Assembly: GCF_041886205.1 (NCBI RefSeq) | Contig: NZ_CP169029.1 | DNA from: Escherichia coli | GTDB taxonomy: Bacteria > Pseudomonadota > Gammaproteobacteria > Enterobacterales > Enterobacteriaceae | Reading direction: 5' to 3' (one strand) | Length of the DNA: 64,000 nt | Shown here: piece after piece, positions 1 to 64,000 of the stretch | How positions within the stretch are numbered: the stretch's first letter is position 1 | Layout: the number at the start of each line of letters is the position of its first letter | Made by a program: the position numbers and the translations under genes | The notes under the pieces: generated by a model | Databases searched by the model: none | What the model was told of the DNA's origin: nothing | Seen by the model: only the letters and a program-made list of their open reading frames with translations

Positions 1-3000
1 CTCTTCAGCCAGCATACCCTTCACCGAACAGACGACCGTACCCAGATCAACACCGGTTTGGGCTGGCGTCATTTCACCCCCAGCTGGATGTCAGGCATCA
101 ACCTGTTTTTTGACCACGACCTGAGCCGCTATCACTCCCGCGCGGGGCTTGGCGCAGAATACTGGCGTGATTATCTCAAGTTAAGCAGCAACGCTTATAT
201 CGGCCTGACCGGCTGGCGTAGCGCACCAGAATTGGATAATGACTTCGAAGCCCGCCCGGCCAACGGTTGGGATTTACGCGCGGAAGGCTGGTTACCTGCC
301 TGGCCACAACTGGGTGGAAAACTGGTCTATGAACAATACTACGGCGATGAAGTGGCGCTGTTTGACAAGAATGATCGCCAAAGTAATCCCCATGCTATTA
401 CCGCGGGCCTCAACTATACCCCCTTCCCGCTTCTGACTCTCAGTGCGGAACAGCGTCAGGGGAAACAAGGTGAAAATGACACACGTTTTGCCGTTGATCT
501 GACCTGGCAACCCAGCAGTTCAATGCAGAAACAGCTTAACCCGGACGAAGTGGCCGGACGGCGCAGTCTGGTCGGTAGTCGTTATGACCTGATTGATCGC
601 AACAACAACATCGTTCTGGAATACCGCAAGAAAGAGCTGATTCGCCTGAGTCTGCTGGATCCGGTGAAAGGGAAGTCTGGAGAAATAAAACCGCTGGTTT
701 CCTCGCTACAGACCAAATATGCCCTGAAAGGCTATAACATCGAAGCCGCTGCGCTGGAAGCTGCCGGAGGTAAAGTCAGCACTTCTGGAAAAGATATCAC
801 GGTCACGCTGCCAGGTTACCGCTTCACTAACACCCCAGAAACCGATAATACATGGTCGATAGACGTTACCGCCGAGGATGTAAAAGGTAACCTGTCACAT
901 CATGAACAAAGCATGGTAGTCATTCAGGCTCCGACATTAAGCCAGAAAGATTCTCTGTTATCCGTTAATCCGCTAACCGTGGCTGCAGATAAAAAATCGA
1001 CGACCACATTGACCGTTACTGCACACGATTCCGACGGAACCCCGGTGCCGGGGCTTGCGCTGCAAACCCGCAGTGAAGGCGTTCAGGACATCACCCTGTC
1101 TGACTGGACAGATAACGGTGATGGTAGTTACACACAGATGCTGACCGCCGGAACGACATCAGGTTCAGTAACACTGACGCCGCAAATTAACGGTGAGAGT
1201 GCGGTAAAAGAATCTATCGTCGTTAATATCGTCCCTGTTGTCTCATCCCGCGACCATTCATCAATAACAATTGATAACGTATCGTATTATGCCGGAGACG
1301 ACATCAAGGTTAGGGTGGAGCTGAAAGACGATAGCAATCAACCGGTTGCATATCAAAAAGAGGAATTGGTAAAAGCCGTTACTGTCGAAAACAGCAAACC
1401 TGGAGCCACGATTGTCTGGCACGAAGAGCTGCCGGGGGTTTATACCGCGAATTATCCGGCCCATAAGCAAGGGACAGCACTAAGGGCACAACTTAGCCTT
1501 CACAACTGGAATGCTCCACTGCAATCGCATATTTATAACATTGAGGCAAACCAGAATAAGGCTCGCGTCGCCACATTATCAGCGACGAATAATGACGTTT
1601 ACGCTGATAAAAAGACATTTAATACCCTCACTATCAACGTCACTGATGAGAGTGATAATCCCCTGACAAATCATCAGGTCACCTTTAAGAATGAAAAAGG
1701 AAGCGCGGAATTTGTCGAACCGCCGCAGCAAAATACGGATGCATATGGTGTTGCCACAATCAACATGGTAAGTCAGGTTGCGGAAGAAAATACGATTAGC
1801 GCCACGCTGCCAAATGGTTTCTCACAACGGATAATTGCGAAATTTGTTAGCGATTCGAGTACGCCAAAATTCAAACAACTGGTTGCCGATCCAGATACCA
1901 TTATTGCTGGCAACAGCCAGGGCAGCACTCTGACCGCCACCGTCACAGACTTTCATAACAACCCATTAAAAGATATGAAAGTGAATTTTGTGGCACCTGG
2001 TGGCTCGCAACTGGACAACACGACCGCCACAACAGACCAGTACGGTATTGTGCGGGTGCATCTGACCAGTTCAAAAGCTGGTAGCTATTCCGTAGATGCC
2101 TCGCTTGAGGCGGATAAAAATATTCACCAGTCGGTCACGATCACCGTGGTCCCAAACAGGGAACAATCGGTAATGACCTTGAATGCCGGGTCGGGCAGTG
2201 CGGTCGCTAACAATACAAATACCGTTACCCTGACTGCCAGTGTGAAAGATGTTTATGGACACCCATTGCCGGATGAGGATGTGAAATTTACCTTGCCAGC
2301 CTCCATGACCGGGAACTTCACGCTAAGTAGTGAAACCGCCCGCACCGATGCAAACGGCGATGCCATGGTCACATTGCGAGGCACAAAAGCGGGTGAGTTT
2401 ACAGTTACGGCGACGCTGACAAGAAATAATACCATTGCTCATCAGCAAGTTTCTTTTATTGGGGATACAAACAGTGCGCAGCTCCAGCCGCTGACTGCCT
2501 CATTAAATACCATTGTTGCGGGTAACAGTACGGGGAGTACCCTGACGGCAACGATCCTGGACGCTTACCAAAATCCGCTTAAAGACCAGCTGGTCACTTT
2601 CCAGAGTAACGATGTCACTCTAAGCGGAACAGAAGTCACCACCAATACGCTGGGTCAGGCGACGGTAACAATGACCAGCAATATTGCCGGACAACATAAC
2701 GTCGTGGTGAGCCGGAAAGCACAAGCCTCCGATAATAAAACGTTTAGTTTATCAGTGCTCCCGGATGAAAGTTCGGCGAAGGTAATAAGTATAACCGGAG
2801 CCGAAAAAACGATAACGGTTGGCGAAAACATCACGCTACGGATACTCGTCCAGGACGCGTTTAACAATGTAATAGCGGGTCAACGTGTCAGATTAAGTGC
2901 GCAGCCAACAGCTCACATTACGATAGGCGATACGGCTTACACCGATAATAACGGTTATGCGTACGTTCACCTTATTAGCACCCAGTCTGGGGTTTATCAG

Positions 3001-4578
3001 GTGACGGCAACGCTGGACAATAACAGTAGTAGTAAGGTTGACGTGAATGTGGCAAATGGCAAACTCGAGTTAACATCATCGAAGCCAGAAACCACGGTCC
3101 ATAACAGTGAGGGTATTACGCTTACCGCAACGGCGAGAAATGCGCGGGATGAATTGATGCCTGGGCAAATTATCACCTTTAGCGTAACGCCTGAAGGTGC
3201 AACGCTAAGCAATACAGGGGAAGTCCTTACTGACCAGTCTGGTCAGGCCAAAGTGACGCTGACCAGTGACAAAGTGAATGTCTATACCGTTACGGCCACA
3301 ATGGGCAAAGATGTTCCCGTTCAGAGCCAGGTAACGGTTGCGGTTAAGGCAGATGCTAAAACGGCACATGTTGTAAGCGTCGTGGCCTCTCCTGACACCA
3401 TAACCGCCGACGGCGTTGATAGCAGCACCGTCACGTCACGAGTAGAAGATGATTACGGATTCCCGGTTGAAGGTGTCGATGTTAGTTATGCCTTAGACAC
3501 CAAAGGTCGCCCGGTTGTTAATATTCCAACTACGCGTACCGATCAATCCGGGCAAGTCACGGCGACAATAACCAGTACATTGGCAGAAACCTTAACAGTC
3601 AATGTGCAAGTTCCTGGTACAGCCAACCAATCCGCAGCTATTACCTTGATTGCCGGCACGGCGGATGAAAGTAAGTCAATTTTGAAATCCGACGTTGGCA
3701 CTCTGATGGCTGACTACCAGCATAGCGCGAAACTTACGCTAACATTGCAAGACAAGTACGGTAACCCGATAGTGACGTCTGATCATCTGGAATTTGTCCA
3801 GTCAGGTCCCTTCGTGAACTTTCTCAAGTTGAGCGATATTGATTACAGCCAAAGAAATTATGGCGAGTACACCGTGACTGTCACTGGCGGAAAAGAGGGA
3901 ACAGCGACTCTCATTCCCATGCTGAACGGGGTTCATCAGGCAAACTTAAGCGTATCGCTGAATCTCATCCGCTCGATAAAAGAAATGTCCGGTCATGTCA
4001 CTGCAAACAACCATACCTTCTCCACGGCTAAATTCCCGAGCGAAGGTTTTGCAGGAGCGTATTACACACTCAACAATGATAACTTTGAAGCGGGTAAAAC
4101 CGTTGATGATTATATGTTTTCAAGTTCACAGAGTTGGGTGTCTGTCGATGCGTCAGGTAAGGTTTCTTTCACAAATATCGGCGATCAAACGTCAGTCACA
4201 ATAAGCGCTGTTCCCCGACAAGGAGGTACAACCTACCAGACCTTAATTAAGCTGAAAGGCTGGTGGGTGAATAATGGAAATCAAACCAATATCTGGCTAA
4301 CTGCCAATGCGCTCTGTCATGCGAAAAATGATGGATATACTCTTCCTGGCATCACACATTTGACGTCTGGCGAAAACAAACGCACGCAGGGATCGCTATA
4401 TGGTGAATGGGGGAACGTTGCAGCGTTTTCCAGTAATTCGCCATTTACACCAGGTGCTTACTGGACAAATGAATCTGATGATTACAATAGGCACTACTAT
4501 GTGCAGATGCTAACGGGTATGACCGGAAGCGACGCTGATTCCAGCCCCCAACTGACCGCCTGCCGTAAATCACTTTAA
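1..4578 (+). CDS. Inverse autotransporter adhesin (intimin/invasin family), 5-prime partial: end of beta-barrel, about 9-10 Big_1 Ig-like repeats, Cys-containing C-terminal domain
   Basis: Frame is open from base 1 (no stop before the listed TTG at 58). N-terminal stretch AEYWRDYLK...ERPANGWDLR...KLVYEQYYGDEVALF resembles the intimin/invasin barrel end; recurring about 100-aa units with motifs such as STLTATVTD..NPL..V.F; stop at 4576-4578. Confidence 0.8.
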   Translation, partial: LFSQHTLHRTDDRTQINTGLGWRHFTPSWMSGINLFFDHDLSRYHSRAGLGAEYWRDYLKLSSNAYIGLTGWRSAPELDNDFEARPANGWDLRAEGWLPAWPQLGGKLVYEQYYGDEVALFDKNDRQSNPHAITAGLNYTPFPLLTLSAEQRQGKQGENDTRFAVDLTWQPSSSMQKQLNPDEVAGRRSLVGSRYDLIDRNNNIVLEYRKKELIRLSLLDPVKGKSGEIKPLVSSLQTKYALKGYNIEAAALEAAGGKVSTSGKDITVTLPGYRFTNTPETDNTWSIDVTAEDVKGNLSHHEQSMVVIQAPTLSQKDSLLSVNPLTVAADKKSTTTLTVTAHDSDGTPVPGLALQTRSEGVQDITLSDWTDNGDGSYTQMLTAGTTSGSVTLTPQINGESAVKESIVVNIVPVVSSRDHSSITIDNVSYYAGDDIKVRVELKDDSNQPVAYQKEELVKAVTVENSKPGATIVWHEELPGVYTANYPAHKQGTALRAQLSLHNWNAPLQSHIYNIEANQNKARVATLSATNNDVYADKKTFNTLTINVTDESDNPLTNHQVTFKNEKGSAEFVEPPQQNTDAYGVATINMVSQVAEENTISATLPNGFSQRIIAKFVSDSSTPKFKQLVADPDTIIAGNSQGSTLTATVTDFHNNPLKDMKVNFVAPGGSQLDNTTATTDQYGIVRVHLTSSKAGSYSVDASLEADKNIHQSVTITVVPNREQSVMTLNAGSGSAVANNTNTVTLTASVKDVYGHPLPDEDVKFTLPASMTGNFTLSSETARTDANGDAMVTLRGTKAGEFTVTATLTRNNTIAHQQVSFIGDTNSAQLQPLTASLNTIVAGNSTGSTLTATILDAYQNPLKDQLVTFQSNDVTLSGTEVTTNTLGQATVTMTSNIAGQHNVVVSRKAQASDNKTFSLSVLPDESSAKVISITGAEKTITVGENITLRILVQDAFNNVIAGQRVRLSAQPTAHITIGDTAYTDNNGYAYVHLISTQSGVYQVTATLDNNSSSKVDVNVANGKLELTSSKPETTVHNSEGITLTATARNARDELMPGQIITFSVTPEGATLSNTGEVLTDQSGQAKVTLTSDKVNVYTVTATMGKDVPVQSQVTVAVKADAKTAHVVSVVASPDTITADGVDSSTVTSRVEDDYGFPVEGVDVSYALDTKGRPVVNIPTTRTDQSGQVTATITSTLAETLTVNVQVPGTANQSAAITLIAGTADESKSILKSDVGTLMADYQHSAKLTLTLQDKYGNPIVTSDHLEFVQSGPFVNFLKLSDIDYSQRNYGEYTVTVTGGKEGTATLIPMLNGVHQANLSVSLNLIRSIKEMSGHVTANNHTFSTAKFPSEGFAGAYYTLNNDNFEAGKTVDDYMFSSSQSWVSVDASGKVSFTNIGDQTSVTISAVPRQGGTTYQTLIKLKGWWVNNGNQTNIWLTANALCHAKNDGYTLPGITHLTSGENKRTQGSLYGEWGNVAAFSSNSPFTPGAYWTNESDDYNRHYYVQMLTGMTGSDADSSPQLTACRKSL

Positions 4579-4649
4579 TTTCTGCAGTTGTTATTAAAGG
4601 ATACCCTTGTGCGAGGGTATCCTTTCCGACTGATAACAAACGCTACATT

Positions 4650-4708
4650 GCCTAATGCGCTGCGCTTATCTGGCCTATATAATCCCTGCAATATATTGAA
4701 TTTATTGT
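4650..4708. repeat. REP-like palindromic element with conserved extension (second copy at about 40085-40142)
   Basis: gcgctgcgcttatctggcctat...cctgcaatatattgaatttattg closely matches gcgctacgcttatcaggcctac...cctgcaatttattgaatttgttg downstream of ridA. Confidence 0.6.
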
Positions 4709-5286
4709 TTTTGTGGCCCAGCCGACATGAACGGCCACTCAAGAAACTCAACAGCAACCGTTGATGTCAGCCAGACCCCGTTTTCCGCTTGCCAGAAAGG
4801 GATGCCTCGTTTCGCCATTTCCTGTGCTTTGACGGTTAAGATAACCGGCGATCCGTGTCTTGCTCCCACTTTGCGTGCCGTTGCTTCATCAGCAGAGAGA
4901 TGTACGTAATGACGCTCCCCTGCAATCAGCCCCTGTTTTTTTATCTCGTCAAGGAAACGGCTTGCCGTACCGTGGTAGAGAAACTGTGGCGGTGTTTTTT
5001 CGGCAAAGGAAATGGCGACCTGCGAAGTCGAATGCCCCTGAACCGCGCGGATGCACCTACCATCACTGGAATAACTAAAACGCTTTTTATCGCTGGTGGC
5101 AACCACAGTATCCAGCAATGCACGGGTTAACCGCTTGCCCGCTTTTTGGGCACAGAGTATAAGCTTATCGATATCCGCCCATCCTTCACGGTCAAGTACG
5201 ATACCAATCGCCTCCGGTTTGTGTCGGAGGACAAAACTTAAAAACTTGCTCGTATCCGCCAGCTCTTTTTCGTTGTACTTTGCCAT
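4702..5286 (-). CDS. kptA: RNA 2'-phosphotransferase KptA (Tpt1 family)
   Basis: Translation [28 protein letters not shown]...[16 protein letters not shown] matches the KptA/Tpt1 family; start chosen at internal Met of the 228-aa ORF. Confidence 0.85.
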
Positions 5287-5523
5287 CTCGTTTTCGTCCC
5301 TGGATTTTCTGTTTTTATTTACTGATGTCATTGTCACTTGGTTTATGAATTTTCTGCAACTCAATCCTGCGCAGAGCCTTTTCCACACAGCGTAATTTTT
5401 CCGCTATGCAAAAAACGCATAGCCAGAAACATACTTGCATTTTCCCCATACCCACATGGCTGATAAGGTTTTTCCGCTCCAGGAATTTTCCTGGCTCAAG
5501 CAACACACAAACACAAAAAAACA

Positions 5524-6219
5524 ATGGGGATTGTTATGACACAACAAGGGGATGCTGTAGCCGGGGAGCTGGCGACAGAAAAAGTGGGCATTAAAGGGTA
5601 TCTGGCTTTTTTTCTCACCATAATCTTTTTTTCCGGTGTTTTTTCCGGGACAGACAGTTGGTGGCGCGTTTTTGATTTTTCCGTTCTGAACGGATCGTTT
5701 GGGCAACTGCCTGGTGCGAATGGAGCCACCACCTCATTTCGCGGGGCGGGTGGCGCGGGGGCTAAAGATGGCTTTCTCTTTGCGCTGGAGCTGGCACCGT
5801 CAGTCATTCTCTCTCTGGGGATTATTTCAATTACCGATGGTCTTGGTGGATTACGCGCCGCGCAGCAGTTAATGACACCTGTGCTAAAACCGTTGTTGGG
5901 CATTCCAGGGATCTGCTCGCTGGCGCTGATCGCTAACCTGCAAAACACGGATGCCGCCGCCGGTATGACCAAAGAGCTGGCGCAGGAAGGTGAAATTACC
6001 GAACGCGATAAAGTGATTTTCGCCGCATATCAAACCAGCGGTAGCGCCATCATCACCAACTACTTCTCTTCCGGCGTCGCGGTGTTTGCCTTTCTGGGCA
6101 CGTCCGTAATCGTACCTTTAGCCGTCATCCTGGTGTTTAAATTTGTCGGAGCCAACATTTTGCGCGTCTGGCTTAACTTCGAAGAACGTCGCAACCCAAC
6201 GCAAGGAGCGCAAGCATGA
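5524..6219 (+). CDS. yjiH: Inner membrane protein YjiH (SpmA-like nucleoside-recognition-domain protein)
   Basis: Hydrophobic 231-aa ORF; position and order yjiH-yjiG-iadA as I recall for K-12; 4-bp overlap with the next gene. Confidence 0.75.
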   Translation: MGIVMTQQGDAVAGELATEKVGIKGYLAFFLTIIFFSGVFSGTDSWWRVFDFSVLNGSFGQLPGANGATTSFRGAGGAGAKDGFLFALELAPSVILSLGIISITDGLGGLRAAQQLMTPVLKPLLGIPGICSLALIANLQNTDAAAGMTKELAQEGEITERDKVIFAAYQTSGSAIITNYFSSGVAVFAFLGTSVIVPLAVILVFKFVGANILRVWLNFEERRNPTQGAQA

Positions 6220-6677
6220 CAACTCAGGTCCGCAAAAATGTCATGGATATGTTTATCGATGGTGCGCGCCGTGGCTTTACTATCGCCACGACCAACCTGC
6301 TGCCAAACGTGGTGATGGCGTTTGTCATCATTCAGGCGCTGAAAATTACCGGCCTGCTCGACTGGGTGGGGCATATCTGTGAACCCGTAATGGCGCTGTG
6401 GGGATTACCCGGTGAAGCGGCAACCGTCCTTTTAGCCGCATTAATGAGTATGGGCGGCGCAGTCGGTGTTGCCGCCAGTCTGGCGACCGCCGGCGCATTA
6501 ACCGGTCACGATGTCACCGTTTTACTGCCCGCGATGTATTTAATGGGCAACCCGGTGCAAAATGTCGGTCGCTGCCTGGGGACAGCCGAAGTGAATGCCA
6601 AATATTACCCGCATATCATTACGGTCTGCGTGATTAACGCATTGCTGTCGATCTGGGTTATGCAGCTTATTGTTTAA
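6216..6677 (+). CDS. yjiG: Inner membrane protein YjiG (SpmB-like)
   Basis: 153-aa membrane ORF translationally coupled to yjiH and followed by iadA. Confidence 0.75.
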   Translation: MTTQVRKNVMDMFIDGARRGFTIATTNLLPNVVMAFVIIQALKITGLLDWVGHICEPVMALWGLPGEAATVLLAALMSMGGAVGVAASLATAGALTGHDVTVLLPAMYLMGNPVQNVGRCLGTAEVNAKYYPHIITVCVINALLSIWVMQLIV

Positions 6678-6689
6678 CAAGGAGTTACC

Positions 6690-7862
6690 ATGATTGATTA
6701 TACCGCAGCCGGTTTTACCCTGCTGCAGGGAGCGCATTTGTATGCGCCGGAAGATCGGGGAATTTGCGATGTCCTCGTCGCTAACGGCAAAATTATCGCC
6801 GTTGCCAGCAATATCCCTTCTGACATTGTACCGGACTGCACGGTTGTCGATCTCAGCGGGCAGATCCTCTGTCCTGGTTTTATTGATCAACACGTCCATT
6901 TGATTGGTGGTGGCGGTGAAGCAGGTCCCACGACGCGCACGCCAGAAGTGGCGCTAAGTCGCCTGACGGAAGCGGGCGTCACGTCAGTGGTTGGTCTGCT
7001 GGGCACCGACTCTATCTCTCGCCACCCGGAATCCCTGCTCGCCAAGACCCGTGCGCTCAATGAAGAAGGCATCAGCGCCTGGATGCTGACCGGCGCTTAT
7101 CATGTCCCTTCCCGCACCATTACAGGTTCCGTGGAAAAAGACGTGGCGATTATCGATCGTGTGATTGGCGTGAAATGCGCCATCTCTGATCACCGTTCTG
7201 CCGCACCGGACGTTTATCACCTGGCTAATATGGCGGCGGAATCCCGCGTTGGCGGTTTGCTCGGCGGTAAACCTGGCGTCACCGTGTTCCACATGGGCGA
7301 CAGCAAAAAGGCGTTACAGCCTGTCTATGACCTGCTGGAAAACTGCGATGTGCCGATCAGCAAGTTGCTGCCGACCCACGTTAACCGCAACGTTCCGTTG
7401 TTTGAGCAGGCGCTGGAGTTCGCGCGCAAAGGCGGCACTATCGATATCACCAGCAGCATTGACGAACCGGTCGCCCCTGCCGAAGGTATTGCGCGCGCCG
7501 TTCAGGCGGGTATTCCGCTGGCACGCGTCACCCTCAGCTCCGACGGCAACGGTAGCCAGCCGTTCTTCGATGACGAAGGGAATTTAACCCATATCGGTGT
7601 TGCCGGTTTTGAAACGTTGCTGGAAACCGTGCAGGTGCTGGTCAAAGACTATGATTTCAGTATCAGCGATGCCCTGCGCCCGCTCACCAGTAGCGTAGCC
7701 GGTTTCCTTAACCTGACCGGGAAAGGCGAAATTCTGCCAGGCAATGATGCTGACTTGCTGGTCATGACGCCAGAACTGCGCATTGAGCAGGTATACGCTC
7801 GCGGCAAACTGATGGTCAAAGACGGCAAAGCCTGCGTGAAAGGAACGTTTGAAACGGCTTAA
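6690..7862 (+). CDS. iadA: Isoaspartyl dipeptidase (amidohydrolase superfamily)
   Basis: 390 aa; metal-binding HxH motif near N-terminus (FIDQHVHLIGGGGE); RBS aggag upstream; K-12 synteny. Confidence 0.85.
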   Translation: MIDYTAAGFTLLQGAHLYAPEDRGICDVLVANGKIIAVASNIPSDIVPDCTVVDLSGQILCPGFIDQHVHLIGGGGEAGPTTRTPEVALSRLTEAGVTSVVGLLGTDSISRHPESLLAKTRALNEEGISAWMLTGAYHVPSRTITGSVEKDVAIIDRVIGVKCAISDHRSAAPDVYHLANMAAESRVGGLLGGKPGVTVFHMGDSKKALQPVYDLLENCDVPISKLLPTHVNRNVPLFEQALEFARKGGTIDITSSIDEPVAPAEGIARAVQAGIPLARVTLSSDGNGSQPFFDDEGNLTHIGVAGFETLLETVQVLVKDYDFSISDALRPLTSSVAGFLNLTGKGEILPGNDADLLVMTPELRIEQVYARGKLMVKDGKACVKGTFETA

Positions 7863-7926
7863 ACGGTTGTCAGCCGCCCGAATGGACGTAGAATGCCCGC
7901 AAGGGCGGCTGACAGAGTAAAACGTA

Positions 7927-8763
7927 ATGGATGACTGTGGTGCGATTTTGCATAATATTGAAACCAAATGGCTTTATGATTTTCTGACCCTGGAAAAATG
8001 CCGCAATTTTTCCCAGGCGGCAGTCAGTCGCAACGTCTCGCAACCGGCATTCAGCCGCCGCATCCGTGCGCTGGAACAGGCGATTGGTGTTGAATTGTTT
8101 AACCGCCAGGTAACGCCGCTGCAACTCTCAGAACAAGGGAAAATCTTCCATTCGCAGATCCGCCATCTGTTGCAACAGTTAGAGAGCAATCTGGCAGAGC
8201 TGCGTGGCGGCAGCGATTACGCGCAACGAAAAATCAAGATAGCCGCTGCACACTCTCTTTCCCTCGGGCTGTTACCGTCCATTATCAGCCAGATGCCGCC
8301 GCTCTTTACCTGGGCAATTGAAGCTATTGATGTCGATGAAGCGGTCGATAAACTGCGTGAAGGGCAAAGTGACTGTATTTTTTCCTTTCACGACGAAGAT
8401 TTGCTGGAAGCGCCGTTTGACCACATTCGCTTATTTGAATCTCAATTGTTCCCTGTCTGCGCCAGTGACGAACACGGAGAAGCACTTTTTAACCTCGCGC
8501 AGCCACACTTTCCGTTACTGAATTACAGCCGCAACTCCTACATGGGGCGATTGATTAATCGCACCCTGACGCGCCACAGTGAGTTAAGTTTCAGCACCTT
8601 TTTTGTCTCTTCGATGAGCGAGCTTTTAAAGCAGGTTGCCCTCGACGGCTGTGGGATTGCCTGGCTGCCGGAGTACGCCATCCAACAAGAAATTCGCAGC
8701 GGGAAGCTCGTTGTACTGAATCGGGACGAACTGGTGATCCCGATTCTGGCCTATGCATACTGA
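7927..8763 (+). CDS. hypT: LysR-family regulator HypT (YjiE), apparently truncated by an in-frame TGA; 24 further sense codons continue to a second stop at 8836-8838
   Basis: N-terminal HTH typical of LysR regulators; ORF ends ...ILAYAY then TGA, followed in frame by [24 protein letters not shown] and a stop. Confidence 0.75.
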   Translation: MDDCGAILHNIETKWLYDFLTLEKCRNFSQAAVSRNVSQPAFSRRIRALEQAIGVELFNRQVTPLQLSEQGKIFHSQIRHLLQQLESNLAELRGGSDYAQRKIKIAAAHSLSLGLLPSIISQMPPLFTWAIEAIDVDEAVDKLREGQSDCIFSFHDEDLLEAPFDHIRLFESQLFPVCASDEHGEALFNLAQPHFPLLNYSRNSYMGRLINRTLTRHSELSFSTFFVSSMSELLKQVALDGCGIAWLPEYAIQQEIRSGKLVVLNRDELVIPILAYAY

Positions 8764-8830
8764 ATGAATACCCGCATGAATCCAGTTGCCGAACGCTTCT
8801 GGCGTGAACTGCGCGAGCTGGAGATTGTAC

Positions 8831-9223
8831 TTAGCTGACATTCTCCAGCGTCGCACTACGCCAACCGCCATTATCCCAGACCAGATCAAACGTTAGCGGT
8901 TCATCGTCGTGGTACAGCATTATCTCAAGGCTGATCGCCAGCGTGTGACTGTACGCTTCTTTCAGATTGACCTGCAACGCCGCAATCCGTGGCTCATGAA
9001 ATAACAGTGCAGAACGCAGCTGACGGCAATACCAGCTCTGGAGATGTTTGTCGCTCTGGTTATGCACTTGCCACTCGGGCATGCCTGAAACAAGTAATGA
9101 CGGTAATGCCGAAAGAGGAGAATTAAAAAGAGTGAGGAGATCGCTGCATACCGATTTACGCAGCAATGACGTTTTATTGCCTGAAATTTTAGGTAAAACA
9201 GCCTGAAGTGATTGGCGCATCAT
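8831..9223 (-). CDS. iraD: Anti-adapter protein IraD (YjiD)
   Basis: About 130-aa ORF convergent with hypT; sequence [11 protein letters not shown]... as recalled for IraD; K-12 synteny. Confidence 0.75.
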
Positions 9224-9894
9224 TTTGCGCACTCCTGACGTTTAGCAACATATGCGGCTTGCCCTGAACACCGGGCACCACTGTATTGATGCTCATTTTC
9301 CATAGCCATTCCCTTTTGTTCATTACATCCATGTCAGTCTGAGACAGGCCTGAATCCTGTCAGCAAAGTATAAAACCTTACTTGCCTATGAATATCTACT
9401 GACTTTTCAGGAAAAAAGTCATGATTTGATAAAAATCATCAAACTCAAAAAAAAACCGCTAGTATATTCTGAATATTCCGAATAGTTACGTAGATGAAAA
9501 TACTTGTCACCGCCGCTACTTAATTCCGGTTGGAAATTATTTATTTCCGCATAATCATCTATGTATTATTTGAAACAATTAGTTTGTAAATAATATAAAT
9601 TGATAACATATCAAATACATCAAAAATACCATTCACAGGCATTATTAATATAGACCTCAATATAGCAACATCAAATTCCAATTAGTAATAAGATATGCTT
9701 TTAAATTGCATGCAAATAATTTTAAATGAGCGTTTTTTGATACTTTAGAGTGTTTCCTACCATTTAATATCACTGTGTAGAGTTGATATCACTACAACAG
9801 AAACATGCATGTCATTTGTTTACTTCTCTTTTACTACAGAAAAATTTATCTATTTTTCTAAACATCAGTGAAATACTCATAAAAGGTAACTATT

Positions 9895-10725
9895 ATGTCT
9901 ATGCCATTAAGCAATGCCGCTAATAACCAATTCTATATAAATAATCACTTCCTTCATCATCCAAAAGTCGACAATGAGTTAACACGTAAATATGAACGTG
10001 CACGCCTGGATACGGAAAATATCTATCTTCTGCCTCTTACTCGTGGCAATAACCATAATTACGATGGAAAAAGCGTTGTCGAAATTAGAAAACTTGATAT
10101 TAGTAAAGAGTCCTGGCCATTTAATTATGTGACAGAAACATGCAGAGAATCCGATGGTATTACAACAACAGGTCGTATGCTCTATCGAAACTTGCGAATT
10201 ACCTCAGCTTTAGACGAAATATATGGTGGTATATGTAAAAAGGCGCATGCTGCCACAGAGTTAGCAGAAGGATTACGGCTAAATTTATTTATGAAGAGCC
10301 CTTTCGATCCTGTTGAGGACTATACAGTTCATGAAATAACATTAGGCCCTGGTTGCAATGTTCCTGGTTATGCCGGAACCACGATAGGATATATTTCAAC
10401 CCTTCCAGCTTCTCAGGCAAAAAGATGGACCAATGAGCAGCCAAGGATTGATATCTATATTGATCAGATAATGACGGTAACAGGGGTAGCAAATTCTTCC
10501 GGATTCGCCCTTGCCGTATTACTTAATGCTAATATTGAGTTGGGTAATGACCCAATAATTGGTATAGAAGCCTATCCCGGTACCGCGGAGATCCATGCAA
10601 AAATGGGATATAAAGTTATCCCGGGTGATGAAAATGCACCACTCAAACGTATGACTCTGCAACCGTCATCTCTTCCAGAACTGTTTGAATTAAAAAATGG
10701 TGAATGGAATTATATTGGTAAATAA
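9895..10725 (+). CDS. yjiC: Uncharacterized protein YjiC, low-GC gene
   Basis: 276-aa ORF with AT-rich codon usage, preceded by a 660-bp very AT-rich intergenic region; position matches K-12 yjiC. Confidence 0.7.
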   Translation: MSMPLSNAANNQFYINNHFLHHPKVDNELTRKYERARLDTENIYLLPLTRGNNHNYDGKSVVEIRKLDISKESWPFNYVTETCRESDGITTTGRMLYRNLRITSALDEIYGGICKKAHAATELAEGLRLNLFMKSPFDPVEDYTVHEITLGPGCNVPGYAGTTIGYISTLPASQAKRWTNEQPRIDIYIDQIMTVTGVANSSGFALAVLLNANIELGNDPIIGIEAYPGTAEIHAKMGYKVIPGDENAPLKRMTLQPSSLPELFELKNGEWNYIGK

Positions 10726-10865
10726 CTACCAGGAAGAATGAGTACTAACATTCAGGTTATACAGATAGCTAAACAATACCCTGCAATTTACAAAGTAATA
10801 CTCATTGCGACTTCTTAATTTAAGAAAGCGCAAGGAACGTTTACCCTTGCGCTTATTATAATAAG

Positions 10866-11639
10866 TCAGGCGTCGACTTTATCCAGCGGCCATGAATCAA
10901 ACAGATAGCCATCAAAATAAATATCGTCAACGTTCGAGAATTCCAGCAGACGTTGCTTAACGTTTTCCAGATGCTGCCACATTGCCAGCTTCGCCGCTCG
11001 GGCATCTTTTTTGATTAACGCGGCGAGGATCTGTTTGTGATCGCCCAACCACTCTTTGCGATACAGGCTGTCATCCAGATGGCTGTGCAACTGGATCCAC
11101 ATTGGATTGTTTTCCCGCCACTGCCAGGACTGACGGAACAGCTCCACCAGCATGCTGTTATGCGTTGCTTCGGCAATAGCGAGATGGAACTGCATGTCAC
11201 CGCTTTCGCTGCTGCCCGGCGCACTGGAAGCCAGTTCACGCTCTTCCAGTTGCAATGCCTGACGCATTTTGACGATATCTTCGCGGGTAGCCTGCAGGGC
11301 GGCAAACTCGGCGATGTTGCTCTCAAGAAGCTGTCGCGCCTGCAACAGCTCAAAAGGACCCGCATCATTGCAAACGTTGGCATCCGGACTGTCTGTGTTG
11401 TGGCTGCCTGAGCTATCAAGAACATAGATACCGGCACCCCGGCGCACTTCCACCAGCCCTTTGATCTCCAGCATGATCAGCGCTTCACGTACCACCGTCC
11501 GCGTGACATCAAGCATTTCTGCAATTTCACGCTCCGGCGGCAGCCGTTCGCCAGGATTGTACGGCGTCTTTATGATCAGATCGCGGATCATCGCCCCGAC
11601 TTCCTGGTAAGGTCTTTGCGCAGAGGTGGCAGATTTCAT
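10866..11639 (-). CDS. uxuR: GntR/FadR-family transcriptional repressor UxuR
   Basis: 257 aa; N-terminal GntR-type HTH (RLPPEREIAEMLDVTRTVVREAL); adjacent to uxuAB. Confidence 0.9.
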   Translation of the reverse strand: MKSATSAQRPYQEVGAMIRDLIIKTPYNPGERLPPEREIAEMLDVTRTVVREALIMLEIKGLVEVRRGAGIYVLDSSGSHNTDSPDANVCNDAGPFELLQARQLLESNIAEFAALQATREDIVKMRQALQLEERELASSAPGSSESGDMQFHLAIAEATHNSMLVELFRQSWQWRENNPMWIQLHSHLDDSLYRKEWLGDHKQILAALIKKDARAAKLAMWQHLENVKQRLLEFSNVDDIYFDGYLFDSWPLDKVDA

Positions 11640-11674
11640 GGTGTTGTGTCCGTTAGGTGCGGTTAATCAAATTT

Positions 11675-11708
11675 TGCCGGATGCGGCGTGAACGCCTTAT
11701 CCGGCCTA
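11675..11708. repeat. REP (repetitive extragenic palindromic) element
   Basis: gccggatgcggcgtgaacgccttatccggcctac, the canonical E. coli REP sequence, between uxuR and uxuB. Confidence 0.8.
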
Positions 11709-11852
11709 CAACGGGCAATTTTACGGCCCCCGTTAATCTCAAACTATACCATTAGCACTGGAAGTTGGCACGTACAGGTGGGCAAAAAAACGAAAACTGG
11801 TCAACCAAATATCAGTTTGATTGACCAGTAAGTCTGTAGGGTAATCAGTTAG

Positions 11853-13313
11853 TTACAGCGCAGCCACACACTCGCGCGCACCGCGTTCGCACAGCTGCTG
11901 ATATGCCGCCGTCACCGCGCCAACAAAGTCCGCATTTTGCGGCAGATCATCGGCAAAAATACCGCTCAGGCCCAGCAACGCTTTCACGCGGTCTGCGCCC
12001 TGATTCTGCGCGTTGATCTTCTGGAACTCCGCCAGCATCGGGTCAACTACGTCAATGGCATTACCCTGCTCATCCACGCCCTGGGTGTAGCGCATCCAGC
12101 CAGCCACGCCCAGCGCCAGGTGACGCCAGCTGCCGCCGTTTTGCAGGTGCAGACGCACCGGATCCAGCAGACGCTGCGGTAACTTCTGGCTGCCGTCCAT
12201 CGCAATCTGCCAGGTACGGTGACGCAGAGACGGGTTGCTGAAACGCTCGATCAGCAGCGTCGCATAGGCGTTCAGGTCCGTACCTTCCGGCATCGACAGC
12301 GTTGGCGCTTGTTCCTGCATCATCAGGGCAAAGGCCGCTTTGCGATAATCCGGGTTAGTCATGGTGTCGGCAATAGTTTCATAGCCGCCGAGGTAACCGA
12401 GGTATGCCAGGAAAGAGTGGCTGCCGTTCAGCATACGCAGCTTCATCATTTCGAACGGCACAACGTCTGCAACGAACTGTGCGCCCACTTTATCCCAGTC
12501 CGGGCGACCATTAACGAAGTTATCTTCAATCACCCACTGACGGAACGGTTCGCAGGCAATGGCGCACGGGTCGTAAACACCCAGCTGGTCAGCAATTTCC
12601 TGTAAGGTTTCTGGCGTCGCCGCCGGAACGATGCGGTCAACCATGGTGCACGGGAAGGTGACGTTCTCTTCAATCCATGCCGCCAGCTGCGGATCGCGTG
12701 CCTGAGCCAGCCCAAGAACGGCAACCTTCGCCACATGACCGTTTTCTCGCACGTTGTCGCAGGACATCACCGTAAACGCTTTCAACCTTTTTTCACGACG
12801 CAGGCGCAACGCTTCTACGATGTAACCAATCGCGGACTTCGGCGCAGTCGGGTTTTCCAGATCGTGCTTGATCAGCGGGTTATTGAGATCCAGTTGACCG
12901 CTTGCCGCATCAGCGCAGTAGCCTTTTTCCGTGACCGTTAGAGAGACAATCGCCGTTTGCGGACGCGCCATCGCGTTGAGAATACCTTCGCAGCCATCGA
13001 TTTCCGGATGCAGCGCTTCTTTCATTGAACCGATAATTTTCAGCTCGGTGCTTTCTGCGCCTTTTTCCGCCACGGTGTACAGCAGTTGCTGTTTTTTCAG
13101 GTTTTCGATCAGCACGCGGTCGTTGCCTGGCATCAGGTTAACTTCGCAGATACCCCAGTCGCTGTCGGTGCTTTCCAGCAGGTGATGGGTATACAGCGCC
13201 TGGTGCGCGCGGTGAAACGCCCCGCAACCGAGATGCACAATGCGTGATTCCAGACGAGAATGATCCCATGACGGGCGGGCAACCGGCAGATTGCTGTCAA
13301 CAATAGTAGTCAT
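11853..13313 (-). CDS. uxuB: D-mannonate oxidoreductase (fructuronate reductase)
   Basis: 486 aa, mannitol-dehydrogenase-family protein with N-terminal Rossmann motif (VHLGCGAFHRAH); uxuAB operon context. Confidence 0.9.
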   Translation of the reverse strand: MTTIVDSNLPVARPSWDHSRLESRIVHLGCGAFHRAHQALYTHHLLESTDSDWGICEVNLMPGNDRVLIENLKKQQLLYTVAEKGAESTELKIIGSMKEALHPEIDGCEGILNAMARPQTAIVSLTVTEKGYCADAASGQLDLNNPLIKHDLENPTAPKSAIGYIVEALRLRREKRLKAFTVMSCDNVRENGHVAKVAVLGLAQARDPQLAAWIEENVTFPCTMVDRIVPAATPETLQEIADQLGVYDPCAIACEPFRQWVIEDNFVNGRPDWDKVGAQFVADVVPFEMMKLRMLNGSHSFLAYLGYLGGYETIADTMTNPDYRKAAFALMMQEQAPTLSMPEGTDLNAYATLLIERFSNPSLRHRTWQIAMDGSQKLPQRLLDPVRLHLQNGGSWRHLALGVAGWMRYTQGVDEQGNAIDVVDPMLAEFQKINAQNQGADRVKALLGLSGIFADDLPQNADFVGAVTAAYQQLCERGARECVAAL

Positions 13314-13393
13314 CGTAAACTCCAGAATCCGTCTTCAGAGAGTGACGGCAAGGAAGAAGGAACCGGCACGGCGCGCAGCCATGCCGGTGGATA

Positions 13394-14578
13394 TTAACGG
13401 CTAAAGAAAGCGCGCTGGATCGCCAGTTCGACACCGCGAACTTCGGCCAGGCCTTTCAGACGACCAATTGCGGAGTAACCTGGGTTGGTTTTCTTCTTCA
13501 GGTCGTCCAGCATCTGATGACCGTGGTCCGGACGCATCGGGATCAGGTCTTCTTTGCCTTCCGCTTTACGACGGTGTTCTTCTTCAACAATCGCTTTCAC
13601 CACTTCGTACATATCAACGTCACCGTTCAGGTGCGCCGCTTCGTGGAAGGTTTTGGGGTTATCTTCACGCATGGTGGAGCGCAGATGGGTGAAGTAAATG
13701 CGCGGACCAAACTGCTTGATCATATCAACCAGATCGTTGTCAGCACGCACGCCGTAGGAACCGGTGCACATGGTGAAACCGTTCGCCATGCTGTTTACGG
13801 TATCAACCATCCACTGCATATCTTCAATGGTGGAAACAATGCGCGGCAGGCCGAGGATCGGGCGCGGCGGATCGTCCGGGTGAACAGCCATACGCACGCC
13901 AACTTCTTCGGCAACCGGAATAATCGCTTTCAGGAAGACCGCAAAGTTTTCGCGCAGTTTGGCTTTGTCGATATCTTTGTACAGCTCCAGGTGTTTACGG
14001 AACTGGTCGAGGGTGTAGCCTTCTTCCGCGCCCGGAAGACCAGCAATGATGTTACGGGTCAGACGCGCTTTGTCTTCGTCGCTCATAGTGGCGAAGCGAA
14101 CAGCAGCCTGAGCAATTTCTTCTTCGGCGTAATCCGCTTCCGCGCCTGGACGTTTCAGGATATGCATTTCGAATGCAGCGAATTCGATCTGGTCGAAGCG
14201 CAGCGCTTTGGAGCCGTCTGGCAGCACGTATTCGAGGTCAGTACGGGTCCAGTCGAGCACCGGCATGAAGTTGTAGCACACGGTGCGAATGCCGCACTGC
14301 GCCAGGTTGCGCAGAGTCTGCTGATAGTTAGCGATCCACTGCTCATAGTTGCCAGTGTGGGTTTTGATATCTTCGTGAATTGGTACGCTTTCTACGACAG
14401 ACCACACCAGGCCTGCGTCTTCAACGATCGCCTTGCGTTTGAGGATCTCTTCTACGGACCATACTTCGCCGTTCGGGATATGGTGCAGCGCGGTAACCAC
14501 GCCAGTTGCGCCCGCCTGACGGACATCAGCTAAAGAAACCGGATCGTTTGGGCCGTACCAGCGCCAGGTCTGTTCCAT
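13394..14578 (-). CDS. uxuA: Mannonate dehydratase
   Basis: Translation from [23 protein letters not shown]... (394 aa) matches UxuA; start chosen at internal Met of the 406-aa ORF. Confidence 0.9.
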
Positions 14579-14740
14579 GATTTTTCCTCTTTCACATAGT
14601 GGGTTCCACAGCAAAGAGACGCGGAACCCTGGAGTTGTTTAGGTATCCGGATGAACAACCAGACCGCAGCCGTGGCGTTGCATCGGATGAGATGGCGTAT
14701 AAGTTCTACCTTTTGGTAAGACATGTCAACCCGAATTCTG

Positions 14741-14864
14741 AAATTGGTTAACCACATCACAAGAAATCAACTCTATTGCTGGTTGATGCAAATGACAACA
14801 AAGGAGAAGCGGCGGTTAGTAATCGGGGGATGTGACATTCATCGCAATAATGGTTGACCAATTT
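14741..14864. promoter_or_regulatory. uxuAB control region with two UxuR/ExuR-operator-like palindromes
   Basis: aaattggttaaccacat (14741-14757) and tggttgaccaattt (14851-14864), near-palindromes around TGGTTAACCA, upstream of uxuA. Confidence 0.55.
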
Positions 14865-14972
14865 ACATAACGTGTCGCCCAAAATAACAATGGATTAACC
14901 TACTCCCCCATTGCATAAGTTGTGACCGACACAACAAAACTGATGTTGTTGCAAAGATTGCTATTTAGTTTT

Positions 14973-14987
14973 GGTATAAAAGGTATA
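14973..14987. promoter_or_regulatory. NanR-operator-like GGTATA direct repeats upstream of nanM
   Basis: ggtataaaaggtata about 50 bp upstream of the nanM start; NanR is known to bind GGTATA repeats. Confidence 0.45.
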
Positions 14988-15036
14988 CAGGCACATGGTG
15001 CGACATTTGAATTCCAGCGATCAGGAGTAATTCACA

Positions 15037-16143
15037 ATGAATAAAACAATAACGGCGCTTGCTATCATGATGGCTTCATTTGCCGCAAACGCGTCTGTAT
15101 TACCGGAAACTCCTGTGCCATTTAAAAGTGGTACCGGAGCAATTGATAACGACACTGTCTACATTGGTTTAGGTAGCACAGGTACGGCATGGTACAAGCT
15201 GGATACACAGGCCAAAGATAAAAAATGGACAGCGTTAGCTGCATTCCCTGGCGGACCAAGAGATCAAGCAACCTCGGCATTTATTGATGGCAATCTGTAT
15301 GTGTTTGGCGGCATTGGCAAAAACAGCGAGGGCTTGACTCAGGTATTTAATGACGTACACAAATACAACCCCAAAACCAATAGTTGGGTTAAATTGATGT
15401 CGCACGCACCGATGGGCATGGCGGGTCATGTAACTTTTGTACACAACGGCAAGGCTTATGTTACTGGCGGTGTTAACCAGAATATCTTCAATGGCTATTT
15501 TGAAGATCTCAACGAGGCTGGAAAAGATTCAACCGCTGTAGATAAAATCAACGCTCACTATTTTGACAAAAAAGCAGAAGATTATTTCTTCAATAAGTTT
15601 CTGTTGTCTTTTGATCCCTCAACACAGCAATGGAGTTACGCTGGCGAATCCCCCTGGTACGGAACGGCTGGTGCGGCGGTTGTGAATAAAGGTGATAAAG
15701 CCTGGCTTATTAATGGCGAAGCCAAACCAGGATTGCGAACGGATGCCGTATTTGAACTTGATTTCACCGGTAATAATTTAAAATGGAATAAGCTTGCTCC
15801 CGTCTCATCACCAGATGGCGTCGCTGGCGGTTTTGCGGGGATAAGCAATGATTCTCTTATATTTGCCGGAGGGGCCGGATTCAAAGGTTCACGAGAAAAT
15901 TACCAGAACGGTAAGAACTATGCGCATGAAGGCCTGAAAAAATCATATAGCGCTGATGTTCATCTTTGGCATAACGGGAAATGGGATAAATCGGGCGAAT
16001 TGTCGCAAGGTCGGGCCTACGGAGTATCATTGCCCTGGAATAATAGTTTATTAATTATTGGCGGTGAAACTGCAGGCGGCAAAGCGGTGACGGATTCAGT
16101 TTTGATCTCTGTGAAGGATAATAAAGTCACAGTACAAAACTAA
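15037..16143 (+). CDS. nanM: N-acetylneuraminate epimerase (Kelch-repeat sialic acid mutarotase), signal peptide present
   Basis: 368 aa with N-terminal signal peptide (MNKTITALAIMMASFAANA) and repeated Kelch-like GG motifs; RBS aggag. Confidence 0.85.
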   Translation: MNKTITALAIMMASFAANASVLPETPVPFKSGTGAIDNDTVYIGLGSTGTAWYKLDTQAKDKKWTALAAFPGGPRDQATSAFIDGNLYVFGGIGKNSEGLTQVFNDVHKYNPKTNSWVKLMSHAPMGMAGHVTFVHNGKAYVTGGVNQNIFNGYFEDLNEAGKDSTAVDKINAHYFDKKAEDYFFNKFLLSFDPSTQQWSYAGESPWYGTAGAAVVNKGDKAWLINGEAKPGLRTDAVFELDFTGNNLKWNKLAPVSSPDGVAGGFAGISNDSLIFAGGAGFKGSRENYQNGKNYAHEGLKKSYSADVHLWHNGKWDKSGELSQGRAYGVSLPWNNSLLIIGGETAGGKAVTDSVLISVKDNKVTVQN

Positions 16144-16207
16144 CGCTTCAGGGCCCCAGTAAAGGGGCCCTGCTATCAATTTATCATATCAATTACGCGA
16201 AAATTAT

Positions 16208-17188
16208 ATGGACGCAATAATATCGCCCGATTATTACTATGTTCTTACCGTTGCTGGTCAGTCTAATGCCATGGCGTATGGCGAAGGACTGCCATTACCG
16301 GACAGGGAAGATGCGCCTCATCCCAGAATTAAACAATTAGCAAGATTTGCGCATACGCATCCCGGAGGCCCGTCATGTCACTTTAACGACATTATTCCAC
16401 TGACTCACTGCCCACACGATGTTCAGGATATGCAGGGTTATCACCATCCTCTGGCAACGAATCATCAAACACAGTACGGCACCGTTGGCCAGGCACTGCA
16501 TATTGCACGGAAATTACTGCCCTTCATTCCTGATAATGCAGGGGTTCTCATCGTTCCATGTTGTCGTGGCGGCTCGGCTTTTATCGCAGGCAGCGAAGGG
16601 ACATATTCAGAACGGCACGGAGCCAGCCATGATGCTTGTCGTTGGGGAACGGATACTCCGCTATACCAGGATTTAGTCAGCAGAACGCGAGCCGCACTGG
16701 CAAAAAATCCGCAGAACAAATTCCTCGGCGTATGCTGGATGCAAGGCGAATTTGACTTAATGACCTGTGACTACTCGTCACACCCTCAACACTTTAATCA
16801 TATGGTTGAAGCCTTTCGTAGGGATCTAAAACAATACCATTCTCAGCTTAATAAAATTACTGACGCGCCGTGGTTTTGCGGCGATACCACCTGGTACTGG
16901 AAAGAAAATTTCCCTCATGCGTATGAAGCTATTTATGGCAATTATCAAAATAATGTTTTAGCTAATATTATTTTCGTCGACTTCCAGCAACAAGGTGAAA
17001 GAGGACTGACGAACGCGCCTGATGAAGACCCGGACGATTTAATCATGGGATATTACGGTTCAGCGTACCGGTCACCGGAGAACTGGACGACGGCACTGCG
17101 AAGCAGTCATTTCAGCGCGGCAGCCCGTCGGGGGATTATTTCTGACAGGTTTGTAGAAGCAATTTTGCAGTTTTGGCGCGAAAGGTGA
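16208..17188 (+). CDS. nanS: 9-O-acetyl-N-acetylneuraminate esterase (SGNH/DUF303 family)
   Basis: 326 aa beginning ...YVLTVAGQSNAMAYGEG (GQSN catalytic-serine motif); directly downstream of nanM. Confidence 0.8.
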   Translation: MDAIISPDYYYVLTVAGQSNAMAYGEGLPLPDREDAPHPRIKQLARFAHTHPGGPSCHFNDIIPLTHCPHDVQDMQGYHHPLATNHQTQYGTVGQALHIARKLLPFIPDNAGVLIVPCCRGGSAFIAGSEGTYSERHGASHDACRWGTDTPLYQDLVSRTRAALAKNPQNKFLGVCWMQGEFDLMTCDYSSHPQHFNHMVEAFRRDLKQYHSQLNKITDAPWFCGDTTWYWKENFPHAYEAIYGNYQNNVLANIIFVDFQQQGERGLTNAPDEDPDDLIMGYYGSAYRSPENWTTALRSSHFSAAARRGIISDRFVEAILQFWRER

Positions 17189-17195
17189 GCGTTCA

Positions 17196-17846
17196 TTAAT
17201 TTGATTTATTCGCATCCATTAGCGCTTTTAACTGCTCCGGCGTAAACGGTGGTTTGCGTCGGTGCAGCATCGCATGGCAATTAGGGCACACAGGAAGCAA
17301 ATCATTAACTGGATCCAGCTGGTAATCCTCTTTAATGGCTGAAAGCGGCACCAGGTGATGCACATGGATAAAGCCTTCAGCGATATCACCATAGATCTTC
17401 ACCAGATCAACGCCGCATACGTTGCATTGGCATCCATGATGTTCGACCGCTTTATCTCGGGCCTTTTTATCGCGTTCATAGCGGTTTACTGTCACCTTTA
17501 TCGCCGCACCTTCAACGTAGGTCCCCTGCGACGGCAGCTCATCCGGGAACAGAACGTCGGCTATGGGAGCCGCAGCGGCTTTATCCTGATGAATATGAAA
17601 TCCCTGCTCTATGAGTAGCTTGACACATTTAGATTTTATTCCGCCGGTGAAATCCGCAGGGGTAAATTGCGTCCCCGTCATCAATGTCGCTGCGATGCCA
17701 GCAATCGCCTTCGAGGGGTAACGTCGGCCATGATATTCAATTTCATACAACCGTGCAGGCTGGAACTGATGAGTTTCTCCCGCATCCCATAAATGAATAG
17801 CTTCGATGATATACCGCCGCGGAAGATGATCGGGGAGTTTATTCAT
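17196..17846 (-). CDS. HNH endonuclease, McrA-like (candidate modification-dependent restriction/defence nuclease)
   Basis: 216 aa; C-terminal HNH/zinc-finger signature CQCNVCG...HVHHLVPLS...NDLLPVCPNCH; N-terminal roughly 120-aa domain of unknown type; convergent with nanS, next to IS1. Confidence 0.7.
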   Translation of the reverse strand: MNKLPDHLPRRYIIEAIHLWDAGETHQFQPARLYEIEYHGRRYPSKAIAGIAATLMTGTQFTPADFTGGIKSKCVKLLIEQGFHIHQDKAAAAPIADVLFPDELPSQGTYVEGAAIKVTVNRYERDKKARDKAVEHHGCQCNVCGVDLVKIYGDIAEGFIHVHHLVPLSAIKEDYQLDPVNDLLPVCPNCHAMLHRRKPPFTPEQLKALMDANKSN

Positions 17847-17992
17847 AGAGAATGTCCTTATACGTTCTCAGAACAAGCAGCAAAAAAACAAATGAGATCA
17901 AAGTAATATATCTTCACTTGCAGGCTTGAACAGCAGAAAATTTGCGAGCATGATCGCAATTATTTCACTGCCAGGGAGGTAATGACTCCAAC

Positions 17993-18496
17993 TTATTGAT
18001 AGTGTTTTATGTTCAGATAATGCCCGATGACTTTGTCATGCAGCTCCACCGATTTTGAGAACGACAGCGACTTCCGTCCCAGCCGTGCCAGGTGCTGTCT
18101 CAGATTCAGGTTATGCCGCTCAATTCGCTGCGTATATCGCTTGCTGATTACGTGCAGCTTTCCCTTCAGGCGGGATTCATACAGCGGCCAGCCATCCGTC
18201 ATCCATATCACCACGTCAAAGGGTGACAGCAGGCTCATAAGACGCCCCAGCGTCGCCATAGTGCGTTCACCGAATACGTGCGCAACAACCGTCTTCCGGA
18301 GCCTGTCATACGCGTAAAACAGCCAGCGCTGGCGCGATTTAGCCCCGACATAGCCCCACTGTTCGTCCATTTCCGCGCAGACGATGACGTCACTGCCCGG
18401 CTGTATGCGCGAGGTTACCGACTGCGGCCTGAGTTTTTTAAATGGCGGAAAATCGTGTTGAGGCCAACGCCCATAATGCGGGCGGTTGCCCGGCAT
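17993..18496 (-). CDS. insB: IS1 transposase InsB reading frame (expressed as InsAB' by -1 frameshift)
   Basis: 167-aa [19 protein letters not shown]...DGWPLYE... overlapping the insA 3-prime end in the -1 frame, as in IS1. Confidence 0.9.
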
Positions 18497-18690
18497 CCAA
18501 CGCCATTCATGGCCATATCAATGATTTTCTGGTGCGTACCGGGTTGAGAAGCGGTGTAAGTGAACTGCAGTTGCCATGTTTTACGGCAGTGAGAGCAGAG
18601 ATAGCGCTGATGTCCGGCGGTGCTTTTGCCGTTACGCACCACCCCGTCAGTAGCTGAACAGGAGGGACAGCTGATAGAAACAGAAGCCAC
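18415..18690 (-). CDS. insA: IS1 protein InsA
   Basis: 91-aa [46 protein letters not shown]..., the IS1 InsA zinc-finger protein. Confidence 0.95.
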
Positions 18691-18745
18691 TGGAGCACCT
18701 CAAAAACACCATCATACACTAAATCAGTAAGTTGGCAGCATCACC

Positions 18746-19057
18746 CAGCAAACGAACCTGGATGATTTGCCGGATAAAGCCAGCATCATTGACGCGTTTT
18801 TTACCTTTGCTCAACGCGAACAGCAACGTGAAGCAGAAGCCTTGATCAAAGAAGAAAATCTCAATGAAGAGGCGGCGAAACGCTATATTCGCACGTCTTT
18901 AAAACGCGAATACGCCACCGAAAATGGCACGGAATTAAACGAGACATTGCCAAAACTCAGTCCGTTAAATCCGCAATATAAGACGAAAAAACAGACGGTT
19001 TTCCAGAAGATCGTCGCGTTTATTGAGAAGTTTAAAGGTGTAGGCGGGCAGATATAA
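18746..19057 (+). pseudogene. 3-prime remnant of a larger gene truncated at its 5-prime end by IS1; encoded tail is charged and helical
   Basis: Reading frame is open from the IS1 boundary with no start context (first listed codon is TTG); peptide ...[37 protein letters not shown]...[15 protein letters not shown]. Confidence 0.6.
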
Positions 19058-19240
19058 TGTATTAATCCGAACCTGATCTGGCAGATAGCTGTCAGATCAG
19101 GACTGAGCTAATACAAATTAATGTCGAACCGAAAATACCAACGCCTGTACCAACATTTTTCGTTTGCGATGGGTTGGAATTGGTTAGCCCTGAGAGAGTT
19201 AAAATAGCGAGAAAGATAGGTAACTAACGGATTTCAGACA

Positions 19241-19268
19241 CAAAAAAAGCCGCTCTTGAGCGGCTCGA
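19241..19268 (-). terminator. Rho-independent terminator of leuX
   Basis: On the minus strand gagccgctcaagagcggc hairpin followed by a T-run immediately 3-prime of the tRNA. Confidence 0.7.
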
Positions 19269-19281
19269 TTTGCATACGGTG

Positions 19282-19366
19282 TGGTGCCGAAGGCCGGACT
19301 CGAACCGGCACGTATTTCTACGGTTGATTTTGAATCAACTGCGTCTACCGATTTCGCCACTTCGGC
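19282..19366 (-). tRNA. leuX: tRNA-Leu (CAA), leuX
   Basis: Reverse complement reads GCCGAAGTGGCGAAATCGGTAGACGCAGTTGATTCAAAATCAACCGTAGAAATACGTGCCGGTTCGAGTCCGGCCTTCGGCACCA with CAA anticodon loop and encoded CCA end. Confidence 0.95.
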
Positions 19367-19561
19367 ACTGAAGAGGTATGCGGAAAACGTTGTGGATTAT
19401 ACCTGTCGCACGCCACCATGCAAGCGCCAGCTTGCTCGCACCTCGCTAAGTGCTGAAATTTTCAGCATTGCATACAGCGATGTGTAACCTTTGTCACACT
19501 CCAGGCACCCCGCCCTGCCATGCTCTACACTTCCCAGACCACACCAGAGAAGGACCAAAAA

Positions 19562-20581
19562 ATGTCGATGATAAGAAGCTATGCCGCAAAAGAAGCGGGC
19601 GGCGAACTGGAAGTTTATGAGTACGATCCCGGTGAGCTGAAGCCACAAGATATTGAAGTGCAGGTGGATTACTGCGGGATCTGCCATTCCGATCTGTCGA
19701 TGATCGATAACGAATGGGGATTTTCACAATATCCGCTGGTTGCCGGGCATGAGGTGATTGGGCGCGTGGTGGCACTCGGGAGCGCCGCGCAGGATAAAGG
19801 TTTGCAGGTCGGTCAGCGTGTCGGGATTGGCTGGACGGCGCGTAGCTGTGGTCACTGCGACGCCTGTATTAGCGGTAATCAGATCAACTGCGAGCAAGGT
19901 GCGGTGCCAACAATTATGAATCGCGGCGGTTTTGCCGAGAAGTTGCGTGCGGACTGGCAATGGGTGATTCCACTGCCAGAAAATATTGATATCGAGTCCG
20001 CCGGGCCGCTGTTGTGCGGCGGTATCACGGTCTTTAAACCACTGTTGATGCACCATATCACTGCTACCAGCCGCGTTGGGGTAATTGGTATTGGCGGGCT
20101 GGGGCATATCGCTATAAAACTTCTGCACGCAATGGGATGCGAGGTGACAGCCTTTAGTTCGAATCCGGCGAAAGAGCAGGAAGTGCTGGCGATGGGTGCC
20201 GATAAAGTGGTGAATAGCCGCGATCCGCAGGCACTCAAAGCACTGGCGGGGCAGTTTGATCTCATTATCAATACTGTGAACGTCAGCCTCGACTGGCAGC
20301 CTTATTTTGAGGCGCTGACCTATGGCGGTAATTTCCATACGGTCGGTGCGGTTCTCACGCCGCTGTCTGTTCCGGCCTTTACGTTAATTGCGGGCGATCG
20401 CAGCGTCTCTGGTTCTGCTACCGGCACGCCTTATGAGCTGCGTAAGCTGATGCGTTTTGCCGCCCGCAGCAAGGTTGCGCCGACTACCGAACTGTTCCCG
20501 ATGTCGAAAATTAACGACGCCATTCAGCATGTACGCGATGGTAAAGCGCGCTACCGAGTGGTCCTGAAAGCCGACTTCTGA
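19562..20581 (+). CDS. ahr: NADPH-dependent aldehyde reductase Ahr (YjgB), zinc-dependent alcohol dehydrogenase family
   Basis: Translation from [21 protein letters not shown]...; Zn-ADH motifs (GICHSD, GHEVIG) and Rossmann GIGGLGH. Confidence 0.9.
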
Positions 20582-20710
20582 TCCCTTTGCCGGGTGCCTG
20601 TCGCCCGGCACTTAAATCTCTTTGGAAGGCATCTCGCAATCTGCTTAATTTAGCGGTGAAGAGTGCATAGCCGTTGCCTATACTCCAGGCAGGAAACTGG
20701 AGGAAATCTC

Positions 20711-22213
20711 ATGAGTGAACCCCTGTTAATTGCCCGCACGCCGGACACAGAACTGTTTTTACTGCCGGGAATGGCTAACCGTCACGGGCTGATTACTGGC
20801 GCAACGGGGACGGGTAAAACTGTCACGCTGCAAAAACTGGCGGAGTCTCTATCGGAAATCGGTGTTCCGGTGTTTATGGCCGATGTGAAAGGCGATCTGA
20901 CCGGCGTCGCGCAGGCAGGAACGGCGTCGGAAAAACTGCTCGCAAGGCTTAAAAATATCGGCGTCAATGACTGGCAACCGCATGCCAATCCGGTGGTGGT
21001 GTGGGATATCTTTGGCGAGAAAGGCCATCCGGTGCGGGCGACGGTTTCGGATCTGGGGCCGCTGTTGCTGGCGCGGCTGTTGAATCTCAACGATGTGCAA
21101 TCTGGCGTGCTGAATATCATCTTCCGCATTGCTGACGATCAGGGGCTGTTACTGCTCGACTTTAAAGATTTGCGGGCGATTACCCAGTACATCGGCGATA
21201 ACGCCAAATCTTTCCAGAATCAGTACGGTAATATCAGTAGCGCATCGGTTGGTGCCATCCAGCGCGGATTACTGTCGCTGGAACAGCAAGGCGCAGCACA
21301 CTTCTTTGGTGAGCCGATGCTGGATATCAAAGACTGGATGCGCACCGATGCCAACGGTAAAGGCGTTATCAATATCCTCAGCGCCGAGAAACTTTATCAG
21401 ATGCCGAAACTGTACGCCGCCAGCCTGCTGTGGATGCTTTCAGAGTTGTATGAACAATTGCCGGAAGCGGGCGATCTGGAGAAACCAAAACTGGTGTTTT
21501 TCTTCGACGAGGCACATCTGCTGTTTAACGATGCACCGCAGGTACTGCTGGATAAGATTGAGCAGGTGATAAGGCTTATTCGCTCAAAAGGCGTGGGCGT
21601 CTGGTTCGTTTCGCAAAACCCGTCTGATATTCCGGATAATGTGCTCGGCCAGCTCGGTAATCGCGTTCAGCACGCTTTGCGGGCTTTTACGCCCAAAGAT
21701 CAGAAAGCAGTGAAGGCAGCGGCGCAAACCATGCGGGCCAATCCGGCATTTGATACCGAAAAGGCAATCCAGGAACTGGGGACCGGCGAGGCGTTAATCT
21801 CGTTTCTCGATGCAAAAGGAAGTCCTTCTGTGGTGGAACGGGCGATGGTGATTGCGCCTTGTTCGCGGATGGGACCGGTGACGGAAGATGAGCGCAATGG
21901 CTTGATTAATCACTCTCCGGTGTATGGCAAGTACGAGGATGACGTGGACCGGGAATCCGCCTATGAGATGTTGCAAAAAGGCTTTCAGGCCAGTACCGAG
22001 CAGCAAAATAATCCTCCCGCGAAAGGGAAAGAGGTGGCGGTGGATGACGGTATTCTTGGTGGATTGAAGGATATTTTGTTTGGCACTACCGGACCACGCG
22101 GCGGGAAGAAAGATGGTGTGGTGCAAACAATGGCGAAAAGCGCCGCCCGCCAGGTGACGAATCAGATTGTACGCGGGATGTTGGGGAGTTTGCTGGGGGG
22201 GAGAAGAAGGTAA
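20711..22213 (+). CDS. yjgR: P-loop NTPase YjgR (DUF853 family)
   Basis: Translation from [11 protein letters not shown]...; Walker A GATGTGKT; about 500 aa. Confidence 0.8.
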
Positions 22214-22373
22214 GTCAGGCGCGATTTGTCTTTGCCTGATGCGACGCTGGCGCGTCTTATCATGCCTACACCACTGCAACATATTGGATTTTCATGATTT
22301 TTCAGGCATGAACGAAGCACACTTTGCTAACAATAATAAAGGGAGCTTTAGCTCCCTTTATTCGTTCATCAGG

Positions 22374-23456
22374 TTACGATTTTCTCATTAACAGCCACAG
22401 GCTGATTAAGAAGAAGCTGGCGCTTGGCAACAGTGCGCCAATGATCGGCGGGATGCCGTAAACCAACGTCAGCGGGCCGAAGATCTGGTCCAGTACGTAG
22501 AAGACAAAACCGAAGCTGATACCGGTGACCACACGCACACCCATCGGTACGCTACGCAGTGGGCCAAAGATGAACGACAGCGCCATCAGCATCATCACCG
22601 CCACGGATAGCGGCTGGAAGATTTTGCTCCACATGTTGAGCTGATAACGTCCGGCATCCTGACCGCTCGACTTCAGATACTTCACGTAGTTGTGCAAACC
22701 GCTGATTGAGAGTGCATCCGGGTCCAGCGCCACCACGCCCAGTTTGTCTGGCGTGAGGTTGGTTTTCCAGGTGCCGCTCACCGTCTGCGAACCGGTGATC
22801 TGTTTCGGATTGGTCAGATCAGATTCATCAACCTGCGACAGACGCCAGACTTTATGTTCCGGGTCAAACTTCGCGGTAGCGGCATAGCGTACGGATTGCA
22901 GACGACGATTCTCGTTAAAGGCATAAATACTGATGCCACCTAACTCTTCGTCACCTTTAACCCGCTCAATGTAGACGAAGTTGTTGCCATCTTTCGCCCA
23001 TAAACCTTGCTGGGTAGAGAGCAACGAGCCACCGTACATCGCCTGCGCACGGTAGTTACGCGCCATCTGCTCGCCCTGCGGCGCGACCCATTCACCAATC
23101 GCCATCGTCAGTAAGACCAGCGGAATGGCGGTTTTCATCACCGACAGCGCAACCTGCATACGGGTGAAACCAGAAGCCTGCATCACCACCAGTTCGCTGC
23201 GCTGCGCCAGCATCCCAAGACCAAGCAACGCCCCAAGCAGAGCCGCCATCGGGAAGAATATTTGCACATCTTTCGGCACGCTCAGCAAGGTATACATTCC
23301 TGCGCCTAACGCGTCGTAACTCCCCTGCCCGGCTTTTTTCAGCTGATCGACAAATTTGATAATGCCCGACAGCGACACCAGCATGAACAGCGTCATCATG
23401 ATGGTGGTGAAAATAGTTTTACCGATATAGCGGTCAAGTACGCCAAAAGGTTGCAT
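22374..23456 (-). CDS. lptG: LPS export ABC transporter permease LptG
   Basis: 360-aa membrane protein MQPFGVLDRYIGKTIF...; overlaps the stop of the upstream lptF. Confidence 0.9.
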   Translation of the reverse strand: MQPFGVLDRYIGKTIFTTIMMTLFMLVSLSGIIKFVDQLKKAGQGSYDALGAGMYTLLSVPKDVQIFFPMAALLGALLGLGMLAQRSELVVMQASGFTRMQVALSVMKTAIPLVLLTMAIGEWVAPQGEQMARNYRAQAMYGGSLLSTQQGLWAKDGNNFVYIERVKGDEELGGISIYAFNENRRLQSVRYAATAKFDPEHKVWRLSQVDESDLTNPKQITGSQTVSGTWKTNLTPDKLGVVALDPDALSISGLHNYVKYLKSSGQDAGRYQLNMWSKIFQPLSVAVMMLMALSFIFGPLRSVPMGVRVVTGISFGFVFYVLDQIFGPLTLVYGIPPIIGALLPSASFFLISLWLLMRKS

Positions 23457-24556
23457 CACACCGCTCCTTTACGCGAAAAACTGGCGCGCAGGCGGCGGAC
23501 CGGCACGGTGTCCCAAAGGTTGAGAACAATCGCCAAAGCCAGATAAATCAGGTTAACGGTCCACATCCACAGCGTCGGATCCAGCTTACCTTTACCGCCG
23601 TTCGATTTCAGGGAGGTCTGGATCAGGAAGAAAAGTAGATACAGCAGCATGGCTGGCAGCATCGATAGTACGCGTCCCTGACGTGGGTTAACCACGCTCA
23701 GCGGTACGACCATAAGTGCCATCATAAACACGGTGAATACCAACGTGATACGCCAGTTCAGTTCTGCGCGAGCACGATCGGTGTCAGTGTTCCACAATGT
23801 ACGCATGTCCATCTGGTCGGTATCGTTCGGGTCGAGCGCCACCGCCTGGTGACCAATGATCGCCTGATAATCCTGGAAGTCCGTAATGCGGAAATCACGT
23901 AACAGTGCAGTGCCTTCGAAGCGCGTTCCCTGGTTGAGAGTGACGACCTGGGAGCCGTCGCGCAGCTGGGTTAAATGTCCGGAATCGGCCACCACCACAG
24001 AAGGACGTGCATTACCTTTTGGTCGAATTTGCGCGAGGAACACATCTTTGAAATCGCTGCCGTCAACGCTTTCGATGAACAGCACCGAGCTGCCATTAGT
24101 CGCTTGCTGGAATTGCCCTTGCGCCAGCGCCGCCATGCCAGGGTTCGCTTTCGCTTCTGCTAACACTTCATCCTGATGACGCGATGACCACGGTCCCGCC
24201 CACATCACGTTAACCGCCGCGACGATTGCCGTGAATACCGCAAGGATCATTGCCGCTTTCACCAGAACCGCTTTGCTCAGGCCGCAGGCATGCATTACCG
24301 TAATTTCACTTTCGGTATACAGTTTGCCCAGCGTCATCAGCAGCCCGAGGAACAGGCTTAATGGCAGGATAAGCTGCGCCATTTCCGGCACGCCCAACCC
24401 GAGAAGGGAGAGCACCAGATTCGCCGGAATATCGCCGTCAACCGCTGCGCCGAGGATCCTCACTAACTTTTGACAGAAGAAGATCAAAAGCAAGATGAAG
24501 AGTATCGCCAGCTGGCTTTTGAGCGTCTCCCGCACCAGATATCTTATGATTATCAC
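23456..24556 (-). CDS. lptF: LPS export ABC transporter permease LptF
   Basis: 366-aa membrane protein MIIIRYLVRETLKSQLAILF...; divergent from pepA. Confidence 0.9.
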   Translation of the reverse strand: MIIIRYLVRETLKSQLAILFILLLIFFCQKLVRILGAAVDGDIPANLVLSLLGLGVPEMAQLILPLSLFLGLLMTLGKLYTESEITVMHACGLSKAVLVKAAMILAVFTAIVAAVNVMWAGPWSSRHQDEVLAEAKANPGMAALAQGQFQQATNGSSVLFIESVDGSDFKDVFLAQIRPKGNARPSVVVADSGHLTQLRDGSQVVTLNQGTRFEGTALLRDFRITDFQDYQAIIGHQAVALDPNDTDQMDMRTLWNTDTDRARAELNWRITLVFTVFMMALMVVPLSVVNPRQGRVLSMLPAMLLYLLFFLIQTSLKSNGGKGKLDPTLWMWTVNLIYLALAIVLNLWDTVPVRRLRASFSRKGAV

Positions 24557-24819
24557 TTTAAATACGCCCGTAAAAACTCGTCTTTTGCAGGATTTTAGCT
24601 TGTTTCATGGCTTAAACGTCATTTATTCTCTTGAGTCGTCGAAATCGTCGCTAAGATAATTATACTCAACGGATTCACCTCTCAGATTTTGTTCTGACGT
24701 GCCAATGCCGTAATAACGTTAAGATTAACACGAAGTCATCGCAACAGCGGACATGAGTTACGAAAGCTTGCAATTCTATCTGTAGCCACCGCCGTTGTCT
24801 TTAAGATTCAGGAGCGTAG

Positions 24820-26334
<1,515 letters not shown>

Positions 26335-26348
26335 TTGCGTCAGGCAAG

Positions 26349-26540
<192 letters not shown>

Positions 26541-26591
26541 CTGCGGTGTATACCTGATGCGTATTTAAATCCACCACAAGAAGCCCCATTT

Positions 26592-27035
26592 ATGAAAAAC
26601 GCGACGTTCTACCTTCTGGACAATGACACCACCGTCGATGGCTTAAGCGCCGTTGAGCAACTGGTGTGTGAAATTGCCGCAGAACGTTGGCGCAGCGGTA
26701 AGCGCGTGCTCATCGCCTGTGAAGATGAAAAGCAGGCTTACCGGCTGGATGAAGCCCTGTGGGCGCGTCCGGCAGAAAGCTTTGTTCCGCATAATTTAGC
26801 GGGAGAAGGACCGCGCGGCGGTGCGCCGGTGGAGATCGCCTGGCCGCAAAAACGCAGCAGCAGCCCGCGCGATATATTGATTAGTCTGCGAACAAGCTTT
26901 GCAGATTTTGCCACCGCTTTCACAGAAGTGGTAGACTTCGTTCCTTATGAAGATTCTCTGAAACAACTGGCGCGCGAACGCTATAAAGCCTACCGCGTGG
27001 CTGGTTTCAACCTGAATACGGCAACCTGGAAATAA
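26592..27035 (+). CDS. holC: DNA polymerase III chi subunit
   Basis: 147-aa [49 protein letters not shown]...; stop overlaps the valS start (ATAATGG). Confidence 0.9.
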
Positions 27036-29890
27036 TGGAAAAGACATACAACCCACAAGATATCGAACAGCCGCTTTACGAGCACTGGGAAAAGCAGGGC
27101 TACTTTAAGCCTAATGGCGATGAAAGCCAGGAAAGTTTCTGCATCATGATCCCGCCGCCGAACGTCACCGGCAGTTTGCATATGGGTCACGCCTTCCAGC
27201 AAACCATCATGGATACCATGATCCGCTATCAGCGCATGCAGGGTAAAAACACCCTGTGGCAGGTCGGTACTGACCACGCCGGGATCGCTACCCAGATGGT
27301 CGTTGAGCGCAAGATTGCCGCAGAAGAAGGTAAAACCCGTCACGACTACGGCCGCGAAGCTTTCATCGACAAAATCTGGGAATGGAAAGCGGAATCCGGC
27401 GGCACCATTACCCGTCAGATGCGCCGTCTCGGCAACTCCGTCGACTGGGAGCGTGAACGCTTCACCATGGACGAAGGTCTGTCCAATGCGGTGAAAGAAG
27501 TTTTCGTTCGTCTGTATAAAGAAGACCTGATTTACCGTGGCAAACGCCTGGTAAACTGGGATCCGAAACTGCGCACCGCTATCTCTGACCTGGAAGTCGA
27601 AAACCGCGAATCGAAAGGTTCGATGTGGCACATCCGCTATCCGCTGGCTGACGGTGCGAAAACCGCAGACGGTAAAGATTATCTGGTGGTCGCGACTACC
27701 CGTCCAGAAACCCTGCTGGGCGATACTGGCGTAGCCGTTAACCCGGAAGATCCGCGTTACAAAGATCTGATTGGCAAATATGTCATTCTGCCGCTGGTTA
27801 ACCGTCGTATTCCGATCGTTGGCGACGAACACGCCGACATGGAAAAAGGCACCGGCTGCGTGAAAATCACTCCGGCGCACGACTTTAACGACTATGAAGT
27901 GGGTAAACGTCACGCCCTGCCGATGATCAACATCCTGACCTTTGACGGCGATATCCGTGAAAGCGCCCAGGTGTTCGATACCAAAGGTAACGAATCTGAC
28001 GTTTATTCCAGCGAAATCCCTGCAGAGTTCCAGAAACTGGAGCGTTTTGCTGCACGTAAAGCAGTCGTTGCCGCAGTTGACGCGCTTGGCCTGCTGGAAG
28101 AAATTAAACCGCACGACCTGACCGTTCCTTACGGCGACCGTGGCGGCGTAGTTATCGAACCAATGCTGACCGACCAGTGGTACGTGCGTGCCGATGTCCT
28201 GGCGAAACCGGCGGTTGAAGCGGTTGAGAACGGCGACATTCAGTTCGTACCGAAGCAGTACGAAAACATGTACTTCTCCTGGATGCGCGATATTCAGGAC
28301 TGGTGTATCTCTCGTCAGTTGTGGTGGGGTCACCGTATCCCGGCATGGTATGACGAAGCGGGTAACGTTTATGTTGGCCGCAACGAAGACGAAGTGCGTA
28401 AAGAAAATAACCTCGGTGCTGATGTTGTCCTGCGTCAGGACGAAGACGTTCTCGATACCTGGTTCTCTTCTGCGCTGTGGACCTTCTCTACCCTTGGCTG
28501 GCCGGAAAATACCGACGCCCTGCGTCAGTTCCACCCAACCAGCGTGATGGTATCTGGTTTCGACATCATCTTCTTCTGGATTGCCCGCATGATCATGATG
28601 ACCATGCACTTCATCAAAGATGAAAATGGCAAACCGCAGGTGCCGTTCCACACTGTTTACATGACCGGTCTGATTCGTGACGACGAAGGCCAGAAGATGT
28701 CCAAATCCAAGGGTAACGTTATCGACCCGCTGGATATGGTTGACGGTATTTCGCTGCCAGAACTGCTGGAAAAACGTACCGGCAATATGATGCAGCCGCA
28801 GCTGGCGGACAAAATCCGTAAGCGCACCGAGAAACAGTTCCCGAACGGCATTGAGCCGCACGGTACCGATGCCCTGCGCTTCACCCTGGCGGCGCTGGCG
28901 TCTACCGGTCGTGACATCAACTGGGATATGAAGCGCCTGGAAGGTTACCGTAACTTCTGTAACAAGCTGTGGAACGCCAGCCGCTTTGTGCTGATGAACA
29001 CAGAAGGTCAGGATTGCGGCTTCAACGGCGGCGAAATGACGCTGTCGCTGGCGGACCGCTGGATTCTGGCGGAGTTCAACCAGACCATCAAAGCGTACCG
29101 CGAAGCGCTGGACAGCTTCCGCTTCGATATCGCCGCAGGCATTCTGTATGAGTTCACCTGGAACCAGTTCTGTGACTGGTATCTCGAGCTGACCAAGCCG
29201 GTAATGAACGGTGGCACCGAAGCAGAACTGCGCGGTACTCGCCATACGCTGGTGACTGTACTGGAAGGTCTGCTGCGCCTCGCGCATCCGATCATTCCGT
29301 TCATCACCGAAACCATCTGGCAGCGTGTGAAAGTACTTTGCGGTATCACTGCCGACACCATCATGCTGCAACCGTTCCCGCAGTATGATGCATCTCAGGT
29401 TGATGAAGCGGCGCTGGCCGACACCGAGTGGCTGAAGCAGGCGATCGTTGCGGTACGTAACATCCGTGCAGAAATGAACATCGCGCCGGGCAAACCGCTG
29501 GAGCTGCTGCTGCGTGGTTGCAGCGCGGATGCAGAACGTCGCGTAAATGAAAACCGTGGCTTCCTGCAAACCCTGGCGCGTCTGGAAAGCATCACCGTGC
29601 TGCCTGCCGATGACAAAGGTCCGGTTTCCGTTACGAAGATTATCGACGGCGCAGAGCTGCTGATCCCGATGGCTGGCCTCATCAACAAAGAAGATGAGCT
29701 GGCGCGTCTGGCGAAAGAAGTGGCGAAGATCGACGGCGAAATCAGCCGTATCGAGAACAAACTGGCGAACGAAGGCTTTGTCGCCCGCGCACCGGAAGCG
29801 GTCATCGCGAAAGAGCGTGAGAAGCTGGAAGGCTATGCAGAAGCGAAAGCGAAGCTGATTGAACAGCAGGCTGTTATCGCCGCGCTGTAA
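27035..29890 (+). CDS. valS: Valine--tRNA ligase
   Basis: 951 aa; class I aaRS HIGH motif ([14 protein letters not shown]) and KMSKS motif (KMSKSKGN); C-terminal coiled coil. Confidence 0.98.
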
Positions 29891-29910
29891 TCAACACCGT
29901 GATGAAAACG

Positions 29911-29939
29911 AAGGCCGGAGCATGCTCCGGCCTTTTTTA
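29911..29939. terminator. Bidirectional rho-independent terminator between valS and yjgN
   Basis: aaggccggagcatgctccggcctt perfect hairpin followed by tttttt, preceded by A-rich stretch. Confidence 0.8.
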
Positions 29940-29943
29940 TCTC

Positions 29944-31140
29944 TTACAGAAATGGTAAAGAAGGCATAACTCCCCGTGAAATACTGGCTAATAAGCCTTT
30001 ATCTGGTTGTTCTTCTTTATTGATTAAAGGAAGGTCATCCAAATCGCCCAGCAAATACGTATTTTTTGCCTGCCAGTCAATCATCCATATTTTCAGCAGT
30101 GGATAAGCCAGACCGCCCGTAATCCCGGATATCACTACCAACGCACACATGCGATAAAGCATACCGTGGTAAGTTAAAGTTGAGCGAAAACGAATACGCC
30201 CATCATTCAGTGACAGGTTGCTCATAAAATGATTTCGCAACGACACCGTTAAATAACTGGTGCTAACAGCAATCCCAAAATAATAGATTAACTGCGCGAT
30301 TATCATTTTACGTTGCACTTCCATAAATTGCTGTAAATTCTCAATATCATCATTTGCATACACAGAACTATAATACTCATTTAATATTTGATCGAAGATA
30401 ATATAACCAGCAACAGCGAGAAAAGGTAATAAAGCTAAAAATGCGAGGATGGCATATTTTATACAATACGCAGTATCTAATTTCACCTTGAAACGATGTA
30501 TACCGAAACTGGTATTGCTCCAGAGAAAACTCATTACCAGGCTATATAAAGTACCATTAAAAATACCAATGGAAACAATACCAACTATTGCCATCAGAAC
30601 CACAGATATAATAACACTACTTGAACTATTGGCATGTAGCATCTTTGTCGAGATAAAGAAAACAGTCCCCATCCCAATGGCCATTAAAATCGGCAAGAAA
30701 AAGGTTACCCACCAGAACCCTTTCATAGAGCAATTAAAACTAAATCTTACGCCGTTGAGACTGGTCATCAAGGCCTGATAACGCAGTCCTTTTGCTGCCA
30801 TAAATATAAGCAAAACCAACAGTGACAAAGTCAAAACACAGCCAACAAGCGGCATATCTGCTGACACTGTCATTAAGATTGCGAAATAGAAAAAAACAAA
30901 AACAAGACAACTAACAAAAACATTCCCACCAGTAATTCCATAAGAAAATCGTTGTCCGTTAACTTCCATATTAGCATAGAGATAACGCTTACATTTCATT
31001 AATGCCCATGGTAAATAGATACCTAGCGTTATAATCGTCAACAACACATTCACCACACAAATAAGAAAATATCTCTCACCTGTACCATGAAAAACAAACG
31101 AATGGGACGGAACATCCATTTCATTAATAACTTGAGCCAT
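29944..31140 (-). CDS. yjgN: Inner membrane protein YjgN (DUF898 family), low-GC gene
   Basis: About 398-aa polytopic membrane ORF with AT-rich codon usage; position between valS and yjgM as in K-12. Confidence 0.75.
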   Translation of the reverse strand: MAQVINEMDVPSHSFVFHGTGERYFLICVVNVLLTIITLGIYLPWALMKCKRYLYANMEVNGQRFSYGITGGNVFVSCLVFVFFYFAILMTVSADMPLVGCVLTLSLLVLLIFMAAKGLRYQALMTSLNGVRFSFNCSMKGFWWVTFFLPILMAIGMGTVFFISTKMLHANSSSSVIISVVLMAIVGIVSIGIFNGTLYSLVMSFLWSNTSFGIHRFKVKLDTAYCIKYAILAFLALLPFLAVAGYIIFDQILNEYYSSVYANDDIENLQQFMEVQRKMIIAQLIYYFGIAVSTSYLTVSLRNHFMSNLSLNDGRIRFRSTLTYHGMLYRMCALVVISGITGGLAYPLLKIWMIDWQAKNTYLLGDLDDLPLINKEEQPDKGLLASISRGVMPSLPFL

Positions 31141-31332
31141 AAAAATTCCCTGAATTAAAAAATCCATTGATATAATTTATAGATACAGACAGTAAAATGT
31201 TCTGCCACGTTACAATACTCTTATCAGTAATAGGCTGGCAAAAACTTTATTACTTTATAAGTCGCTTGCGCACGTAAGAAGAGAGTGGTATTAAACATAT
31301 GTATAATTACTTTATTTTTATTGGGTTAAACT

Positions 31333-31836
31333 ATGAATAACATTGCGCCGCAATCATCTGTAATGCGTCGCCTGACGTTGCAGGATAATCCTGCTATCGC
31401 CCGCGTCATTCGTCAGGTATCCGCCGAATACGGTCTTACCGCTGATAAAGGCTACACCGTCGCCGATCCGAACCTTGACGAGTTGTATCAAGTGTATAGT
31501 CAGCCTGGCCATGCATATTGGGTGGTTGAGTTCGATGGTGAAGTGGTCGGCGGCGGTGGGATTGCGCCATTAGCAGGTAGTGAATCGGACATTTGCGAAC
31601 TGCAAAAGATGTATTTTCTTCCGGCTATTCGCGGTAAAGGGCTGGCGAAAAAACTGGCCTTAATGGCGATGGAGCAGGCACGAGAGATGGGCTTCAAACG
31701 CTGCTATCTGGAAACGACCGCTTTTTTAAAGGAAGCCATTGCGCTTTATGAGCATTTGGGCTTTGAGCATATCGACTATGCGCTTGGCTGCACGGGCCAT
31801 GTCGATTGTGAAGTGCGGATGCTACGCGAACTCTAA
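31333..31836 (+). CDS. yjgM: GNAT-family N-acetyltransferase YjgM
   Basis: 167 aa; acetyl-CoA binding motif region ([21 protein letters not shown]). Confidence 0.8.
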
Positions 31837-31881
31837 AAAAATGCCCGCTAGTGTGTGCTATCGGGCATTTTAATCAATTAA

Positions 31882-32298
31882 TTAGTGGCGAACCCCGTCA
31901 TCGTCTTCGTCGACAAAATCTTCATCGTCGCCGTCTTCGCCGTTAGGATCTTCAAAGTAAGTGCCCCAACCATCGTACTCAACGTCAAATTTCTCCGCCA
32001 GCGTCATCAGTTGTTCAACCTGGGCATCGATCAGATCGGCATTCAACGCGCACTCGCTGAGGATGTCGCAGCAAATCACGATGTCACCATCTTCAACTTC
32101 CAGCTCTTCTGGATCGGTCACTTCGTAACCGAGTTTAAACGCTTCAACTGCTGCTTTTTCCAGGGTTTCCAGATCGTCTGCGGAAAGATGGTGTTCGATG
32201 GTGTACAGCGCGTCCGGATCGCTGCCATCTTCCAGTAATTCTTCAATAATCAAACGTGTTTCTTCACGCTGTTCTTCCAGTTGTTCCGGGTTTGCCAT
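31882..32298 (-). CDS. rraB: Regulator of ribonuclease activity B (RraB)
   Basis: 138 aa, strongly acidic C-terminus ([20 protein letters not shown]); adjacent to argI. Confidence 0.85.
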
Positions 32299-32394
32299 GG
32301 CTCATTCCTCTTAATGTCCTGCCGATACTCTTATTGTCACACACCACTGACATTGCCTCCACCTTTGTGACAAAGATTTATGCTTTAGACTTGC

Positions 32395-32433
32395 AAATGA
32401 ATAATCATCCATATAAATTGAATTTTAATTCAT
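32395..32433. promoter_or_regulatory. argI operator: two tandem ARG boxes (ArgR binding sites)
   Basis: aaatgaataatcatccat and aaattgaattttaattcat fit the ARG-box pattern TNTGAAT(W4)ATTCANW; preceded by ttgcaa -35-like hexamer. Confidence 0.7.
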
Positions 32434-32459
32434 TGAGGCGATAGCCACAGGAGGGATCT

Positions 32460-33464
32460 ATGTCCGGGTTTTATCATAAGCATTTCCTGAAATTACTCGA
32501 TTTCACGCCAGCTGAACTCAACAGCCTGTTGCAGTTAGCCGCGAAGCTGAAAGCCGATAAGAAAAGCGGTAAAGAAGAAGCCAAACTCACTGGTAAAAAC
32601 ATCGCGCTCATCTTCGAAAAAGACTCGACCCGTACCCGATGCTCTTTCGAAGTTGCCGCATATGACCAAGGTGCTCGCGTTACTTATCTCGGCCCAAGCG
32701 GCAGCCAGATTGGTCATAAAGAGTCGATTAAAGACACTGCCCGCGTGCTTGGTCGCATGTATGACGGTATTCAGTATCGCGGCTATGGTCAGGAGATTGT
32801 CGAAACACTGGCGGAATACGCTGGCGTGCCGGTATGGAACGGCCTGACCAATGAGTTTCACCCCACGCAGCTGCTGGCGGATCTTCTCACCATGCAGGAG
32901 CATTTACCCGGCAAAGCGTTCAACGAAATGACGCTGGTCTATGCAGGTGACGCACGTAACAACATGGGCAATTCGATGCTCGAAGCTGCGGCGCTTACCG
33001 GTCTGGATTTGCGTCTGGTCGCGCCACAGGCATGCTGGCCGGAAACTGCGCTGGTTACGGAATGCCGCGCTCTGGCACAGCAAAATGGCGGGAATATTAC
33101 GCTAACGGAAGATGTAGCCAAAGGAGTTGAAGGTGCTGACTTTATCTATACCGATGTGTGGGTGTCGATGGGGGAAGCAAAAGAGAAATGGGCAGAACGC
33201 ATTGCATTACTGCGTGATTATCAGGTGAACAGCAAGATGATGCAGTTGACCGGTAACCCGGAGGTCAAATTCCTCCACTGCCTGCCCGCGTTTCATGACG
33301 ACCAAACGACGCTTGGCAAGAAAATGGCGGAAGAGTTTGGCCTACATGGCGGAATGGAAGTGACTGATGAGGTCTTCGAATCTGCCGCCAGCATTGTATT
33401 TGATCAGGCGGAAAACCGCATGCATACCATCAAAGCGGTGATGGTCGCGACGCTCAGTAAATAA
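32460..33464 (+). CDS. argI: Ornithine carbamoyltransferase
   Basis: 334 aa; carbamoyl-phosphate motif STRTR and ornithine-binding HCLP motif. Confidence 0.9.
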
Positions 33465-44372: not shown

Positions 44373-45794
44373 ATGATGAGCAAAATAAACCAAACGGATA
44401 TCGATCGGTTGATTGAACTGGTCGGCGGGCGCGGCAATATTGCGACGGTGAGCCACTGTATTACTCGCCTGCGCTTTGTCCTCAACCAACCGGCCAATGC
44501 CAGACCGAAAGAAATTGAGCAACTCCCCATGGTGAAAGGCTGTTTCACCAATGCCGGGCAATTTCAGGTGGTGATTGGCACCAATGTGGGTGATTACTAT
44601 CAAGCACTGATTGCGTCAACCGGACAGGCGCAGGTTGATAAAGAGCAGGTAAAAAAAGCCGCCCGGCAGAATATGAAATGGCATGAGCAGTTGATCTCTC
44701 ATTTCGCGGAGATCTTCTTCCCGTTGCTGCCCGCGTTGATTAGCGGCGGTTTGATCCTCGGTTTTCGCAATGTGATCGGCGATTTGCCCATGAGCAACGG
44801 TCAAACGCTGGCGCAAATGTACCCTTCCCTGCAAACGATCTACGATTTTCTGTGGTTGATCGGTGAAGCGATCTTCTTCTACCTGCCGGTCGGGATTTGC
44901 TGGTCAGCGGTGAAAAAAATGGGCGGCACGCCGATCCTTGGTATCGTACTTGGCGTAACGCTGGTTTCTCCACAGCTGATGAACGCTTATCTGCTCGGGC
45001 AGCAGCTGCCGGAAGTGTGGGACTTTGGCATGTTCAGCATCGCCAAAGTAGGCTATCAGGCGCAGGTGATCCCGGCACTGTTAGCCGGGCTGGCGCTGGG
45101 CGTTATTGAAACTCGCCTTAAACGCATCGTGCCGGATTACCTCTATCTGGTGGTGGTGCCCGTCTGTTCGCTGATCCTCGCGGTGTTCCTCGCCCATGCG
45201 CTGATTGGTCCGTTTGGACGCATGATTGGCGATGGCGTTGCCTTTGCGGTACGTCACCTGATGACCGGCAGCTTTGCACCTATTGGCGCAGCATTGTTTG
45301 GCTTCCTGTACGCCCCGCTGGTGATCACCGGTGTACACCAGACCACGCTTGCTATTGATTTGCAGATGATTCAAAGCATGGGTGGTACGCCAGTGTGGCC
45401 GCTGATTGCGCTGTCGAATATCGCTCAGGGCTCCGCCGTGATAGGCATTATCATTTCCAGCCGCAAGCACAATGAACGCGAGATCTCCGTGCCTGCCGCT
45501 ATCTCCGCCTGGCTTGGGGTCACTGAGCCTGCAATGTACGGCATCAACCTGAAATATCGCTTCCCGATGCTGTGCGCGATGATTGGTTCTGGTCTGGCAG
45601 GATTGCTATGCGGCCTGAACGGCGTTATGGCGAATGGCATCGGCGTAGGCGGCCTGCCGGGAATTCTCTCGATTCAACCGAGCTACTGGCAGGTGTTTGC
45701 GCTGGCAATGGCTATCGCCATCATCATCCCGATTGTACTCACCTCGTTTATCTATCAGCGGAAATACCGCCTGGGCACGCTGGACATTGTTTAA
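44373..45794 (+). CDS. treB: PTS trehalose-specific EIIBC component
   Basis: 473 aa MMSKINQTDIDRLIELVGGRGNIATVSHCITRLRF... (EIIB Cys motif) followed by EIIC membrane domain. Confidence 0.95.
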   Translation: MMSKINQTDIDRLIELVGGRGNIATVSHCITRLRFVLNQPANARPKEIEQLPMVKGCFTNAGQFQVVIGTNVGDYYQALIASTGQAQVDKEQVKKAARQNMKWHEQLISHFAEIFFPLLPALISGGLILGFRNVIGDLPMSNGQTLAQMYPSLQTIYDFLWLIGEAIFFYLPVGICWSAVKKMGGTPILGIVLGVTLVSPQLMNAYLLGQQLPEVWDFGMFSIAKVGYQAQVIPALLAGLALGVIETRLKRIVPDYLYLVVVPVCSLILAVFLAHALIGPFGRMIGDGVAFAVRHLMTGSFAPIGAALFGFLYAPLVITGVHQTTLAIDLQMIQSMGGTPVWPLIALSNIAQGSAVIGIIISSRKHNEREISVPAAISAWLGVTEPAMYGINLKYRFPMLCAMIGSGLAGLLCGLNGVMANGIGVGGLPGILSIQPSYWQVFALAMAIAIIIPIVLTSFIYQRKYRLGTLDIV

Positions 45795-45843
45795 TTTTCT
45801 TCGGGGCGCAATTGCGCCCCCTCGCATTCGCAGGAATAACGTA

Positions 45844-47499
45844 ATGACTAATCTTCCCCACTGGTGGCAAAACGGCGTTATCTACCAGATTTATCCAAAG
45901 AGTTTTCAGGACACCACGGGTAGCGGTACCGGCGATTTACGTGGCGTTATCCAACGCCTGGACTATCTGCATAAACTGGGCGTTGATGCCATCTGGCTAA
46001 CCCCCTTTTATGTCTCTCCCCAGGTCGATAACGGTTACGACGTAGCGAACTATACGGCGATTGATCCCACCTACGGCACGCTGGACGATTTTGACGAACT
46101 GGTGACGCAGGCAAAATCGCGCGGGATTCGTATCATTCTCGATATGGTGTTTAACCATACCTCTACCCAACATGCCTGGTTTCGCGAGGCGCTGAACAAA
46201 GAAAGCCCTTACCGCCAGTTTTATATCTGGCGCGATGGCGAACCAGAAACGCCACCGAATAACTGGCGTTCAAAATTTGGCGGTAGTGCGTGGCGCTGGC
46301 ATGCGGAAAGCGAACAGTACTATTTGCATCTCTTTGCACCAGAACAGGCGGATCTCAATTGGGAGAATCCAGCGGTACGCGCAGAGCTGAAAAAAGTCTG
46401 TGAATTCTGGGCCGATCGTGGGGTCGATGGGTTGCGCCTGGATGTGGTGAATCTGATCTCCAAAGACCCGCGTTTCCCTGAAGACCTGGATGGCGACGGG
46501 CGTCGCTTCTACACCGACGGGCCACGAGCACACGAGTTTTTGCACGAGATGAACCGCGATGTGTTTACGCCACGCGGGTTAATGACCGTAGGTGAAATGT
46601 CCTCCACCAGCCTTGAGCATTGCCAGCGATACGCGGCACTGGCAGGCAGTGAATTATCGATGACCTTTAATTTTCATCACCTGAAGGTCGATTATCCCGG
46701 TGGTGAAAAATGGACGCTGGCTAAACCTGACTTTGTGGCGTTGAAAACATTGTTCCGCCACTGGCAACAAGGAATGCACAACGTAGCATGGAATGCCTTG
46801 TTCTGGTGTAACCACGATCAGCCGCGCATTGTTTCTCGCTTTGGTGATGAAGGTGAATACCGCGTGCCTGCGGCAAAAATGCTAGCGATGGTGCTGCATG
46901 GCATGCAGGGAACGCCGTATATCTACCAGGGCGAAGAGATTGGCATGACCAACCCGCATTTCACGCGCATTACTGACTATCGCGACGTGGAGAGCCTCAA
47001 TATGTTTGCCGAGCTGCGCAACGATGGGCGTGATGCCGACGAGTTATTGGCAATCCTCGCCAGTAAATCCCGTGACAACAGCCGCACGCCCATGCAATGG
47101 AGCAACGGCGATAATGCCGGGTTTACGGCTGGCGAACCGTGGATTGGCCTGGGCGATAACTATCAACAAATCAACGTAGAAGCCGCGCTGGCCGATGATT
47201 CCTCGGTGTTTTACACCTACCAAAAGTTAATCGCACTGCGTAAGCAGGAAGCCATCCTGACATGGGGCAATTACCAGGATCTGCTGCCAAACAGCCCTGT
47301 ATTGTGGTGCTATCGCCGTGAATGGAAGGGGCAAACCTTGCTGGTCATTGCCAACCTTAGCCGTGAGATCCAACCCTGGCAGCCAGGGCAAATGCGCGGC
47401 AACTGGCAGCTTGTGATGCATAACTACGAAGAAGCCTCACCACAACCCTGTGCCATGAATTTACGGCCTTTTGAGGCTGTCTGGTGGTTACAGAAGTAA
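45844..47499 (+). CDS. treC: Trehalose-6-phosphate hydrolase (GH13)
   Basis: Translation from MTNLPHWWQNGVIYQIYPKSFQD...; GH13 motifs (DAIWLTP, GLRLDVV, NHD). Confidence 0.95.
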   Translation: MTNLPHWWQNGVIYQIYPKSFQDTTGSGTGDLRGVIQRLDYLHKLGVDAIWLTPFYVSPQVDNGYDVANYTAIDPTYGTLDDFDELVTQAKSRGIRIILDMVFNHTSTQHAWFREALNKESPYRQFYIWRDGEPETPPNNWRSKFGGSAWRWHAESEQYYLHLFAPEQADLNWENPAVRAELKKVCEFWADRGVDGLRLDVVNLISKDPRFPEDLDGDGRRFYTDGPRAHEFLHEMNRDVFTPRGLMTVGEMSSTSLEHCQRYAALAGSELSMTFNFHHLKVDYPGGEKWTLAKPDFVALKTLFRHWQQGMHNVAWNALFWCNHDQPRIVSRFGDEGEYRVPAAKMLAMVLHGMQGTPYIYQGEEIGMTNPHFTRITDYRDVESLNMFAELRNDGRDADELLAILASKSRDNSRTPMQWSNGDNAGFTAGEPWIGLGDNYQQINVEAALADDSSVFYTYQKLIALRKQEAILTWGNYQDLLPNSPVLWCYRREWKGQTLLVIANLSREIQPWQPGQMRGNWQLVMHNYEEASPQPCAMNLRPFEAVWWLQK

Positions 47500-47512
47500 A
47501 TCTTCCCTAAGC

Positions 47513-47542
47513 CCCGGTAATGCCGGTCATTCCGGGGTTTTG
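47513..47542 (+). terminator. Rho-independent terminator after treC
   Basis: ccccgg taatgccggtcatt ccgggg hairpin followed by tttt. Confidence 0.75.
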
Positions 47543-47643
47543 TCTGTCAGCATGTTGTTTTTGTTGATTTTTCAACCAGCAAATTCATTAAAAAATTTAC
47601 ATAACGCTGTAGCGCCCGTCATCCGTACGCTCTGCTTTTTACT

Positions 47644-47731
47644 TTGAGCTACATCAAAAAAAGTTCAAACATCCTTGATGCAAAGCACTATATATAGACT
47701 TTAAAATGCGTCCCAACCCAATATGTTGTAT
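47644..47731 (+). promoter_or_regulatory. nrdDG promoter region with FNR-like site and two NrdR-box-like motifs
   Basis: ttgagctacatcaa (TTGAT-N4-ATCAA pattern), gcactatatatagac and cccaatatgttgta upstream of nrdD. Confidence 0.5.
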
Positions 47732-47892
47732 TAATCGACTATAATTGCTACTACAGCTCCCCACGAAAAAGGTGCGGCGTTGTGGATAAGCGGATGGCGA
47801 TTGCGGAAAGCACCGGAAAACGAAACGAAAAAACCGGAAAACGCCTTTCCCAATTTCTGTGGATAACCTGTTCTTAAAAATATGGAGCGATC

Positions 47893-50031
47893 ATGACACC
47901 GCATGTGATGAAACGAGACGGCTGCAAAGTGCCGTTTAAATCAGAGCGCATCAAAGAAGCGATTCTGCGTGCAGCTAAAGCAGCGGAAGTCGATGATGCC
48001 GATTATTGCGCCACTGTTGCTGCGGTTGTCAGCGAGCAGATGCAGGGCCGCAACCAGGTGGATATCAACGAGATCCAGACCGCAGTTGAAAACCAGCTGA
48101 TGTCGGGTCCATACAAACAACTGGCTCGTGCTTACATCGAGTACCGTCACGATCGCGACATTGAACGTGAAAAACGCGGTCGCCTGAACCAGGAGATCCG
48201 TGGTCTGGTCGAGCAGACCAACGCCTCGTTACTCAACGAAAACGCCAACAAAGACAGCAAGGTGATTCCAACCCAGCGCGACCTGCTGGCCGGGATCGTG
48301 GCTAAACACTATGCACGCCAGCACCTGCTGCCGCGTGACGTGGTGCAGGCACATGAGCGTGGCGATATTCACTATCACGATCTCGATTACTCGCCGTTCT
48401 TCCCGATGTTCAACTGCATGTTGATCGACCTGAAAGGCATGCTGACCCAGGGCTTTAAGATGGGGAACGCCGAGATTGAACCGCCGAAGTCGATCTCTAC
48501 GGCAACCGCGGTAACTGCGCAGATTATTGCTCAGGTCGCCAGCCATATTTATGGCGGCACCACCATTAACCGTATCGATGAAGTGCTGGCACCGTTTGTC
48601 ACCGCCAGCTACAACAAACATCGCAAGACCGCAGAAGAGTGGAACATCCCGGACGCCGAAGGCTACGCTAACTCTCGTACCATTAAAGAGTGCTACGATG
48701 CCTTCCAGTCGCTGGAGTACGAAGTAAACACCCTGCACACCGCCAACGGTCAGACGCCGTTTGTAACCTTTGGTTTTGGTCTGGGCACCAGCTGGGAATC
48801 GCGCCTGATTCAGGAATCTATCCTGCGTAACCGTATCGCAGGCCTCGGTAAAAACCGTAAAACTGCGGTGTTCCCGAAACTGGTGTTTGCGATTCGCGAT
48901 GGTCTGAACCATAAAAAAGGCGATCCGAACTACGACATCAAACAGCTGGCGCTGGAGTGCGCAAGCAAGCGCATGTATCCGGATATCCTGAACTACGATC
49001 AGGTAGTGAAAGTCACCGGTTCGTTTAAAACCCCGATGGGCTGCCGCAGCTTCCTCGGCGTGTGGGAAAATGAAAACGGCGAGCAGATCCACGATGGTCG
49101 TAACAACCTCGGCGTGATCAGCCTGAACTTGCCGCGTATTGCTCTGGAAGCAAAAGGCGATGAAGCCACCTTCTGGAAGCTGCTGGATGAACGTCTGGTG
49201 CTGGCACGTAAGGCGCTGATGACCCGTATCGCTCGTCTCGAAGGCGTGAAAGCGCGCGTGGCCCCGATCCTCTATATGGAAGGTGCTTGTGGCGTGCGTC
49301 TCAATGCTGACGATGATGTTTCTGAAATCTTCAAAAACGGTCGTGCGTCTATTTCGCTGGGTTACATCGGCATCCACGAAACCATTAACGCGCTGTTCGG
49401 CGGCGAGCATGTTTACGACAACGAGCAGCTTCGCGCGAAAGGTATCGCCATTGTTGAACGTCTGCGTCAGGCAGTGGATAAGTGGAAAGAAGAAACGGGT
49501 TATGGTTTCAGTCTCTACAGCACGCCGAGTGAAAACCTGTGCGACCGCTTCTGCCGTCTCGATACTGCTGAGTTTGGCGTGGTGCCGGGCGTGACCGATA
49601 AAGGTTACTACACCAACAGTTTCCACCTCGATGTGGAGAAGAAGGTGAACCCGTACGACAAGATCGACTTTGAAGCGCCTTACCCGCCGCTGGCGAACGG
49701 TGGTTTCATTTGCTACGGCGAGTATCCAAACATTCAGCACAACCTGAAGGCGCTGGAAGATGTCTGGGATTACAGCTATCAGCATGTACCGTATTACGGC
49801 ACCAATACACCGATTGATGAGTGCTACGAGTGTGGCTTTACCGGTGAGTTCGAGTGCACCAGCAAAGGCTTCACTTGCCCGAAATGTGGTAACCATGACG
49901 CCTCCCGTGTGTCGGTGACTCGCCGCGTGTGCGGATATTTAGGTAGCCCGGATGCACGTCCATTTAACGCCGGTAAGCAGGAAGAAGTTAAGCGCCGCGT
50001 TAAACATTTGGGGAATGGGCAGATAGGTTAA
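47893..50031 (+). CDS. nrdD: Anaerobic ribonucleoside-triphosphate reductase
   Basis: 712 aa; N-terminal ATP-cone, C-terminal glycyl-radical region and Zn-ribbon CYECGFTGEFECTSKGFTCPKCG. Confidence 0.97.
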   Translation: MTPHVMKRDGCKVPFKSERIKEAILRAAKAAEVDDADYCATVAAVVSEQMQGRNQVDINEIQTAVENQLMSGPYKQLARAYIEYRHDRDIEREKRGRLNQEIRGLVEQTNASLLNENANKDSKVIPTQRDLLAGIVAKHYARQHLLPRDVVQAHERGDIHYHDLDYSPFFPMFNCMLIDLKGMLTQGFKMGNAEIEPPKSISTATAVTAQIIAQVASHIYGGTTINRIDEVLAPFVTASYNKHRKTAEEWNIPDAEGYANSRTIKECYDAFQSLEYEVNTLHTANGQTPFVTFGFGLGTSWESRLIQESILRNRIAGLGKNRKTAVFPKLVFAIRDGLNHKKGDPNYDIKQLALECASKRMYPDILNYDQVVKVTGSFKTPMGCRSFLGVWENENGEQIHDGRNNLGVISLNLPRIALEAKGDEATFWKLLDERLVLARKALMTRIARLEGVKARVAPILYMEGACGVRLNADDDVSEIFKNGRASISLGYIGIHETINALFGGEHVYDNEQLRAKGIAIVERLRQAVDKWKEETGYGFSLYSTPSENLCDRFCRLDTAEFGVVPGVTDKGYYTNSFHLDVEKKVNPYDKIDFEAPYPPLANGGFICYGEYPNIQHNLKALEDVWDYSYQHVPYYGTNTPIDECYECGFTGEFECTSKGFTCPKCGNHDASRVSVTRRVCGYLGSPDARPFNAGKQEEVKRRVKHLGNGQIG

Positions 50032-50053
50032 TCTTCACTCTGCGCTAAGCAAA

Positions 50054-50140
<87 letters not shown>

Positions 50141-50188
50141 TGATTACCGGATGCATCCTATACGCGGACTGATAAGCCAGGCGAAACA

Positions 50189-50653
50189 ATGAATTATCAT
50201 CAGTACTATCCTGTCGACATCGTCAACGGCCCCGGCACTCGCTGCACCCTGTTTGTCTCCGGGTGTGTTCATGAATGCCCCGGTTGCTATAACAAAAGCA
50301 CATGGCGGGTAAATTCTGGTCAGCCATTTACCAAAGCAATGGAAGACCAGATCATTAACGATCTGAATGACACTCGTATCAAACGCCAGGGGATTTCCCT
50401 CTCCGGCGGCGATCCGCTGCATCCGCAAAACGTGCCGGATATTCTGAAACTGGTAAAACGCATCCGCGCCGAGTGTCCGGATAAAGACATCTGGGTGTGG
50501 ACAGGCTATAAACTCGACGATCTCAACGCTGCGCAAATGCAGGTTGTTGATTTGATTAACGTACTGGTCGACGGCAAATTTGTGCAGGATTTAAAAGACC
50601 CTTCCCTGATCTGGCGCGGCAGCAGCAATCAGGTGGTGCATCATTTGCGATGA
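50189..50653 (+). CDS. nrdG: Anaerobic ribonucleotide reductase activating protein (radical SAM)
   Basis: 154 aa; radical-SAM cysteine cluster CVHECPGCYN. Confidence 0.95.
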   Translation: MNYHQYYPVDIVNGPGTRCTLFVSGCVHECPGCYNKSTWRVNSGQPFTKAMEDQIINDLNDTRIKRQGISLSGGDPLHPQNVPDILKLVKRIRAECPDKDIWVWTGYKLDDLNAAQMQVVDLINVLVDGKFVQDLKDPSLIWRGSSNQVVHHLR

Positions 50654-50697
50654 TAAGTTCCCTGTTACCTGAGTGCAGGCAACAGGGAAATGAGGAA

Positions 50698-51087
<390 letters not shown>

Positions 51088-51138
51088 TCACTTCCTTTTT
51101 TATTATGAAGATTTGGCGCGGCAGGTCGCGCCAGTTTT

Positions 51139-52491
51139 TTACTGCCCGGCGATTTTCATCTCCGGCAACAGCACAGAACCACACTGTATATTACTGCGTG
51201 TTTCAATATCGTTACCGACGGTGACAATATTGCGCCACATATCTTTTAAATTACCTGCGATGGTGATTTCGCTAACCGGATACTGAATTTCGCCGTTTTC
51301 TACCCAGAAGCCCGCCGCACCACGGGAATAATCACCGGTAATTGCACTCACGCCCTGGCCCATCAGCTCCGTCACCACCAGCCCGGTGCCCATCTCTTTG
51401 AGCATTTGTTCGAAGCTTAGCCCTTGTCCGGCAATCCGCCAGTTGTGAATACCGCCCGCATGTCCGGTGCTTTTCAGCCCCAGTTTTCGCGCCGAATAGC
51501 TGGTCAGCAGCCACTGAGTCAGGATGCCATCTTTAATAATATCGCGACGCTCGGTGCGCACACCTTCGCTGTCAAATGGCGTCGATGCCAGCCCTTTCAG
51601 CAGATGCGGATGCTCTTCAATGGTCAGCCAGTCCGGCAGAATTTGTTTACCCAGCGAATCCAGCAGGAAGGTAGATTTACGGTAAACCGCTCCACCCGCT
51701 ATCGCCCCCACCAGATGCCCAAAAAGCCCGGTTGCCACTTCATTGGCAAAAATGACCGGCGCTTTCATGGTGGAGAGTTTACGCGGTGACAGGCGCGATA
51801 AAGTACGGCGAGCACAGTCGGCCCCAACCCACTCTGGCGTTTGCAGATCGCTCATCGCACGACCAATGGTGTAGGCGTAATCACGCTCCATATCGCCATT
51901 TTCTTCGGCAATTACACAGCTGGAGAGCGAATGACGCGTAGAGCAGTAACCCTGCAACATGCCGTGGCTGTTGCCAAAAACTTTGACACCGTAGTGGCTG
52001 TTAAAGCTGCCACCTTCGGTATTGGTGATACGTTTGTCCGCCTGTAATGCTGCCTGTTCTGCGCGGGCCGCCAGTTCAATGGCTTCATCCGGGGAAACTT
52101 CCGCAGGGTGGAACAAATCGAGATCCGGTGCCTCAAAGGCCAGCAGCTCTTTGTCTGCCACGCCGGCACAGGGATCTGGCGAGGTATAACGGGCAATATC
52201 CAGCGCCGCCTGTACGGTGCGGGCAATGGCCTGCGGGCTTAAATCGGTGGATGATGCGCTACCTTTGCGGTTCTGGTGATAAACAGTGATCCCCAGCGCG
52301 CCATCGCTATTGAATTCAACATTCTCCACTTCACCATAACGCGTGCTTACGCTAATGCCGGTGGTCTTGCTGACGGCAACTTCCGCACCGTCCGATTTGC
52401 CTGAGGCCAACTCCAGCGCAGTGGAAACTGCTTCTTCCAGAATCTTGCGCTGCGCTTCAACTTGAGAGATTACTTTCATTGCAAGTGCCAT
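51139..52491 (-). CDS. pmbA: Metalloprotease PmbA (TldE)
   Basis: 450 aa; TldD/PmbA family; K-12 synteny. Confidence 0.9.
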
Positions 52492-52584
52492 AATGTAGAG
52501 AGTTTCTCTGAAGTCTAACAGAGAACCGTTTTTCAGTGCGCATCTTAACTGGTAACATTAGCCTCTTTTTTTAAGGAGCCTGAG

Positions 52585-53136
52585 ATGACTAAGCAGCCCG
52601 AAGACTGGCTCGACGACGTTCCCGGTGATGACATCGAAGACGAAGACGATGAAATTATCTGGGTCAGTAAAAGTGAAATTAAACGTGATGCCGAGGAGCT
52701 AAAACGCCTTGGCGCGGAAATTGTTGATCTGGGGAAAAACGCGCTGGATAAGATCCCGTTAGATGCGGATCTGCGCGCGGCTATTGAGCTCGCCCAGCGT
52801 ATTAAGATGGAAGGTCGCCGCCGCCAGTTGCAGCTCATCGGTAAGATGCTGCGCCAGCGCGACGTAGAGCCTATTCGTCAGGCGCTGGATAAGCTGAAAA
52901 ACCGTCACAACCAGCAGGTGGTGCTGTTCCATAAACTGGAAAACCTGCGCGATCGTCTGATCGATCAAGGTGATGACGCCATCGCTGAAGTATTGAATCT
53001 GTGGCCCGATGCCGATCGTCAGCAGCTGCGTACTCTGATCCGCAACGCGAAGAAAGAGAAAGAAGGGAATAAGCCGCCGAAATCCGCACGCCAGATTTTC
53101 CAGTATCTGCGCGAACTGGCGGAGAATGAAGGGTAA
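52585..53136 (+). CDS. yjgA: Ribosome-associated protein YjgA (DarP, DUF615)
   Basis: 183 aa, acidic N-terminus and basic C-terminus; K-12 synteny. Confidence 0.8.
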
Positions 53137-53159
53137 TTTTCGTTGTTGATGTGAGTATG

Positions 53160-53280
53160 GTTTGCCGGATGCGGTGCACCTGTAGGCCTGATAAGACGCA
53201 TCAAGCGTCGCATCAGGCACTATGCTCAAATGCCGGATGCGGCGTGAACGCCTTATCCGGCCTACGCACACTATATCAGG
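53160..53280. repeat. REP elements (BIME) between yjgA and mpl
   Basis: tgccggatgcggtgcacctgtaggcctgataagacgcatcaagcgtcgcatcaggc ... gccggatgcggcgtgaacgccttatccggcctac. Confidence 0.8.
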
Positions 53281-53291
53281 CTAAGGCCGAA

Positions 53292-54665
53292 TTACTGCGC
53301 GGCTTCCGCCTTCTTCGCCAGACCATCCAGCAGTTTCTGATGGATCCCACCAAAACCGCCGTTGCTCATCACCAGAATATGGTCGCCAGGCTGAGCGGTT
53401 TTCACCACCATATCTGCCAGCGTATCCACATCGCCACTCCAGTGTGCAGGCTGAACGCAGGCTTCTGCCACTTCTGCCACCTGCCACGGAATATGCGCTG
53501 GTTGCAGCAGGAAGACTTCATCGGCACGACCTAATGAAGGTGCCAGATCGTCTTTGCAGATCCCCATTTTCATGGTATTCGAGCGCGGTTCCAGCACAGC
53601 AATAATGCGCGCCGTACCGCCAACTTTGCCACGCAGCGCCGCAAGCGTTGCCAGAATCGCCGTCGGGTGATGGGCAAAATCGTCATATACCGTGACGCCA
53701 TTCGCTTCACCACGCAACTCCAGACGGCGGCGAGCGTTAATAAACGAACCCAGCGCGTTAGCGGCATCTGCCGGCGCTACACCAACATGGCGAGCCGCCG
53801 CAATCGCCATCAGGCCATTGTGCATATTATGTTCGCCTACCAGCGACCATTTCACTTCGCCCACTTTTTCGCCATCCAGCAAGACTTCCCATTCGGAAGC
53901 ATCGGTGGTCAGCTTTTTCGCCTGCCAGTGACCCTGCTCACCCACCAGCTCCTGCTCGCTCCAGCAGCCCATCGCCATGGTCTGTTTCAGGTTGATGTCG
54001 TTTTCCGGCCAGATAATACGGCCCTGCCCCGGAACGATACGCACCAGATGGTGGAACTGTTTCTGGATCGCTTTCAGGTCGTCAAAGATATCGGCGTGAT
54101 CGAACTCAAGGTTGTTGAGGATCAGCGTACGCGGGCAGTAATGGACAAATTTAGAGCGTTTGTCGAAGAAGGCGCAGTCATACTCATCCGCTTCGATAAC
54201 AAAGAAGTCGCTTTCGCCCAGACGCGCCGAAACCTCAAAGTTCCCCGGCACACCGCCGATCACAAATCCCGGTTTGTAACCGCACTGTTCCAGAATCCAG
54301 GTCGCCATTCCCGCGGTGGTAGTTTTGCCGTGTGTACCGGCAACGGCCAGCACCCAGCGGTCGCGCAGCACAAAATCGTGCAGCCACTGCGGACCTGACA
54401 TATAAGGGATGTTTTTTTCCAGTACCGCTTCCACACACGGATTTCCACGGGTCATGGCGTTGCCAATAATCACCAGATCCGGCTGCGGATCGAGCTGGCT
54501 GGCATCGTAACCCTGAATCAGTTCAATGCCTTGCTTCTCAAGTAAGGTGCTCATCGGCGGATACACATTGGCGTCCGAACCCGTTACTTCATGGCCTAAC
54601 TGGCGCGCCAGCATCGCCAGACCGCCCATAAACGTGCCACAAATTCCTAAAATATGAATGCGCAT
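53292..54665 (-). CDS. mpl: UDP-N-acetylmuramate:L-alanyl-gamma-D-glutamyl-meso-DAP ligase (murein peptide ligase)
   Basis: 457 aa; Mur ligase family motifs (GTHGKTTT). Confidence 0.95.
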
Positions 54666-54840
54666 ACGTCACTATCCTTTTTTAATCTGCCGCTCATTTT
54701 ACGCATATGTCGGGCAAGTGAGAAACGCATTTCAGGATAATCCGCAATTTGCTGGCGCGATTCACCTGAGCGCAACATTCCGATTATTTGTTAAGATTGT
54801 TACGGTCGCTTTACTCCATAAACATTGCAGGGAAAGTTTT

Positions 54841-55839
54841 ATGAAAACGTTAGGTGAATTTATTGTCGAAAAGCAGCACGAGTTTTCTCATGCTACCGGT
54901 GAGCTCACTGCTTTGCTGTCGGCAATAAAACTGGGCGCCAAGATTATCCATCGCGATATCAACAAAGCAGGACTGGTTGATATCCTGGGTGCCAGCGGTG
55001 CTGAGAACGTGCAGGGCGAGGTTCAGCAAAAACTCGACTTGTTCGCTAATGAAAAACTGAAAGCCGCACTGAAAGCACGCGATATCGTTGCGGGCATTGC
55101 CTCTGAAGAAGAAGATGAGATTGTCGTCTTTGAAGGCTGTGAACATGCAAAATACGTGGTGCTGATGGACCCACTGGATGGCTCGTCCAACATCGATGTT
55201 AACGTCTCTGTCGGTACCATTTTCTCCATCTACCGCCGCGTTACGCCCGTCGGCACGCCGGTAACGGAAGAAGATTTCCTCCAGCCTGGTAACAAACAGG
55301 TTGCGGCAGGTTACGTGGTATACGGCTCCTCTACCATGCTGGTTTACACCACCGGATGCGGTGTTCACGCCTTTACTTACGATCCTTCGCTCGGCGTTTT
55401 CTGCCTGTGCCAGGAACGGATGCGCTTCCCGGAGAAAGGCAAAACCTACTCCATCAACGAAGGAAACTACATTAAGTTTCCGAACGGGGTGAAGAAGTAC
55501 ATTAAATTCTGCCAGGAAGAAGATAAATCCACCAACCGCCCGTATACCTCACGTTATATCGGTTCACTGGTCGCGGATTTCCACCGTAACCTGCTGAAAG
55601 GCGGTATTTATCTCTACCCAAGCACCGCCAGCCACCCGGACGGCAAACTGCGTTTGCTTTATGAGTGCAACCCGATGGCATTCCTGGCGGAACAAGCGGG
55701 CGGTAAAGCGAGCGATGGCAAAGAGCGTATTCTGGATATCATCCCGGAAACTCTGCACCAGCGCCGTTCGTTCTTTGTCGGCAACGACCATATGGTTGAA
55801 GATGTCGAACGCTTTATCCGTGAGTTCCCGGACGCGTAA
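54841..55839 (+). CDS. fbp: Fructose-1,6-bisphosphatase class 1
   Basis: Translation from [29 protein letters not shown]... (332 aa); start at internal Met of the longer listed ORF. Confidence 0.95.
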
Positions 55840-55847
55840 TCTCCTGC

Positions 55848-55873
55848 GCCTCTCCACACGGAGAGGCGTTTTT
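55848..55873 (+). terminator. Rho-independent terminator after fbp
   Basis: cgcctctcc acac ggagaggcg hairpin followed by ttttt. Confidence 0.75.

Positions 55874-64000: not shown

What the first reader, a model, noticed from the sequence alone, without database searches (positions are those of the whole stretch)
1..4578. Large inverse-autotransporter adhesin (intimin/invasin-like) at the kptA locus
The window opens inside a gene of at least 1520 codons. Its translated sequence shows the end of an intimin/invasin-type outer-membrane barrel, then about nine or ten repeats of roughly 100 aa with Big_1-like motifs, and a distinct C-terminal domain of about 300 aa with several cysteines (the candidate receptor-binding tip). 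By my recollection, K-12 has the transporter gene yjiJ at this position next to kptA, so this looks like a strain-specific surface adhesin. The tip domain is the likely determinant of host or surface specificity.
Basis: partly seen in the sequence, partly recalled or inferred. Interest (0 to 1): 0.45.

Follow-up and report, generated by a model that had tools for sequence, protein, structure and literature searches.

The report
Known E. coli surface protein IatD

Summary
Frame 1 is open from base 1 to the stop at 4576-4578 (1,525 codons). It encodes the end of an inverse-autotransporter barrel, a D00 Ig domain, ten Big_1 repeats and a C-terminal cap. Two details need correcting: the cap is about 205 aa, not about 300, and it has two cysteines, not several.

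The gene is iatD. RefSeq annotates it as such in the near-identical strain ET201. The protein has no indels relative to IatD of strain SMS-3-5 and is 97.3% identical to it. Goh et al. 2019 cloned that protein, found it on the cell surface and showed that it drives biofilm when overexpressed. It sits at the same yjiJ-kptA site and occurs in 637 of 5,426 complete E. coli genomes.

A confident structure model (pLDDT 95.7) shows the cap is an invasin-type D4 Ig domain plus a D5 lectin-like domain. Invasin's two integrin-binding aspartates are not conserved, so the receptor remains unknown.

Two side observations:
- iatD is part of a roughly 10.5 kb alternative haplotype (espX6-like gene, yjiK', yjiJ', iatD). 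Its shared genes are only about 81% identical to K-12.
- This lineage has lost the fim operon.

Verdict: already known, low interest.

The parts
1..4578 (+). iatD coding sequence: codons 222-1746 plus the stop. The first 221 codons lie upstream of the window.
   Evidence: The frame is open. The match to RefSeq iatD of strain ET201 is reported as 100.0%; direct comparison finds one SNP inside iatD, at window nt 3272. The protein is 97.3% identical to SMS-3-5 IatD.
1..606 (+). C-terminal two thirds of the 12-stranded inverse-autotransporter beta-barrel and linker (full-length residues 222-423)
   Evidence: Pfam IAT_beta matches window residues 1-202, E 4e-87. In the full-length protein the domain spans 148-423. 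PDB matches are 4E1T and 4E1S. It is 86% identical to the K-12 YeeJ barrel.
607..951 (+). First passenger domain, at the D00 position next to the barrel (full-length 424-538)
   Evidence: It lies between the barrel and repeat 1 and is 84% identical to the equivalent YeeJ segment. The NCBIfam intimin model aligns through it, residues 152-530. The Ig fold is inferred and was not modelled here.
952..3960 (+). Ten Big_1 / Invasin_D3-type Ig-like repeats forming the stalk (full-length 539-1541)
   Evidence: Self-HMM domain table, 10 hits at 63-105 bits each. Pfam Big_1 and Invasin_D3. No tandem repeat at the DNA level.
3961..4257 (+). Invasin D4-like Ig domain (full-length about 1542-1640)
   Evidence: Pfam Invasin_D4 scores 26.8 bits at best (26.2 when the 330-aa query is scanned), just under the cutoff of 27. 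phmmer aligns it to invasin 1CWV. AF2 model plus Foldseek.
4258..4575 (+). C-type-lectin-like cap, invasin D5 type (full-length about 1641-1746). Its only two cysteines are at nt 4315-4317 (C1660) and 4561-4563 (C1742).
   Evidence: Alignment to invasin D5, with C1660 on invasin C907. Both cysteines are at least 90% conserved in the 64-sequence family alignment. The model has an alpha/beta fold. Top fold hits are invasin, intimin and InvE.
4597..4624 (.). 12-bp hairpin 19 nt after the iatD stop codon, in the convergent iatD/kptA spacer. It is a candidate transcript-end structure.
   Evidence: RNA fold of 4570-4710: -35.7 kcal/mol, z = -3.6, and 0 of 200 shuffles fold as well. The consensus terminator scan did not call it because there is no clear T-run.
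4579..4734 (.). Right-hand end of the haplotype-specific segment. Homology with K-12 resumes at about 4735, inside the last 11 codons of this strain's kptA (kptA is 4702-5286 on the minus strand).
   Evidence: K-12 versus ET201 blastn breakpoints. KptA is 184 aa in K-12 and 194 aa here.

Best explanation
Bases 1-4578 are the 3' 87% of iatD, the E. coli type Ve (inverse autotransporter) surface protein IatD, in an allele 97.3% identical to the characterised SMS-3-5 protein.

Mechanism, inferred from the family and supported by the anatomy seen here:
- A long Sec signal peptide exports the protein to the periplasm.
- A LysM-like segment stays in the periplasm.
- The BAM-inserted 12-stranded barrel anchors the protein in the outer membrane.
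- The C-terminal passenger is threaded out through the barrel. It folds domain by domain into a rod of 12 Ig-like domains (D00, ten Big_1 repeats, D4), an estimated 45-50 nm long.
- The rod presents a disulfide-stabilised lectin-fold cap (D5) beyond the LPS layer.

Shown by others for the SMS-3-5 orthologue: surface exposure, and strong biofilm formation when overexpressed in K-12, with no binding to extracellular-matrix proteins and no autoaggregation.

Inferred: the D4-D5 tip binds a ligand that is still unknown. That ligand is probably not beta1-integrin, because invasin's two key aspartates are not conserved.
For: Identity:
- RefSeq calls the gene iatD in ET201 and in about 637 genomes.
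- The protein has no indels and 47 of 1,746 differences relative to SMS-3-5 IatD, at the same yjiJ-kptA site.
- The 90%-identity cluster has 1,685 members; all 15 listed are from E. coli.

Anatomy:
- IAT_beta, Big_1 and Invasin_D3 by Pfam.
- The barrel matches 4E1T and 4E1S.
- Ten repeats.
- The tip aligns to invasin 1CWV domains D3-D5 at E 3e-15.
- The AF2 model has pLDDT 95.7 and pTM 0.87. Its best fold hits are invasin (E 1.5e-19, TM 0.62), intimin and InvE.

Selection: dN/dS is 0.18 overall, 0.09 in the barrel and 0.29-0.56 in D5. The gene is maintained and the tip is its least constrained part.

Function: PMC6714894 and the review table in PMC7312957.
Against: - The window lacks the first 221 codons. 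The window strain is not ET201 itself (63 mismatches in 13261-17977 and different island content), so an intact 5' end is inferred.
- No significant promoter signal was found upstream. Native expression of iatD has never been shown.
- iatD is frameshifted in O157:H7 strain 86-24 and interrupted by an IS in some other strains, so the gene is dispensable in some lineages.
- The LysM match is weak (Pfam E 0.13).
- The biofilm phenotype comes from overexpression only.
Confidence: 0.93

Rival explanations
1. The gene is a silent or decaying relic in this strain. It would be either broken in the unseen 5' end or never expressed, so it contributes nothing to the surface.
For: iatD is frameshifted near its 5' end in O157:H7 strain 86-24 and IS-interrupted in strains PT62, LP5-1 and ETEC6335. 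No convincing promoter was found: 2 sites against 1.4 expected. Goh et al. did not report native IatD expression.
Against: The 1,525 codons are open. The nearest relative, ET201, has an intact 1,746-aa gene. dN/dS of 0.18 across three alleles indicates continuing purifying selection.
Confidence: 0.12
2. It is a functional analogue of Yersinia invasin: the D4-D5 tip binds beta1-integrins and promotes uptake into host cells.
For: The tip is closest in sequence and fold to invasin D3-D5. The cysteine pair is conserved.
Against: In the alignment, invasin D911 falls on Asn1664 (an Asp follows it at 1665) and D811 falls on Ala1564. That these two aspartates are needed for integrin binding is from my own knowledge of the invasin literature. 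Tip identity to invasin is only 24%. Goh et al. found no binding to extracellular-matrix proteins. Integrin binding itself was not tested.
Confidence: 0.05
3. It is a new, uncharacterised strain-specific adhesin distinct from the catalogued E. coli inverse autotransporters. This is the novelty implied by the first reader.
For: No curated NCBIfam model reaches its cutoff. The allele is 2.2-3% different in DNA from every other genome except ET201.
Against: It has the same length, the same locus and 97.3% identity to the named and cloned IatD, and RefSeq names it iatD. The divergence is mostly synonymous and spread evenly along the gene.
Confidence: 0.02

Closest known systems
IatD of E. coli SMS-3-5 (EcSMS35_4876; Goh et al. 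2019, mSphere, PMC6714894)
   Same: Same gene. Both are 1,746 aa with no indels between them, 97.3% identical, at the same yjiJ-kptA position and with the same domain order. Goh et al. already predicted the LysM, barrel, Big_1 repeats and C-type-lectin cap.
   Different: There are 47 amino-acid substitutions spread along the protein, 8 of them in the 106-aa D5 cap. This allele is otherwise seen only in ET201.
YeeJ of E. coli K-12 (b1978), a characterised inverse-autotransporter adhesin
   Same: A paralogue with nearly the same translocator: N-terminus 62.5% identical, barrel 86%, D00 84%. The overall plan is also the same, with a Big_1 stalk and a lectin-like cap.
   Different: The passenger differs: repeats are 33-37% identical and the tip 45%. 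YeeJ is 2,339 aa as annotated in the K-12 record against 1,746 aa for IatD, and it sits at a different locus, next to asnT.
Invasin (InvA) of Yersinia pseudotuberculosis, PDB 1CWV and 4E1T
   Same: Best sequence and fold match for the tip (E 3e-15; Foldseek E 1.5e-19, TM 0.62) and for the barrel (E 1.6e-81). The D4 Ig plus D5 lectin-like arrangement and the cysteine pair are shared.
   Different: Tip identity is 24%. The integrin-binding D911 and D811 align to Asn and Ala. IatD has ten stalk repeats, whereas invasin has three Ig domains before D4; that figure for invasin is from my own knowledge.
Intimin (Eae) of EPEC/EHEC, PDB 1F00 and 4E1S
   Same: Same type Ve architecture. It is the second-best fold hit for the tip (E 5.8e-13), and the barrel matches at E 4.2e-67.
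   Different: The NCBIfam intimin model scores 359 bits against a cutoff of 1,400. Tip identity is 16%. No LEE or tir context appears in the window.

Membership tests
IatD (orthologue of EcSMS35_4876) | High full-length identity to the reference protein, with no indels | tested here: met
   1,746 aa in both, no indels, 47 differences, 97.3% identity. Goh et al. reported more than 98% identity among their seven genomes, so this allele is slightly outside that range.
IatD (orthologue of EcSMS35_4876) | Conserved chromosomal position between yjiJ and kptA | tested here: met
   The order yjiJ-iatD-kptA is seen in ET201, SMS-3-5, MFDS1022581 and O157:H7 86-24. The window shows iatD followed by kptA, yjiH and yjiG.
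IatD (orthologue of EcSMS35_4876) | Surface display and biofilm promotion | not testable with these tools
   Shown experimentally only for the SMS-3-5 allele overexpressed in K-12 (PMC6714894).
Inverse autotransporter (type Ve secretion) | IAT beta-barrel placed N-terminal to the passenger | tested here: met
   Pfam IAT_beta at 148-423 of the full-length protein, E 6.5e-109. PDB 4E1T and 4E1S.
Inverse autotransporter (type Ve secretion) | C-terminal passenger built of Ig-like (Big_1) repeats | tested here: met
   Ten repeats.
Inverse autotransporter (type Ve secretion) | N-terminal Sec signal peptide | tested here: inconclusive
   No signal-peptide predictor was available. By eye, ET201 residues 23-45 (KIRRLTAGVCLFTQIFFPVMATA, then QN) have a basic n-region, a hydrophobic core and an AxA-like site. 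This part lies outside the window.
Inverse autotransporter (type Ve secretion) | Periplasmic LysM domain (present in the large members) | tested here: inconclusive
   Pfam LysM reaches only E 0.13 and 12.7 bits against a cutoff of 20.9. The segment is 62.5% identical to the YeeJ N-terminus. It lies outside the window.
Invasin-type D4-D5 tip | Ig-like D4 packed against a C-type-lectin-like D5 with a conserved cysteine pair | tested here: met
   phmmer to 1CWV at E 3e-15. AF2 pLDDT 95.7. Foldseek to 1CWV at E 1.5e-19. C1660 and C1742 are conserved in at least 90% of 64 homologues. The disulfide itself is inferred.
Invasin (integrin-binding function) | Asp911 and Asp811 equivalents | tested here: not met
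   In the alignment D911 falls on N1664 and D811 on A1564. The alignment is pairwise at 24% identity, and an Asp sits at 1665, so a one-residue shift cannot be excluded.
Intimin | NCBIfam intimin_all equivalog score of at least 1,400 bits | tested here: not met
   359 bits.
IatC / SinH / YchO-YchP | The curated NCBIfam cutoff for each model | tested here: not met
   IatC N-terminal model 1,126 bits against 2,400. SinH 305 against 999. YchO/P 266 against 508.

The most novel reading that the evidence does not exclude
iatD may not be a simple insertion. It may be one gene of an ancient alternative haplotype of about 10.5 kb: an AT-rich espX6-like pentapeptide-repeat gene, yjiK', yjiJ' and iatD.
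- The shared genes yjiK and yjiJ are only about 81% identical to the K-12 versions, while the flanks are about 98% identical.
- All parts are found in essentially the same ~12% of E. coli genomes: 635 to 637 of 5,426.
- No close relative of the passenger was found in any of 100,044 species-representative genomes.

If the block is kept together by selection as a co-adapted module, or if the IatD tip recognises a new receptor class, that would be new biology.
Probability: 0.12. Interest if true: 0.4.

Novelty: already known. Interest (0 to 1): 0.1.

Why it matters
It matters little as a discovery. The gene is named, annotated by RefSeq, present in hundreds of sequenced genomes, and has basic functional data.

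The useful residue is modest:
- A high-confidence model shows that the IatD cap is an invasin-type D4-D5 module lacking invasin's integrin-binding aspartates. This narrows the search for its receptor, which is still unknown.
- iatD is tightly linked to divergent yjiK/yjiJ alleles and an espX6-like gene.
- This lineage lacks type 1 fimbriae, which makes it a clean natural background for testing what IatD contributes to attachment.

Tried and rejected
- The word-index protein search with the 230-aa tip returned only two fragments and was not useful. The exhaustive HMMER search replaced it.
- Two scans of species-representative genomes for IatD outside E. coli found nothing: a degenerate DNA pattern for YYAGDDIKV and a protein scan with the passenger. 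The origin of the haplotype is therefore unresolved. Both scans need exact short peptide matches, so relatives below about 80% identity could have been missed.
- The promoter scan of the yjiJ-iatD spacer was not above chance.
- The terminator scan found nothing after iatD, although folding shows a strong hairpin.
- There are no tandem DNA repeats in the gene and no Rfam family within 1-4578.
- Base composition does not mark iatD as foreign: it is 45-53% GC, against 33-37% for the neighbouring pentapeptide-repeat gene.
- The Pfam Intimin_C and LysM matches were too weak to use.
- A hypervariable tip under diversifying selection was considered and rejected. D5 has the highest dN/dS (0.29-0.56), but it stays below 1 and rests on small counts.
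- A plasmid origin was considered. The tip's plasmid-collection hits are mislabelled chromosomes or distant Enterobacter, Yersinia and Pantoea proteins.
Full report
**Observation**

Frame 1 of the + strand is open from base 1 to a TAA at 4576-4578, giving 1,525 codons. The other two frames are full of stops.

Pfam finds three things in the translation:
- the C-terminal 200 residues of an inverse-autotransporter beta-domain (IAT_beta, E 4e-87)
- eight Big_1 stretches
- nine Invasin_D3 stretches

A repeat HMM built from the protein itself finds ten repeats of 85-95 aa, at full-length residues 539-1541. Only about 205 residues follow the last repeat, not about 300. The fragment contains exactly two cysteines, not several.

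**Identity**

Megablast against 5,426 complete E. coli genomes reports the first 6.5 kb as 100.0% identical to strain ET201, where the gene is annotated iatD. Direct comparison finds one SNP within iatD.

The ET201 record supplies the missing 5' end. The full gene is 5,241 bp, or 1,746 aa, and lies between yjiJ and the convergent kptA. The window is not ET201 itself:
- It has 7 SNPs in the first 14.5 kb.
- Identity is lower further on, and the island content differs.

Goh et al. 2019 (PMC6714894) named iatD (EcSMS35_4876) in strain SMS-3-5 and cloned it. They showed with antiserum that the protein is on the cell surface. They also showed that it drives biofilm formation when overexpressed in K-12. 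They saw no binding to extracellular-matrix proteins and no autoaggregation. They predicted LysM, barrel, Big_1 repeats and a C-type-lectin cap.

I fetched the SMS-3-5 locus. The two proteins have no indels between them and differ at 47 of 1,746 positions, which is 97.3% identity. A literature search found nothing on IatD beyond that paper and one review table.

**Anatomy**

Running N to C in the full-length protein:
- **Signal peptide:** a long signal-peptide-like N-terminus. This was judged by eye only and lies outside the window.
- **LysM:** a LysM-like segment. Pfam is weak at E 0.13, but the segment is 62.5% identical to the YeeJ N-terminus.
- **Barrel:** IAT_beta at 148-423. It matches the solved invasin and intimin beta-domains at E 1.6e-81 and 4.2e-67.
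- **D00:** a domain at 424-538 in the D00 position, next to the barrel.
- **Stalk:** ten Big_1 repeats at 539-1541.
- **Tip:** the last 205 residues.

The last 330 residues align end to end with domains D3-D5 of Yersinia invasin (PDB 1CWV, E 3e-15). Cys1660 falls on invasin Cys907.

I collected tip homologues with an exhaustive HMMER search, which found 267 representative clusters at E <= 1e-3. I aligned 64 of them and predicted the structure of repeat 10 plus the tip. The model has mean pLDDT 95.7 and pTM 0.87.

Foldseek against the PDB ranks the hits as follows:

| Rank | Structure | E-value | Note |
|---|---|---|---|
| 1 | Invasin 1CWV | 1.5e-19 | TM 0.62, 24% identity |
| 2 | Intimin 1F00 | 5.8e-13 | |
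| 3 | InvE 5N40 | 8e-12 | |

The tip is therefore an invasin-type D4 Ig domain plus a D5 C-type-lectin-like cap. This confirms the InterPro-based prediction of Goh et al. with an independent method.

In the alignment, invasin Asp911 falls on Asn1664 and Asp811 on Ala1564. From my own knowledge of the invasin literature, those two aspartates are needed for beta1-integrin binding. An invasin-like receptor is thus unlikely, though an Asp at 1665 leaves some room for doubt.

**How it probably works**

The steps, inferred from the type Ve family, are:
1. Sec exports the protein to the periplasm.
2. BAM inserts the barrel into the outer membrane.
3. The C-terminal passenger is exported through the barrel.
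4. The 12 Ig-like domains fold one after another into a rod that carries the cap away from the cell surface.

Surface exposure and biofilm promotion were shown for the orthologue. The ligand of the cap is unknown.

Nei-Gojobori estimates across three alleles give dN/dS of 0.18 overall, about 0.09 for the barrel and 0.29-0.56 for D5. The gene is under purifying selection, and the cap is its least constrained part. The counts for D5 are small.

**Relatives**

None of the curated NCBIfam models reaches its cutoff:

| Model | Score (bits) | Cutoff (bits) |
|---|---|---|
| IatC N-terminal | 1,126 | 2,400 |
| Intimin | 359 | 1,400 |
| SinH | 305 | 999 |
| YchO/P | 266 | 508 |

The closest characterised paralogue is YeeJ. 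Its barrel is 86% identical and its D00 84%, but its repeats are 33-37% identical and its tip 45%.

The 90%-identity IatD cluster has 1,685 members, and all 15 listed are from E. coli. Two scans of 100,044 species-representative genomes found no close relative of the passenger.

**Distribution and context**

iatD is present, with at least 80% coverage, in 637 of 5,426 genomes. It is frameshifted in O157:H7 strain 86-24 and IS-interrupted in a few strains. This likely helps explain why Goh et al. counted complete genes in only 6% of genomes.

K-12 lacks iatD. There the yjiJ and kptA stop codons are 12 bp apart.

Unexpectedly, the difference from K-12 is more than an insertion:
- yjiK and yjiJ are only 80.9% identical between K-12 and ET201, while the flanks are about 98% identical.
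- An AT-rich (33-37% GC) pentapeptide-repeat gene is present only in the iatD-bearing form. The right-hand breakpoint lies in the last 11 codons of kptA.
- The divergent yjiJ allele is in 636 genomes, the pentapeptide-repeat gene in 635 and iatD in 637. In O157:H7 the pentapeptide-repeat gene is annotated espX6.

The locus is therefore dimorphic: a block of about 10.5 kb in this strain against about 2.2 kb in K-12. Goh et al. do not mention this.

**Local signals**

No significant promoter was found upstream. A strong 12-bp hairpin lies 19 nt after the stop codon (z = -3.6). There are no tandem DNA repeats and no Rfam family within the gene.

**Verdict**

The object is the already named and partly characterised IatD. 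Novelty: already known. Interest: low (0.1). The haplotype structure and the fim-less background are minor side observations.

Noticed in passing
Upstream of the window; L001:2195-12734 (ET201) against K-12 L006. The right-hand breakpoint is at window ~4735.: iatD belongs to a dimorphic block. It comprises an AT-rich pentapeptide-repeat gene (annotated espX6 in O157:H7), yjiK' and yjiJ' that are only about 81% identical to K-12, and iatD. Each part is present in 635-637 of 5,426 genomes, while the flanks are about 98% identical. The breakpoint changes the KptA C-terminus: 194 aa here against 184 aa in K-12.
   Followed up: partly
window 14579-15036 (uxuA-nanM spacer): uxuA is followed directly by nanM and nanS. 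The gntP gene, the whole type 1 fimbrial (fim) operon and nanC are missing. This junction occurs in only 2 of 5,426 complete genomes, ET201 and 6EVA, which also carry the closest iatD alleles.
   Followed up: partly
window 17978-18745, next to the tRNA at 19285-19366: An IS1 copy sits where ET201 has a segment of about 10 kb (a degraded AbiEii toxin gene and a type I restriction-modification system with an IS3-disrupted hsdS). The window strain is therefore a relative of ET201, not ET201 itself. Identity to ET201 drops from 99.95% in the first 14.5 kb to 97.6-99.6% in most of the later collinear segments, with one short stretch (window 33767-34478) at 89.9%.
   Followed up: partly
L004:1738-6979 (O157:H7 strain 86-24): iatD is annotated as frameshifted: it is 5,242 bp, and the reading frame changes within the first ~66 codons. 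The adjacent kptA is frameshifted too. Whether this is shared by all O157:H7 was not checked.
   Followed up: no
L003:1739-6979 (strain MFDS1022581): A second, deeply divergent iatD allele class: 90.5% amino-acid identity and dS of about 0.25 relative to both the window and SMS-3-5 alleles, at the same locus and with the same length. Fifteen genomes fall in the 90-95% DNA identity band.
   Followed up: no
window 4649-4681: The iatD-kptA spacer contains a sequence (TGCCTAATGCGCTGCGCTTATCTGGCCTA) that looks like a REP element. This is from memory of the REP consensus and was not tested.
   Followed up: no
window 25381-25575 (-), 43022-43137 (-); 26409-26484, 53185-53262 and 59425-59503 (-): Rfam gathering-level hits elsewhere in the window: Ysr276 (174.7 bits), the mgtA Mg2+ riboswitch, and three naRNA4/REP-derived elements. 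All look ordinary for E. coli.
   Followed up: no

Follow-up and report, generated by a model that had tools for sequence, protein, structure and literature searches.

Gene setting of the repeat copies

We analysed a 64-kb stretch of Escherichia coli DNA (here called the window), in which a REP palindrome with a conserved tail occurs at two sites, A and B, and a third, degenerate element of the same kind occurs at site C. Site A located between the stop codon of iatD (+, 4576–4578), encoding an inverse autotransporter adhesin, and kptA (−, 4702–5286), just past the iatD stop. Site B located just past ridA (+, end 40026) in the 205-bp spacer between ridA and mgtA (−), and site C between yjgR (+, end 22213) and lptG (−, end 22374). 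The adhesin gene and ridA had already been named in the initial annotation as the upstream neighbours of sites A and B, and this was borne out. As the copies are flanked by iatD/kptA, yjgR/lptG and ridA/mgtA, all three lie between convergent 3′ ends. Terminator scans revealed nothing at the site A or site B elements, and the sole match was inside the kptA coding sequence. The parts of each copy are listed in Table 1.

Table 1. Parts of the repeat copies and other REP arrays in the window. HMM positions refer to the 151-nt model described in the text; REP types and the L linker are named after the published BIME scheme.
Feature	Position	Strand	Sequence	Basis or remark
Site A, left flank	4628..4649	+	GACTGATAACAAACGCTACATT	17/22 identical to site B; HMM positions 4-25
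Site A, decayed Z1-type REP	4650..4678	+	GCCTAATGCGCTGCGCTTATCTGGCCTAT	Two adjacent stem pairs broken
Site A, L linker remnant	4679..4714	+	core TGCAATATATTGAATTT	Left half with core intact; right half diverged or deleted
Site A, IHF-consensus-like site	4689..4701	-	ATTCAATATATTG	1 mismatch
Site A, last 10 kptA codons and TAA stop, from the BIME-1 remnant	4702..4734	-		K-12 homology ends after codon W184, window 4735
Site A, Y REP remnant (right arm only) and first right-flank bases	4715..4734	-	GGCCCAGCCGACATGAACGG (on + strand)	Alignment to consensus and strain WL297
Site C, third degenerate L-containing element	22234..22334	+		HMM positions 23-99, E 8e-11
Site B, left flank motif	40062..40084	+	AGTCTGATGACAAACGCAAAATC	HMM positions 3-25; motif precedes the REP in most of 23 E. 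albertii copies
Site B, Z1-type REP	40085..40113	+	GCCTGATGCGCTACGCTTATCAGGCCTAC	Sequence; hairpin in DNA fold
Site B, L linker, 28 nt	40114..40141	+	TGCAATATATTGAATTTGCACGATTTTGT	10-nt deletion in right half vs consensus (10-column gap in nhmmer alignment)
Site B, IHF-consensus-like site	40124..40136	-	ATTCAATAAATTG	1 mismatch to WATCAANNNNTTR
Site B, Y-type REP, inverted	40142..40173	-	GGCCGGATAAGGCATTTACGCCGCATCCGGCA (on + strand)	Sequence, HMM alignment, hairpin in DNA fold
Site B, right flank, small palindrome	40174..40199	+	TGAACAAAGCTTACTTTGTCTGCAAT	HMM positions ~125-150; small hairpin in fold; motif in most E. albertii copies
Other REP array	11670-11717			HMM alignment
Other REP array, BIME-2/naRNA4 type	26349-26543			HMM alignment
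Other REP array	50035-50141			HMM alignment
Other REP array, BIME-2/naRNA4 type	53171-53268			HMM alignment
Other REP array, BIME-2/naRNA4 type	59419-59510			HMM alignment

Resemblance between sites A and B

The initial annotation had pointed out a REP palindrome and a tail shared by the two sites, and we confirmed this pair at 4650–4708 and 40085–40143. Over the full 59-nt span the two sites were identical in 49/59 positions. In the alignment the REP parts (4650–4679 and 40085–40114) shared 25 of 30 bases, and the tails, CCTGCAATATATTGAATTTATTG at 4685–4707 and CCTGCAATTTATTGAATTTGTTG at 40120–40142, shared 21 of 23. Pairwise alignment showed that the likeness reaches about 22 nt further to the left (4628–4649 vs 40063–40084, 17/22 identical, beginning with GACTGATAACAAACGC and GTCTGATGACAAACGC, respectively), and that beyond the element sites A and B have unrelated flanks. 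When up to 3 mismatches were allowed, the tail pattern CCTGCAATNTATTGAATTT had three matches in the window vs 0.17 expected: two exact ones, at 4685 and 40120, and one with 3 mismatches at 22273–22291. None of 100 shuffles gave three matches.

Genome-wide repetition and consensus architecture

The extension beyond the REP is not restricted to the two sites. In a search of one genome per species (298 Gb), the core TGCAATNTATTGAATTT had 23 exact copies in E. albertii NBRC 107761 among the matches listed, and elsewhere among them it was found as singletons in unrelated, mostly AT-rich genomes, as chance predicts for 16 specified bases. For a genome of ~4.7 Mb a simple 4^16 calculation gives ~0.002 expected copies of this 16-base core vs the 23 found. 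Within E. coli, the 37-mer of site B itself was found in 5425 of 5426 complete genomes, with a median of at least 8 places in each. The 47-nt linker consensus, likewise found in 5425 of 5426, had a median of at least 31, and 1735 records showed at least 40 pieces. These counts are from BLAST and are lower bounds, since the 28-Gb database limits the E-value and at most 40 pieces are counted per record. The genome-wide repetition of the extension, which the initial annotation had put forward as the point to check, thus amounts to tens of copies per genome in both E. coli and E. albertii.

When the 23 E. albertii copies were aligned, one architecture was found throughout. From left to right the consensus is composed of a left flank CTGATGACAAACGCAAAA, a 29-nt REP GCCTGATGCGCTACGCTTATCAGGCCTAC, about 8 variable bases, TGCAATATATTGAATTTGCACGATTTTGT, an inverted REP AGGCCGGATAAGGCGTTCACGCCGCATCCGGCA and a right flank TGAACAAAGCGCACTTTGTCAGCAA, and a 151-nt HMM was built from 21 of these copies. 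A REP was located 8–10 nt left of the core in 23/23 exact-core copies. By a substitution-only pattern search it was of the Z1 type in 21/23, and the two copies missing this match had a REP with an indel and a Y-like REP, respectively. On the right side, an inverted Y REP was found in 21/23.

In 286 kb of sampled DNA, every Z-to-Y pair 20–60 nt apart had an L-type spacer, including nine copies that were not chosen by the exact core; the linker length was 34–35 nt in 21 of the 22 sampled pairs and 25 nt in the remaining one. The linker core TGCAATnTATTGAATTT is present at sites A and B. Since the linker joins two inverted REPs in the sampled pairs, the tail is the left half of a linker and not the flank of a single REP. 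The proposal of a composite REP family in the initial annotation therefore stands as far as a REP plus a conserved non-REP part repeated through the genome is concerned, but its description of that part as an extension of one REP does not. The other REP arrays of the window (Table 1) aligned to the HMM except for a gap that falls exactly on the L core.

The BIME-1 copies in the window are single, non-tandem units. In E. albertii NBRC 107761 we also observed whole BIME-1-like units, with Z1, L, Y and flank, in tandem at two loci, L010 (6956–7531, 3.9 x 147 bp) and L027 (1220–1945, 4.1 x 177 bp).

Assignment to BIME-1 and the putative IHF site

BIME-1 is a repeat of ~140–150 bp scattered through the intergenic regions of E. 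coli; it was reportedly named RIB by Boccard and Prentki in 1993 and RIP by Oppenheim et al. in the same year. The composite family has thus been known for about thirty years, since the early 1990s, and is not a find of this analysis. In the published scheme three REP types (y, z1 and z2) are distinguished: BIME-1 combines z1 and y with a long, well-conserved L linker and a frequent IHF site and occurs in single copies; BIME-2 is composed of tandem y and z2 with short linkers; and a cleavage site, cut between TGCC and TGAT, is found in z1 and z2 but is absent from y (PMC3333891). By this rule on the cleavage site (PMC3333891), the REP noted in the initial annotation is Z1 and its partner is Y. 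BIME-1 was also described as ~140 bp long, with loci present or absent among isolates (PMC1187871).

We are highly confident that sites A and B are BIME-1 copies, composed of a left flank, a Z1 REP, an L linker of ~35 nt, an inverted Y REP and a right flank. The likeness covers the inverted Z1 and Y REPs, the long conserved linker with an IHF consensus, the length of ~140 bp and the non-tandem arrangement, as well as the location at 3′ ends of transcription units, the tens of copies per genome and the polymorphism among strains. We found no printed L sequence in the literature for a letter-by-letter comparison, and the naming is therefore based on the IHF consensus together with the architecture, the length and the copy behaviour of the element.

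The sequence between the REPs of BIME-1 interacts with IHF (PMC2817692), and BIMEs form IHF sites (PMC3184786); the IHF ChIP-seq paper (PMC3333857) does not discuss REPs. On the minus strand of sites A and B we found ATTCAATA(T/A)ATTG, with 1 mismatch from WATCAANNNNTTR, a consensus so short that chance matches are common. Judged from its sequence, the AT-rich core of the tail (reverse complement AAATTCAATATATTGCA) is the putative IHF recognition sequence of the BIME-1 family. According to the literature, IHF would bind to L and bend it between the REPs, whose hairpins, formed in transcripts or in DNA, may protect mRNA 3′ ends, attenuate transcription or affect local DNA topology. The family may have spread and been reshaped through single-strand cleavage and joining by a REP-associated tyrosine transposase whose gene lies elsewhere in the genome.

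Also in the window are the BIME-2/naRNA4 (REP325-type) arrays marked in Table 1, which are close to BIME-1 in that their Y REP is the same and their Z REP is related. These arrays differ from BIME-1 in their short linkers without the L core, their tandem arrangement and their Z2 REP, and the literature ties such arrays to gyrase and HU/naRNA, not to IHF. Matches to naRNA4 (RF02564, REP325-type) above the gathering score were found on the minus strand at 26409–26484, 53185–53262 and 59425–59503; they sit in short-linker REP arrays of BIME-2 type, such as the one between pepA and holC. Another, strong Rfam match, to Ysr276 (Yersinia sRNA 276, antisense type), was found at 25381–25575 (−) with 174.7 bits; it falls within the coding region of pepA, in antisense orientation.

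Site B, a complete copy

The whole element at site B (40062–40199) matched the HMM over positions 3–150 with an E-value of 3e-39. Its REP was typed as Z1 because it contains the TGCC-TGAT cleavage site and is without the centre, 7 nt longer, that is seen in the other arrays of the window. The tail noted in the initial annotation, at 40120–40142, is included in the span of the L linker, which is 10 nt shorter than in the BIME-1 consensus. The Y REP also gave a sub-threshold naRNA4/REP match (40142–40178, 34.3 bits). The DNA fold of 40062–40199 showed the two expected REP hairpins with a z-score of −3.56, and no shuffle folded as well.

The ridA–mgtA spacer of K-12, at about 4,470,350–4,470,490 of NC_000913.3, carries the same element with few base differences, and query coverage of at least 80% was found for site B in 4676 of 5426 E. 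coli genomes. Site B is a complete, intact BIME-1, ordinary and conserved in most E. coli, and the copy is probably functional. No repeat feature is annotated at the ridA–mgtA spacer in the RefSeq record of K-12; the GenBank record of K-12 presumably labels such elements as RIP, with two REP sequences and one IHF site.

Site A, a relic at the border of kptA

At site A, 4628–4718 matched the HMM over positions 4–95 with an E-value of 2.5e-19, and the linker remnant contains the tail at 4685–4707. The element no longer has the right half of L or the left Y REP arm, and little of its right flank is left. The DNA fold of 4628–4734 was no better than that of shuffled sequences (z +0.67; 146 of 200 shuffles folded as well). 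As it stands, the site thus departs from BIME-1 in several respects, being without a Y REP and without a fold. With neither the Y REP nor the Z1 stem preserved, and overlapping the end of a coding sequence, it differs from BIME-1 as a relic does; site A is a decayed BIME-1 in which the Z1 stem is broken and the Y REP deleted. Full-length BIME-1 is kept at this locus in strain WL297. The same deleted form as in the window was found in O157:H7, where iatD and kptA are both annotated as frameshifted.

The BIME-1 remnant extends 33 nt into kptA, and the tail overlaps the TAA stop of this gene (4702–4704, −), which adjoins the IHF-like core. KptA has 194 aa in the window, 190 aa in WL297 (ending in …VEFLECPKKRAD) and 184 aa in K-12 (ending in …VEFLEW). 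In the window the homology of kptA to K-12 stops exactly after codon W184, at 4735, where the variable segment with iatD has its border. Of 5426 E. coli genomes, 624 had the arrangement iatD–BIME–kptA, and the rest were homologous to the window from position 4735 onwards. The one evident present role of site A is to supply the last 10 codons and the stop of kptA.

Window region 4300–5300 was 100% identical to strain ET201. Over its whole length the window is not colinear with that strain: an IS1-like segment (17978–18745) is found where ET201 has IS3 and type I restriction-modification DNA over ~10 kb, and ~1.4 kb around 29937–31384 had no megablast match to ET201.

Site C and ordinary features of the window

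Site C comprises a Z2-type REP (22234–22269), an L-like linker (22270–22303) whose core has 2 mismatches, and a right flank (22309–22334); its Y REP is almost wholly deleted. With Z2 instead of Z1 it differs from BIME-1 and would be an atypical BIME in the published scheme. The spacer is length-polymorphic, with coverage of at least 80% in 3609 of 5426 E. coli genomes and a shorter spacer in others.

Two ordinary annotated features were also found in the window: the magnesium riboswitch upstream of mgtA (43022–43137, −), and a tRNA match (19285–19366, −) at a position corresponding to tRNA-Leu in ET201.

Alternative readings of the repeat

The reading that survives best beside BIME-1 takes the ~150-bp unit as a non-autonomous element of MITE type with terminal inverted repeats, which would be moved whole by a REP-associated tyrosine transposase, the linker being kept for transposition and not for IHF. 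At its ends the consensus shows partial inverted repeats (GTGATGACAAACGC vs GCTGACAAAGTGCGC, sharing an inverted TGnTGACAAA), copies are present or absent among strains (also PMC1187871), and E. albertii has tandem amplifications of whole units. TnpA-REP cleaves single strands of REPs and BIMEs in vitro, between C and T at sites in the REP and the linker, and rejoins them, which was proposed as the route of BIME diversification (PMC3333891). The REPtron, that is, rayT/tnpA-REP flanked by REPs, has the same REP sequences and is proposed in the literature as the source of BIME mobility; the initial annotation, too, had considered a REP-associated transposase as the possible agent.

However, rayT was absent from the 64-kb window (the best tblastn match of K-12 RayT had an E-value of 0.045 at 24% identity), and at the K-12 rayT locus REPs were present but no L core was found; these are the differences from the REPtron. 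The literature that we found also shows no in-vivo transposition of BIME-1. The inverted ends and the tandem units of E. albertii fit a unit-wise behaviour but prove nothing. We regard the MITE reading as possible but rather unlikely; it does not truly compete with the BIME-1 explanation, with which it is compatible. A wider form of the idea is that the complete ~150-bp BIME-1, flanks included, is one MITE-like unit that is gained, lost, tandemly amplified and eroded, and whose relics may be absorbed into genes, as in the last 10 codons and the stop of kptA in ~11% of E. coli genomes; this is a speculation to which we give rather little credit.

The tail could also be read as part of a small-RNA gene on the minus strand, ES036/CssrF (RF02751), acting as RNA and not as protein-binding DNA. 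In reverse complement, the RF02751 consensus AAAuUUGUGCAAAUUCAAUAAAUUGCAGGAaAU.ACGUAGGCCU is indeed the L linker together with the CTAC that ends the Z1 REP, the linker scored above the gathering score exactly at the core in 8 of 17 E. albertii loci scanned (L008, L011, L013, L017, L019, L022, L024 and L025), and CssrF was seen as a Northern band of ~290 nt from the dacB/yhbZ spacer of Shigella flexneri (PMC3071730). At a permissive threshold both sites of the window were weak minus-strand matches, 40106–40142 with 23.1 bits and 4671–4711 with 20.4 bits, well under the gathering score of 37.6; they fall below it because the right arm of the small TGCAA/TTGCA hairpin is deleted in the window copies. 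The ~290-nt band is far longer than L, and what a 43-nt model describes, when it matches a repeat found tens of times per genome, is that repeat and not one gene. The promoter scan was negative at site A, and the sole promoter-like site at site B (−, 40074–40047, 9/12 matches) is on the downstream side of L, as read on that strand, and cannot drive it. The small-RNA reading is thus very improbable, and RF02751 in effect models the BIME-1 linker, dispersed with tens of copies per genome, and not a single sRNA gene.

Sites A and B could, finally, be a private duplication of recent date, or alike by chance, and not belong to any dispersed family, for which one could cite that just two exact copies of the pattern occur in the 64-kb window. 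This reading is refuted by the E. albertii copies and the genome-wide counts in E. coli and is next to impossible, with the unrelated flanks outside the element and the shuffles, none of which reached the observed pattern count, also standing against it.

Significance

Beyond correct annotation, the identification of BIME-1 at these sites matters little. Recognising its L linker avoids calling the tail a new REP subfamily, and equally avoids calling it an sRNA gene, the ES036/CssrF model being essentially the linker on the other strand. At site A the breakpoint between the iatD-type and the K-12-type arrangements coincides exactly with a decayed BIME-1, by which the C-terminus of KptA is redefined. 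Site A is thus a small example of repeats that mark the borders of variable segments and donate coding sequence.

Follow-up and report, generated by a model that had tools for sequence, protein, structure and literature searches.

The window analysed here, a stretch of 64,000 nucleotides from the Escherichia coli contig NZ_CP169029.1, carries a shortened allele of the regulator gene hypT (yjiE/qseD) in which the codon for Arg279 has become a stop codon. This R279* allele is real and is inherited within a clone, and the explanation that we consider probable for the observations as a whole is a recent, inherited nonsense allele that is either null or strongly hypomorphic. The truncation is of an ordinary, lineage-specific kind in a regulator that is already known; it is not a recoding signal, no new mechanism is indicated by it, and the most fitting label for the gene is a truncated hypT allele, or probable hypT pseudogene. 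Bleach acts through HOCl, with which neutrophils also kill, and in the hypochlorite response of HypT the genes for methionine, cysteine and sulfur metabolism are induced, while iron uptake is repressed. Carriers of the allele, including a food isolate of serotype O157:H29 and sequence type ST515, probably lack a working HypT response, and their chlorine tolerance could differ. The main value of the observation lies in annotation and strain phenotype, i.e. chlorine stress in ST515-like strains of phylogroup B1, and the allele also represents a natural deletion of the C-terminal helix that can be used to probe the role of this helix in HypT oligomerisation.

Reading frame, remnant and genomic surroundings

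According to the list of open reading frames (ORFs) and their translations, the truncated hypT coding sequence occupies positions 7927-8763 on the plus strand, beginning with the ATG at 7927 and comprising 278 codons, of which the last encodes Tyr278, followed by a premature opal TGA at 8761-8763, which is where an earlier note on this DNA had placed the stop. The TGA directly abuts an ATG at 8764, and 24 in-frame sense codons follow before a second TGA at 8836-8838. An open frame of this length is not evidence in itself, because its chance probability is (61/64)^24 = 0.32, or about one in three; it is homology that decides that this remnant (8764-8838, plus strand, codons 280-303 and the ancestral stop) is the true HypT C-terminus, as the earlier note had supposed. 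All 24 of its residues are identical to residues 280-303 of K-12 HypT, and the remnant, which encodes a loop and the C-terminal helix with Trp292, matches positions 280-303 of the NCBIfam HypT equivalog NF007488 (E 2.4e-8).

The 278-residue ORF in turn covers positions 1-278 of this 303-position model with 640.1 bits (E 4.6e-193) against a cutoff of 301 bits. Pfam HTH_1 and LysR_substrate are recorded for the identical 278-aa product, and Cys4, Met123, Cys150, Met206 and Met230 are all kept in the truncated ORF, together with the HTH and the linker helix. By score, synteny and sensor residues, the gene of the window is thus a member of the HypT orthologue group, but one in which no single polypeptide covers the model from end to end. 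Reinitiation at the ATG at 8764 was considered and rejected, since the sequence upstream of it (CTATGCATACTGAATG) contains nothing resembling a Shine-Dalgarno sequence; the juxtaposition of TGA and ATG is incidental, because the ancestral protein has the dipeptide Arg279-Met280 at this place.

The order and spacing of iadA, hypT and iraD are the same as in E. coli S43, ET201 and K-12. On the plus strand, the ORF at 6690-7862 corresponds to iadA as annotated at the equivalent place in these three genomes, and the convergent iraD, encoding an anti-adaptor protein, is intact at 8831-9223 on the minus strand (NF010726 IraD, 295 bits, positions 1-130 of 130). Its TAA lies at 8831-8833, and in the collinear locus of ET201 the annotation gives iraD the same coordinates. 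The ancestral hypT stop lies 8 nt inside iraD, an 8-nt overlap that is annotated in S43, ET201 and K-12, and the premature stop instead leaves a gap of 67 nt between the two coding regions; the loss of the 3' coding overlap, which the earlier note had described, is thereby borne out against the S43 annotation. A scan for terminators around the hypT/iraD junction found none.

Upstream of hypT, there is a sigma-70-like promoter match at 7867-7894 on the plus strand, with 10 of 12 hexamer matches. As a consensus match only, it is not evidence of function, and the upstream region of hypT appears to be without visible degradation. An 11-bp perfect inverted repeat (GTCAGCCGCCC...GGGCGGCTGAC) is located at 7869-7915, after the stop of iadA and before the start of hypT, where it overlaps the promoter-like site; it could be a terminator-like hairpin of iadA lacking a T-run, or a binding site for a regulator.

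Across the wider window, the closest complete genome is that of ET201, which is collinear with positions 1-17977 at 99.6%. An IS1 copy of 768 bp is found at 17978-18745, after which the window resumes from 18746, just upstream of tRNA-Leu(CAA) (19282-19366), and a block of about 10 kb that in ET201 contains an HNH endonuclease, an AbiE-like toxin pseudogene and a type I restriction-modification system (hsdM/S/R) is absent from the window. Judging from this arrangement, the immigration-control region seems to have been deleted or replaced here in association with IS1. In ET201, nanM and nanS come directly after uxuA, and positions of about 14579-15037 of the window lie between uxuA and nanM. 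In K-12, the two genes are separated by gntP, the complete fim operon for type 1 fimbriae and nanC, and many other genomes matching positions 1-25000 of the window have fimD and gntP within the matched span; the lineage of the window appears to be without the fim cluster at the uxuA-nanM site. A further segment of about 1.4 kb (29938-31383) has no counterpart in ET201, where the interval annotates a YjgN family protein, and its flanks align to ET201 at >99% on both sides.

Origin and inheritance of the stop codon

Positions 7927-8838 were compared by megablast with 5,426 complete E. coli genomes, and the gene was found in 5,392 of them. None of these 5,392 genomes matches the hypT of the window at 100%, and six are one base away. 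In E. coli S43, the best match among the complete genomes, hypT is annotated as 303 aa, and over 912 nt the sole difference is at position 8761, where the window has T and S43 has C, so that CGA (Arg279) becomes TGA; the nucleotide sequence of the remnant is the same in the window and in S43. An 80-nt probe with the stop at its centre found T at 8761 in none of the 3,329 complete genomes that it matched. The probe reached 3,329 of the 5,426 genomes, leaving about 2,060 with more divergent local sequence outside, and for these the absence of the TGA rests on the lack of any 100% full-gene match, such that divergent backgrounds with a TGA may still exist.

HypT of K-12 MG1655 (b4327) is likewise 303 aa long; its gene reads CGG at codon 279 and differs from that of the window at five bases, one of which gives Q274L (CAG to CTG), while two fall in codon 279 and two are synonymous changes within the remnant. 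Arg279 is encoded by CGA in the lineage of the window and in many others and by CGG in K-12, and the CGA predisposed codon 279 to the loss, because one transition makes CGA a stop codon, whereas C>T on CGG gives Trp. The lineage first had the synonymous CGA variant and then underwent the C>T change to TGA. Leu274 (position 8747 of the window, in the last beta-strand) is common to the six closest complete-genome alleles, which are of the S43 type, and position 274 is Gln in the HypT of K-12, O157:H7 TR01 and Salmonella.

The earlier note had proposed a recent nonsense mutation removing about 25 residues from the end of the effector/oligomerisation domain of a protein of about 303 aa, and had suggested an alignment with reference hypT as a check. 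The full length is correct according to K-12, S43 and NF007488, and the sequences of K-12, S43, ET201, O157:H7 TR01 and Salmonella all reach about residue 303, compared with 278 aa in the window. The mutation itself is a single C>T from an intact 303-aa allele, with a remnant that has not changed further and a lost segment that is conserved family-wide; there is one disabling change relative to an otherwise identical intact allele and the downstream frame is undecayed, as is characteristic of a recent nonsense allele. That the remnant has not decayed is due to the youth of the mutation. Window and S43 differ by 4 mismatches in 3.9 kb, i.e. by ~0.1%, and at this divergence about 0.07 substitutions are expected in the 72-nt remnant, where none is observed relative to S43; the intact frame is therefore uninformative on selection acting on the remnant.

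The same intact frame, in register downstream of the stop, is also what would be seen if the UGA were decoded by programmed readthrough or selenocysteine insertion and full-length HypT were still the main product. The earlier note had mentioned readthrough as an alternative, but we consider it very improbable. The youth of the mutation, with zero changes in the remnant relative to S43, already accounts for the intact frame, and UGA is not conserved at codon 279, where comparable genomes have Arg, as do 89 of 102 homologues in the corresponding alignment column. The RNA 3' of the UGA folds no better than its shuffles (8755-8835, MFE -17.2 kcal/mol versus a shuffle mean of -17.8, z = 0.18) and shows no SECIS-like structure, an Rfam scan of 8500-9500 at E <= 10 returned only noise (best E 0.88, for an unrelated snoRNA model), and when a suppressor tRNA was sought in the window, the sole tRNA was tRNA-Leu(CAA) at 19282-19366. 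With this z score, no Rfam family and the TGA in 0 of 3,329 genomes, readthrough as a programmed event is left unsupported. Low-level near-cognate readthrough of UGA is general in E. coli and would yield traces of full-length HypT.

A one-base difference, in an allele that none of the complete RefSeq E. coli genomes has, could also stem from faulty sequencing or assembly of the window, a reading to which we give next to no credence. The exact 278-aa protein has been deposited as EKI47470.1 (E. coli N1) and GDH14212.1, and look-ups of the exact protein found it on 85 contigs (up to 472 kb; 107 index blocks) from NCBI, ENA and Logan assemblies. Three independent contigs, from an NCBI assembly, an ENA metagenome assembly and a Logan run assembly, read GCATACTGAATG with the TGA and have the gene neighbourhood of the window, each with 1-2 private SNPs relative to the window per 6.8 kb. 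Error was rejected on the basis of these look-ups and contigs: three assemblies with distinct private SNPs, together with the deposited protein, mean that a young clone carries the allele. E. coli N1 is a food isolate of serotype O157:H29, ST515 and phylogroup B1 (PMC5039186). We infer that the allele is hitchhiking or neutral in this B1 clone, and since it persists in a clone that is often sampled, any harm that it does in that niche is at least not severe. A literature search found no paper on the hypT R279* allele.

The missing C-terminus and its probable consequences

The restored 303-aa sequence was searched against 1.84 billion representative proteins, and an alignment was built from the restored HypT and 101 near-full-length homologues with 27-81% identity (n = 102). 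All 102 sequences extend past column 279, which is partly a result of selection, the homologues having been chosen as near-full-length and reaching the C-terminus. Among the non-fragment representatives in the top 150, none is shorter than 287 aa, and those with a local alignment that ends earlier still have at least 296 aa. Only four columns of the alignment are invariant, and the deleted segment contains one of them, Trp292.

The AlphaFold2 model of the restored HypT, computed from this alignment, is a confident one (mean pLDDT 94.4) in which residues 271-280 form a long strand and residues 286-297 a helix, and the TM score of its regulatory domain to solved Salmonella HypT regulatory domains is 0.93-0.95. 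Seen on this model, the truncated HypT ends at the tip of beta8, without Arg279, the end of beta8 and the whole C-terminal helix. Of the LTTR fold, HTH_1 and LysR_substrate are present, and the closing helix 286-297 falls after the stop together with the invariant Trp292. In Salmonella HypT, the regulatory domain (RD) comprises residues 100-302, and beta8 belongs to both of the RD beta-sheets that form the RD-RD dimer interface (PMC6397515).

We propose that with the recent and vertically inherited change of Arg279 from CGA to TGA, translation would halt after Tyr278, and the product would retain the DNA-binding domain, the linker helix and most of the regulatory domain with Met123, Met206, Met230 and Cys4. 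Without helix 286-297, this protein would be misfolded, unstable or unable to oligomerise correctly, and the allele would abolish the HypT hypochlorite response or strongly reduce it. The helix and Arg279 are conserved among LysR-type relatives down to about 30% identity, and misfolding, instability or mis-oligomerisation is therefore the most likely fate of the truncated HypT. A precedent comes from Shewanella oneidensis OxyR, in which complementation is lost when a truncation at residue 283, 286 or 289 takes away the last helix (alpha10) but withstands cuts at 292 or 295, and in which the C-terminal helix mediates the assembly of tetramers into higher oligomers (PMC8787470). Judged from conservation and this precedent, the 278-aa HypT has probably lost its function or is strongly hypomorphic.

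It is conceivable, though unlikely, that the truncated HypT still works, with mildly reduced activity or with an altered behaviour such as the loss of the inactive dodecamer in which the protein is stored. Met123, Met206, Met230 and Cys4 are kept, as are the HTH and the linker helix, and the clone that maintains the allele has been recorded on 85 contigs. Altered oligomerisation would also fit the role of the OxyR C-terminal helix in building higher oligomers (PMC8787470), as the storage form reported for E. coli HypT is an inactive dodecamer, which yields active tetramers on dissociation, with Met123, Met206, Met230 and Cys4 as the HOCl-sensing or regulatory residues of the protein (review PMC7464077). 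However, the invariance of Trp292 and the near-invariance of Arg279 (n = 102) suggest a role in core folding and not a dispensable appendage, the OxyR truncations that lack the equivalent helix failed in complementation, and in a clone as young as this one (1-2 SNPs per 6.8 kb) a neutral pseudogene persists without selection. A version of the idea in which loss of the helix blocks dodecamer storage, thereby giving a permanently activation-competent HypT or one of altered specificity that is positively selected in the ST515-like B1 clone, seems to us quite improbable. The reading that we prefer remains the loss, or near loss, of the HypT response.

Comparison with other forms of HypT and with OxyR

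Other disruptions of the gene have been described or can be found in databases. QseD, which is the same protein as HypT, is mentioned as truncated in EHEC O157:H7 (review PMC5053249). In the one O157:H7 genome that was examined, TR01, hypT is an intact ORF of 303 codons (306-1217 of the locus extract), for which reason the EHEC truncated QseD was dropped as a precedent. It would be a natural truncated form of the same gene, but the EHEC QseD truncation of Habdas et al. (2010) is said to affect the N-terminal HTH and not the C-terminus, in contrast to the C-terminal loss in the window. The 'short' QseD isoform of the literature may stem from an earlier annotation or from variation between strains. 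Several proteins in the databases match HypT at 95-99% identity over no more than a part of its length and diverge beyond it, for example one of 301 aa that matches residues 1-210 and one of 249 aa that matches residues 1-173. These look like frameshifted or chimeric alleles or assembly errors, and such cases hint that disrupted hypT is not rare in public assemblies.

OxyR is a paralogous LTTR with a different sensing chemistry, and its C-terminal cuts were engineered; it is a lead for HypT and not a test. A closer relative is HypT of Salmonella Typhimurium, for which a full-length structure (5YDW) is available and which shares about 81% identity over residues 1-301. The crystallised Salmonella protein keeps the conserved C-terminal AYAYRMNTRM..VAE.FWR.LR, and the regulatory domain has also been solved in 5YDO, 5YDV, 5YER and 5YEZ; the solved proteins are full length, whereas the allele of the window would end within beta8 or at its end. 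The closest of the known systems is HypT of K-12 (YjiE/QseD, b4327), a hypochlorite-specific LysR-type regulator encoded at the same locus, with the same synteny and the same domains. Over residues 1-278, the two proteins are identical except for Q274L, and they differ in that the K-12 protein continues to 303 aa, whereas that of the window stops at 278 aa, without the C-terminal helix.

Follow-up and report, generated by a model that had tools for sequence, protein, structure and literature searches.

What does Escherichia coli keep in the long, extremely AT-rich stretch of DNA that separates iraD from yjiC, and is it of foreign origin? IraD is an anti-adaptor by which RpoS is stabilised when DNA is damaged or the cell starves. 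In the 64-kb stretch of E. coli DNA analysed here, termed the window, an earlier sequence-only reading had described this interval as non-coding, H-NS-silenced xenogeneic DNA that could harbour a small RNA or divergent promoters for its two flanking genes. We consider it very likely that the interval corresponds to the divergent control region between iraD and yjiC of E. coli, which is already known and thoroughly characterised in K-12, and its identification as such adds nothing new. Our own comparisons cover sequence identity, the intactness of mapped elements, composition, the density of promoter-like sites and the distribution of the genes among related genomes.

Layout and composition of the iraD-yjiC spacer

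Gene boundaries were taken from the sequence itself, from its list of open reading frames and from the RefSeq annotation of strain MB06022, which is 100% identical to the window over 8800-10900. The order runs from iadA (6690-7862, plus strand) and hypT (from 7927, plus strand) through iraD (8831-9223, minus strand) and yjiC (9895-10725, plus strand, 276 amino acids) to uxuR (10866-11639, minus strand) and uxuB (11853-13313, minus strand). The 130-residue iraD product is recognised by the NCBIfam equivalog NF010726 (E 3e-89) and by the TssE-like Pfam family GPW_gp25, and NCBIfam models matched none of YjiC, IdlP and YtiC. Between convergent yjiC and uxuR, a perfect inverted repeat of 10 bp (AAGCGCAAGG-9 nt-CCTTGCGCTT, 10826-10854) can be read from the sequence and is terminator-like in both directions by its form. 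The automated terminator scan, which allows loops of 3-8 nt, did not report it, the loop of 9 nt being the probable reason.

The spacer proper spans 9224-9894 (671 bp, 31.7% G+C). It had first been placed from 9233, with a length of 660 bp, by reading the GTG at 9232 as the start codon of iraD; the start annotated in RefSeq, in identical and near-identical strains, is the ATG at 9223, and both figures have to be corrected accordingly. The K-12 counterpart measures 672 bp and was called “unusually large for E. coli” (bioRxiv 10.1101/2021.05.20.444958).

The extreme AT-richness and the many A/T tracts reported for 9300-9890 are borne out by measurement. G+C content is 29.3% at 9304-9894, 31.4% at 9233-9894 and 27.1% at 9400-9894, against 50.7% for the whole window, whose 500-bp segments average 50.6% with a standard deviation of 5.6%; the spacer thus falls about 4 standard deviations below the mean of this distribution. 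Among the 591-bp segments of the 64 kb, only 0.24% reach such AT-richness, every one of them inside the spacer, and the lowest (27.7% G+C, starting at 9360) makes the spacer the GC minimum of the window. A/T tracts of at least 4 bases occur at 25 per kb vs 10.5 per kb in the window, and the TpA frequency is 0.108 vs 0.046, both being raised 2.4-fold. The low G+C content noticed for yjiC is equally real (39.4%, with a GC3 of 0.30), the GC3 of its five neighbours iraD, hypT, iadA, uxuR and uxuB being 0.52-0.66.

Promoters, translated leader and regulatory sites of iraD

The spacer is 99% identical to its counterpart in E. coli K-12 MG1655. Across the aligned interval 9200-9920 there are 8 differences, consisting of 7 substitutions (one inside iraD) and one 1-bp indel, and these leave both iraD promoters, the CsrA sites, idlP, the DnaA box and the HusR site untouched. 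The gene order is the same, and every element mapped in K-12 is present at an unchanged distance from the iraD ATG. What is said below on promoters, translational coupling, CsrA, DnaA, HusR and the occupancy and repression by H-NS is taken from the K-12 literature, and by this near-identity of sequence the K-12 regulatory picture would hold in the present strain.

Two iraD promoters have been mapped experimentally in K-12, P1 at -417 and P2 at -137 (bioRxiv 10.1101/2021.05.20.444958). Both are intact here on the minus strand, and the suspicion of divergent promoters in the spacer holds, those of iraD being the ones that are mapped. P1 (9640-9674) consists of TTGATG at 9674-9669, a 16-bp spacer and TATATT at 9652-9647, with a transcription start at about 9640 (-417), and is identical to K-12; its hexamer pair was recovered independently by a consensus scan, and TATATT ends 7 nt before 9640. 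P2 (9360-9372) has the -10 hexamer TATACT at 9372-9367, which likewise ends 7 nt before the start at 9360 (-137). Two sigma-70-type promoters would direct transcription toward iraD from near 9640 and 9360, P1 producing a 417-nt leader that carries ytiC and ytiD, and idlP being included in the transcripts from both.

It follows that about 417 of the 671 bp are not a non-coding stretch, as had been supposed, but belong to the iraD leader, which is transcribed and includes three small open reading frames that are translated, all on the minus strand. The iraD leader peptide gene idlP (ORF27, 9220-9303, annotated in RefSeq) has 27 codons, and its TGA stop overlaps the iraD start codon in the sequence ATGA. 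Farther upstream lie ytiD (ORF47, 9419-9562), known from the K-12 annotation and entered as a “hypothetical protein” by PGAP in MB06022, and ytiC (9559-9642), which overlaps ORF23 of Park et al. and ends at a TAG. These two are where the window departs from K-12. Substitutions at 9559 and 9561 turn the ytiD start from ATG to ATA and shorten ytiC from 33 codons to 27, the TAG of the window being TGG in K-12. As a consequence ytiD has no canonical start codon, and the window's list of open reading frames holds none beginning with ATG, GTG or TTG at its position. Neither frame is thus a conserved part of the mechanism, in agreement with Park et al., who found ORF23 and ORF47 (ytiC, ytiD) to be expressed in K-12 without effect on iraD (PMC5574718). 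Given these start and stop changes together with the poor conservation of the ytiC/ytiD part in E. albertii, a role for ytiC and ytiD as conserved functional peptides was rejected.

Control of iraD translation centres on idlP. Park et al. described how, in K-12, CsrA represses the translation of idlP and, since the two genes are translationally coupled, that of iraD as well, with footprints at -112 to -103, -90 to -84 and -78/-77 relative to the iraD ATG (PMC5574718). The four CsrA sites of the leader RNA (9299-9357, minus strand) are identical in the window, with GGA motifs at 9355-9357 (BS1), 9328-9330 (BS2), 9310-9313 (BS3) and 9299-9301 (BS4), and BS3 sits over the idlP Shine-Dalgarno sequence (SD). 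Translation of idlP would open the iraD ribosome-binding site and allow re-initiation at the overlapping ATGA, and CsrA bound to the GGA motifs around the idlP SD would repress IraD synthesis. The arrangement resembles other leaders that act by upstream-ORF coupling in its 27-codon idlP whose stop overlaps the iraD start; it differs in that control is exerted by CsrA at the SD of the upstream ORF, rather than by ribosome stalling or attenuation (PMC5574718). On folding, the RNA leader from P1 is more stable than shuffled sequences (z = -4.1), which is expected of a structured leader in which a hairpin sequesters the iraD SD (PMC5574718).

The P2 region, the iraD SD and the idlP frame of 27 codons, overlap at ATGA included, are common to the window, to an alternative E. 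coli haplotype described below and to E. albertii, and the middle of the IdlP peptide varies among these three lineages. A frame that is kept while its mid-peptide varies fits the view that idlP acts by being translated and not through its peptide.

Further inputs have been reported to converge on the same DNA, namely DnaA-ATP, SspA, ppGpp and HusR. The DnaA box “Box -81” (TTTTCCATA, 9296-9304, plus strand; bioRxiv 10.1101/2021.05.20.444958) is present in its exact sequence and overlaps the idlP start codon. Repression by DnaA-ATP, activation by SspA and induction of both iraD promoters by AZT were reported by Sass and Lovett (bioRxiv 10.1101/2021.05.20.444958). A genomic SELEX (gSELEX) site of HusR (YnfL), CAGAATATACTAGCGG, is matched exactly at 9456-9471 on the minus strand between ytiD and idlP (PMC12844172 Table 1).

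RNA-seq of K-12 under AZT gave inductions of 260-fold for ytiC, 33-fold for ytiD, 18-fold for idlP, 14-fold for iraD and 11-fold for yjiC; ytiC is the most AZT-induced gene of K-12, and the induction of all five is LexA-independent (PMC11228462), yjiC thus being co-induced with iraD by replication stress. The steep fall from ytiC to ytiD, both of which lie upstream of P2, would allow a short RNA from the 5′ end of the P1 transcript to accumulate, and it gives the suggestion that the spacer encodes a small RNA a slight chance. The stable leader fold and a run of nine U at 9446-9454 on the minus strand would also suit an independent small RNA gene that has a promoter and a terminator to itself and is distinct from the yjiC mRNA and the iraD leader. 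However, near-zero basal counts, and a constitutive P2 that dilutes the fold-changes downstream of it, can explain the gradient as well, low basal counts being the simpler account. The Rfam scan of 8500-11200 (E<=1) returned two sub-threshold chance matches to eukaryotic families, and the consensus scan of 8800-10900 detected no intrinsic terminator, that is, no G+C-rich terminator hairpin, within 9224-9894. The leaders from P1 and P2 account fully for the transcribed part, and the ytiC/ytiD region in which such an RNA would lie is absent from the alternative haplotype. The evidence does not point to a separate small RNA, and we regard a gene of this kind as very improbable.

On the other side of P1, the distal spacer adjoining yjiC (9675-9894) is presumed to hold a putative yjiC promoter, from which yjiC would be driven on the plus strand. 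In comparison with E. albertii only one block of this segment is well conserved, at about 9723-9740 (TAAATGAGCGTTTTTTGA on the plus strand). A literature search for a published yjiC transcription start site or promoter found none; the name “yjiC” is also borne, and far more often in the literature, by an unrelated glycosyltransferase of Bacillus.

H-NS, the promoter island and the age of the locus

In K-12, the corresponding region is promoter island 4554354_526, yjiC(-)/iraD(+), one of 78 listed and 526 bp in length (PMC3661553), which converts to roughly 9359-9884 of the window. Its entry there marks the island as H-NS-bound in the ChIP data sets of Kahramanoglou and of Oshima, ties it to predicted foreign genes and has it flagged by several predictors of horizontal gene transfer (PMC3661553). 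H-NS, with StpA, inhibits expression of both iraD and iraM according to Battesti et al. 2012, whose results are summarised in PMC6064147 and in PMC4668568. By near-identity to K-12, H-NS probably binds the spacer in the present strain too; together with StpA it would occupy the AT-rich DNA and keep iraD low until stress. Silencing may extend to yjiC, for which we found no direct H-NS effect documented in the literature; the supplements of Srinivasan 2015 contain no mention of the genes of the iraD-yjiC locus.

The density of promoter-like sites fits the description of an island. The spacer holds 9-10 promoter-like hexamer pairs in 591 bp, more than any other part of the 64 kb (window mean 2.1, sd 1.9), and its -10-like hexamers reach 25 per kb vs 5.3 per kb. 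When the region is compared with dinucleotide-preserving shuffles of itself, no excess is seen (6 sites vs 6.8 in the consensus scan of 8800-10900), and the density therefore follows from AT-richness. Promoter islands have been characterised as AT-rich, H-NS-covered segments with many potential transcription starts beside horizontally acquired genes (Panyukov & Ozoline 2013), and the spacer is alike in combining the GC minimum with the peak of promoter-like density. They are also described as transcriptionally almost silent, whereas the iraD-yjiC island has two productive, regulated promoters.

A similar comparison can be drawn with islands silenced by H-NS and StpA, such as the regulatory regions of iraM, bgl and proV. 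Likeness lies in the AT-rich DNA, the K-12 H-NS ChIP signal, the repression of iraD and the adjacent low-GC, lineage-restricted gene. The locus differs in that no canonical high-affinity nucleation motif stands out and in that it is syntenic in E. albertii, hence not recent. With up to 2 mismatches allowed, the high-affinity H-NS 10-mer TCGATAAATT shows no enrichment across the window (72 matches vs 68 expected), and the spacer holds only one copy with a single mismatch, at 9843-9852.

How old, then, is the locus? Of the 5,426 complete E. coli genomes, about 4,880 have the spacer and yjiC at an identity of at least 95% (95-99% for the spacer). About 490-510 genomes, NC101 included, carry a different haplotype, so that yjiC is absent from some 9% of E. 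coli. In this alternative haplotype the nucleotide identity of iraD is only about 81%, homology of the leader extends as far as about 9490, and the ytiC/ytiD region is missing together with the distal segment 9675-9894 and yjiC. Here hypT and iraD are separated by a ptsP-like gene or pseudogene, and the spacer from iraD to uxuR remains AT-rich (G+C falling to 27%). E. albertii has a ptsP-like ORF, iraD, a spacer of about 645 bp with 28-30% G+C, yjiC (63% identical in amino acid sequence) and uxuR in this order. The three iraD lineages stand about 20% apart, which amounts to a deep allelic polymorphism of the locus. In other strains, IS1 insertions and an IS1-linked deletion are found at the locus.

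Recent horizontal transfer was rejected in view of the layout shared with E. albertii, which makes any acquisition old. By parsimony, the AT-rich spacer and yjiC would predate the split of E. coli and E. albertii, and the haplotype without yjiC would be a deletion. Thus the earlier description of the stretch as H-NS-silenced xenogeneic DNA stands in its H-NS half, on the K-12 ChIP listing, the reported repression of iraD and the 99% identity. Its xenogeneic half finds nothing further behind it than composition, a narrow range and a presence/absence polymorphism, and the term can denote at most an old, lineage-restricted island.

These data can also be read as those of a native, old, lineage-specific locus, the AT-richness of which was kept for a regulatory platform with many inputs and in which yjiC is an orphan that arose or diverged within Escherichia. 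Such an origin is possible, and we give it a minor share of our belief. The E. albertii spacer has not drifted toward the genome-average GC, and E. albertii possesses the ptsP-like gene along with yjiC, so that the yjiC-less state does not look ancestral. Searches of 5.8 billion clustered proteins and of 1.84 billion representatives turned up no homologue of YjiC outside Escherichia and Shigella, and hence no donor is identifiable; the genome also contains a paralogue, yjfZ, at another locus. Against a native origin speak the GC3 of yjiC, far under that of its neighbours, the horizontal-transfer predictions in the entry of the K-12 island (PMC3661553), the phage gp25/TssE type of IraD itself, and the divergence of iraD and yjiC from E. 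albertii, far greater than that of the flanking core genes (omega of 0.18 and 0.31, vs 0.03 for uxuR and uxuB). This alternative bears on origin only and is compatible with H-NS binding.

A further alternative would make the stretch functionless DNA decaying from an old insertion, its small ORFs and promoter-like sites being noise. The ytiD frame without its ATG, the truncated ytiC, the IS1 events of other strains and an omega of about 0.8 for yjiC within E. coli (27 of the 40 differences falling within its first 137 nt) are what decay would leave behind. Yet a spacer conserved at 95-99% in about 4,880 genomes, an idlP frame kept across three deep lineages and an intact yjiC with an omega of 0.31 against E. 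albertii speak for maintenance, and experiments support P1, P2, idlP and the CsrA, DnaA and HusR sites (PMC5574718, bioRxiv 10.1101/2021.05.20.444958, PMC12844172). Decay is already contradicted by these published reporter and mutational data, and we find it barely conceivable. The reading of the stretch as a divergent control region of iraD and yjiC, probably bound by H-NS, is the one retained here.

YjiC and the meaning of the locus

YjiC is a fast-evolving, full-length member of DUF2686, the YjfZ/YjiC family (Pfam PF10887, 498 bits vs a cut-off of 25, residues 1-276). Its relatives are confined to E. coli, Shigella and E. albertii in the protein collections named above: an exhaustive phmmer search of the 1.84 billion representatives returned only fragments of close relatives, and a scan of genomes returned E. 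albertii alone. The paralogue YjfZ is 41% identical.

An AlphaFold2 model built on an alignment of 7 sequences is of low confidence, with a pLDDT of 54 overall and of 65-88 in the C-terminal half. The predicted fold may resemble that of GNAT acyltransferases; we treat this as a lead and not as a result. Searches of Pfam, NCBIfam and PDB sequences gave no acetyltransferase match for YjiC, and a PDB sequence-profile search with its alignment gave chance matches only. YjiC has a conserved N-x-x-G-F...A segment after the central strand, at the place that the CoA-binding motif A takes in GNATs. It differs from the GNAT superfamily in lacking the usual Q/R of Q/R-x-x-G-x-G/A, only N-x-x-G-F being conserved (the last position of the motif is A in YjiC and I in YjfZ), and in about 130 additional residues at its N-terminus, the first 46 or so of which are hypervariable.

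A more ambitious proposal would join iraD and yjiC into one divergent replication-stress module, with the spacer as a shared, H-NS-nucleated switch and YjiC as an Escherichia-specific acyltransferase of GNAT fold acting in the LexA-independent response of IraD. We put this forward as a doubtful speculation, and weaker still is its variant in which the P1-proximal ytiC segment acts as a small protein or RNA in its own right.

The case serves as a positive control, in that an H-NS-bound, multi-promoter region was rightly flagged from the sequence alone. Beyond the existing literature it offers two leads, namely the GNAT-like predicted fold of the uncharacterised, co-induced YjiC and the deep polymorphism among alleles of the locus, where iraD falls into three lineages and yjiC is lacking from about 9% of E. 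coli. The region matters to E. coli through IraD, whose stabilisation of RpoS serves the cell in DNA damage and in starvation.

Alleles and start sites in the iraD leader

The leader of iraD (8831-9223, minus strand) carries two small ORFs on the same strand, ytiC (9559-9642) and ytiD (9419-9562), and both are altered relative to the K-12 reference MG1655 by two SNPs at window 9558-9562 (minus strand), where the coding strand changes from CATGGCTG to CATAGATG. Through these same substitutions the ytiD start codon ATG becomes ATA, and a new TAG cuts ytiC down to 27 codons, compared with 33 in K-12. Because the TAG is the stop codon in E. albertii as well, the K-12 form may be the derived allele. 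Both alleles are segregating in E. coli, and the records vary accordingly, some naming ytiD and others giving two hypothetical proteins.

The published start of P1, the distal iraD promoter, lies at -417 from the iraD ATG, i.e., at window 9640, and this coincides with the last base of the ytiC start codon as annotated (ATG, 9642-9640, minus strand). Either the mapping of P1 is in error by 2 nt and the ytiC message is translated without a leader, or the annotated ytiC is not made from P1. ORF23 of Park et al., which overlaps ytiC, was placed to start at an internal ATG near 9609.

Features flanking the spacer

Between the convergent yjiC (9895-10725, plus strand) and uxuR (10866-11639, minus strand) lies a perfect inverted repeat (10826-10854; 10-bp arms, 9-nt loop), located 12 nt past the uxuR stop, which is probably a bidirectional terminator. 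One published study (PMC10016265) reports that promoters within the 3′ part of uxuR give rise to short RNAs, both sense and antisense.

On the far side of iraD, hypT, encoding the hypochlorite-response regulator, holds a premature TGA at window 8761-8763 (plus strand), where the otherwise identical strain MB06022 has CGA and K-12 has CGG; HypT in this genome thus lacks the last 25 of its 303 residues.

AT-rich blocks and IS1

Two other low-GC blocks were found at 30117-31432 and 33343-35118; over 500 bp, their G+C content falls as low as 32% and 29%, respectively. In related genomes, gntP and the fim genes come after uxuAB, and from this order we would guess, and only guess, that the blocks might correspond to the fim switch/nanC region. 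The spacers of that region are likewise on the list of H-NS-bound promoter islands.

In several strains, IS1 copies lie inside or beside the iraD-yjiC region (the E. coli YZ22MPE6 locus and matches H6, H19, H30, H39, H64 and H65), and in one strain an IS1-bounded deletion has removed everything between yjiA and uxuR. This pattern fits the typical preference of IS1 for AT-rich DNA.

Follow-up and report, generated by a model that had tools for sequence, protein, structure and literature searches.

The closest described counterpart of the locus analyzed here is the chromosomal interval that lies between uxuA and nanM in Escherichia coli K-12. In strain BW25113 this interval spans ~12.5 kb and carries gntP, the fim genes in the order fimH-G-F-D-C-I-A-E-B, a 1,455-bp spacer and nanC; a preliminary description of our DNA had already named gntP, the fim cluster and nanC for it. 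gntP is a member of the UxuR regulon, and fimB is controlled by NanR and NagC from sites within the fimB-nanC spacer of K-12. The nanCMS genes form a NanR-regulated operon, and growth on Neu5Ac requires NanC only when OmpF and OmpC are missing (PMC3658417). High-affinity binding of NanR requires at least two closely spaced GGTATA repeats (PMC8012715).

We analyzed a 64-kb stretch of E. coli DNA (the window) in which uxuA and nanM are direct neighbors. On the minus strand uxuR (10866-11639) is followed by uxuB (11853-13313) and by uxuA (13394-14578), the latter encoding a 394-aa mannonate dehydratase (NCBIfam TIGR00695, 790 bits); nucleotide identity to K-12 is 98.1% for uxuA and 98% for uxuAB. 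The plus strand carries nanM (15037-16143), which encodes an N-acetylneuraminate epimerase of 368 aa (NF010730, 601 bits with a cutoff of 416) and shows 97.5-99% nucleotide identity to K-12, and nanS (16208-17188), encoding a sialate O-acetylesterase of 326 aa (Pfam SASA). Both genes are intact as judged by their profile matches and by the full-length 326-aa ORF of nanS. The start of uxuA (14578) and that of nanM (15037) are separated by a spacer of 458 bp (14579-15036), in line with the ~460 bp first estimated. A tblastn search with 11 K-12 proteins (the gntP, fim and nanC products) gave no match across the 64-kb window, confirming that these genes are missing at the locus; for nanC as the first gene of the operon, the window showed neither an ORF nor a tblastn match to NanC.

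The same junction was present in two of 5,426 complete E. coli genomes, namely ET201 (frog, China) and 6EVA (human, Singapore), which differ by ~2% in the left flank and whose nanS orthologues are annotated in RefSeq as sialate O-acetylesterase. The index of the assembly collection lists, in 277 blocks, a NanM protein identical to that of the window, and uxuA was found 458 bp upstream in every one of the 23 contigs with identical NanM that were read. With two complete genomes and all 23 contigs showing it, the uxuA-nanM adjacency is not an assembly artefact. To look for the missing genes elsewhere, we used a chimeric query made of a 1.4-kb junction bait and six 500-bp K-12 probes on alternating strands (nanC, fimB, fimC, fimD, fimH and gntP). 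On the chromosomes of ET201 and 6EVA, at megablast sensitivity, it matched one place each, that of the bait, so that nanC, fim and gntP are absent from the whole chromosome of both at that sensitivity; as positive control, this bait combined with probes for nanR and nanA matched two places in each. Genome-wide absence thus rests on these two proxy carriers, the window's own genome having been read over 64 kb. Both complete junction-carrying genomes possess nanR-nanA. We found in the literature no specific prior description of this haplotype, nor of fim absence in cryptic clades.

Moreover, the uxuA-nanM adjacency together with the same promoter module (see below) was found in E. whittamii and in SCPM-O-B-8794, a genome labelled E. 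coli that is the representative of another Escherichia species. The flanking genes are 88-96% identical in these two, versus 98-100% for the flanks of the window. In another genome, Escherichia sp. E1V33, nanM is preceded by a promoter without nanC, and Zorya-like genes lie upstream; in its retrieved locus (6317-9790) MotA/ExbB-like and OmpA-like genes and a 367-aa ORF lie directly upstream of the nan promoter, and an HNH_2 gene follows nanM, with no nanS there. Strain E69 presents a K-12-like arrangement with fim and nanC. In E. albertii, the earliest-branching species of the genus, the genes fimF...fimB are followed by a spacer of 986 bp and by a K-12-like promoter (87% identity, operator GGTATGACAGGTATA) that leads straight into nanM, with no nanC and no nanS at the locus. 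A nanS-sized ORF after nanM is missing in E. whittamii, E1V33 and E. albertii and present in SCPM-O-B-8794 and E. coli; its lack in three species is consistent with the published remark that nanS hardly occurs outside E. coli.

The spacer itself is composed of two parts, and its alignment with the K-12 uxuA-gntP spacer and the K-12 nanC promoter maps the junction between them at 14900/14901. The left part (14579-14900) is collinear with the K-12 uxuA-gntP spacer, homology stopping 17 bp short of the K-12 gntP ATG, and we regard it as the retained uxuA-gntP divergent control region. It contains two palindromes that we take to be putative UxuR/ExuR operators on the basis of the published consensus. 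The first, AAATTGGTTAACCACATC (14741-14758), is identical in K-12 and lies beside the predicted uxuA promoter, a promoter-like site on the minus strand (TTGTCA-17-TAGAGT, 14770-14798) that points towards uxuA and scored 9/12 matches in a consensus scan. The second, TAATGGTTGACCAATTTA (14847-14864), is conserved in K-12 upstream of gntP; the palindrome cores (14741-14754 and 14851-14864) mirror one another with 93% complementarity. An operator palindrome conserved beside the uxuA promoter is what a UxuR/ExuR-controlled uxuAB promoter would display, and uxuR is in the window. On the plus strand, the consensus scan predicted another promoter-like site (TTTACA-18-AACAAT, 14862-14891), conserved in K-12, that overlaps palindrome 2 and points at gntP in K-12 and at nanM here, no terminator being predicted between it and nanM. 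Since palindrome 2 overlaps a promoter-like site facing the missing gntP, it is most likely an orphaned gntP operator rather than a second uxuA operator. Both palindromes had been proposed to serve uxuA; their presence holds, but only the first adjoins the predicted uxuA promoter. Compared to K-12, therefore, the control region is the same in being collinear and in keeping both palindromes and both promoter-like sites, and it differs in that gntP is gone, the gntP-side promoter and operator now facing the nan promoter and nanM.

The right part of the spacer (14901-15036, plus strand), directly before nanM, is a nan promoter module. No blastn match to it was obtained in 5,424 of the 5,426 complete E. 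coli genomes nor in plasmids, and the core segment 14860-15060 was equally blank by megablast and blastn in 5,424 genomes and in plasmids; its homology to the K-12 nanC promoter/operator was for this reason established by local alignment with shuffled sequences (score of 65, shuffles 26.3 +/- 3.7), the identity being 71%. The module harbors GGTATAAAAGGTATA (14973-14987, plus strand), a GGTATA-AAA-GGTATA element which aligns with the K-12 nanC operator GGTATAACAGGTATA and is the sole match to GGTATA-N1-6-GGTATA in the 64-kb window (0.01 expected from shuffles). It comprises two GGTATA repeats 3 nt apart, which agrees with the spacing of 2-3 nt required of a NanR-regulated operon of the nanCMS type (PMC8012715). 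A degenerate third repeat, GGCACA, follows after CA (14990-14995, plus strand), as read from the sequence; the corresponding repeat is GGTGCA at K-12 nanC and GGTATA at K-12 nanA. Written in full, the window operator is GGTATA-AAA-GGTATA-CA-GGCACA and that of K-12 GGTATA-ACA-GGTATA-AA-GGTGCA, with a common 6-3-6-2-6 layout of repeats. The GGTATA repeats had been noticed at the outset as a possible NanR operator, and they are indeed the homologue of the K-12 nanC NanR operator, binding of NanR itself being predicted from this likeness.

Upstream of the operator, a CRP-like site TGTGACCGACACAACA of the form TGTGA-N6-CAACA (14921-14936, plus strand) starts with its TGTGA 52 nt before it, K-12 having TGTGACACGAATTGCA at the aligned position; we infer that CRP may bind there. 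Downstream, the nanM ribosome-binding site AGGAG (15023-15027, plus strand) is conserved in all six Escherichia sequences aligned and lies ~35 nt from the operator, where K-12 has a leader of about 415-425 nt and then nanC. Overall, the window shares with K-12 nanCMS a homologous promoter, the CRP-like site, the GGTATA-N3-GGTATA element with its degenerate third repeat, the nanM-nanS order, the orthologous genes themselves and the nanM ribosome-binding site, and carrier genomes share nanR-nanA. It differs by lacking nanC and its roughly 415-nt leader, the operon being reduced to nanMS, and by having uxuA instead of fimB as the upstream neighbor, so that the long fimB-nanC spacer is gone. From these features we infer that nanMS would be under NanR control; the module is ~30% diverged from K-12 and thus regulatory details may differ. 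A search of Rfam over 14300-15300 returned no RNA family.

Could the GGTATA repeats be a non-functional leftover, with nanMS read from the orphaned UxuR-controlled gntP promoter or silent? The promoter-like site at 14862-14891 points at nanM and no terminator is predicted in between, and a simple sigma-70 scan called no promoter at the operator, a missed call that could reflect activator dependence. Against this stands the conservation of the module, which is 95.6% identical to that of E. whittamii (98% over the promoter stretch; 88.2% to SCPM-O-B-8794), equal to or above the adjacent coding sequence (88-92%), which suggests constraint; moreover, nanM and nanS are intact and nanR is present in carriers. 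We therefore judge a leftover operator quite unlikely. Read-through from the orphaned gntP-side promoter as an addition to the nan promoter is less likely than transcription from the nan promoter by itself. A bolder combination, in which the junction is a trans-species or introgressed allele predating the split of E. coli and E. whittamii and the gntP promoter reads through into nanMS, appears unlikely to us; if it were true, periplasmic sialic-acid processing would respond to hexuronates as well as to sialic acid, and NanR would act partly as a roadblock.

The direction of change at this locus can be approached through E. whittamii. Its junction differs from that of the window in that it retains 114 bp, including a 5' fragment of gntP, and in having no nanS-sized ORF downstream. 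In E. whittamii two copies of TTAACC bracket the 114-bp segment, and the window shows a single TTAACC (14895-14900) at the left junction. The segment begins, collinear with the spacer, with homology to the gntP ribosome-binding site and 5' end as present in E. coli strain MB06022 and in K-12 (score of 52, shuffles 21.5 +/- 2.8). This gntP fragment is short, with ~50 aligned bases, and an internal stretch of gntP matches equally well (score of 50), so that the part of gntP represented is ambiguous; either reading implies a former gntP. An initial assignment of the extra segment to the inside of gntP was replaced by the collinear 5' fragment after comparison with MB06022. That genome (2220-3410 of the retrieved locus) shows a third arrangement beside uxuA: the gntP start is decayed (ATG->ATT) and leaves no long ORF, and beyond it lie AT-rich unannotated DNA and a gene with a UvrD-helicase domain. 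Rearrangements seem to concentrate at this site close to uxuA.

A decayed gntP 5' fragment exactly at the E. whittamii junction indicates that the arrangement arose by deletion, and it speaks against the compact form being the native ancestral state of Escherichia, with gntP, fim and nanC inserted later on the way to most E. coli. The latter view can draw on four non-coli Escherichia genomes without nanC before nanM, two of which are also without gntP and fim there, and on the AT-rich nature of the K-12 nanC leader. It is nevertheless at odds with E. albertii, where fimB (88% identical) adjoins the same nan promoter across a partly alignable spacer, which backs fim loss; moreover, in the window the promoter-like site and operator at 14847-14891 point at a gene that has disappeared. 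We hold a native compact state to be very unlikely, and for gntP and fim the sequence comparison favours loss over native absence. The preliminary description had offered loss in this lineage as one of two possibilities: loss is backed for gntP and fim, but it is not private to the lineage, and for nanC specifically it is weakly indicated (see below).

At the opposite extreme, the junction might stem from a deletion that occurred recently in a single E. coli clone and is private to it, such as an IS-mediated one. Complete E. coli genomes often carry partial fim deletions of independent origin, in many cases with an IS1 or IS5 where the ends are joined, and the window has an IS1 fragment 3 kb downstream. 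Several such partial deletions were seen in TUM10008, WB61, LH13-b, mussel ST536 isolates and pig/pork isolates, several with IS1/IS5, and none of the other fim-deleted E. coli genomes retrieved by the probe search had the window junction. The locus shares with ABU 83972 (fimB-fimD deletion) and with the IS1/IS5 fim deletions known from several E. coli and Shigella the loss of fim genes at the same chromosomal position. Those deletions, however, are partial, lineage-private and often IS-associated, whereas that of the window is complete, shared across species and joined without an IS; unlike them, it also takes gntP and lacks nanC. No IS or IS remnant is present in 14579-15036, the joint being the single TTAACC. 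A recent private event is further contradicted by the identity of the junction in two E. coli genomes ~2% apart and in two other Escherichia species, and the core is 20-30% diverged from the K-12 type, which is impossible for a recent deletion of a K-12-like allele. We consider this explanation extremely unlikely. Instead, it is probable that the spacer is the scar of an old deletion, now a stable haplotype that at least two further Escherichia species carry as well, and of which the window form would be a further-trimmed version.

In the case of nanC the situation is different, since its loss specifically is only weakly indicated. A possible 3' fragment of nanC (14997-15017, plus strand; GGT GCG ACA TTT GAA TTC CAG, G-A-T-F-E-F-Q) can be aligned in frame to the final codons of K-12 nanC (GVSFKL-stop), and GATFEF fits the family C-terminus GV[ST]F.[LF]; shuffles scored as high in 13 of 1,000 cases and, in a second test, in 6 of 500 (p about 0.01). 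An alternative is that the haplotype never carried nanC, and that K-12-type E. coli gained nanC with its 415-nt leader from a mobile nanC-nanM cluster. In agreement with such a gain, every non-coli Escherichia examined (E. albertii, E. whittamii, E1V33 and SCPM-O-B-8794) lacks nanC, and the leaders of E1V33 and E. albertii bear no significant similarity to the nanC 3' end. There is, besides, a mobile cluster in which nanC and nanM are likewise 19 nt apart and the 3' end of nanC is much alike, and in E69 the nanC 3' end is near-identical to K-12 with a nanM only about 90% identical. The in-frame GATFEF alignment of the window leader weighs against a haplotype that never had nanC, as does the very precise event needed for an insertion exactly between the promoter and the first gene. 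We see a haplotype that never had nanC, with gain of the gene in K-12-type E. coli, as a substantial possibility, its probability lying somewhat below even.

The combination found in E69, a K-12-like nanC 3' end beside a diverged nanM, suggests that nanC moves horizontally. In its retrieved locus (9256-11107) the nanC 3' end and the nanC-nanM spacer are almost those of K-12 and nanM is 85-93% identical, which suggests a recombination boundary at the nanM start. The apparently mobile nan cluster was found on E. coli contig AAAAWY020000030.1 (4150-9107 of the retrieved locus), where a DHDPS/NanA-like gene, an MFS transporter, a KdgM-family porin and a NanM (85% identical) are flanked by ParE toxin, ProQ, Fic and IS66 genes, the porin-nanM spacing of 19 nt being as in K-12.

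Comparison of the window with different references revealed a mosaic. The spacer is 100% identical to K-12 over 14579-14765 and 80.7% over 14766-14900; the corresponding values for E. whittamii are 93.6% and 89.6%, with nanM at about 78-92%. The SNP density against ET201 is 0.05% left of 15178 and 2.3% across nanM, nanS and the HNH gene, that is, 8 differences in 14.9 kb followed by 62 in 2.7 kb (15178-17846) starting inside nanM, which places a recombination breakpoint immediately to the right of the conserved junction. The core genes right of leuX (lptGF, pepA and valS) are 99.1-99.2% identical to ordinary E. coli, ET201 not being among their best matches, and at 99.2% they identify the strain as an ordinary E. 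coli. We thus rejected the idea that the left flank is wholly foreign to E. coli, given uxuAB at 98% to K-12 and right-hand core genes at 99.2%; an assignment to 'cryptic clade I' is unsupported on the same grounds. The pattern of identities would make 14766-15036 an old core of ~270 bp inside recombined K-12-like flanks.

Two further observations concern the neighborhood of the locus. The hypT gene (7927-8763) has a CGA-to-TGA nonsense change at 8761 (R279*) relative to an otherwise 99.9% identical ET201 allele, removing the last 25 residues of this hypochlorite-response regulator. On the other side, the leuX island (leuX, tRNA-Leu CAA, 19282-19366) is almost empty in the window (17196-19366): the stretch from nanS to leuX/ahr contains nothing but a gene for an HNH endonuclease and a fragment of an IS1 transposase (17993-18496). 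At this position ET201 and 6EVA hold ~10 kb (AbiEii, DUF4942, type I restriction-modification), and K-12 has beyond nanS many further genes (yjhR, topAI, sgc, yjhIHG).

Based on the old-deletion reading, the following history can be proposed. The ancestor would have had a K-12-like order, with uxuA, gntP, fimH...fimB, a long spacer, the nan promoter, perhaps nanC, and nanM. A deletion would then have taken out the entire fim operon, all of gntP but a short 5' stub, and the greater part of the fimB-nan spacer, ending ~70 bp upstream of the NanR operator, a stage that E. whittamii may preserve. In the form found in the window, the remaining 114 bp would subsequently have been lost between the two copies of TTAACC. 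The haplotype is found in several Escherichia species and, at very low frequency, in E. coli, where recombination presumably exchanged its flanks for ordinary E. coli sequence and left the ~270-bp core at 14766-15036. In the resulting cells uxuAB would keep its own promoter and UxuR/ExuR operator, and nanM-nanS would be transcribed from the retained nan promoter, with its CRP-like site and a -10 region inside the GGTATA repeats, repressed by NanR and induced by sialic acid as K-12 nanCMS is. Such cells would be without type 1 fimbriae, the FimB/FimE switch, the GntP fructuronate transporter and the NanC porin, and sialic acid would be expected to enter via general porins.

A natural E. coli haplotype without the type 1 fimbriae genes, gntP and nanC is now defined; it is a real, rare and old structural variant built of well-known parts, with no new molecular mechanism. 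The gene loss is old and common to other Escherichia species and is not a clonal accident, and the haplotype illustrates in compact form how a deletion allele can survive between flanks that have recombined. These results are relevant to Escherichia population genomics, to fimH typing and to the natural history of the sialoregulon: carriers would be fimH-untypable and should lack mannose-sensitive adhesion, and they offer a natural test of the weight of NanC, of the fimB-nanC regulatory spacer and of GntP in the gut or the environment.

Follow-up and report, generated by a model that had tools for sequence, protein, structure and literature searches.

A gene for a 216-aa protein with an HNH nuclease signature lies, in the Escherichia coli genome considered here, between nanS and a copy of IS1 and close to leuX, a tRNA gene that anchors E. 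coli defence hotspot #37 (PMC12707154, review). The question raised by this locus is what such a gene is for: whether it encodes a defence nuclease that acts on its own, one half of a two-gene system, a relic of an eroding island, or a nuclease engaged in something other than restriction. The setting given in the initial annotation was confirmed by coordinates within the window, i.e. the whole stretch of 64,000 nucleotides that was analysed (contig NZ_CP169029.1 of assembly GCF_041886205.1). Gene and product are called head-HNH in the following, after the two folded domains of the protein.

The gene and its product

The reading frame and its translation start are as follows:

17196..17846, minus strand: head-HNH ORF, 216 aa plus stop, with an ATG start (from a program-made ORF list)
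17855..17859, minus strand: Shine-Dalgarno element AAGGA, 8 nt 5' of the head-HNH ATG (read from the sequence)

The HNH/zinc-ribbon signature initially reported for this ORF was borne out in coordinates, strand and all three motifs, i.e. CQCNVCG (residues 139-145), HVHHLVPLS (161-169) and NDLLPVCPNCH (181-191), and Pfam HNH (PF01844) matches residues 141-197 with E 1.8e-4. A database search with the protein retrieved 7056 homologues at E<=1e-3, typically 205-225 aa in length and colinear with it from residue 1. Over 59 aligned homologues 25 columns are invariant, including C141, C144, H163, H164, C187, N189, C190, H191 and H195, so the 216-aa protein has kept the catalytic His/Asn/His and the zinc ligands of the HNH domain in full. 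Public assemblies contain the exact protein in 303 blocks, where it carries the Pfam entry ScoMcrA_N, while near-identical copies are named 'HNH endonuclease' in RefSeq and 'McrA' by automated pipelines. That the ORF might be a fragment of a larger gene was ruled out because start and length are common to the 59 homologues; the gene is complete, and it is intact and conserved in E. coli.

Domain organization

The protein had initially been described as having an N-terminal domain of about 120 aa, an extent that had to be revised. AlphaFold2, run on the 59-sequence alignment, gave two confident domains, residues 1-90 and 124-216, separated by residues 91-123 with pLDDT <50. The region ahead of the nuclease is made up of a folded domain of 90 residues, a variable spacer of about 10 residues, and a leader (about 101-123) that is part of the HNH cassette:

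17577..17846, minus strand: ScoMcrA-type N-terminal head domain, residues 1-90, with elements H10-22, E34-38, E41-44, H45-57, H73-80 and E84-87
17478..17576, minus strand: residues 91-123, a variable acidic spacer (about 91-100) followed by the conserved cassette leader (to 123; FPDE...EGA..V.VNRYERD)
17199..17477, minus strand: HNH (beta-beta-alpha-Me) nuclease with a CCCC zinc site, residues 124-216 (Pfam, phmmer, Foldseek)

Modified-base readers had been named as candidates for the N-terminal domain. Sequence and structure comparison found no SRA, YTH or EVE fold and nothing matching NEco, the N-terminal domain of EcoKMcrA; the domain is instead the head of ScoMcrA. Residues 24-87 align to ScoMcrA (5zmm) residues 29-93 with E 2.7e-5 in a single-sequence phmmer search, and Pfam PF26345 (ScoMcrA_N) is on record in the protein collection for the exact protein and its homologues, so that both parts of the architecture ScoMcrA_N (PF26345) plus HNH (PF01844) are found in the 216-aa protein. 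The far stronger value obtained against ScoMcrA with a profile built from alignment A3 (8.5e-17) is partly circular, as A3 itself included ScoMcrA residues 29-93; independent support for the identity of the head comes from the extension of the A3 match to ScoMcrA residues 4-28 and from the single-sequence phmmer search. The ScoMcrA head, whose structure was solved in 2018, is small and flexibly attached, and its function is unknown according to the authors of the structure (PMC6224610). The domain in head-HNH has a slight positive charge (mean net +2.5); its basic residues R41, R42, K46, K73 and K76 are conserved, and its aromatics F28, Y34, Y43 and F66 are invariant.

For the head fold, AFDB50 contains 402 matches at E<=1e-3. 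Among those listed are HNH-annotated proteins of about 190-415 aa, proteins with EVE, YDG/SRA, DUF3427, DUF3883/NOV_C and ZorC-EH domains, DUF3578/McrB-N and McrB-like AAA+ proteins of 600-1000 aa, proteins of the size of ScoMcrA, and free-standing proteins of 88-103 aa. Because of these fusion partners among the listed matches, the head is best described as a recurrent N-terminal module of restriction-type proteins. By the same architectures, it often stands beside a bona fide reader domain, and may thus be an accessory module and not a sensor. A word-index search with the head alone as query returned just 28 short fragments and no further architectures, and PHROGs holds no family for it.

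Between head and nuclease, segment 91-123 has a mean net charge of -3.6. From about residue 98-101 onward the sequence is conserved in thousands of HNH cassettes bearing unrelated N-termini, and because of this the leader is assigned to the cassette, though it is poorly modelled. The HNH cassette is nearest to that of EcoKMcrA among solved structures: residues 123-198 align to the EcoKMcrA HNH (6ghc 199-269) with E 4.9e-4 in phmmer, with identical catalytic and zinc positions. Foldseek matches for the domain are HNH-containing Cap5, Cas5-HNH, Cas9 and TagI. Among defence models, PADLOC mREase_IV PDLC03656 covers residues 122-198 with E 8.3e-6, a weak and sub-threshold match, and PADLOC v2 and NCBIfam gave nothing beyond such matches for the 216-aa protein.

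The distribution of the cassette was surveyed with the C-terminal 126 residues (17199-17576, minus strand) against a representative library of 1.84 billion proteins. It occurs in 12,620 clusters at 50% identity, 1,317 of them at E<=1e-30; in the best 150 of the 12,620 matches the cassette is at or near the C-terminus, with N-terminal regions of about 30 to 1000 residues ahead of it. The N-terminal partners that could be named by Pfam are DUF3427, Mrr_N, EVE, DpnI_C, DUF4357, AlbA_2 and HU-like domains, among which DUF3427, EVE, Mrr_N and DpnI_C are known DNA or modification readers. Judged from these matches, the cassette is widespread and modular. The initial view of the protein as a sensor domain plus HNH in the manner of Type IV enzymes holds for the layout, which is typical (the cassette is fused to DUF3427, EVE, Mrr_N and DpnI-type domains); the word 'sensor' goes further than the layout does, because the authors of the ScoMcrA structure call the function of the head unknown (PMC6224610).

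The locus and its truncation by IS1

Within the window the gene is flanked by the following features:

16208-17188, plus strand: nanS, ending 7 bp from the head-HNH stop
17107..17196, minus strand: ythB-like small ORF of 29 codons, overlapping the HNH stop (TAATG) and antisense to the 3' end of nanS
17847..17977: retained half of a divergent intergenic region, with conserved block CTTGAACAG...TTTTGCGAGCAT[G/C]ATCGCAATTATTT and an 18-bp palindrome at 17942-17959
17978..18745: IS1, 768 bp, with InsA/InsB ORFs and a right inverted repeat ending at 18745; the island is truncated by it
18746..19057, plus strand: C-terminal remnant of a Type I hsdR (ORF 18767-19057, 96 codons)
19282..19366, minus strand: leuX tRNA-Leu(CAA), the island anchor (ARAGORN and Rfam tRNA)

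More complete versions of the island are found in other strains. E. coli M18 and its sister strain ET201 carry, divergent from head-HNH, a 50-codon stump annotated 'phosphorothioated DNA-binding restriction endonuclease', then AbiEii/AbiEi (AbiEii with an internal stop in ET201), a DUF4942 gene and a Type I hsdMSR. Where M18 and ET201 have the stump, E. coli 64A:C and O169:H41 have a full EcoWI-like, phosphorothioate (PT)-dependent SBD-HNH gene of 290 aa on the strand opposite to head-HNH, starting 136 bp from its start codon and scoring 436 bits against NCBIfam NF045808 (cutoff 180). Alignment of the window to intact E. coli loci stops precisely at 17977/17978, the left end of IS1, from where the start codon of the lost SBD-HNH gene was only 5 bp away. 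By this comparison, IS1 has replaced everything from the SBD-HNH start up to the hsdR tail in the window. No target-site duplication was found around IS1 (flanks CCAGGGA and CAGCAAACG), and for this reason an IS1-associated deletion is the likely event. The hsdMS of M18 and ET201 is a separate Type I system, deleted in the window; the initial statement that no partner methyltransferase is present holds for the truncated locus, in which only the hsdR tail is left. Elsewhere, too, no methyltransferase next to head-HNH was conserved among 12 loci compared, and none was adjacent at five further loci.

The upstream region had been regarded as the gene's own. It proved to be half of a shared divergent intergenic region that also serves SBD-HNH in related genomes. 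Its conserved block is invariant over Escherichia, Klebsiella and Citrobacter gene pairs while the remaining spacer diverges; the palindrome in it is TTGCGAGCATSATCGCAA, and was also flagged by a terminator scan.

Expression is supported through a K-12 gene. The small ORF downstream of head-HNH (annotated as a hypothetical protein in M18) translates as MNAHLSRQNCKIASTNLSEIIPRRAAALK and is homologous to the body of K-12 YthB. K-12 YthB, MNKLPAHLSRQNCKIASTNLSEIIPRRAAVLK, consists of the first five codons of head-HNH fused to this small ORF by a deletion of about 640 bp, in which head-HNH codons 6-216 were lost. Since YthB has been detected in MG1655 by ribosome profiling and as a tagged protein (bioRxiv 10.1101/511675), the start region homologous to that of head-HNH is active in E. 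coli. A scan for consensus promoters found no sigma-70 consensus promoter 5' of head-HNH.

The SBD-HNH neighbour and the nuclease array

The back-to-back arrangement of head-HNH and SBD-HNH also occurs in Klebsiella sp. R445, K. aerogenes and three Citrobacter species. In an all-against-all comparison of 12 loci, SBD-HNH and a SymE-like toxin were the only neighbours shared across genera, and in a scan of 80 genome loci the association of the two genes was limited to Enterobacteriaceae. The array can be longer: in K. aerogenes, hsdM-hsdR-(Mrr_N-HNH)-(SBD-HNH) faces head-HNH. In Raoultella, Citrobacter portucalensis and Enterobacter, where head-HNH is absent, SBD-HNH is followed by a gene matching only the HNH half, which was confirmed as Mrr_N-HNH in Raoultella. 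SBD-HNH is also found alone, and head-HNH is present without it in K. pneumoniae, Atlantibacter, Escherichia sp. ESNIH1, Pseudescherichia, Aeoliella, Shewanella, Pantoea and a metagenome contig. A paralogue of 58% identity is carried on a leuX ICE, between HTH regulators and a relaxase, with an SBD-HNH gene 4 kb off. Because the three HNH genes are present or absent independently of each other, head-HNH, SBD-HNH and Mrr_N-HNH look like a row of autonomous modules and not like the subunits of one enzyme.

Selection, distribution and decay

Within E. coli both domains are, by their substitution rates, under purifying selection: against the allele of E. coli 64A:C, dN/dS is 0.10 for the whole gene, and the head alone has a dN of 0 and a dS of 0.126. 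Against other genera, dN/dS is 0.15-0.25 in pairs with estimable dS. Counting a gene as present when at least 80% was covered, head-HNH is full length in about a quarter of complete E. coli genomes (1238/5426) and the SBD-HNH allele is present in 1707/5426; the two occur as a pair in 326, so about three quarters of the E. coli with a full-length head-HNH (326/1238 paired) are without an intact adjacent SBD-HNH. A further set of about 1049 E. coli genomes has partial matches only, shortened homologues of 161 and 123 aa are known (P0004, P0059), and P0001, the representative of the 90%-identity cluster, has C187Y at a zinc ligand. The locus is visibly decaying in E. coli.

A role as a phage packaging or homing HNH was ruled out. 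Matches in a phage screen came to eight of 50,697 records, all to the HNH half only (query residues >=90), and the head-HNH architecture was in none of the 50,697; the absence of the gene from phages argues against both roles, and its chromosomal setting is nanS and a defence island.

Comparison with known systems

ScoMcrA (Sco4631; PDB 5zmm), a PT- and 5mC-dependent Type IV HNH endonuclease of Streptomyces coelicolor, has 561 aa as opposed to 216, and carries head and SBD in one chain with the layout head-SBD-SRA-HNH. Head-HNH is without SBD and SRA, the domains that give ScoMcrA its known specificities: SBD (PF26340) is not recorded for the 216-aa protein, the length of which leaves no room for it, and SAD_SRA has no Pfam match there, the structure model containing head and HNH folds only. 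It is therefore no orthologue of ScoMcrA. Neither is it a ScoMcrA minus its middle, because the ScoMcrA HNH is matched only marginally (4.2 bits), the nearer relative being that of EcoKMcrA.

EcoKMcrA (PDB 6ghc) is a 5mC/5hmC-dependent HNH endonuclease of K-12, encoded in the e14 prophage. It shares with head-HNH the pattern CxxC...HH...CxxCH...H and an organization in two domains, with N-terminal targeting (predicted in the case of head-HNH) and a C-terminal HNH. However, its N-terminal NEco domain, which binds 5mC/5hmC, is unrelated to the head, and its genomic site differs from the leuX/nanS island; although head-HNH has a McrA-type HNH, orthology is ruled out by the absence of NEco. The designation 'McrA-like' in the initial annotation is accordingly apt for the nuclease, the HNH being closest to that of EcoKMcrA among solved structures, and does not apply to residues 1-90, which are the ScoMcrA head and not NEco.

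The PT-dependent EcoWI/SBD-HNH family (NCBIfam NF045808) follows the same design, a reader plus HNH with no methyltransferase, but with another reader (SBD, PF26340) and another HNH subtype (HNH_2, PF13391); membership was ruled out, head-HNH scoring 15.4 bits against the NF045808 cutoff of 180. EcoWI itself has proven restriction activity on PT-modified plasmids, and needs no partner to cut DNA in vitro, where it acts as a homodimer (PMC7461809). The same C-terminal cassette family as in head-HNH is found in the wH-HNH, Mrr_N-HNH, EVE-HNH and DUF3427-HNH proteins of 210-290 aa (e.g. SruGXI, VcaM4I and TspA15I), and the characterised enzymes of this group are modification dependent (PMC11037411). 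The 'END nucleases' of the literature were set aside as an unrelated architecture (Type IIS-like plus inactive EndoIII). By analogy with these enzymes, head-HNH resembles the modular reader-HNH enzymes of Type IV, with a predicted targeting domain of no known specificity.

Proposed function and alternative explanations

The balance of the evidence tips slightly towards head-HNH being an autonomous, single-chain defence nuclease of Type IV design, left in place after IS1 removed the rest of the island. In such an enzyme, the 90-residue head would bind DNA and supply targeting, the flexible acidic spacer would tether it to the HNH cassette, and the cassette would nick or cut nearby with one divalent metal ion, probably as a dimer, as ScoMcrA and EcoWI do. 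The head may recognise a feature of foreign DNA that is absent from the Dam- and Dcm-methylated E. coli chromosome. To our knowledge every E. coli host is Dam+ and Dcm+, so Dam or Dcm marks in their native contexts cannot be the target. A more specific version, in which the head is a DNA reader of a previously unrecognised fold that senses a modification, lesion or structure foreign to E. coli, is offered only tentatively. On the scale of the island, head-HNH would be one interchangeable module in an array of HNH nucleases in the leuX/nanS island with head, sulfur-binding SBD or Mrr_N N-termini; IS1 would have taken its neighbours in the window, leaving the module with its start region intact. 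As to the earlier proposal of a single-gene defence factor, such a role is plausible because the gene occurs in many genomes without conserved partners; a literature search found no published activity or restriction phenotype for any head-HNH member.

The association with SBD-HNH could mean that the gene is half of a two-gene PT-sensing module, i.e. a split ScoMcrA, in which head-HNH serves the divergent SBD-HNH, for instance as second nuclease or regulator, and, as an orphan in the window, has lost most of its function. This is consistent with the back-to-back pairs in E. coli 64A:C and O169:H41, Klebsiella sp. R445, K. aerogenes and three Citrobacter species, with the 50-codon partner remnant in M18 and ET201, with the standing of SBD-HNH as the only cross-genus neighbour besides the SymE-like toxin, with the shared intergenic block invariant over three genera, with the SBD-HNH gene 4 kb from the 58%-identical paralogue on the leuX ICE, and with the union of head and SBD in the single chain of ScoMcrA. 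Nevertheless it is unlikely: EcoWI works alone as a homodimer (PMC7461809), SBD-HNH and head-HNH each occur without the other, the pair is kept in only 326 of the 1238 E. coli and yet the head-HNH ORF remains whole and under constraint, the 80 loci scanned show the association in Enterobacteriaceae only, and the third gene of the K. aerogenes array, Mrr_N-HNH, fits independent modules better than an obligate pair. A little less probable still is an intact relic without current function, the last ORF of an island eroded by IS elements and deletions. The signs of erosion are those already given, namely the removal of the rest of the island by IS1 in the window, the loss of codons 6-216 in K-12, the partial matches in about 1049 genomes, the truncated P0004 and P0059, the C187Y of P0001 and the internal stop in AbiEii of ET201, to which the absence of a consensus sigma-70 promoter may be added. 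They have to be set against a full-length ORF with every invariant residue, dN/dS values of 0.10 within E. coli and 0.15-0.25 against other genera, the same 216-aa product in 303 collection blocks, and a good ribosome-binding site in a start region whose homologue is translated in K-12.

The nuclease might, on the other hand, have nothing to do with restriction and act, for instance, as a toxin-like or stress-induced DNase, a weapon between mobile elements, or a repair or recombination enzyme, the head being a regulatory or protein-interaction domain. Such a head would agree with the flexible attachment and unknown function reported by the authors for that of ScoMcrA (PMC6224610) and with the occurrence of the head as a free protein of 88-103 aa; the ICE that carries the paralogue has it flanked by HTH regulators and a relaxase, SymE-type toxins recur nearby, and, speculatively, the acidic spacer could be auto-inhibitory. 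Many of the listed fusion partners of the head, however, have restriction or defence annotations (EVE, SRA, DUF3427, McrB, HNH, DUF3883), the 12 loci compared have no conserved antitoxin-like partner, and the gene is absent from phages and lies in no intein or intron context, so that this is the least probable of the alternatives. The autonomous Type IV-design nuclease is retained as the preferred reading.

Significance

Hundreds of restriction-like protein clusters begin with a head domain, among them McrB-like ATPases and fusions to EVE, SRA, DUF3427 and HNH. Its simplest natural setting, i.e. head and nuclease only, is the 216-aa protein of E. coli, a tractable host. Head-HNH thus offers a handle for assigning a function to the head, and is possibly a new modification-dependent nuclease reagent. 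The analysis also refines the map of the leuX hotspot, identifies K-12 YthB as a fused stump of the head-HNH gene, and reveals a row of three HNH nucleases whose N-terminal domains have been exchanged. Should the protein be inert or non-specific, it would be no more than another gene annotated as 'HNH endonuclease' in an island under decay. If the head is a reader, on the other hand, head-HNH would represent a new class of Type IV specificity in its minimal form, and the enterobacterial array of head-HNH, SBD-HNH and Mrr_N-HNH would be a battery of three sensors, each pairing the one nuclease cassette with a different reader.

Decay of the leuX/nanS defence island

The IS1 copy that lies between the head-HNH gene and the hsdR tail near leuX (17978-18745) is flanked by CCAGGGA and CAGCAAACG, and comparison of both flanks reveals no target-site duplication. 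The missing duplication fits either an adjacent deletion mediated by IS1 or recombination between two IS1 copies, with loss of SBD-HNH (the EcoWI-like, phosphorothioate-dependent gene), AbiE, DUF4942, hsdM, hsdS and most of hsdR in that event. Among complete genomes, that of E. coli ET201 is nearest to the lineage of the window, and the AbiEii toxin gene of its island has an internal stop (locus L097, 11041-11988), a further sign of island decay.

Loss has also left a trace in K-12. A small open reading frame begins at the end of the head-HNH gene in the window:

17107-17196, minus strand: ythB-like small ORF, overlapping the HNH stop codon (TAATG) and antisense to the 3' end of nanS

The 33-codon YthB of K-12 (locus L092, 5820-5918) is a fusion relic, formed from codons 1-5 of head-HNH and a counterpart of this small ORF. 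The two parts are joined by a deletion of ~640 bp, equivalent to about 17191-17831 of the window. YthB has been detected as a protein in MG1655 (bioRxiv 10.1101/511675).

Altered forms of head-HNH itself are also on record. In P0001, which represents a 90%-identity cluster of 2133 members, the zinc-ligand motif CPNCH is altered by C187Y and there are other changes besides; the sequence could reflect either an allele that has lost activity or a faulty assembly. Shortened products include P0004 (161 aa) and P0059 (123 aa).

Conserved spacer and gene neighbourhoods

The spacer between the divergent head-HNH and SBD-HNH genes contains one conserved element:

17925-17965: conserved intergenic block, with a palindrome at 17942-17959

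The block, CTTGAACAG...TTTTGCGAGCAT[G/C]ATCGCAATTATTT, is without variation among Escherichia, Klebsiella and Citrobacter gene pairs, and the flanking spacer has diverged; the block may serve as an operator or as part of a promoter.

In K. aerogenes (loci L101/L102, 4260-6636) three HNH genes, with Mrr_N, SBD and head N-termini, stand side by side and adjoin hsdR and hsdM. In Raoultella (L032, 8791-10354) Mrr_N-HNH lies 23 bp downstream of SBD-HNH, and the same tandem arrangement occurs in Citrobacter portucalensis (L030) and Enterobacter (L018), where the match to the second gene is limited to its HNH half. SymE-like toxin genes recur near head-HNH or SBD-HNH in several genera, a pattern reminiscent of symE in the K-12 immigration control region:

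L007, 8672-9004: SymE-like gene
L008, 10679-11041: SymE-like gene
L009, 9213-9575: SymE-like gene
L100, 11042-11425: SymE-like gene
L032, 5331-5720: SymE-like gene

Lineage of the window

Rfam matches elsewhere in the window comprise:

25381-25575, minus strand: Ysr276-like antisense RNA
43022-43137, minus strand: Mg2+ riboswitch (Magnesium-II)
26409-26484, 53185-53262 and 59425-59503: three naRNA4 (REP-derived) elements

At 14614-15037, nanM directly adjoins uxuA; gntP, nanC and the entire fim operon, from fimB through fimH, are absent. Of the 5426 complete E. coli genomes, just two, ET201 and 6EVA, share this junction, so the window comes from an unusual lineage without type 1 fimbriae.

Follow-up and report, generated by a model that had tools for sequence, protein, structure and literature searches.

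An IS1 copy without a target-site duplication, the probable scar of a deletion in the leuX-adjacent defence island of an Escherichia coli strain

The window, i.e., the whole stretch of 64,000 nucleotides of E. coli DNA that was analysed (GCF_041886205.1, NZ_CP169029.1), contains a short interval of about 2 kb (17192 to 19123) between nanS and leuX. It is made up of an HNH endonuclease gene, a complete IS1 and the 3' end of a type I restriction gene, hsdR (Table 1).

Table 1. Features of the nanM-leuX region, with positions counted from the first letter of the window
Feature	Positions	Strand	Remarks
nanM	15037-16143		Left of nanS
nanS	16208-17188	plus	Sialate O-acetylesterase; belongs to the backbone and borders the island
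HNH endonuclease gene	17196-17846	minus	Intact, 216 aa; what survives of the island at its nanS end; not in K-12
Left flanking 9-mer, tgccaggga	17969-17977	plus	Abuts IRR
Complete IS1	17978-18745	minus	768 bp; recognized by terminal repeats and Pfam frames
IRR (right inverted repeat, insB-distal end)	17978-18000	plus	23 bp, GGTAATGACTCCAACTTATTGAT; on the nanS/HNH side
insB' frame	17993-18496	minus	DDE_Tnp_IS1, 131/131 profile positions
insA	18415-18690	minus	91 aa, GTG start; Pfam Zn_ribbon_InsA and HTH_Tnp_IS1
Programmed -1 frameshift motif (A6C)	18433-18441	minus	TTAAAAAAC; position 305 from IRL
IRL (left inverted repeat, insA-proximal end)	18723-18745	minus	23 bp, GGTGATGCTGCCAACTTACTGAT; touches the hsdR fragment
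Right flanking 9-mer, cagcaaacg	18746-18754	plus	Abuts IRL
hsdR' stump	18746-19057	plus	312-nt 3' end (103 codons and stop) of an EcoR124-family type I R subunit gene
Residual island-specific DNA	19058-19123		K-12 homology restarts at 19124, 158 bp from the leuX 3' end
leuX	19282-19366	minus	tRNA-Leu(CAA); ahr and yjgR lie beyond it

The element is a member of the IS1 family (IS1A/IS1B type), with which it shares its length, the imperfect repeats of about 23 bp starting GGT(A/G)ATG, insA and insB', the A6C frameshift and a DDE transposase. Its identity to copies annotated as IS1A or IS1B elsewhere is 99.1 to 99.5%, and the InsAB' transposase, reconstructed from the sequence by joining insA and insB' through the -1 shift, is 232 aa long. 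The pattern of the IS1 ends has just two matches in the 64-kb window (0 expected from shuffles); this is the single IS1 there, and no second copy with flanks pairing either 9-mer was found. The usual target duplication of IS1 is 8 to 9 bp (PMC12428005), and in this respect the window copy departs from the family: the two flanking 9-mers are equal at only 2/9 positions, and re-examination of the flanks for an 8-to-9-bp or degenerate direct repeat revealed none. Such a duplication belongs to a simple insertion event and not to the element itself, and its absence here would follow from the deletion of one of the original flanks.

On the leuX side, the hsdR fragment begins exactly at the end of IS1, covers positions 169 to 260 of the 260 in the Pfam profile EcoR124_C and matches intact alleles of WAT, M18 and many other strains at 100% identity. 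The intact hsdR genes that match the right flank at 100% adjoin leuX in many strains. The first-pass annotation, made from the sequence alone, had described both terminal repeats together with intact insA and insB frames, unequal 9-bp flanks and an open reading frame cut at the IS1 boundary on the leuX side, and all of these hold. On the nanS side, the HNH gene is paired in strain DAX4 with a full-length 290-aa "phosphorothioated DNA-binding restriction endonuclease". The defence island is variable except at its nanS-proximal end, which this pair forms; both members obtain weak PADLOC scores as type IV methyl-directed restriction enzymes or HNH.

We compared the locus with 5,426 complete RefSeq E. 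coli genomes, a collection that does not include the source genome itself. The arrangement of the window (flank, IS1, flank) was found in none of them, and the only two records covering at least 80% of a 4-kb query were both of different structure. There was likewise no genome among the 5,426 in which the two flanks abut without IS1, or in which the left junction (CACTGCCAGGGAGGTAATGACTCC) appears as one uninterrupted match. Either flank alone was common in the collection, running on into further DNA. Mapping at the nucleotide level to four genomes (WAT, M18, ET201 and 6EVA) located both breakpoints. The left flank continues in these relatives from tgccaggga into TATCAATGGCTTCC, which starts the remnant of a gene for a restriction endonuclease that binds phosphorothioate DNA, with the ATG 5 bp beyond the breakpoint, and on the right GGTCGATTTTATT stands directly before cagcaaacg, within an hsdR that is intact there. 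In place of IS1 there are 8,660 bp in WAT, 8,755 bp in 6EVA, 9,943 bp in ET201 (with an extra IS3 in hsdS) and 47,412 bp in M18 (with a Mu-like prophage inside hsdR). Both breakpoints are the IS1 termini to the nucleotide, and the mapping against the four reference genomes revealed no microhomology between them. No IS1 was found within the island in any of the intact-island relatives inspected. The prophage of M18, of about 38.7 kb (3056 to 41780 of the extracted locus) and with Mu transposase, Gam, Mor, Mom/Com and tail genes, represents a further, independent inactivation of the leuX-linked hsdR.

The content of the missing segment can be read directly from the relatives. It comprises, in order, the 150-nt endonuclease remnant, a small ORF, AbiEii, AbiEi (which carries the annotation DUF6088 in the relatives), a DUF4942 protein, HsdM, HsdS and the start of HsdR, of which the first 2.8 kb or so of the gene are lost. 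PADLOC identified the lost genes as AbiEi/AbiEii and as the type I components MTase_I, Specificity_I and REase_I. The truncated gene belonged to an EcoR124 (type IC) type I restriction-modification (R-M) system; in the intact relatives hsdM, hsdS and hsdR stand together and hsdR carries the EcoR124_C domain. Since only the last 103 HsdR codons survive, the R-M system of the window is non-functional. An integrase is missing both from the 2-kb remnant of the window and from the island where it is intact (WAT, 6EVA and ET201), and a search of the far side of the island for repeats of at least 14 nt of the leuX 3' end found none. This is not, then, a tRNA island of the integrase type, such as intB/KpLE2 of K-12. 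Identity of the flanks to intact alleles is 100% over 478 bp on the left (M18) and over 555 to 750 bp on the right, from which a recent deletion can be deduced.

The source strain belongs to a divergent and sparsely sampled lineage. Its closest relative in the collection is ET201 (isolated from a frog), with 99.3 to 99.4% identity to the window backbone over 10 kb on each side, followed by 6EVA with 97.8 to 97.9%, and most E. coli strains are about 97.2% identical in the backbone genes (valS, pepA, lptFG, uxuAB). The window, ET201 and 6EVA have in common an unusual uxuA-nanM junction, and the latter two keep an intact island. At this junction, 95 bp (14901 to 14995) replace the 12.5 kb from nanC-fimB through fimH-gntP of K-12 (4538807 to 4551313), no IS being found there, and, as ET201 and 6EVA share the arrangement, the lineage is one without type 1 fimbriae. 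Divergence from ET201 is uneven along the window. Outside a stretch from approximately 15,500 to 20,750 the two are almost the same (0 mismatches per 250 bp beyond approximately 20,750), within it the difference is about 2%, and the bases nearest IS1 are 100% M18/WAT-like. This pattern suggests that homologous recombination may have exchanged the region of the island, or the very allele that carries the deletion.

The first-pass annotation had taken the IS1 without a duplication as the mark of an IS1-mediated deletion, by adjacent deletion or by recombination between two IS1 copies, which would have reduced the large leuX island of K-12 to about 2 kb, and had proposed a comparison with strains carrying a complete island. 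The core of this reading is supported by breakpoints that fall exactly at the IS1 termini and by relatives that have 8,660 to 47,412 bp between the same flanks, and the deletion does explain the size of the remnant. The part that does not stand is K-12 as the starting point. Its leuX-nanS interval of 40.1 kb consists of intB, IS2/IS4/IS30/IS911, nanXY, fec, IS1F, yjh, sgc and topAI, with neither hsdRMS nor AbiE in it, and only nanM-nanS (14996 to 17191) and leuX-ahr (from 19124) are shared with the window. The K-12 island (intB through yjhR) occupies the same leuX-nanS slot and also holds an IS1 copy; however, that copy (IS1F) is only 90% identical and is located elsewhere in the island, and the gene content is unrelated, for which reason we rejected K-12 as the ancestral state. 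On sequence comparison, the ancestor most likely carried an integrase-less R-M/AbiE segment of about 10 kb, as ET201, 6EVA and WAT do, and the loss would have taken about 8.7 kb of it. If the ancestor was instead M18-like, with the Mu prophage, the loss would amount to 47 kb, and the size of the ancestral island is uncertain to that extent.

IS1-bounded loss of DNA is a common and recurrent event in the leuX-adjacent defence island of E. coli. Among the genomes inspected, there are at least seven distinct IS1 junctions in this island without a target-site duplication, their breakpoint distances and orientations being biased by the design of the search. In W444 (4787 to 5554 of the extracted locus), the restriction endonuclease remnant is joined through IS1 to a truncated integrase; in SC516, IS1 is followed by a truncated brxA (BrxA'), in 2017.20.01CC by a sensor kinase and in FG92-1 by a truncated hypothetical gene and then phage-like genes (Icd-like, AlpA). 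YPE10 has IS1 next to a truncated hsdS in the same island type (3080 to 3847), and in DAX4 (6001 to 6768) the element lies between a truncated McrB gene and 855 nt of hsdR, with a separate simple insertion in mcrC, the only one of those listed that has a duplication. The leuX island is also eroded differently among Shigella and enteroinvasive E. coli (EIEC) lineages (PMC4374849). There the same interval (uxuA/gntP to leuX-yjgB/ahr) has suffered lineage-specific losses with IS1 replacing segments, e.g., from fimB to fimC/D in S. sonnei 53G (PMC4374849). The cargo is different, fim, fec and yjhATS being affected in Shigella/EIEC (PMC4374849) and a type I R-M system plus AbiE here, where the whole lineage already lacked the fim cluster.

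The simplest history for the window is a recent deletion ending at the IS1 ends, given that the truncated stump is identical to intact alleles. The opposite polarity, with the short arrangement ancestral and the island inserted in the other genomes, was discarded on the same identity of the stump to intact hsdR 3' ends. We infer that the IS1 transposase was the agent, and regard the element as probably the scar of an adjacent deletion that started from hsdR and took away some 8.7 kb of a defence island without integrase. In this model, the first step would have been an IS1 insertion in the 3' part of hsdR, at GATTTTATT^CAGCAAACG, apparently a preferred target (see below), with IRL towards the hsdR 3' end. 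The IRR of the resident copy would then have attacked tgccaggga^TATCAATGG, 8.66 kb away on the same molecule, in a classical IS1 adjacent deletion (intramolecular or abortive transposition). The DNA between the two sites would thereby have been lost, and with it the left copy of the 9-bp duplication made at the first insertion, leaving one intact IS1 with unrelated flanks and a 103-codon hsdR stump, with the type I R-M system and AbiE gone. The intermediate was sought as its reciprocal junction (hsdR upstream sequence, CAGCAAACG and IRR; TTTTATTCAGCAAACGGGTAATGACTCC) and was present in 0 of the 5,426 genomes; six two-piece matches all corresponded to IS1 downstream of an intact hsdR and are irrelevant.

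Classical IS1 deletions were reportedly described in gal by Reif and Saedler in 1975. The nearest modern counterparts are the IS1-adjacent deletions of the nfsB region in clinical E. coli, of 11 to 66 kb, which start exactly at IRR, have variable far ends, have been observed experimentally and are ascribed to abortive transposition (PMC10569738). The window resembles them in a deletion that starts at an IS1 terminus (mostly IRR there, and IRR here under the hsdR-first model), in a variable far end within coding sequence, in a size of kilobases to tens of kilobases and in an IS1 that is kept intact. It differs in that the event was observed there from a known parent (PMC10569738), whereas here it is deduced from genome comparison, and in that the genes lost are those of defence systems and not nfsB. 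In the long-term evolution experiment (LTEE), IS copies without a duplication are explained by adjacent deletion or by IS x IS recombination, and all 14 of the 14 IS-linked deletions were multistep adjacent deletions, with the IS already at the site (PMC11708052). The likeness of the window to these Lenski lines lies in the missing duplication and the missing DNA, which lead to the same two readings. The element there was IS150, however, and earlier time points proved the multistep course (PMC11708052).

Adjacent deletion, recombination between IS1 copies and a one-step event cannot be separated by the sequence of the locus alone. RecA-dependent recombination between two IS1 copies in direct orientation, inserted independently and each with a 9-bp duplication of its own, one just upstream of the endonuclease remnant and the other in hsdR, would excise the 8.7 kb, leave a hybrid IS1 and yield exactly the structure seen, an intact element with unrelated flanks collinear with those of the relatives. 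It is a documented source of missing duplications (PMC11708052), and IS1 is drawn to this region: the leuX island of DAX4 has two IS1 copies, and at least five more copies are located in other genomes 188 to 567 bp from the equivalent of the left breakpoint and in the same orientation. However, those five nearby copies all lack a duplication and so mark deletions, not simple insertions, and neither an IS1 at the left site nor the reciprocal right junction is found in any of the 5,426 genomes, which are not direct ancestors. Recombination would also need two insertions and a crossover, against one insertion and one transposition. Internal polymorphisms of the IS1 form a patchy IS1A/IS1B mosaic and not the clean two-parent chimera expected of a crossover, although they are useless as a crossover marker, since IS1 copies at one fixed locus (ykgJ, see below) also differ between genomes. 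On balance, we regard recombination between IS1 copies as rather unlikely.

Under the preferred reading, an adjacent deletion, the hsdR-first order is favored by the recurrent use of the hsdR site and by the loss of the IRR side in both cases of deletion known at it, and it is solely from this coincidence that we infer the order of the two steps. The right junction of the window (IRL-cagcaaacg) was recovered as a single uninterrupted match in seven genomes, at another locus, between ykgJ and an IS5. There, IS1 lies at the same nucleotide of hsdR and in the same orientation, again without a duplication (atcactgac/cagcaaacg) and with the IRR side lost. The hsdR fragment at the ykgJ locus is, nevertheless, of another allele, 92% identical to that of the window (22 mismatches over 290 bp, none of them before position 24), and has its own 100% identical intact counterparts, e.g., in Y5, where hsdM-hsdS-hsdR is part of a larger island. 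As each fragment is identical to its own intact alleles, the two junctions would have arisen recently and separately. In LF4-1, a third allele bears a simple IS1 insertion with a 9-bp duplication (gacaaagcc), 27 bp downstream and in the same orientation. A search centred on the window's own junction thus counts three IS1 events within 36 bp, two of them at one nucleotide and all with IRL towards the hsdR 3' end, which points to a preferred IS1 target. IS1 targets may resemble the IS1 ends or an IHF site; at neither target did we find homology to the IS1 ends above background or an IHF consensus. Among metagenome contigs, there were 0 matches with an IS1 end within 30 bp upstream of a conserved hsdR anchor. 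We tentatively propose, as a possibility, that the 3' region of EcoR124-family hsdR may be a nucleotide-precise and orientation-specific IS1 hot spot (GATTTTATT^CAGCAAACG plus the site 27 bp downstream), hit independently in at least three diverged alleles at different chromosomal loci and repeatedly seeding IRR-side deletions that remove entire R-M and defence islands.

The count of events depends on whether the IS1/hsdR' junctions of the window and of the ykgJ genomes go back to one event in an ancestor, passed on between hsdR alleles by gene conversion or other recombination. They do coincide in nucleotide, in orientation and in the first 23 bp of the flank. Past that point, however, the 22 differences begin, each fragment is 100% identical to intact alleles of its own locus (leuX-linked for the window, Y5-type for ykgJ), conversion would have to have stopped no more than 23 bp from the IS, and a search of plasmids, a possible vehicle, did not recover the junction. 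A common origin is therefore doubtful in our opinion. The ykgJ-locus IS1 itself (8353 to 9120 in the first of the seven extracted loci) resembles IS1A in three genomes and IS1B in the other four, with differences at up to about 10 internal positions, and this variation at a fixed site would imply gene conversion among IS1 copies. In LF4-1, a second IS1 (6551 to 7318 of the extracted locus), 430 bp downstream of the first and also without a duplication (caatttgca/cagttaagc), joins the hsdR 3' end to pgaD, so that an R-M island or its remnant seems to have been rearranged next to the pga operon.

A deletion in one step, in which an incoming IS1 joins its ends to two targets 8.7 kb apart with no resident copy and no duplication, would agree with the lack of IS1 in the island of the relatives and of the intermediate junction in the 5,426 genomes, and events of this kind, an IS plus a deletion without duplication, have been proposed for IS5 and IS481 (PMC11708052). 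The missing intermediates are, however, weak evidence when the nearest relative is still about 0.7% divergent; the mechanism is not known to operate in IS1, and in the LTEE, the one large data set which that study analysed, 14/14 deletions were multistep (PMC11708052), all of which makes a single step very improbable. An assembly artefact, in which two IS1 copies were collapsed and the deletion is unreal, is hardly credible, for although IS1 is multicopy (a median of about 10 matching places per E. coli genome) and repeats are classic sites of misjoining, the flanks are collinear, in the same orientation and at the same locus as in the relatives, the window is one contiguous 64-kb sequence, and similar IS1 junctions without duplication occur at the leuX locus in many independently finished genomes.

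IS1-mediated deletion is a phenomenon long known, to which the case of the window adds nothing new in principle. For the source strain, the deletion accounts for there being only about 2 kb between nanS and leuX, and it leaves the strain without the type I R-M and AbiE abortive-infection systems, both kept by its nearest relatives, a loss that would be expected to lower its barrier against phages and foreign DNA. The comparison further shows that K-12, although a natural choice, is not the reference state of the leuX locus. Only the apparent hot spot for IS1 in hsdR genes of the EcoR124 family is out of the ordinary; if it is true, IS1 would provide a recurrent, semi-programmed route to the loss of restriction in E. 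coli.

Follow-up and report, generated by a model that had tools for sequence, protein, structure and literature searches.

Does the 312-base open frame that lies near the leuX tRNA gene of this Escherichia coli strain represent a gene in its own right or a leftover of a larger one and, in the latter case, what has become of the rest? The frame was analyzed together with its surroundings in a 64-kb stretch of DNA (64,000 nucleotides, referred to here as the window) and compared with the corresponding loci of related complete genomes. We consider it highly probable (roughly 90%) that this frame represents the last 103 codons of a type IC hsdR gene, left behind by an IS1-associated deletion of a defense island. 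The features of the locus are listed in Table 1.

Table 1. Features of the leuX-proximal region, in window coordinates unless another source is named.
Feature	Position	Strand	Remarks
HNH endonuclease gene	17196–17846	-	intact, 216 aa; conserved left neighbor of the variable island
Left deletion junction	17847–17977	.	intergenic DNA 5' to the HNH gene; identical to intact genomes up to base 17977
IS1	17978–18745	-	complete, 768 bp; terminal repeats, insA, insB', A6C frameshift site
insB'	17993–18496	-	intact, 167 aa; ORF in IS1
insA	18415–18690	-	intact, 91 aa; ORF in IS1
IS1–hsdR junction, shared base	18716–18805; 8001–9080 of L006 (E. coli 2017-03-3CC)		same orientation
hsdR 3' remnant	18746–19057	+	type IC (EcoR124-family); codons 936–1038 + stop; probable pseudogene
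hsdR–leuX intergenic DNA	19058–19281	.	native; contiguous with the remnant, 100% identical to WAT
leuX terminator	19266–19247	-	terminator-like hairpin, then T run
leuX, tRNA-Leu(CAA)	19282–19366	-	intact (ARAGORN); right-hand hotspot anchor

Identity of the frame beside leuX

Counted from the IS1 boundary at 18746, the frame comprises 103 codons and closes at a TAA codon (19055–19057); when traced in the 5' direction, it stays open up to the next stop (TAA, 18728–18730), which is located within IS1. The only in-frame starts are TTG codons (at 18767, 18842 and 18947), no ATG or GTG starts being present in this frame between 18746 and 19057. An earlier, sequence-only reading had described the frame as open from the IS1 boundary and devoid of start context, which proved exact, coordinates included.

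The encoded tail matches the terminal part (model positions 169–260 of 260, E = 1.9e-20) of the Pfam family EcoR124_C (PF12008, described as 'Type I restriction and modification enzyme, subunit R C terminal'), as well as the PADLOC model REase_I (E = 3e-29) and the HsdR subunits of EcoR124I/II in PDB (2W00, 4BE7, 5J3N; 1,038 residues; E about 3e-59). It corresponds to residues 936–1038 of the crystallised EcoR124I HsdR, with 99 of 103 residues identical (96%). These matches confirm the suspected resemblance to the C-terminal tail of Type I HsdR, the best of them being to HsdR and not to an unrelated housekeeping gene. A comparison with the full leuX islands of other strains, which had been proposed as a check, showed that the frame corresponds to the 3' end of a gene, hsdR, that is intact there, the agreement with the leuX-linked HsdR of E. 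coli 6EVA being complete (103/103, residues 936–1038); the ORF is, therefore, an incomplete hsdR end and not a complete short gene. At the nucleotide level, all 535 of 535 bases from position 18747 on, including the intergenic DNA up to leuX, are the same as in strain WAT at the 3' end of its intact, leuX-linked hsdR (3,117 bp). The window from 18746 to 20600 is colinear, without rearrangement, with the succession of hsdR 3' end, leuX and ahr in five genomes, and the gap between the end of the remnant and leuX is approximately 225 bp.

An HsdR subunit begins with a nuclease domain, continues with a pair of RecA-like motor domains and ends in a helical region, which is thought to touch the methyltransferase (PMC5248579). 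In the intact leuX-linked HsdR of the relatives (1,038 aa), Pfam recognizes HSDR_N, SWI2_SNF2/ResIII, T1R_D3-like and EcoR124_C regions; the EcoR124I/II HsdR structures (2W00, 4BE7, 5J3N) share both this length and the same four regions. Whereas EcoR124I/II HsdR is a full enzyme, the window codes for its last 10% only, with no hsdM or hsdS nearby, and what is retained amounts to just the final third of the C-terminal region, or about the last tenth of the gene. Indeed, a tblastn search of the 64-kb window with the full 1,038-aa HsdR matched only residues 931–1038, revealing neither the nuclease nor either of the RecA-like motor domains, and adjacent hsdM or hsdS genes were likewise not detected within the window by tblastn. 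EcoR124I is plasmid-borne, whereas the hsdR allele of the window is chromosomal and adjoins leuX.

No disabling mutations are found inside the remnant. No consensus promoter match is present upstream of it on the plus strand, and the sole nearby match is the promoter of IS1, which is located on the opposite strand, inward-facing and directed away from the remnant. An equivalent hsdR fragment found elsewhere, in the ykgJ lineage described below, is labeled a pseudogene in RefSeq. Because the nuclease and motor domains, an ATG or GTG start and an upstream promoter match are all missing, we infer that the remnant is a pseudogene, probably neither transcribed nor translated. Thus, segment 18746–19057 is best read as a dead terminal piece of a chromosomal, type IC gene for a Type I restriction enzyme (hsdR), that is, as a piece of a type IC HsdR rather than a functional member of this group, which, with the N-terminal nuclease and motor domains missing, is incapable of restricting DNA. 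With respect to annotation, this ORF deserves an hsdR pseudogene label.

The IS1 element and the missing island

The IS1 element adjoining the remnant is the only copy in the 64-kb window. It is bounded by the terminal repeats GGTAATGACTCC... and ...GGCAGCATCACC (the IRL, ...GGCAGCATCACC, ending at 18745), carries the A6C frameshift site (motif TAAAAAAC), and is 97.4–97.5% identical to annotated IS1 copies of other genomes. Insertion of IS1 usually creates a target duplication of 8–9 bp (PMC12428005). No such duplication surrounds the window copy, its 9-bp flanks being TGCCAGGGA on the left vs. CAGCAAACG on the right. Duplication-less IS elements at deletions have been explained by adjacent deletion or by IS–IS recombination (PMC11708052), and the missing duplication points to one of these processes and does not argue against the identity of the element as IS1.

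The left flank (17847–17977) is identical (131/131) to ET201, 6EVA and EC38, all of which then run on with TATCAATGGCTTCC...; this break point is located 5 bp upstream of the position of the SBD-HNH gene ATG in intact strains, and the right one falls between hsdR codons 935 and 936. Window segments 15022–17977 and 18746–20600 are colinear with EC38 (2276–5231 and 14000–15854 of its locus, respectively), WAT, 1303, ET201 and 6EVA, and the alignments end exactly at the IS1 ends. Since the alignments break at the ends of IS1 and no 8–9 bp duplication is present, the arrangement is attributed to an IS1-associated deletion and not to a simple insertion. The left junction (HNH intergenic DNA joined to IS1) is absent from all of the 5,426 complete E. 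coli genomes searched and has no matches in genome_contigs; the right junction has no matches in genome_contigs, metagenome_contigs or plasmids.

The stretch of the intact loci that is unmatched in the window measures 8,660 bp in WAT, 8,755 bp in 6EVA and 8,768 bp in EC38 (all three with AbiE-type islands), 9,943 bp in ET201 (with an extra IS3 in hsdS) and 11,490 bp in 1303 (with a McrBC-type island). From the HNH gene to leuX, the intact islands comprise SBD-HNH, AbiEi/AbiEii or McrBC, DUF4942, hsdM, hsdS and hsdR. The gene SBD-HNH, for a sulfur-binding-domain HNH protein ('phosphorothioated DNA-binding restriction endonuclease'), is intact in 1303 and is represented by a 150-bp stub in WAT, EC38, ET201 and 6EVA. 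The leuX-locus gene order in the relatives is hsdM-hsdS-hsdR, with hsdM and hsdS directly upstream of hsdR (in 6EVA, ET201, WAT, EC38 and 1303); this set is intact in every inspected same-flank complete genome without an island IS1 (6EVA, WAT, EC38, 1303), and in ET201 all three genes are present with hsdS split by IS3. A tblastn search of the 64-kb window with all island proteins revealed no other island genes, the sole match being HsdR 931–1038.

IS1 stands here in place of the whole island stretch, i.e., of approximately 9 kb of neighboring defense genes and most of hsdR. The proposal made from the sequence alone, that a restriction system once present in the leuX island has been destroyed by IS1, is supported by the intact hsdM-hsdS-hsdR sets of 6EVA, WAT, EC38 and 1303 and can be refined, the comparison supporting a multi-gene loss of ~9 kb rather than a mere interruption of hsdR. 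The loss, of at least about 8.7 kb, takes in hsdM, hsdS and a second defense system, which was AbiE or McrBC according to the type of island that the ancestor had.

The HNH gene to the left of IS1 is spared. Its product matches the Pfam HNH family just above the cut-off (E = 9.7e-5) and, weakly and with both halves, the PADLOC model mREase_IV (E about 6e-6; 5.7e-6 N-terminal). The N-terminal part (residues 24–87) weakly matches ScoMcrA (PDB 5ZMM, residues 29–93; E = 2.7e-5), and the HNH part of the 216-aa protein matches McrA (PDB 6GHC). The homologues in ET201, 6EVA and EC38 are of equal length and differ by 5–7 aa, and the flank with this gene is carried by about 1,148 complete genomes. The protein may be a small Type IV (McrA-like) restriction enzyme. 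It had also been singled out as the sole surviving defense candidate, which holds for the nanS–leuX stretch, as judged by tblastn with the island proteins against the 64-kb window; it is reasonable to regard this gene as the only, still putative, defense candidate left between nanS and leuX.

Origin of the deletion

In the most probable scenario, the ancestor would have carried a small defense island, flanked by the conserved HNH gene on one side and leuX on the other, in the order SBD-HNH gene or stub, AbiEi/AbiEii or McrBC, DUF4942, hsdM, hsdS and hsdR, with hsdR ending ~225 bp from leuX. IS1 would first have landed at either end point, and an intramolecular replicative 'adjacent' deletion, starting at one end of the element, would then have reached as far as the second end point, removing everything from 5 bp before the SBD-HNH start to hsdR codon 935 and leaving a single IS1 copy where the island had been. 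For replicative deletions by IS1, PMC12428005 cites Turlan and Chandler (1995). As in IS1 adjacent deletions, the window contains a complete IS1 at the site of the deletion with non-duplicated flanks, which natively lie ~9 kb apart; we infer the window event, including the order of its steps and the island variant of the ancestor, from sequence, and recombination between two IS1 copies could produce it as well.

No precursor with a simple IS1 insertion and target duplication at either end point was found among the 5,426 complete E. coli genomes. A synthetic query, modeled on hsdR with one IS1 at this site and a 9-bp duplication around it, returned spurious or joined-piece matches only. An IS1 copy in strain 3045, considered as a possible precursor, turned out to be a separate insertion, which lies 6 bp short of the stop codon and has a 9-bp duplication of its own. 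The lack of disabling mutations in the remnant and the occurrence of this allele in 0 of the 5,426 complete genomes fit a recent deletion.

Recombination between two IS1 copies is the most serious alternative. Here, copies of the same orientation, one upstream of SBD-HNH and the other at hsdR codon 935/936, would have recombined homologously, deleting the interval together with one IS1 and, likewise, leaving one copy whose 9-bp flanks are unrelated to each other. Such recombination is among the standard explanations given for IS copies that lack a target duplication (PMC11708052); moreover, strain DAX4 has two IS1 copies at once inside this island, and in another lineage, too, IS1 has joined hsdR at this end point, as would be expected of a preferred primary insertion site. 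Nevertheless, this route requires two prior insertions instead of one, neither of which is found as a single insertion in the 5,426 complete E. coli genomes, and we view it as possible but distinctly the less probable of the two. The final sequence would be alike in both cases, and insertion followed by adjacent deletion is favored because it involves one event fewer.

The other lineage in question comprises seven complete E. coli genomes in which an IS1 of the same orientation abuts the identical hsdR base at a different locus (ykgJ/ecp, not leuX). Its hsdR allele differs from the window remnant at 30 of 312 nt, and an IS5 end follows directly after the 312-bp tail. Inheritance of the junction in common by the two lineages was considered and is unlikely, because the window tail is the WAT allele (100%) from its second base; the first base matches every allele compared, and the first site that distinguishes WAT from the ykgJ allele lies 24 nt in. 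The shared junction would reflect either an IS1 hot spot or coincidence, a target preference of IS1 for this hsdR site being the simplest reading; the other IS1/hsdR junctions inspected are at different hsdR positions. That the tail has been retained in a non-accidental way, owing to an IS1 hot spot at codon 935/936 or to selection for the HsdR fragment, seems improbable. If it were true, the hot spot in type IC hsdR would constitute a recurrent off-switch for restriction, and a selected fragment, which is rated less likely than the hot spot, might hinder the assembly of incoming EcoR124-type enzymes.

Unlike the deletion favored above, an IS1-mediated inversion or translocation would have split hsdR, with the rest of the island surviving elsewhere near another IS1. 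Many E. coli genomes do have IS1 just downstream of this hsdR followed by unrelated DNA, and the sequence in view is 64 kb of the source genome. Yet an inversion or translocation predicts foreign DNA on one side, whereas here both neighbors of IS1, the left one in particular, are edges native to this one island and keep their original orientation, as predicted by a deletion, and the window holds no other island genes; a rearrangement is, therefore, very improbable. Least credible of all is a functional small gene of 96–103 codons that would start at TTG 18767 and encode a C-terminal assembly fragment of HsdR, a notion to which the intact frame with no mutations of its own, the presumed contact of the C-terminal helical region with the methyltransferase (PMC5248579) and the preservation of a tail of identical length (312 bp) in a second lineage lend some appeal, but which is at odds with the missing ATG/GTG start and plus-strand upstream promoter (the IS1 promoter facing away), the coverage of only a part of the EcoR124_C domain (169–260 of 260 model positions), the lack of a cognate hsdM or hsdS within the window and the RefSeq assignment of the equivalent fragment as a pseudogene, and is not needed to account for the missing decay, which a recent deletion explains equally well.

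The leuX hotspot and its surroundings

As summarized in a review (PMC12707154) of the work of Hochhauser et al., leuX anchors E. coli defense hotspot #37, the most occupied of 41; according to the same review, type IC restriction-modification systems occur at this hotspot, and a tRNA-directed integrase is located at one anchor. The window locus shares with hotspot #37 the leuX anchor, the type IC cargo class and contents that vary by strain (AbiE vs. McrBC). In contrast to the reviewed hotspot with its integrase, both an integrase and a repeated leuX end are lacking from the window locus and the related genomes inspected. Between nanS and leuX, no integrase is annotated in these genomes or found in the window, the 3' end of leuX is not repeated anywhere in the window (with up to 3 mismatches allowed), and leuX itself shows 0 mismatches to ET201, 6EVA, EC38 and 1303. 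Because an integrase and a repeated leuX end are lacking, the locus behaves as a flank-anchored variable defense hotspot rather than a classical integrated leuX island. In the window, hotspot #37 is nearly empty, containing the HNH gene, IS1 and a gene stub.

Another IS1-bounded deletion of the same island is found in E. coli DAX4 (L007, 5602–8768), where mcrB', IS1 and an 855-bp 'hsdR tail follow each other: one IS1 is located inside mcrC, the second between truncated mcrB and the hsdR tail, and hsdM and hsdS are missing. The DAX4 and window alleles have in common the island, the IS family and the orientation of IS1 relative to the tail, and in both of them hsdM, hsdS and the 5' portion of hsdR are gone. 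They differ in both break points, the left end in DAX4 lying within mcrB, and in the extra IS1 in mcrC, and the two deletions are independent events. In many E. coli genomes, an intact type IC hsdR is followed after ~65–150 bp by IS1 (L011, L013, L014 and L015, about 4380–5230), and in place of leuX the element adjoins unrelated DNA with pgaD, a porin gene or further IS elements, an arrangement suggestive of inversions or translocations mediated by IS1 at the locus. Taken together, the DAX4 deletion and the genomes with a downstream IS1 indicate that IS1-driven erosion and rearrangement are recurrent here.

The kind of event described is already known and routine at this locus, and its product is an ordinary IS-made pseudogene in a well-known variable region. 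As a single case of an IS eroding a defense island at the busiest known E. coli defense hotspot, it carries little weight; the independent IS1 deletions (in the window and in DAX4), along with the recombined patch described below, contribute one data point for fast gain and loss at hotspot #37. In practical terms, the strain should be scored as having neither the leuX-linked type IC system nor the AbiE/McrBC module of its relatives.

The backbone of the window is near-identical to that of ET201, with which segment 1–17977 aligns without gaps at 99.61% identity (70 mismatches). These mismatches are unevenly distributed (9 in 1–15500 and 61 in 15538–17742, followed by 46 in 18748–20563 and 0 in 20564–22225), so that ET201 is 99.94% identical upstream and 2–3% divergent over 15.5–20.6 kb of the window. 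Because the mismatches to ET201 concentrate at 15538–20563, the leuX hotspot with ~2 kb of each flank is regarded as a recombined patch of other ancestry in a near-clonal backbone. No complete E. coli genome is more than 98.2% identical over either of the 2.5-kb flanks; the ancestral island may accordingly have been of the AbiE or of the McrBC type. The deletion could have been imported ready-made with this patch.

Several features of the neighboring genes are of separate interest. nanS (sialate O-acetylesterase, 16208–17188) is an intact 326-aa ORF in the window, ET201 and 6EVA, and is given as a truncated pseudogene in RefSeq for WAT, 1303, EC38 and DAX4. Within 14615–15036, uxuA is directly followed by nanM, with gntP, the whole fim operon (fimB–fimH) and nanC absent, a junction present in 2 of the 5,426 complete E. 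coli genomes, namely ET201 (from a frog) and 6EVA (from a human). hypT (7927–8838) has a premature stop at 8761 (R279*, CGA to TGA vs. ET201), so that this hypochlorite-response regulator is shortened by 25 residues at its end. Finally, a large inverse autotransporter adhesin gene (58–4578), truncated at the left window end, lies between yjiJ and kptA; in ET201, this gene is iatD (5.2 kb).

Follow-up and report, generated by a model that had tools for sequence, protein, structure and literature searches.

The leuX locus was analysed within a window of 64,000 nucleotides of Escherichia coli DNA (the whole stretch under study). On the plus strand, the order is nanM, nanS, an HNH endonuclease gene, IS1, the end of HsdR, a palindrome, a spacer, leuX, ahr and yjgR. 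Coordinates are given in Table 1.

Table 1. Annotated and proposed features from nanM to leuX, in window coordinates.
Feature	Position	Strand	Details
nanM	15037-16143		
nanS	16208-17188		
HNH endonuclease gene	17196-17846	minus	conserved gene at the distal end of the leuX variable region, adjoins nanS; annotated thus in homologous loci
IS1, 768 bp	17978-18745	minus	99.5% identity to IS1 of W444; InsB matches the NCBIfam IS1 transposase model
hsdR remnant, type IC (EcoR124-family)	18746-19057	plus	last 103 codons and stop codon
58-bp palindrome	19058-19115	no strand	left repeat 19058-19084, ATAG, right repeat 19089-19115; by similarity, paired IS481-family terminal inverted repeats
Putative relic P' arm of a P4-family attL (integrase-upstream region)	19116-19228	minus	~75% identity to the K-12 leuX-intB spacer
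Tandem arm-type repeats GTTGGTA	19148-19155 and 19136-19143 (plus-strand coordinates)		12-bp period; aligned with the P4 attP arm repeats
leuX intrinsic terminator	19242-19266	minus	8-bp GC-rich stem 19247-19266, 4-nt loop, then seven T
leuX, tRNA-Leu(CAA)	19282-19366	minus	ARAGORN; Rfam 59.4 bits

leuX and its attachment core

ARAGORN predicts tRNA-Leu(CAA) as the only tRNA gene of the 64 kb, and the Rfam scan reported no known RNA family beyond tRNA. The gene shows no differences to K-12 leuX and is followed by its stem and seven T. Both tRNA and terminator are thus intact, as stated in the original prediction. The 3'-terminal 20 nt of leuX (19282-19301) are identical to the annotated P4 attP core GAGTCCGGCCTTCGGCACCA, in line with the description of leuX as a P4-type integrase target. 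The core is intact and should still be usable as a P4 attachment site by P4-type integrases, because in T309.Ta3 a P4-like satellite is integrated at the leuX core, with a window-type terminator at attR. This attR (L090, 3040-3180) leads from the terminator into a 20-nt core that lacks 1 nt, and from there into DNA matching the far side of the P4 attP core.

That no integrase gene follows leuX was likewise borne out for the entire 64-kb window. Queries with K-12 IntB, the W444 Int fragment, P4 Int, the O103 leuX Int and FimB (tblastx, tblastn) gave no match at E<=0.01, and tblastn gave none at E<=0.1. The P4-family tyrosine integrase that characterises a P4-type tRNA island is therefore missing at the leuX 3' end. 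A direct repeat of the leuX 3' end, proposed earlier as a check, is also missing: within the window the 25-mer is unique even when 3 mismatches are allowed, and so are shorter pieces of the 3' end. Moreover, attR was sought with 14- to 25-nt leuX 3' pieces in the window, CI5, LH85-a, HCP6S3 and the distal region of K-12, with no result; the K-12 control was empty as well, which leaves this search with weak discriminating power.

On the island side of leuX the ORFs belong to the core genome, which extends over 19 kb there. The island boundary is the 3' end of the tRNA (19281/19282) and not the inverted repeat, where it had been placed originally. With neither integrase nor att repeat found in the window, the remaining island is a non-mobile remnant that cannot move by itself, as anticipated.

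Further differences to K-12 are found on both sides of the locus. Between uxuA and nanM (14901-14995), ~12.5 kb of K-12 are missing, comprising most of nanC, fimB, fimE, fimAICDFGH and gntP. The K-12 homology extends to 14900, 18 bp upstream of where gntP starts, and returns at 14996 with the last 21 nt of nanC; the 95 bp in between are unmatched filler and contain no IS. The missing fim genes imply a strain without type 1 fimbriae. Between ahr and yjgR (20582-20662), the idnK-idnDOTR operon of K-12 and LH85-a is absent, and the same applies to CI5, M18, O157:H16 Santai and O103 WL1467. At 58-4578 the window carries a large ORF for an intimin/invasin-like inverse autotransporter with many Big_1 and Invasin_D3 repeats. 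The beta-domain is matched from profile position 98 onwards, which means that the gene extends beyond the left edge of the window.

The hsdR remnant and IS1

The type IC restriction-modification system is incomplete. hsdM and hsdS are absent and hsdR is reduced to its last codons (Table 1). In frame 0 the remnant translates into the C-terminus of CI5 HsdR without any difference, and identical DNA is annotated as HsdR by RefSeq in 202 genomes. Among 5,426 complete E. coli genomes, 202 to 318 (about 6%) carry a version with intact hsdMSR, which is likewise devoid of an integrase. The chromosomal hsdR-leuX junction was moreover met at 100% identity in CP061270.1, a 1.2-Mb record labelled as an E. 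coli plasmid, which is probably a misassigned chromosome fragment.

IS1 is flanked by TGCCAGGGA and CAGCAAACG, that is, no target-site duplication is found. The window joins positions 11326 and 19999 of the CI5 locus (L002), and the ~8.7 kb in between, made up of a PT-restriction fragment, abiE, DUF4942, hsdM, hsdS and most of hsdR, have been replaced by IS1. As judged from the alignment with related strains, IS1 evidently took the place of the hsd genes and the neighbouring defence genes. The exact IS1 junction of the window occurs in no complete E. coli genome of the collection. Because IS1 removed hsdM, hsdS and most of hsdR, the window has no intact defence system apart from the HNH gene, and an inert scar of ~1.3 kb is left between nanS and leuX.

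The HNH gene itself represents a ~626-bp insertion relative to K-12 (17192-17817), which is located exactly at the 3' end of nanS and is absent from K-12. Beyond it, 17818-17942 are 84% identical to the sequence that directly follows nanS in K-12 (ythB region). M18 (L001, 1-17900) provides a second, independent route of destruction: there, a Mu-like prophage resides inside the same leuX-adjoining hsdR and leaves a ~2.4 kb 3' fragment. Across 80 species (loci L008-L087), the type IC HsdR protein is 76-91% identical, from Enterobacter to Legionella and Acinetobacter and including cyanobacterial, Chlorobiaceae and Planctomycetota genomes. Such unusually high conservation suggests a very wide horizontal spread.

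The palindrome and the spacer next to leuX

The original prediction described a perfect 9-bp inverted repeat with a 12-nt gap and no T-run between the truncated hsdR and the tRNA. The two halves, cctgatctg (19072-19080) and cagatcagg (19093-19101), are indeed exact reverse complements at this spacing, and no T-run follows on either strand. They are, though, the core of a larger palindrome of 58 bp. Extended, this core forms a 13-bp stem (with one G.T pair) and a 4-nt loop, nested in 27-nt arms which represent the longest inverted repeat of the window. By itself the 9-bp repeat does not exceed chance expectation, because the window has 72 pairs of inverted repeats that are 9 nt or longer and spaced by no more than 30 nt. 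The sequences flanking the palindrome, GATATAA and AATTAAT, show no target-site duplication.

The arms match transposon ends. The exact 27-mer of the right arm is present in 29 viral contigs with differing flanks, and conservation ends precisely at ...GCTAATACA, the last base of the arm. Exact copies at the termini of elements are also found in >1,000 E. coli records, and the right half of the palindrome is also found in many IncF plasmids. At nine loci with unrelated flanks the 27-mer is the right end of a 1.2-kb unit with the matching left end TGTATTAGTCGCGACTTGATCTGACA; four of these nine copies are bordered by 7-bp AT-rich target duplications. One such element, in L113 (2509-3709), measures 1,201 bp. 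The unit encodes a protein of 346 aa that reaches 288 bits with the NCBIfam IS481 transposase model NF033577 (cut-off 224), and homologues of this protein are annotated as IS481 family by RefSeq. Compared to the ends of the 1.2-kb elements, the right arm matches the right end in 26 of 27 nt and the left arm matches in 21 of 27; the left arm departs from the sampled IS ends at 6-7 of its 27 positions, so that none of the sampled elements is its exact parent. Based on these similarities the palindrome is recognisable as two 27-bp terminal inverted repeats (5'-TGT...ACA-3') of an IS481-family insertion sequence, 4 nt apart. The 4 nt between the repeats leave no DDE gene inside, and the window contains no IS481 transposase homologue. 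The palindrome can hence be classified as a non-autonomous relic resembling a miniature inverted-repeat transposable element (MITE), with no transposase gene of its own.

In 318 genomes the 58-bp form occurs as a single copy, with the hsdR-leuX junction as its sole locus; there are no dispersed copies and hence no sign that it moved as a unit. A 77-bp form with perfect arms, consisting of two IS481-family ends and a 23-nt core, exists in other records (L108, 749-825; E. coli EC7072022BGR, L124, 1501-1577). A query with these 77 bp matches 14 places in the EC7072022BGR chromosome, of which the best alone was read and the others may include ends of full-length IS copies. The 77-bp form could be an active MITE, but the two copies examined show no clear target duplication. 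The literature was searched for IS481-derived MITEs of E. coli, and nothing specific emerged.

The palindrome is not restricted to the chromosome. Plasmid homologues of the hsd module (93% identical), such as that of pYLPD4a, have the DNA from the start codon of hsdM to the palindrome in common with the chromosomal type. The plasmid palindrome is longer, with a 27+23+11 architecture, 19 nt more internally and a truncated right arm. The palindrome thus travels with the type IC hsdR restriction-modification module, on plasmids as well. A composite transposon was considered and dropped, as a second IS481-type end is absent from the window, CI5, LH85-a and pYLPD4a.

The hairpin could alternatively have evolved for the type IC hsd operon as an intrinsic terminator or a 3' stabilising stem-loop. 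We regard this as unlikely. It would agree with the start of the palindrome one base past the hsdR stop codon and with the strong RNA fold (-27.8 kcal/mol, z = -6.8). The plasmid hsdR also has a related hairpin behind it, and some hairpin is found behind many other hsdR homologues. However, the terminator scan did not call the palindrome, for which a stem is present and the U-tract is missing, and no U-tract follows the pYLPD4a-type plasmid palindrome either. A canonical terminator for the truncated gene, one of the two roles suggested originally, is not supported by this. Moreover, the hairpin arms are transposon ends present in many unrelated contexts, and in hsdR homologues of P1-like plasmids homology ends at the stop codon and the hairpin is absent. 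Of 80 hsdR loci retrieved from other species, at a protein identity of 77-91%, 77 had enough downstream sequence for the 3' flank to be folded. The hairpin sequence was present in none of these 77, and the idea of a conserved hsdR terminator was given up. On the hsd transcript of strains that retain the whole operon, the palindrome may act as a 3' stem-loop. In the window it is most likely without any function.

The palindrome is separated from leuX by 166 bp. The larger part of this spacer is similar to the K-12 leuX-intB spacer (Table 1), the homology to which stops ~25 bp short of the intB ATG. In K-12, W444 and O103 WL1467, related spacers immediately precede integrase genes. BLAST of the spacer against phage genomes yielded tRNA matches only, since the P4 core is too short to score, and P4 was aligned directly instead. 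In this alignment the GTTGGTA repeats fall on the annotated P4 attP arm repeats, ahead of a common TTCGA. A third, inverted arm repeat is present in K-12 just before the start of intB, as in P4; it is missing in the window, where its position is taken by the right transposon end. The alignments demonstrate that the right terminus of the palindrome abuts what appears to be the relic P' arm of a P4-family attL, in which two of three putative integrase arm-binding repeats are kept and from which the integrase gene and the third repeat are missing. No genome was found in which a window-type arm is still attached to an integrase. The probable integrase-site remnant in the spacer had been missed in the original prediction.

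The second role suggested originally, a remnant of a recombination site, stands insofar as the repeats are ends for a transposase of the IS481 family. It fails for an integrase. That the repeat is an attL or attR remnant dating from the excision or decay of such an island of P4 type would fit its place beside a classic P4 target and at the junction of two modules. Yet it is dissimilar to the leuX 3' end and the P4 core, the same structure is found on plasmids without leuX, and the P4-type arm repeats sit outside the palindrome (19136-19155), all of which makes such an origin very improbable. Least credible of all is a chance inverted repeat with neither history nor function. Its sole support is that 9-bp repeats are common in the window; against it, the extended arms are the longest inverted repeat there, and exact copies of the right arm mark the ends of elements in the viral contigs and E. 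coli records.

Proposed history and known systems

Taken together, we consider it likely that the palindrome is a relic of IS481-family ends behind hsdR which abuts a relic P4-family arm, and that the integrase and then the hsd genes were lost by adjacent deletions. In an adjacent deletion, which is classical for IS1, the IS end is joined to new DNA with no target duplication and the intervening genes are lost. A P4-type island would formerly have occupied leuX. The transposon end downstream of hsdR would then have attacked the AT-rich target AATTAAT (19116-19122), ~25 bp upstream of int, and the resulting adjacent deletion would have removed int with no target duplication being produced. We infer this event at the end of the palindrome because its join to AATTAAT shows no duplication, the signature of an adjacent deletion. 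A later adjacent deletion mediated by IS1 would have taken most of the restriction system.

The module junction is accordingly best placed at 19115/19116. A junction at 19101/19102 with a fortuitous outer 7-bp stem had been considered and was replaced once the conservation up to the last base of the arm emerged. HCP6S3_I1 has a different integrase-less junction, ~12 bp away from that of the window. The two are, by their positions, probably independent events, and a single identical breakpoint for the three integrase-less or integrase-bearing configurations was dropped on account of this distance.

A more far-reaching idea is that paired IS481-family ends are active non-autonomous elements mobilised in trans, whose one-ended attacks bring about the exchange of modules and the loss of integrases at the leuX hotspot. 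If true, this would offer a mechanism for the turnover of hotspot #37, most islands of which have no recognisable mobile element. We hold it to be quite improbable. As to the preferred history of end relic and adjacent deletions, the sole new detail is the unannotated palindrome, which is to all appearance a transposon-end scar abutting a fossil integrase-binding arm of ~110 bp. Scar and arm together would explain the loss of both integrase and restriction system at this site. The locus is a small, concrete example of how islands of a defence hotspot can become integrase-less via successive IS-mediated deletions, with little import beyond annotation.

Compared with the KpLE2/intB island of K-12 and with satellite phage P4, the window shares the identical 20-nt leuX core, a homologous spacer of ~75% identity and putative tandem arm-type repeats in the same position as those of P4. 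In contrast, int, attR and the third (inverted) arm repeat are absent from it. The arm repeats read GTTGGTA in the window and GGGGGCAT in P4, and this difference implies a different cognate integrase, now absent.

With IS481-family insertion sequences and MITEs, the palindrome has in common the 27-bp TGT...ACA repeats, which match transposase-bearing 1.2-kb elements, and the repeat-only form of 77 bp in other genomes. It is unlike them in the 4-nt gap, the missing transposase gene and target duplication and the single locus. The pattern of an IS1-type adjacent deletion is seen at 17978-18745 and would apply by analogy to the right end of the palindrome; unlike the classical case, the events in the window are deduced by comparison with CI5, LH85-a and K-12.

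The locus corresponds to the leuX-anchored E. coli defence hotspot #37 (Hochhauser et al. 2023, PMC10121019; EcoSal Plus 2025 review, PMC12707154). Among occupied cases of this hotspot, 68% are without a detectable mobile element, and its content includes type IC restriction-modification (4% of genomes), AbiEii and PT-related defence (PMC10121019, PMC12707154). In our comparison, LH85-a carries McrBC and an intact PT-dependent nuclease in addition at its leuX locus. Other strains carry SNF2 or HNH/AAA genes after leuX, and the adjoining 3 kb that were inspected contain no integrase. The absence of an integrase is thus common at this hotspot, already published and not anomalous. The window shares the chromosomal site from ahr/leuX to the nan genes with hotspot #37 and differs by being a scar, in which a lone HNH endonuclease gene is left of the defence content. 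It is an ordinary decayed remnant of a well-known E. coli gene-exchange hotspot.
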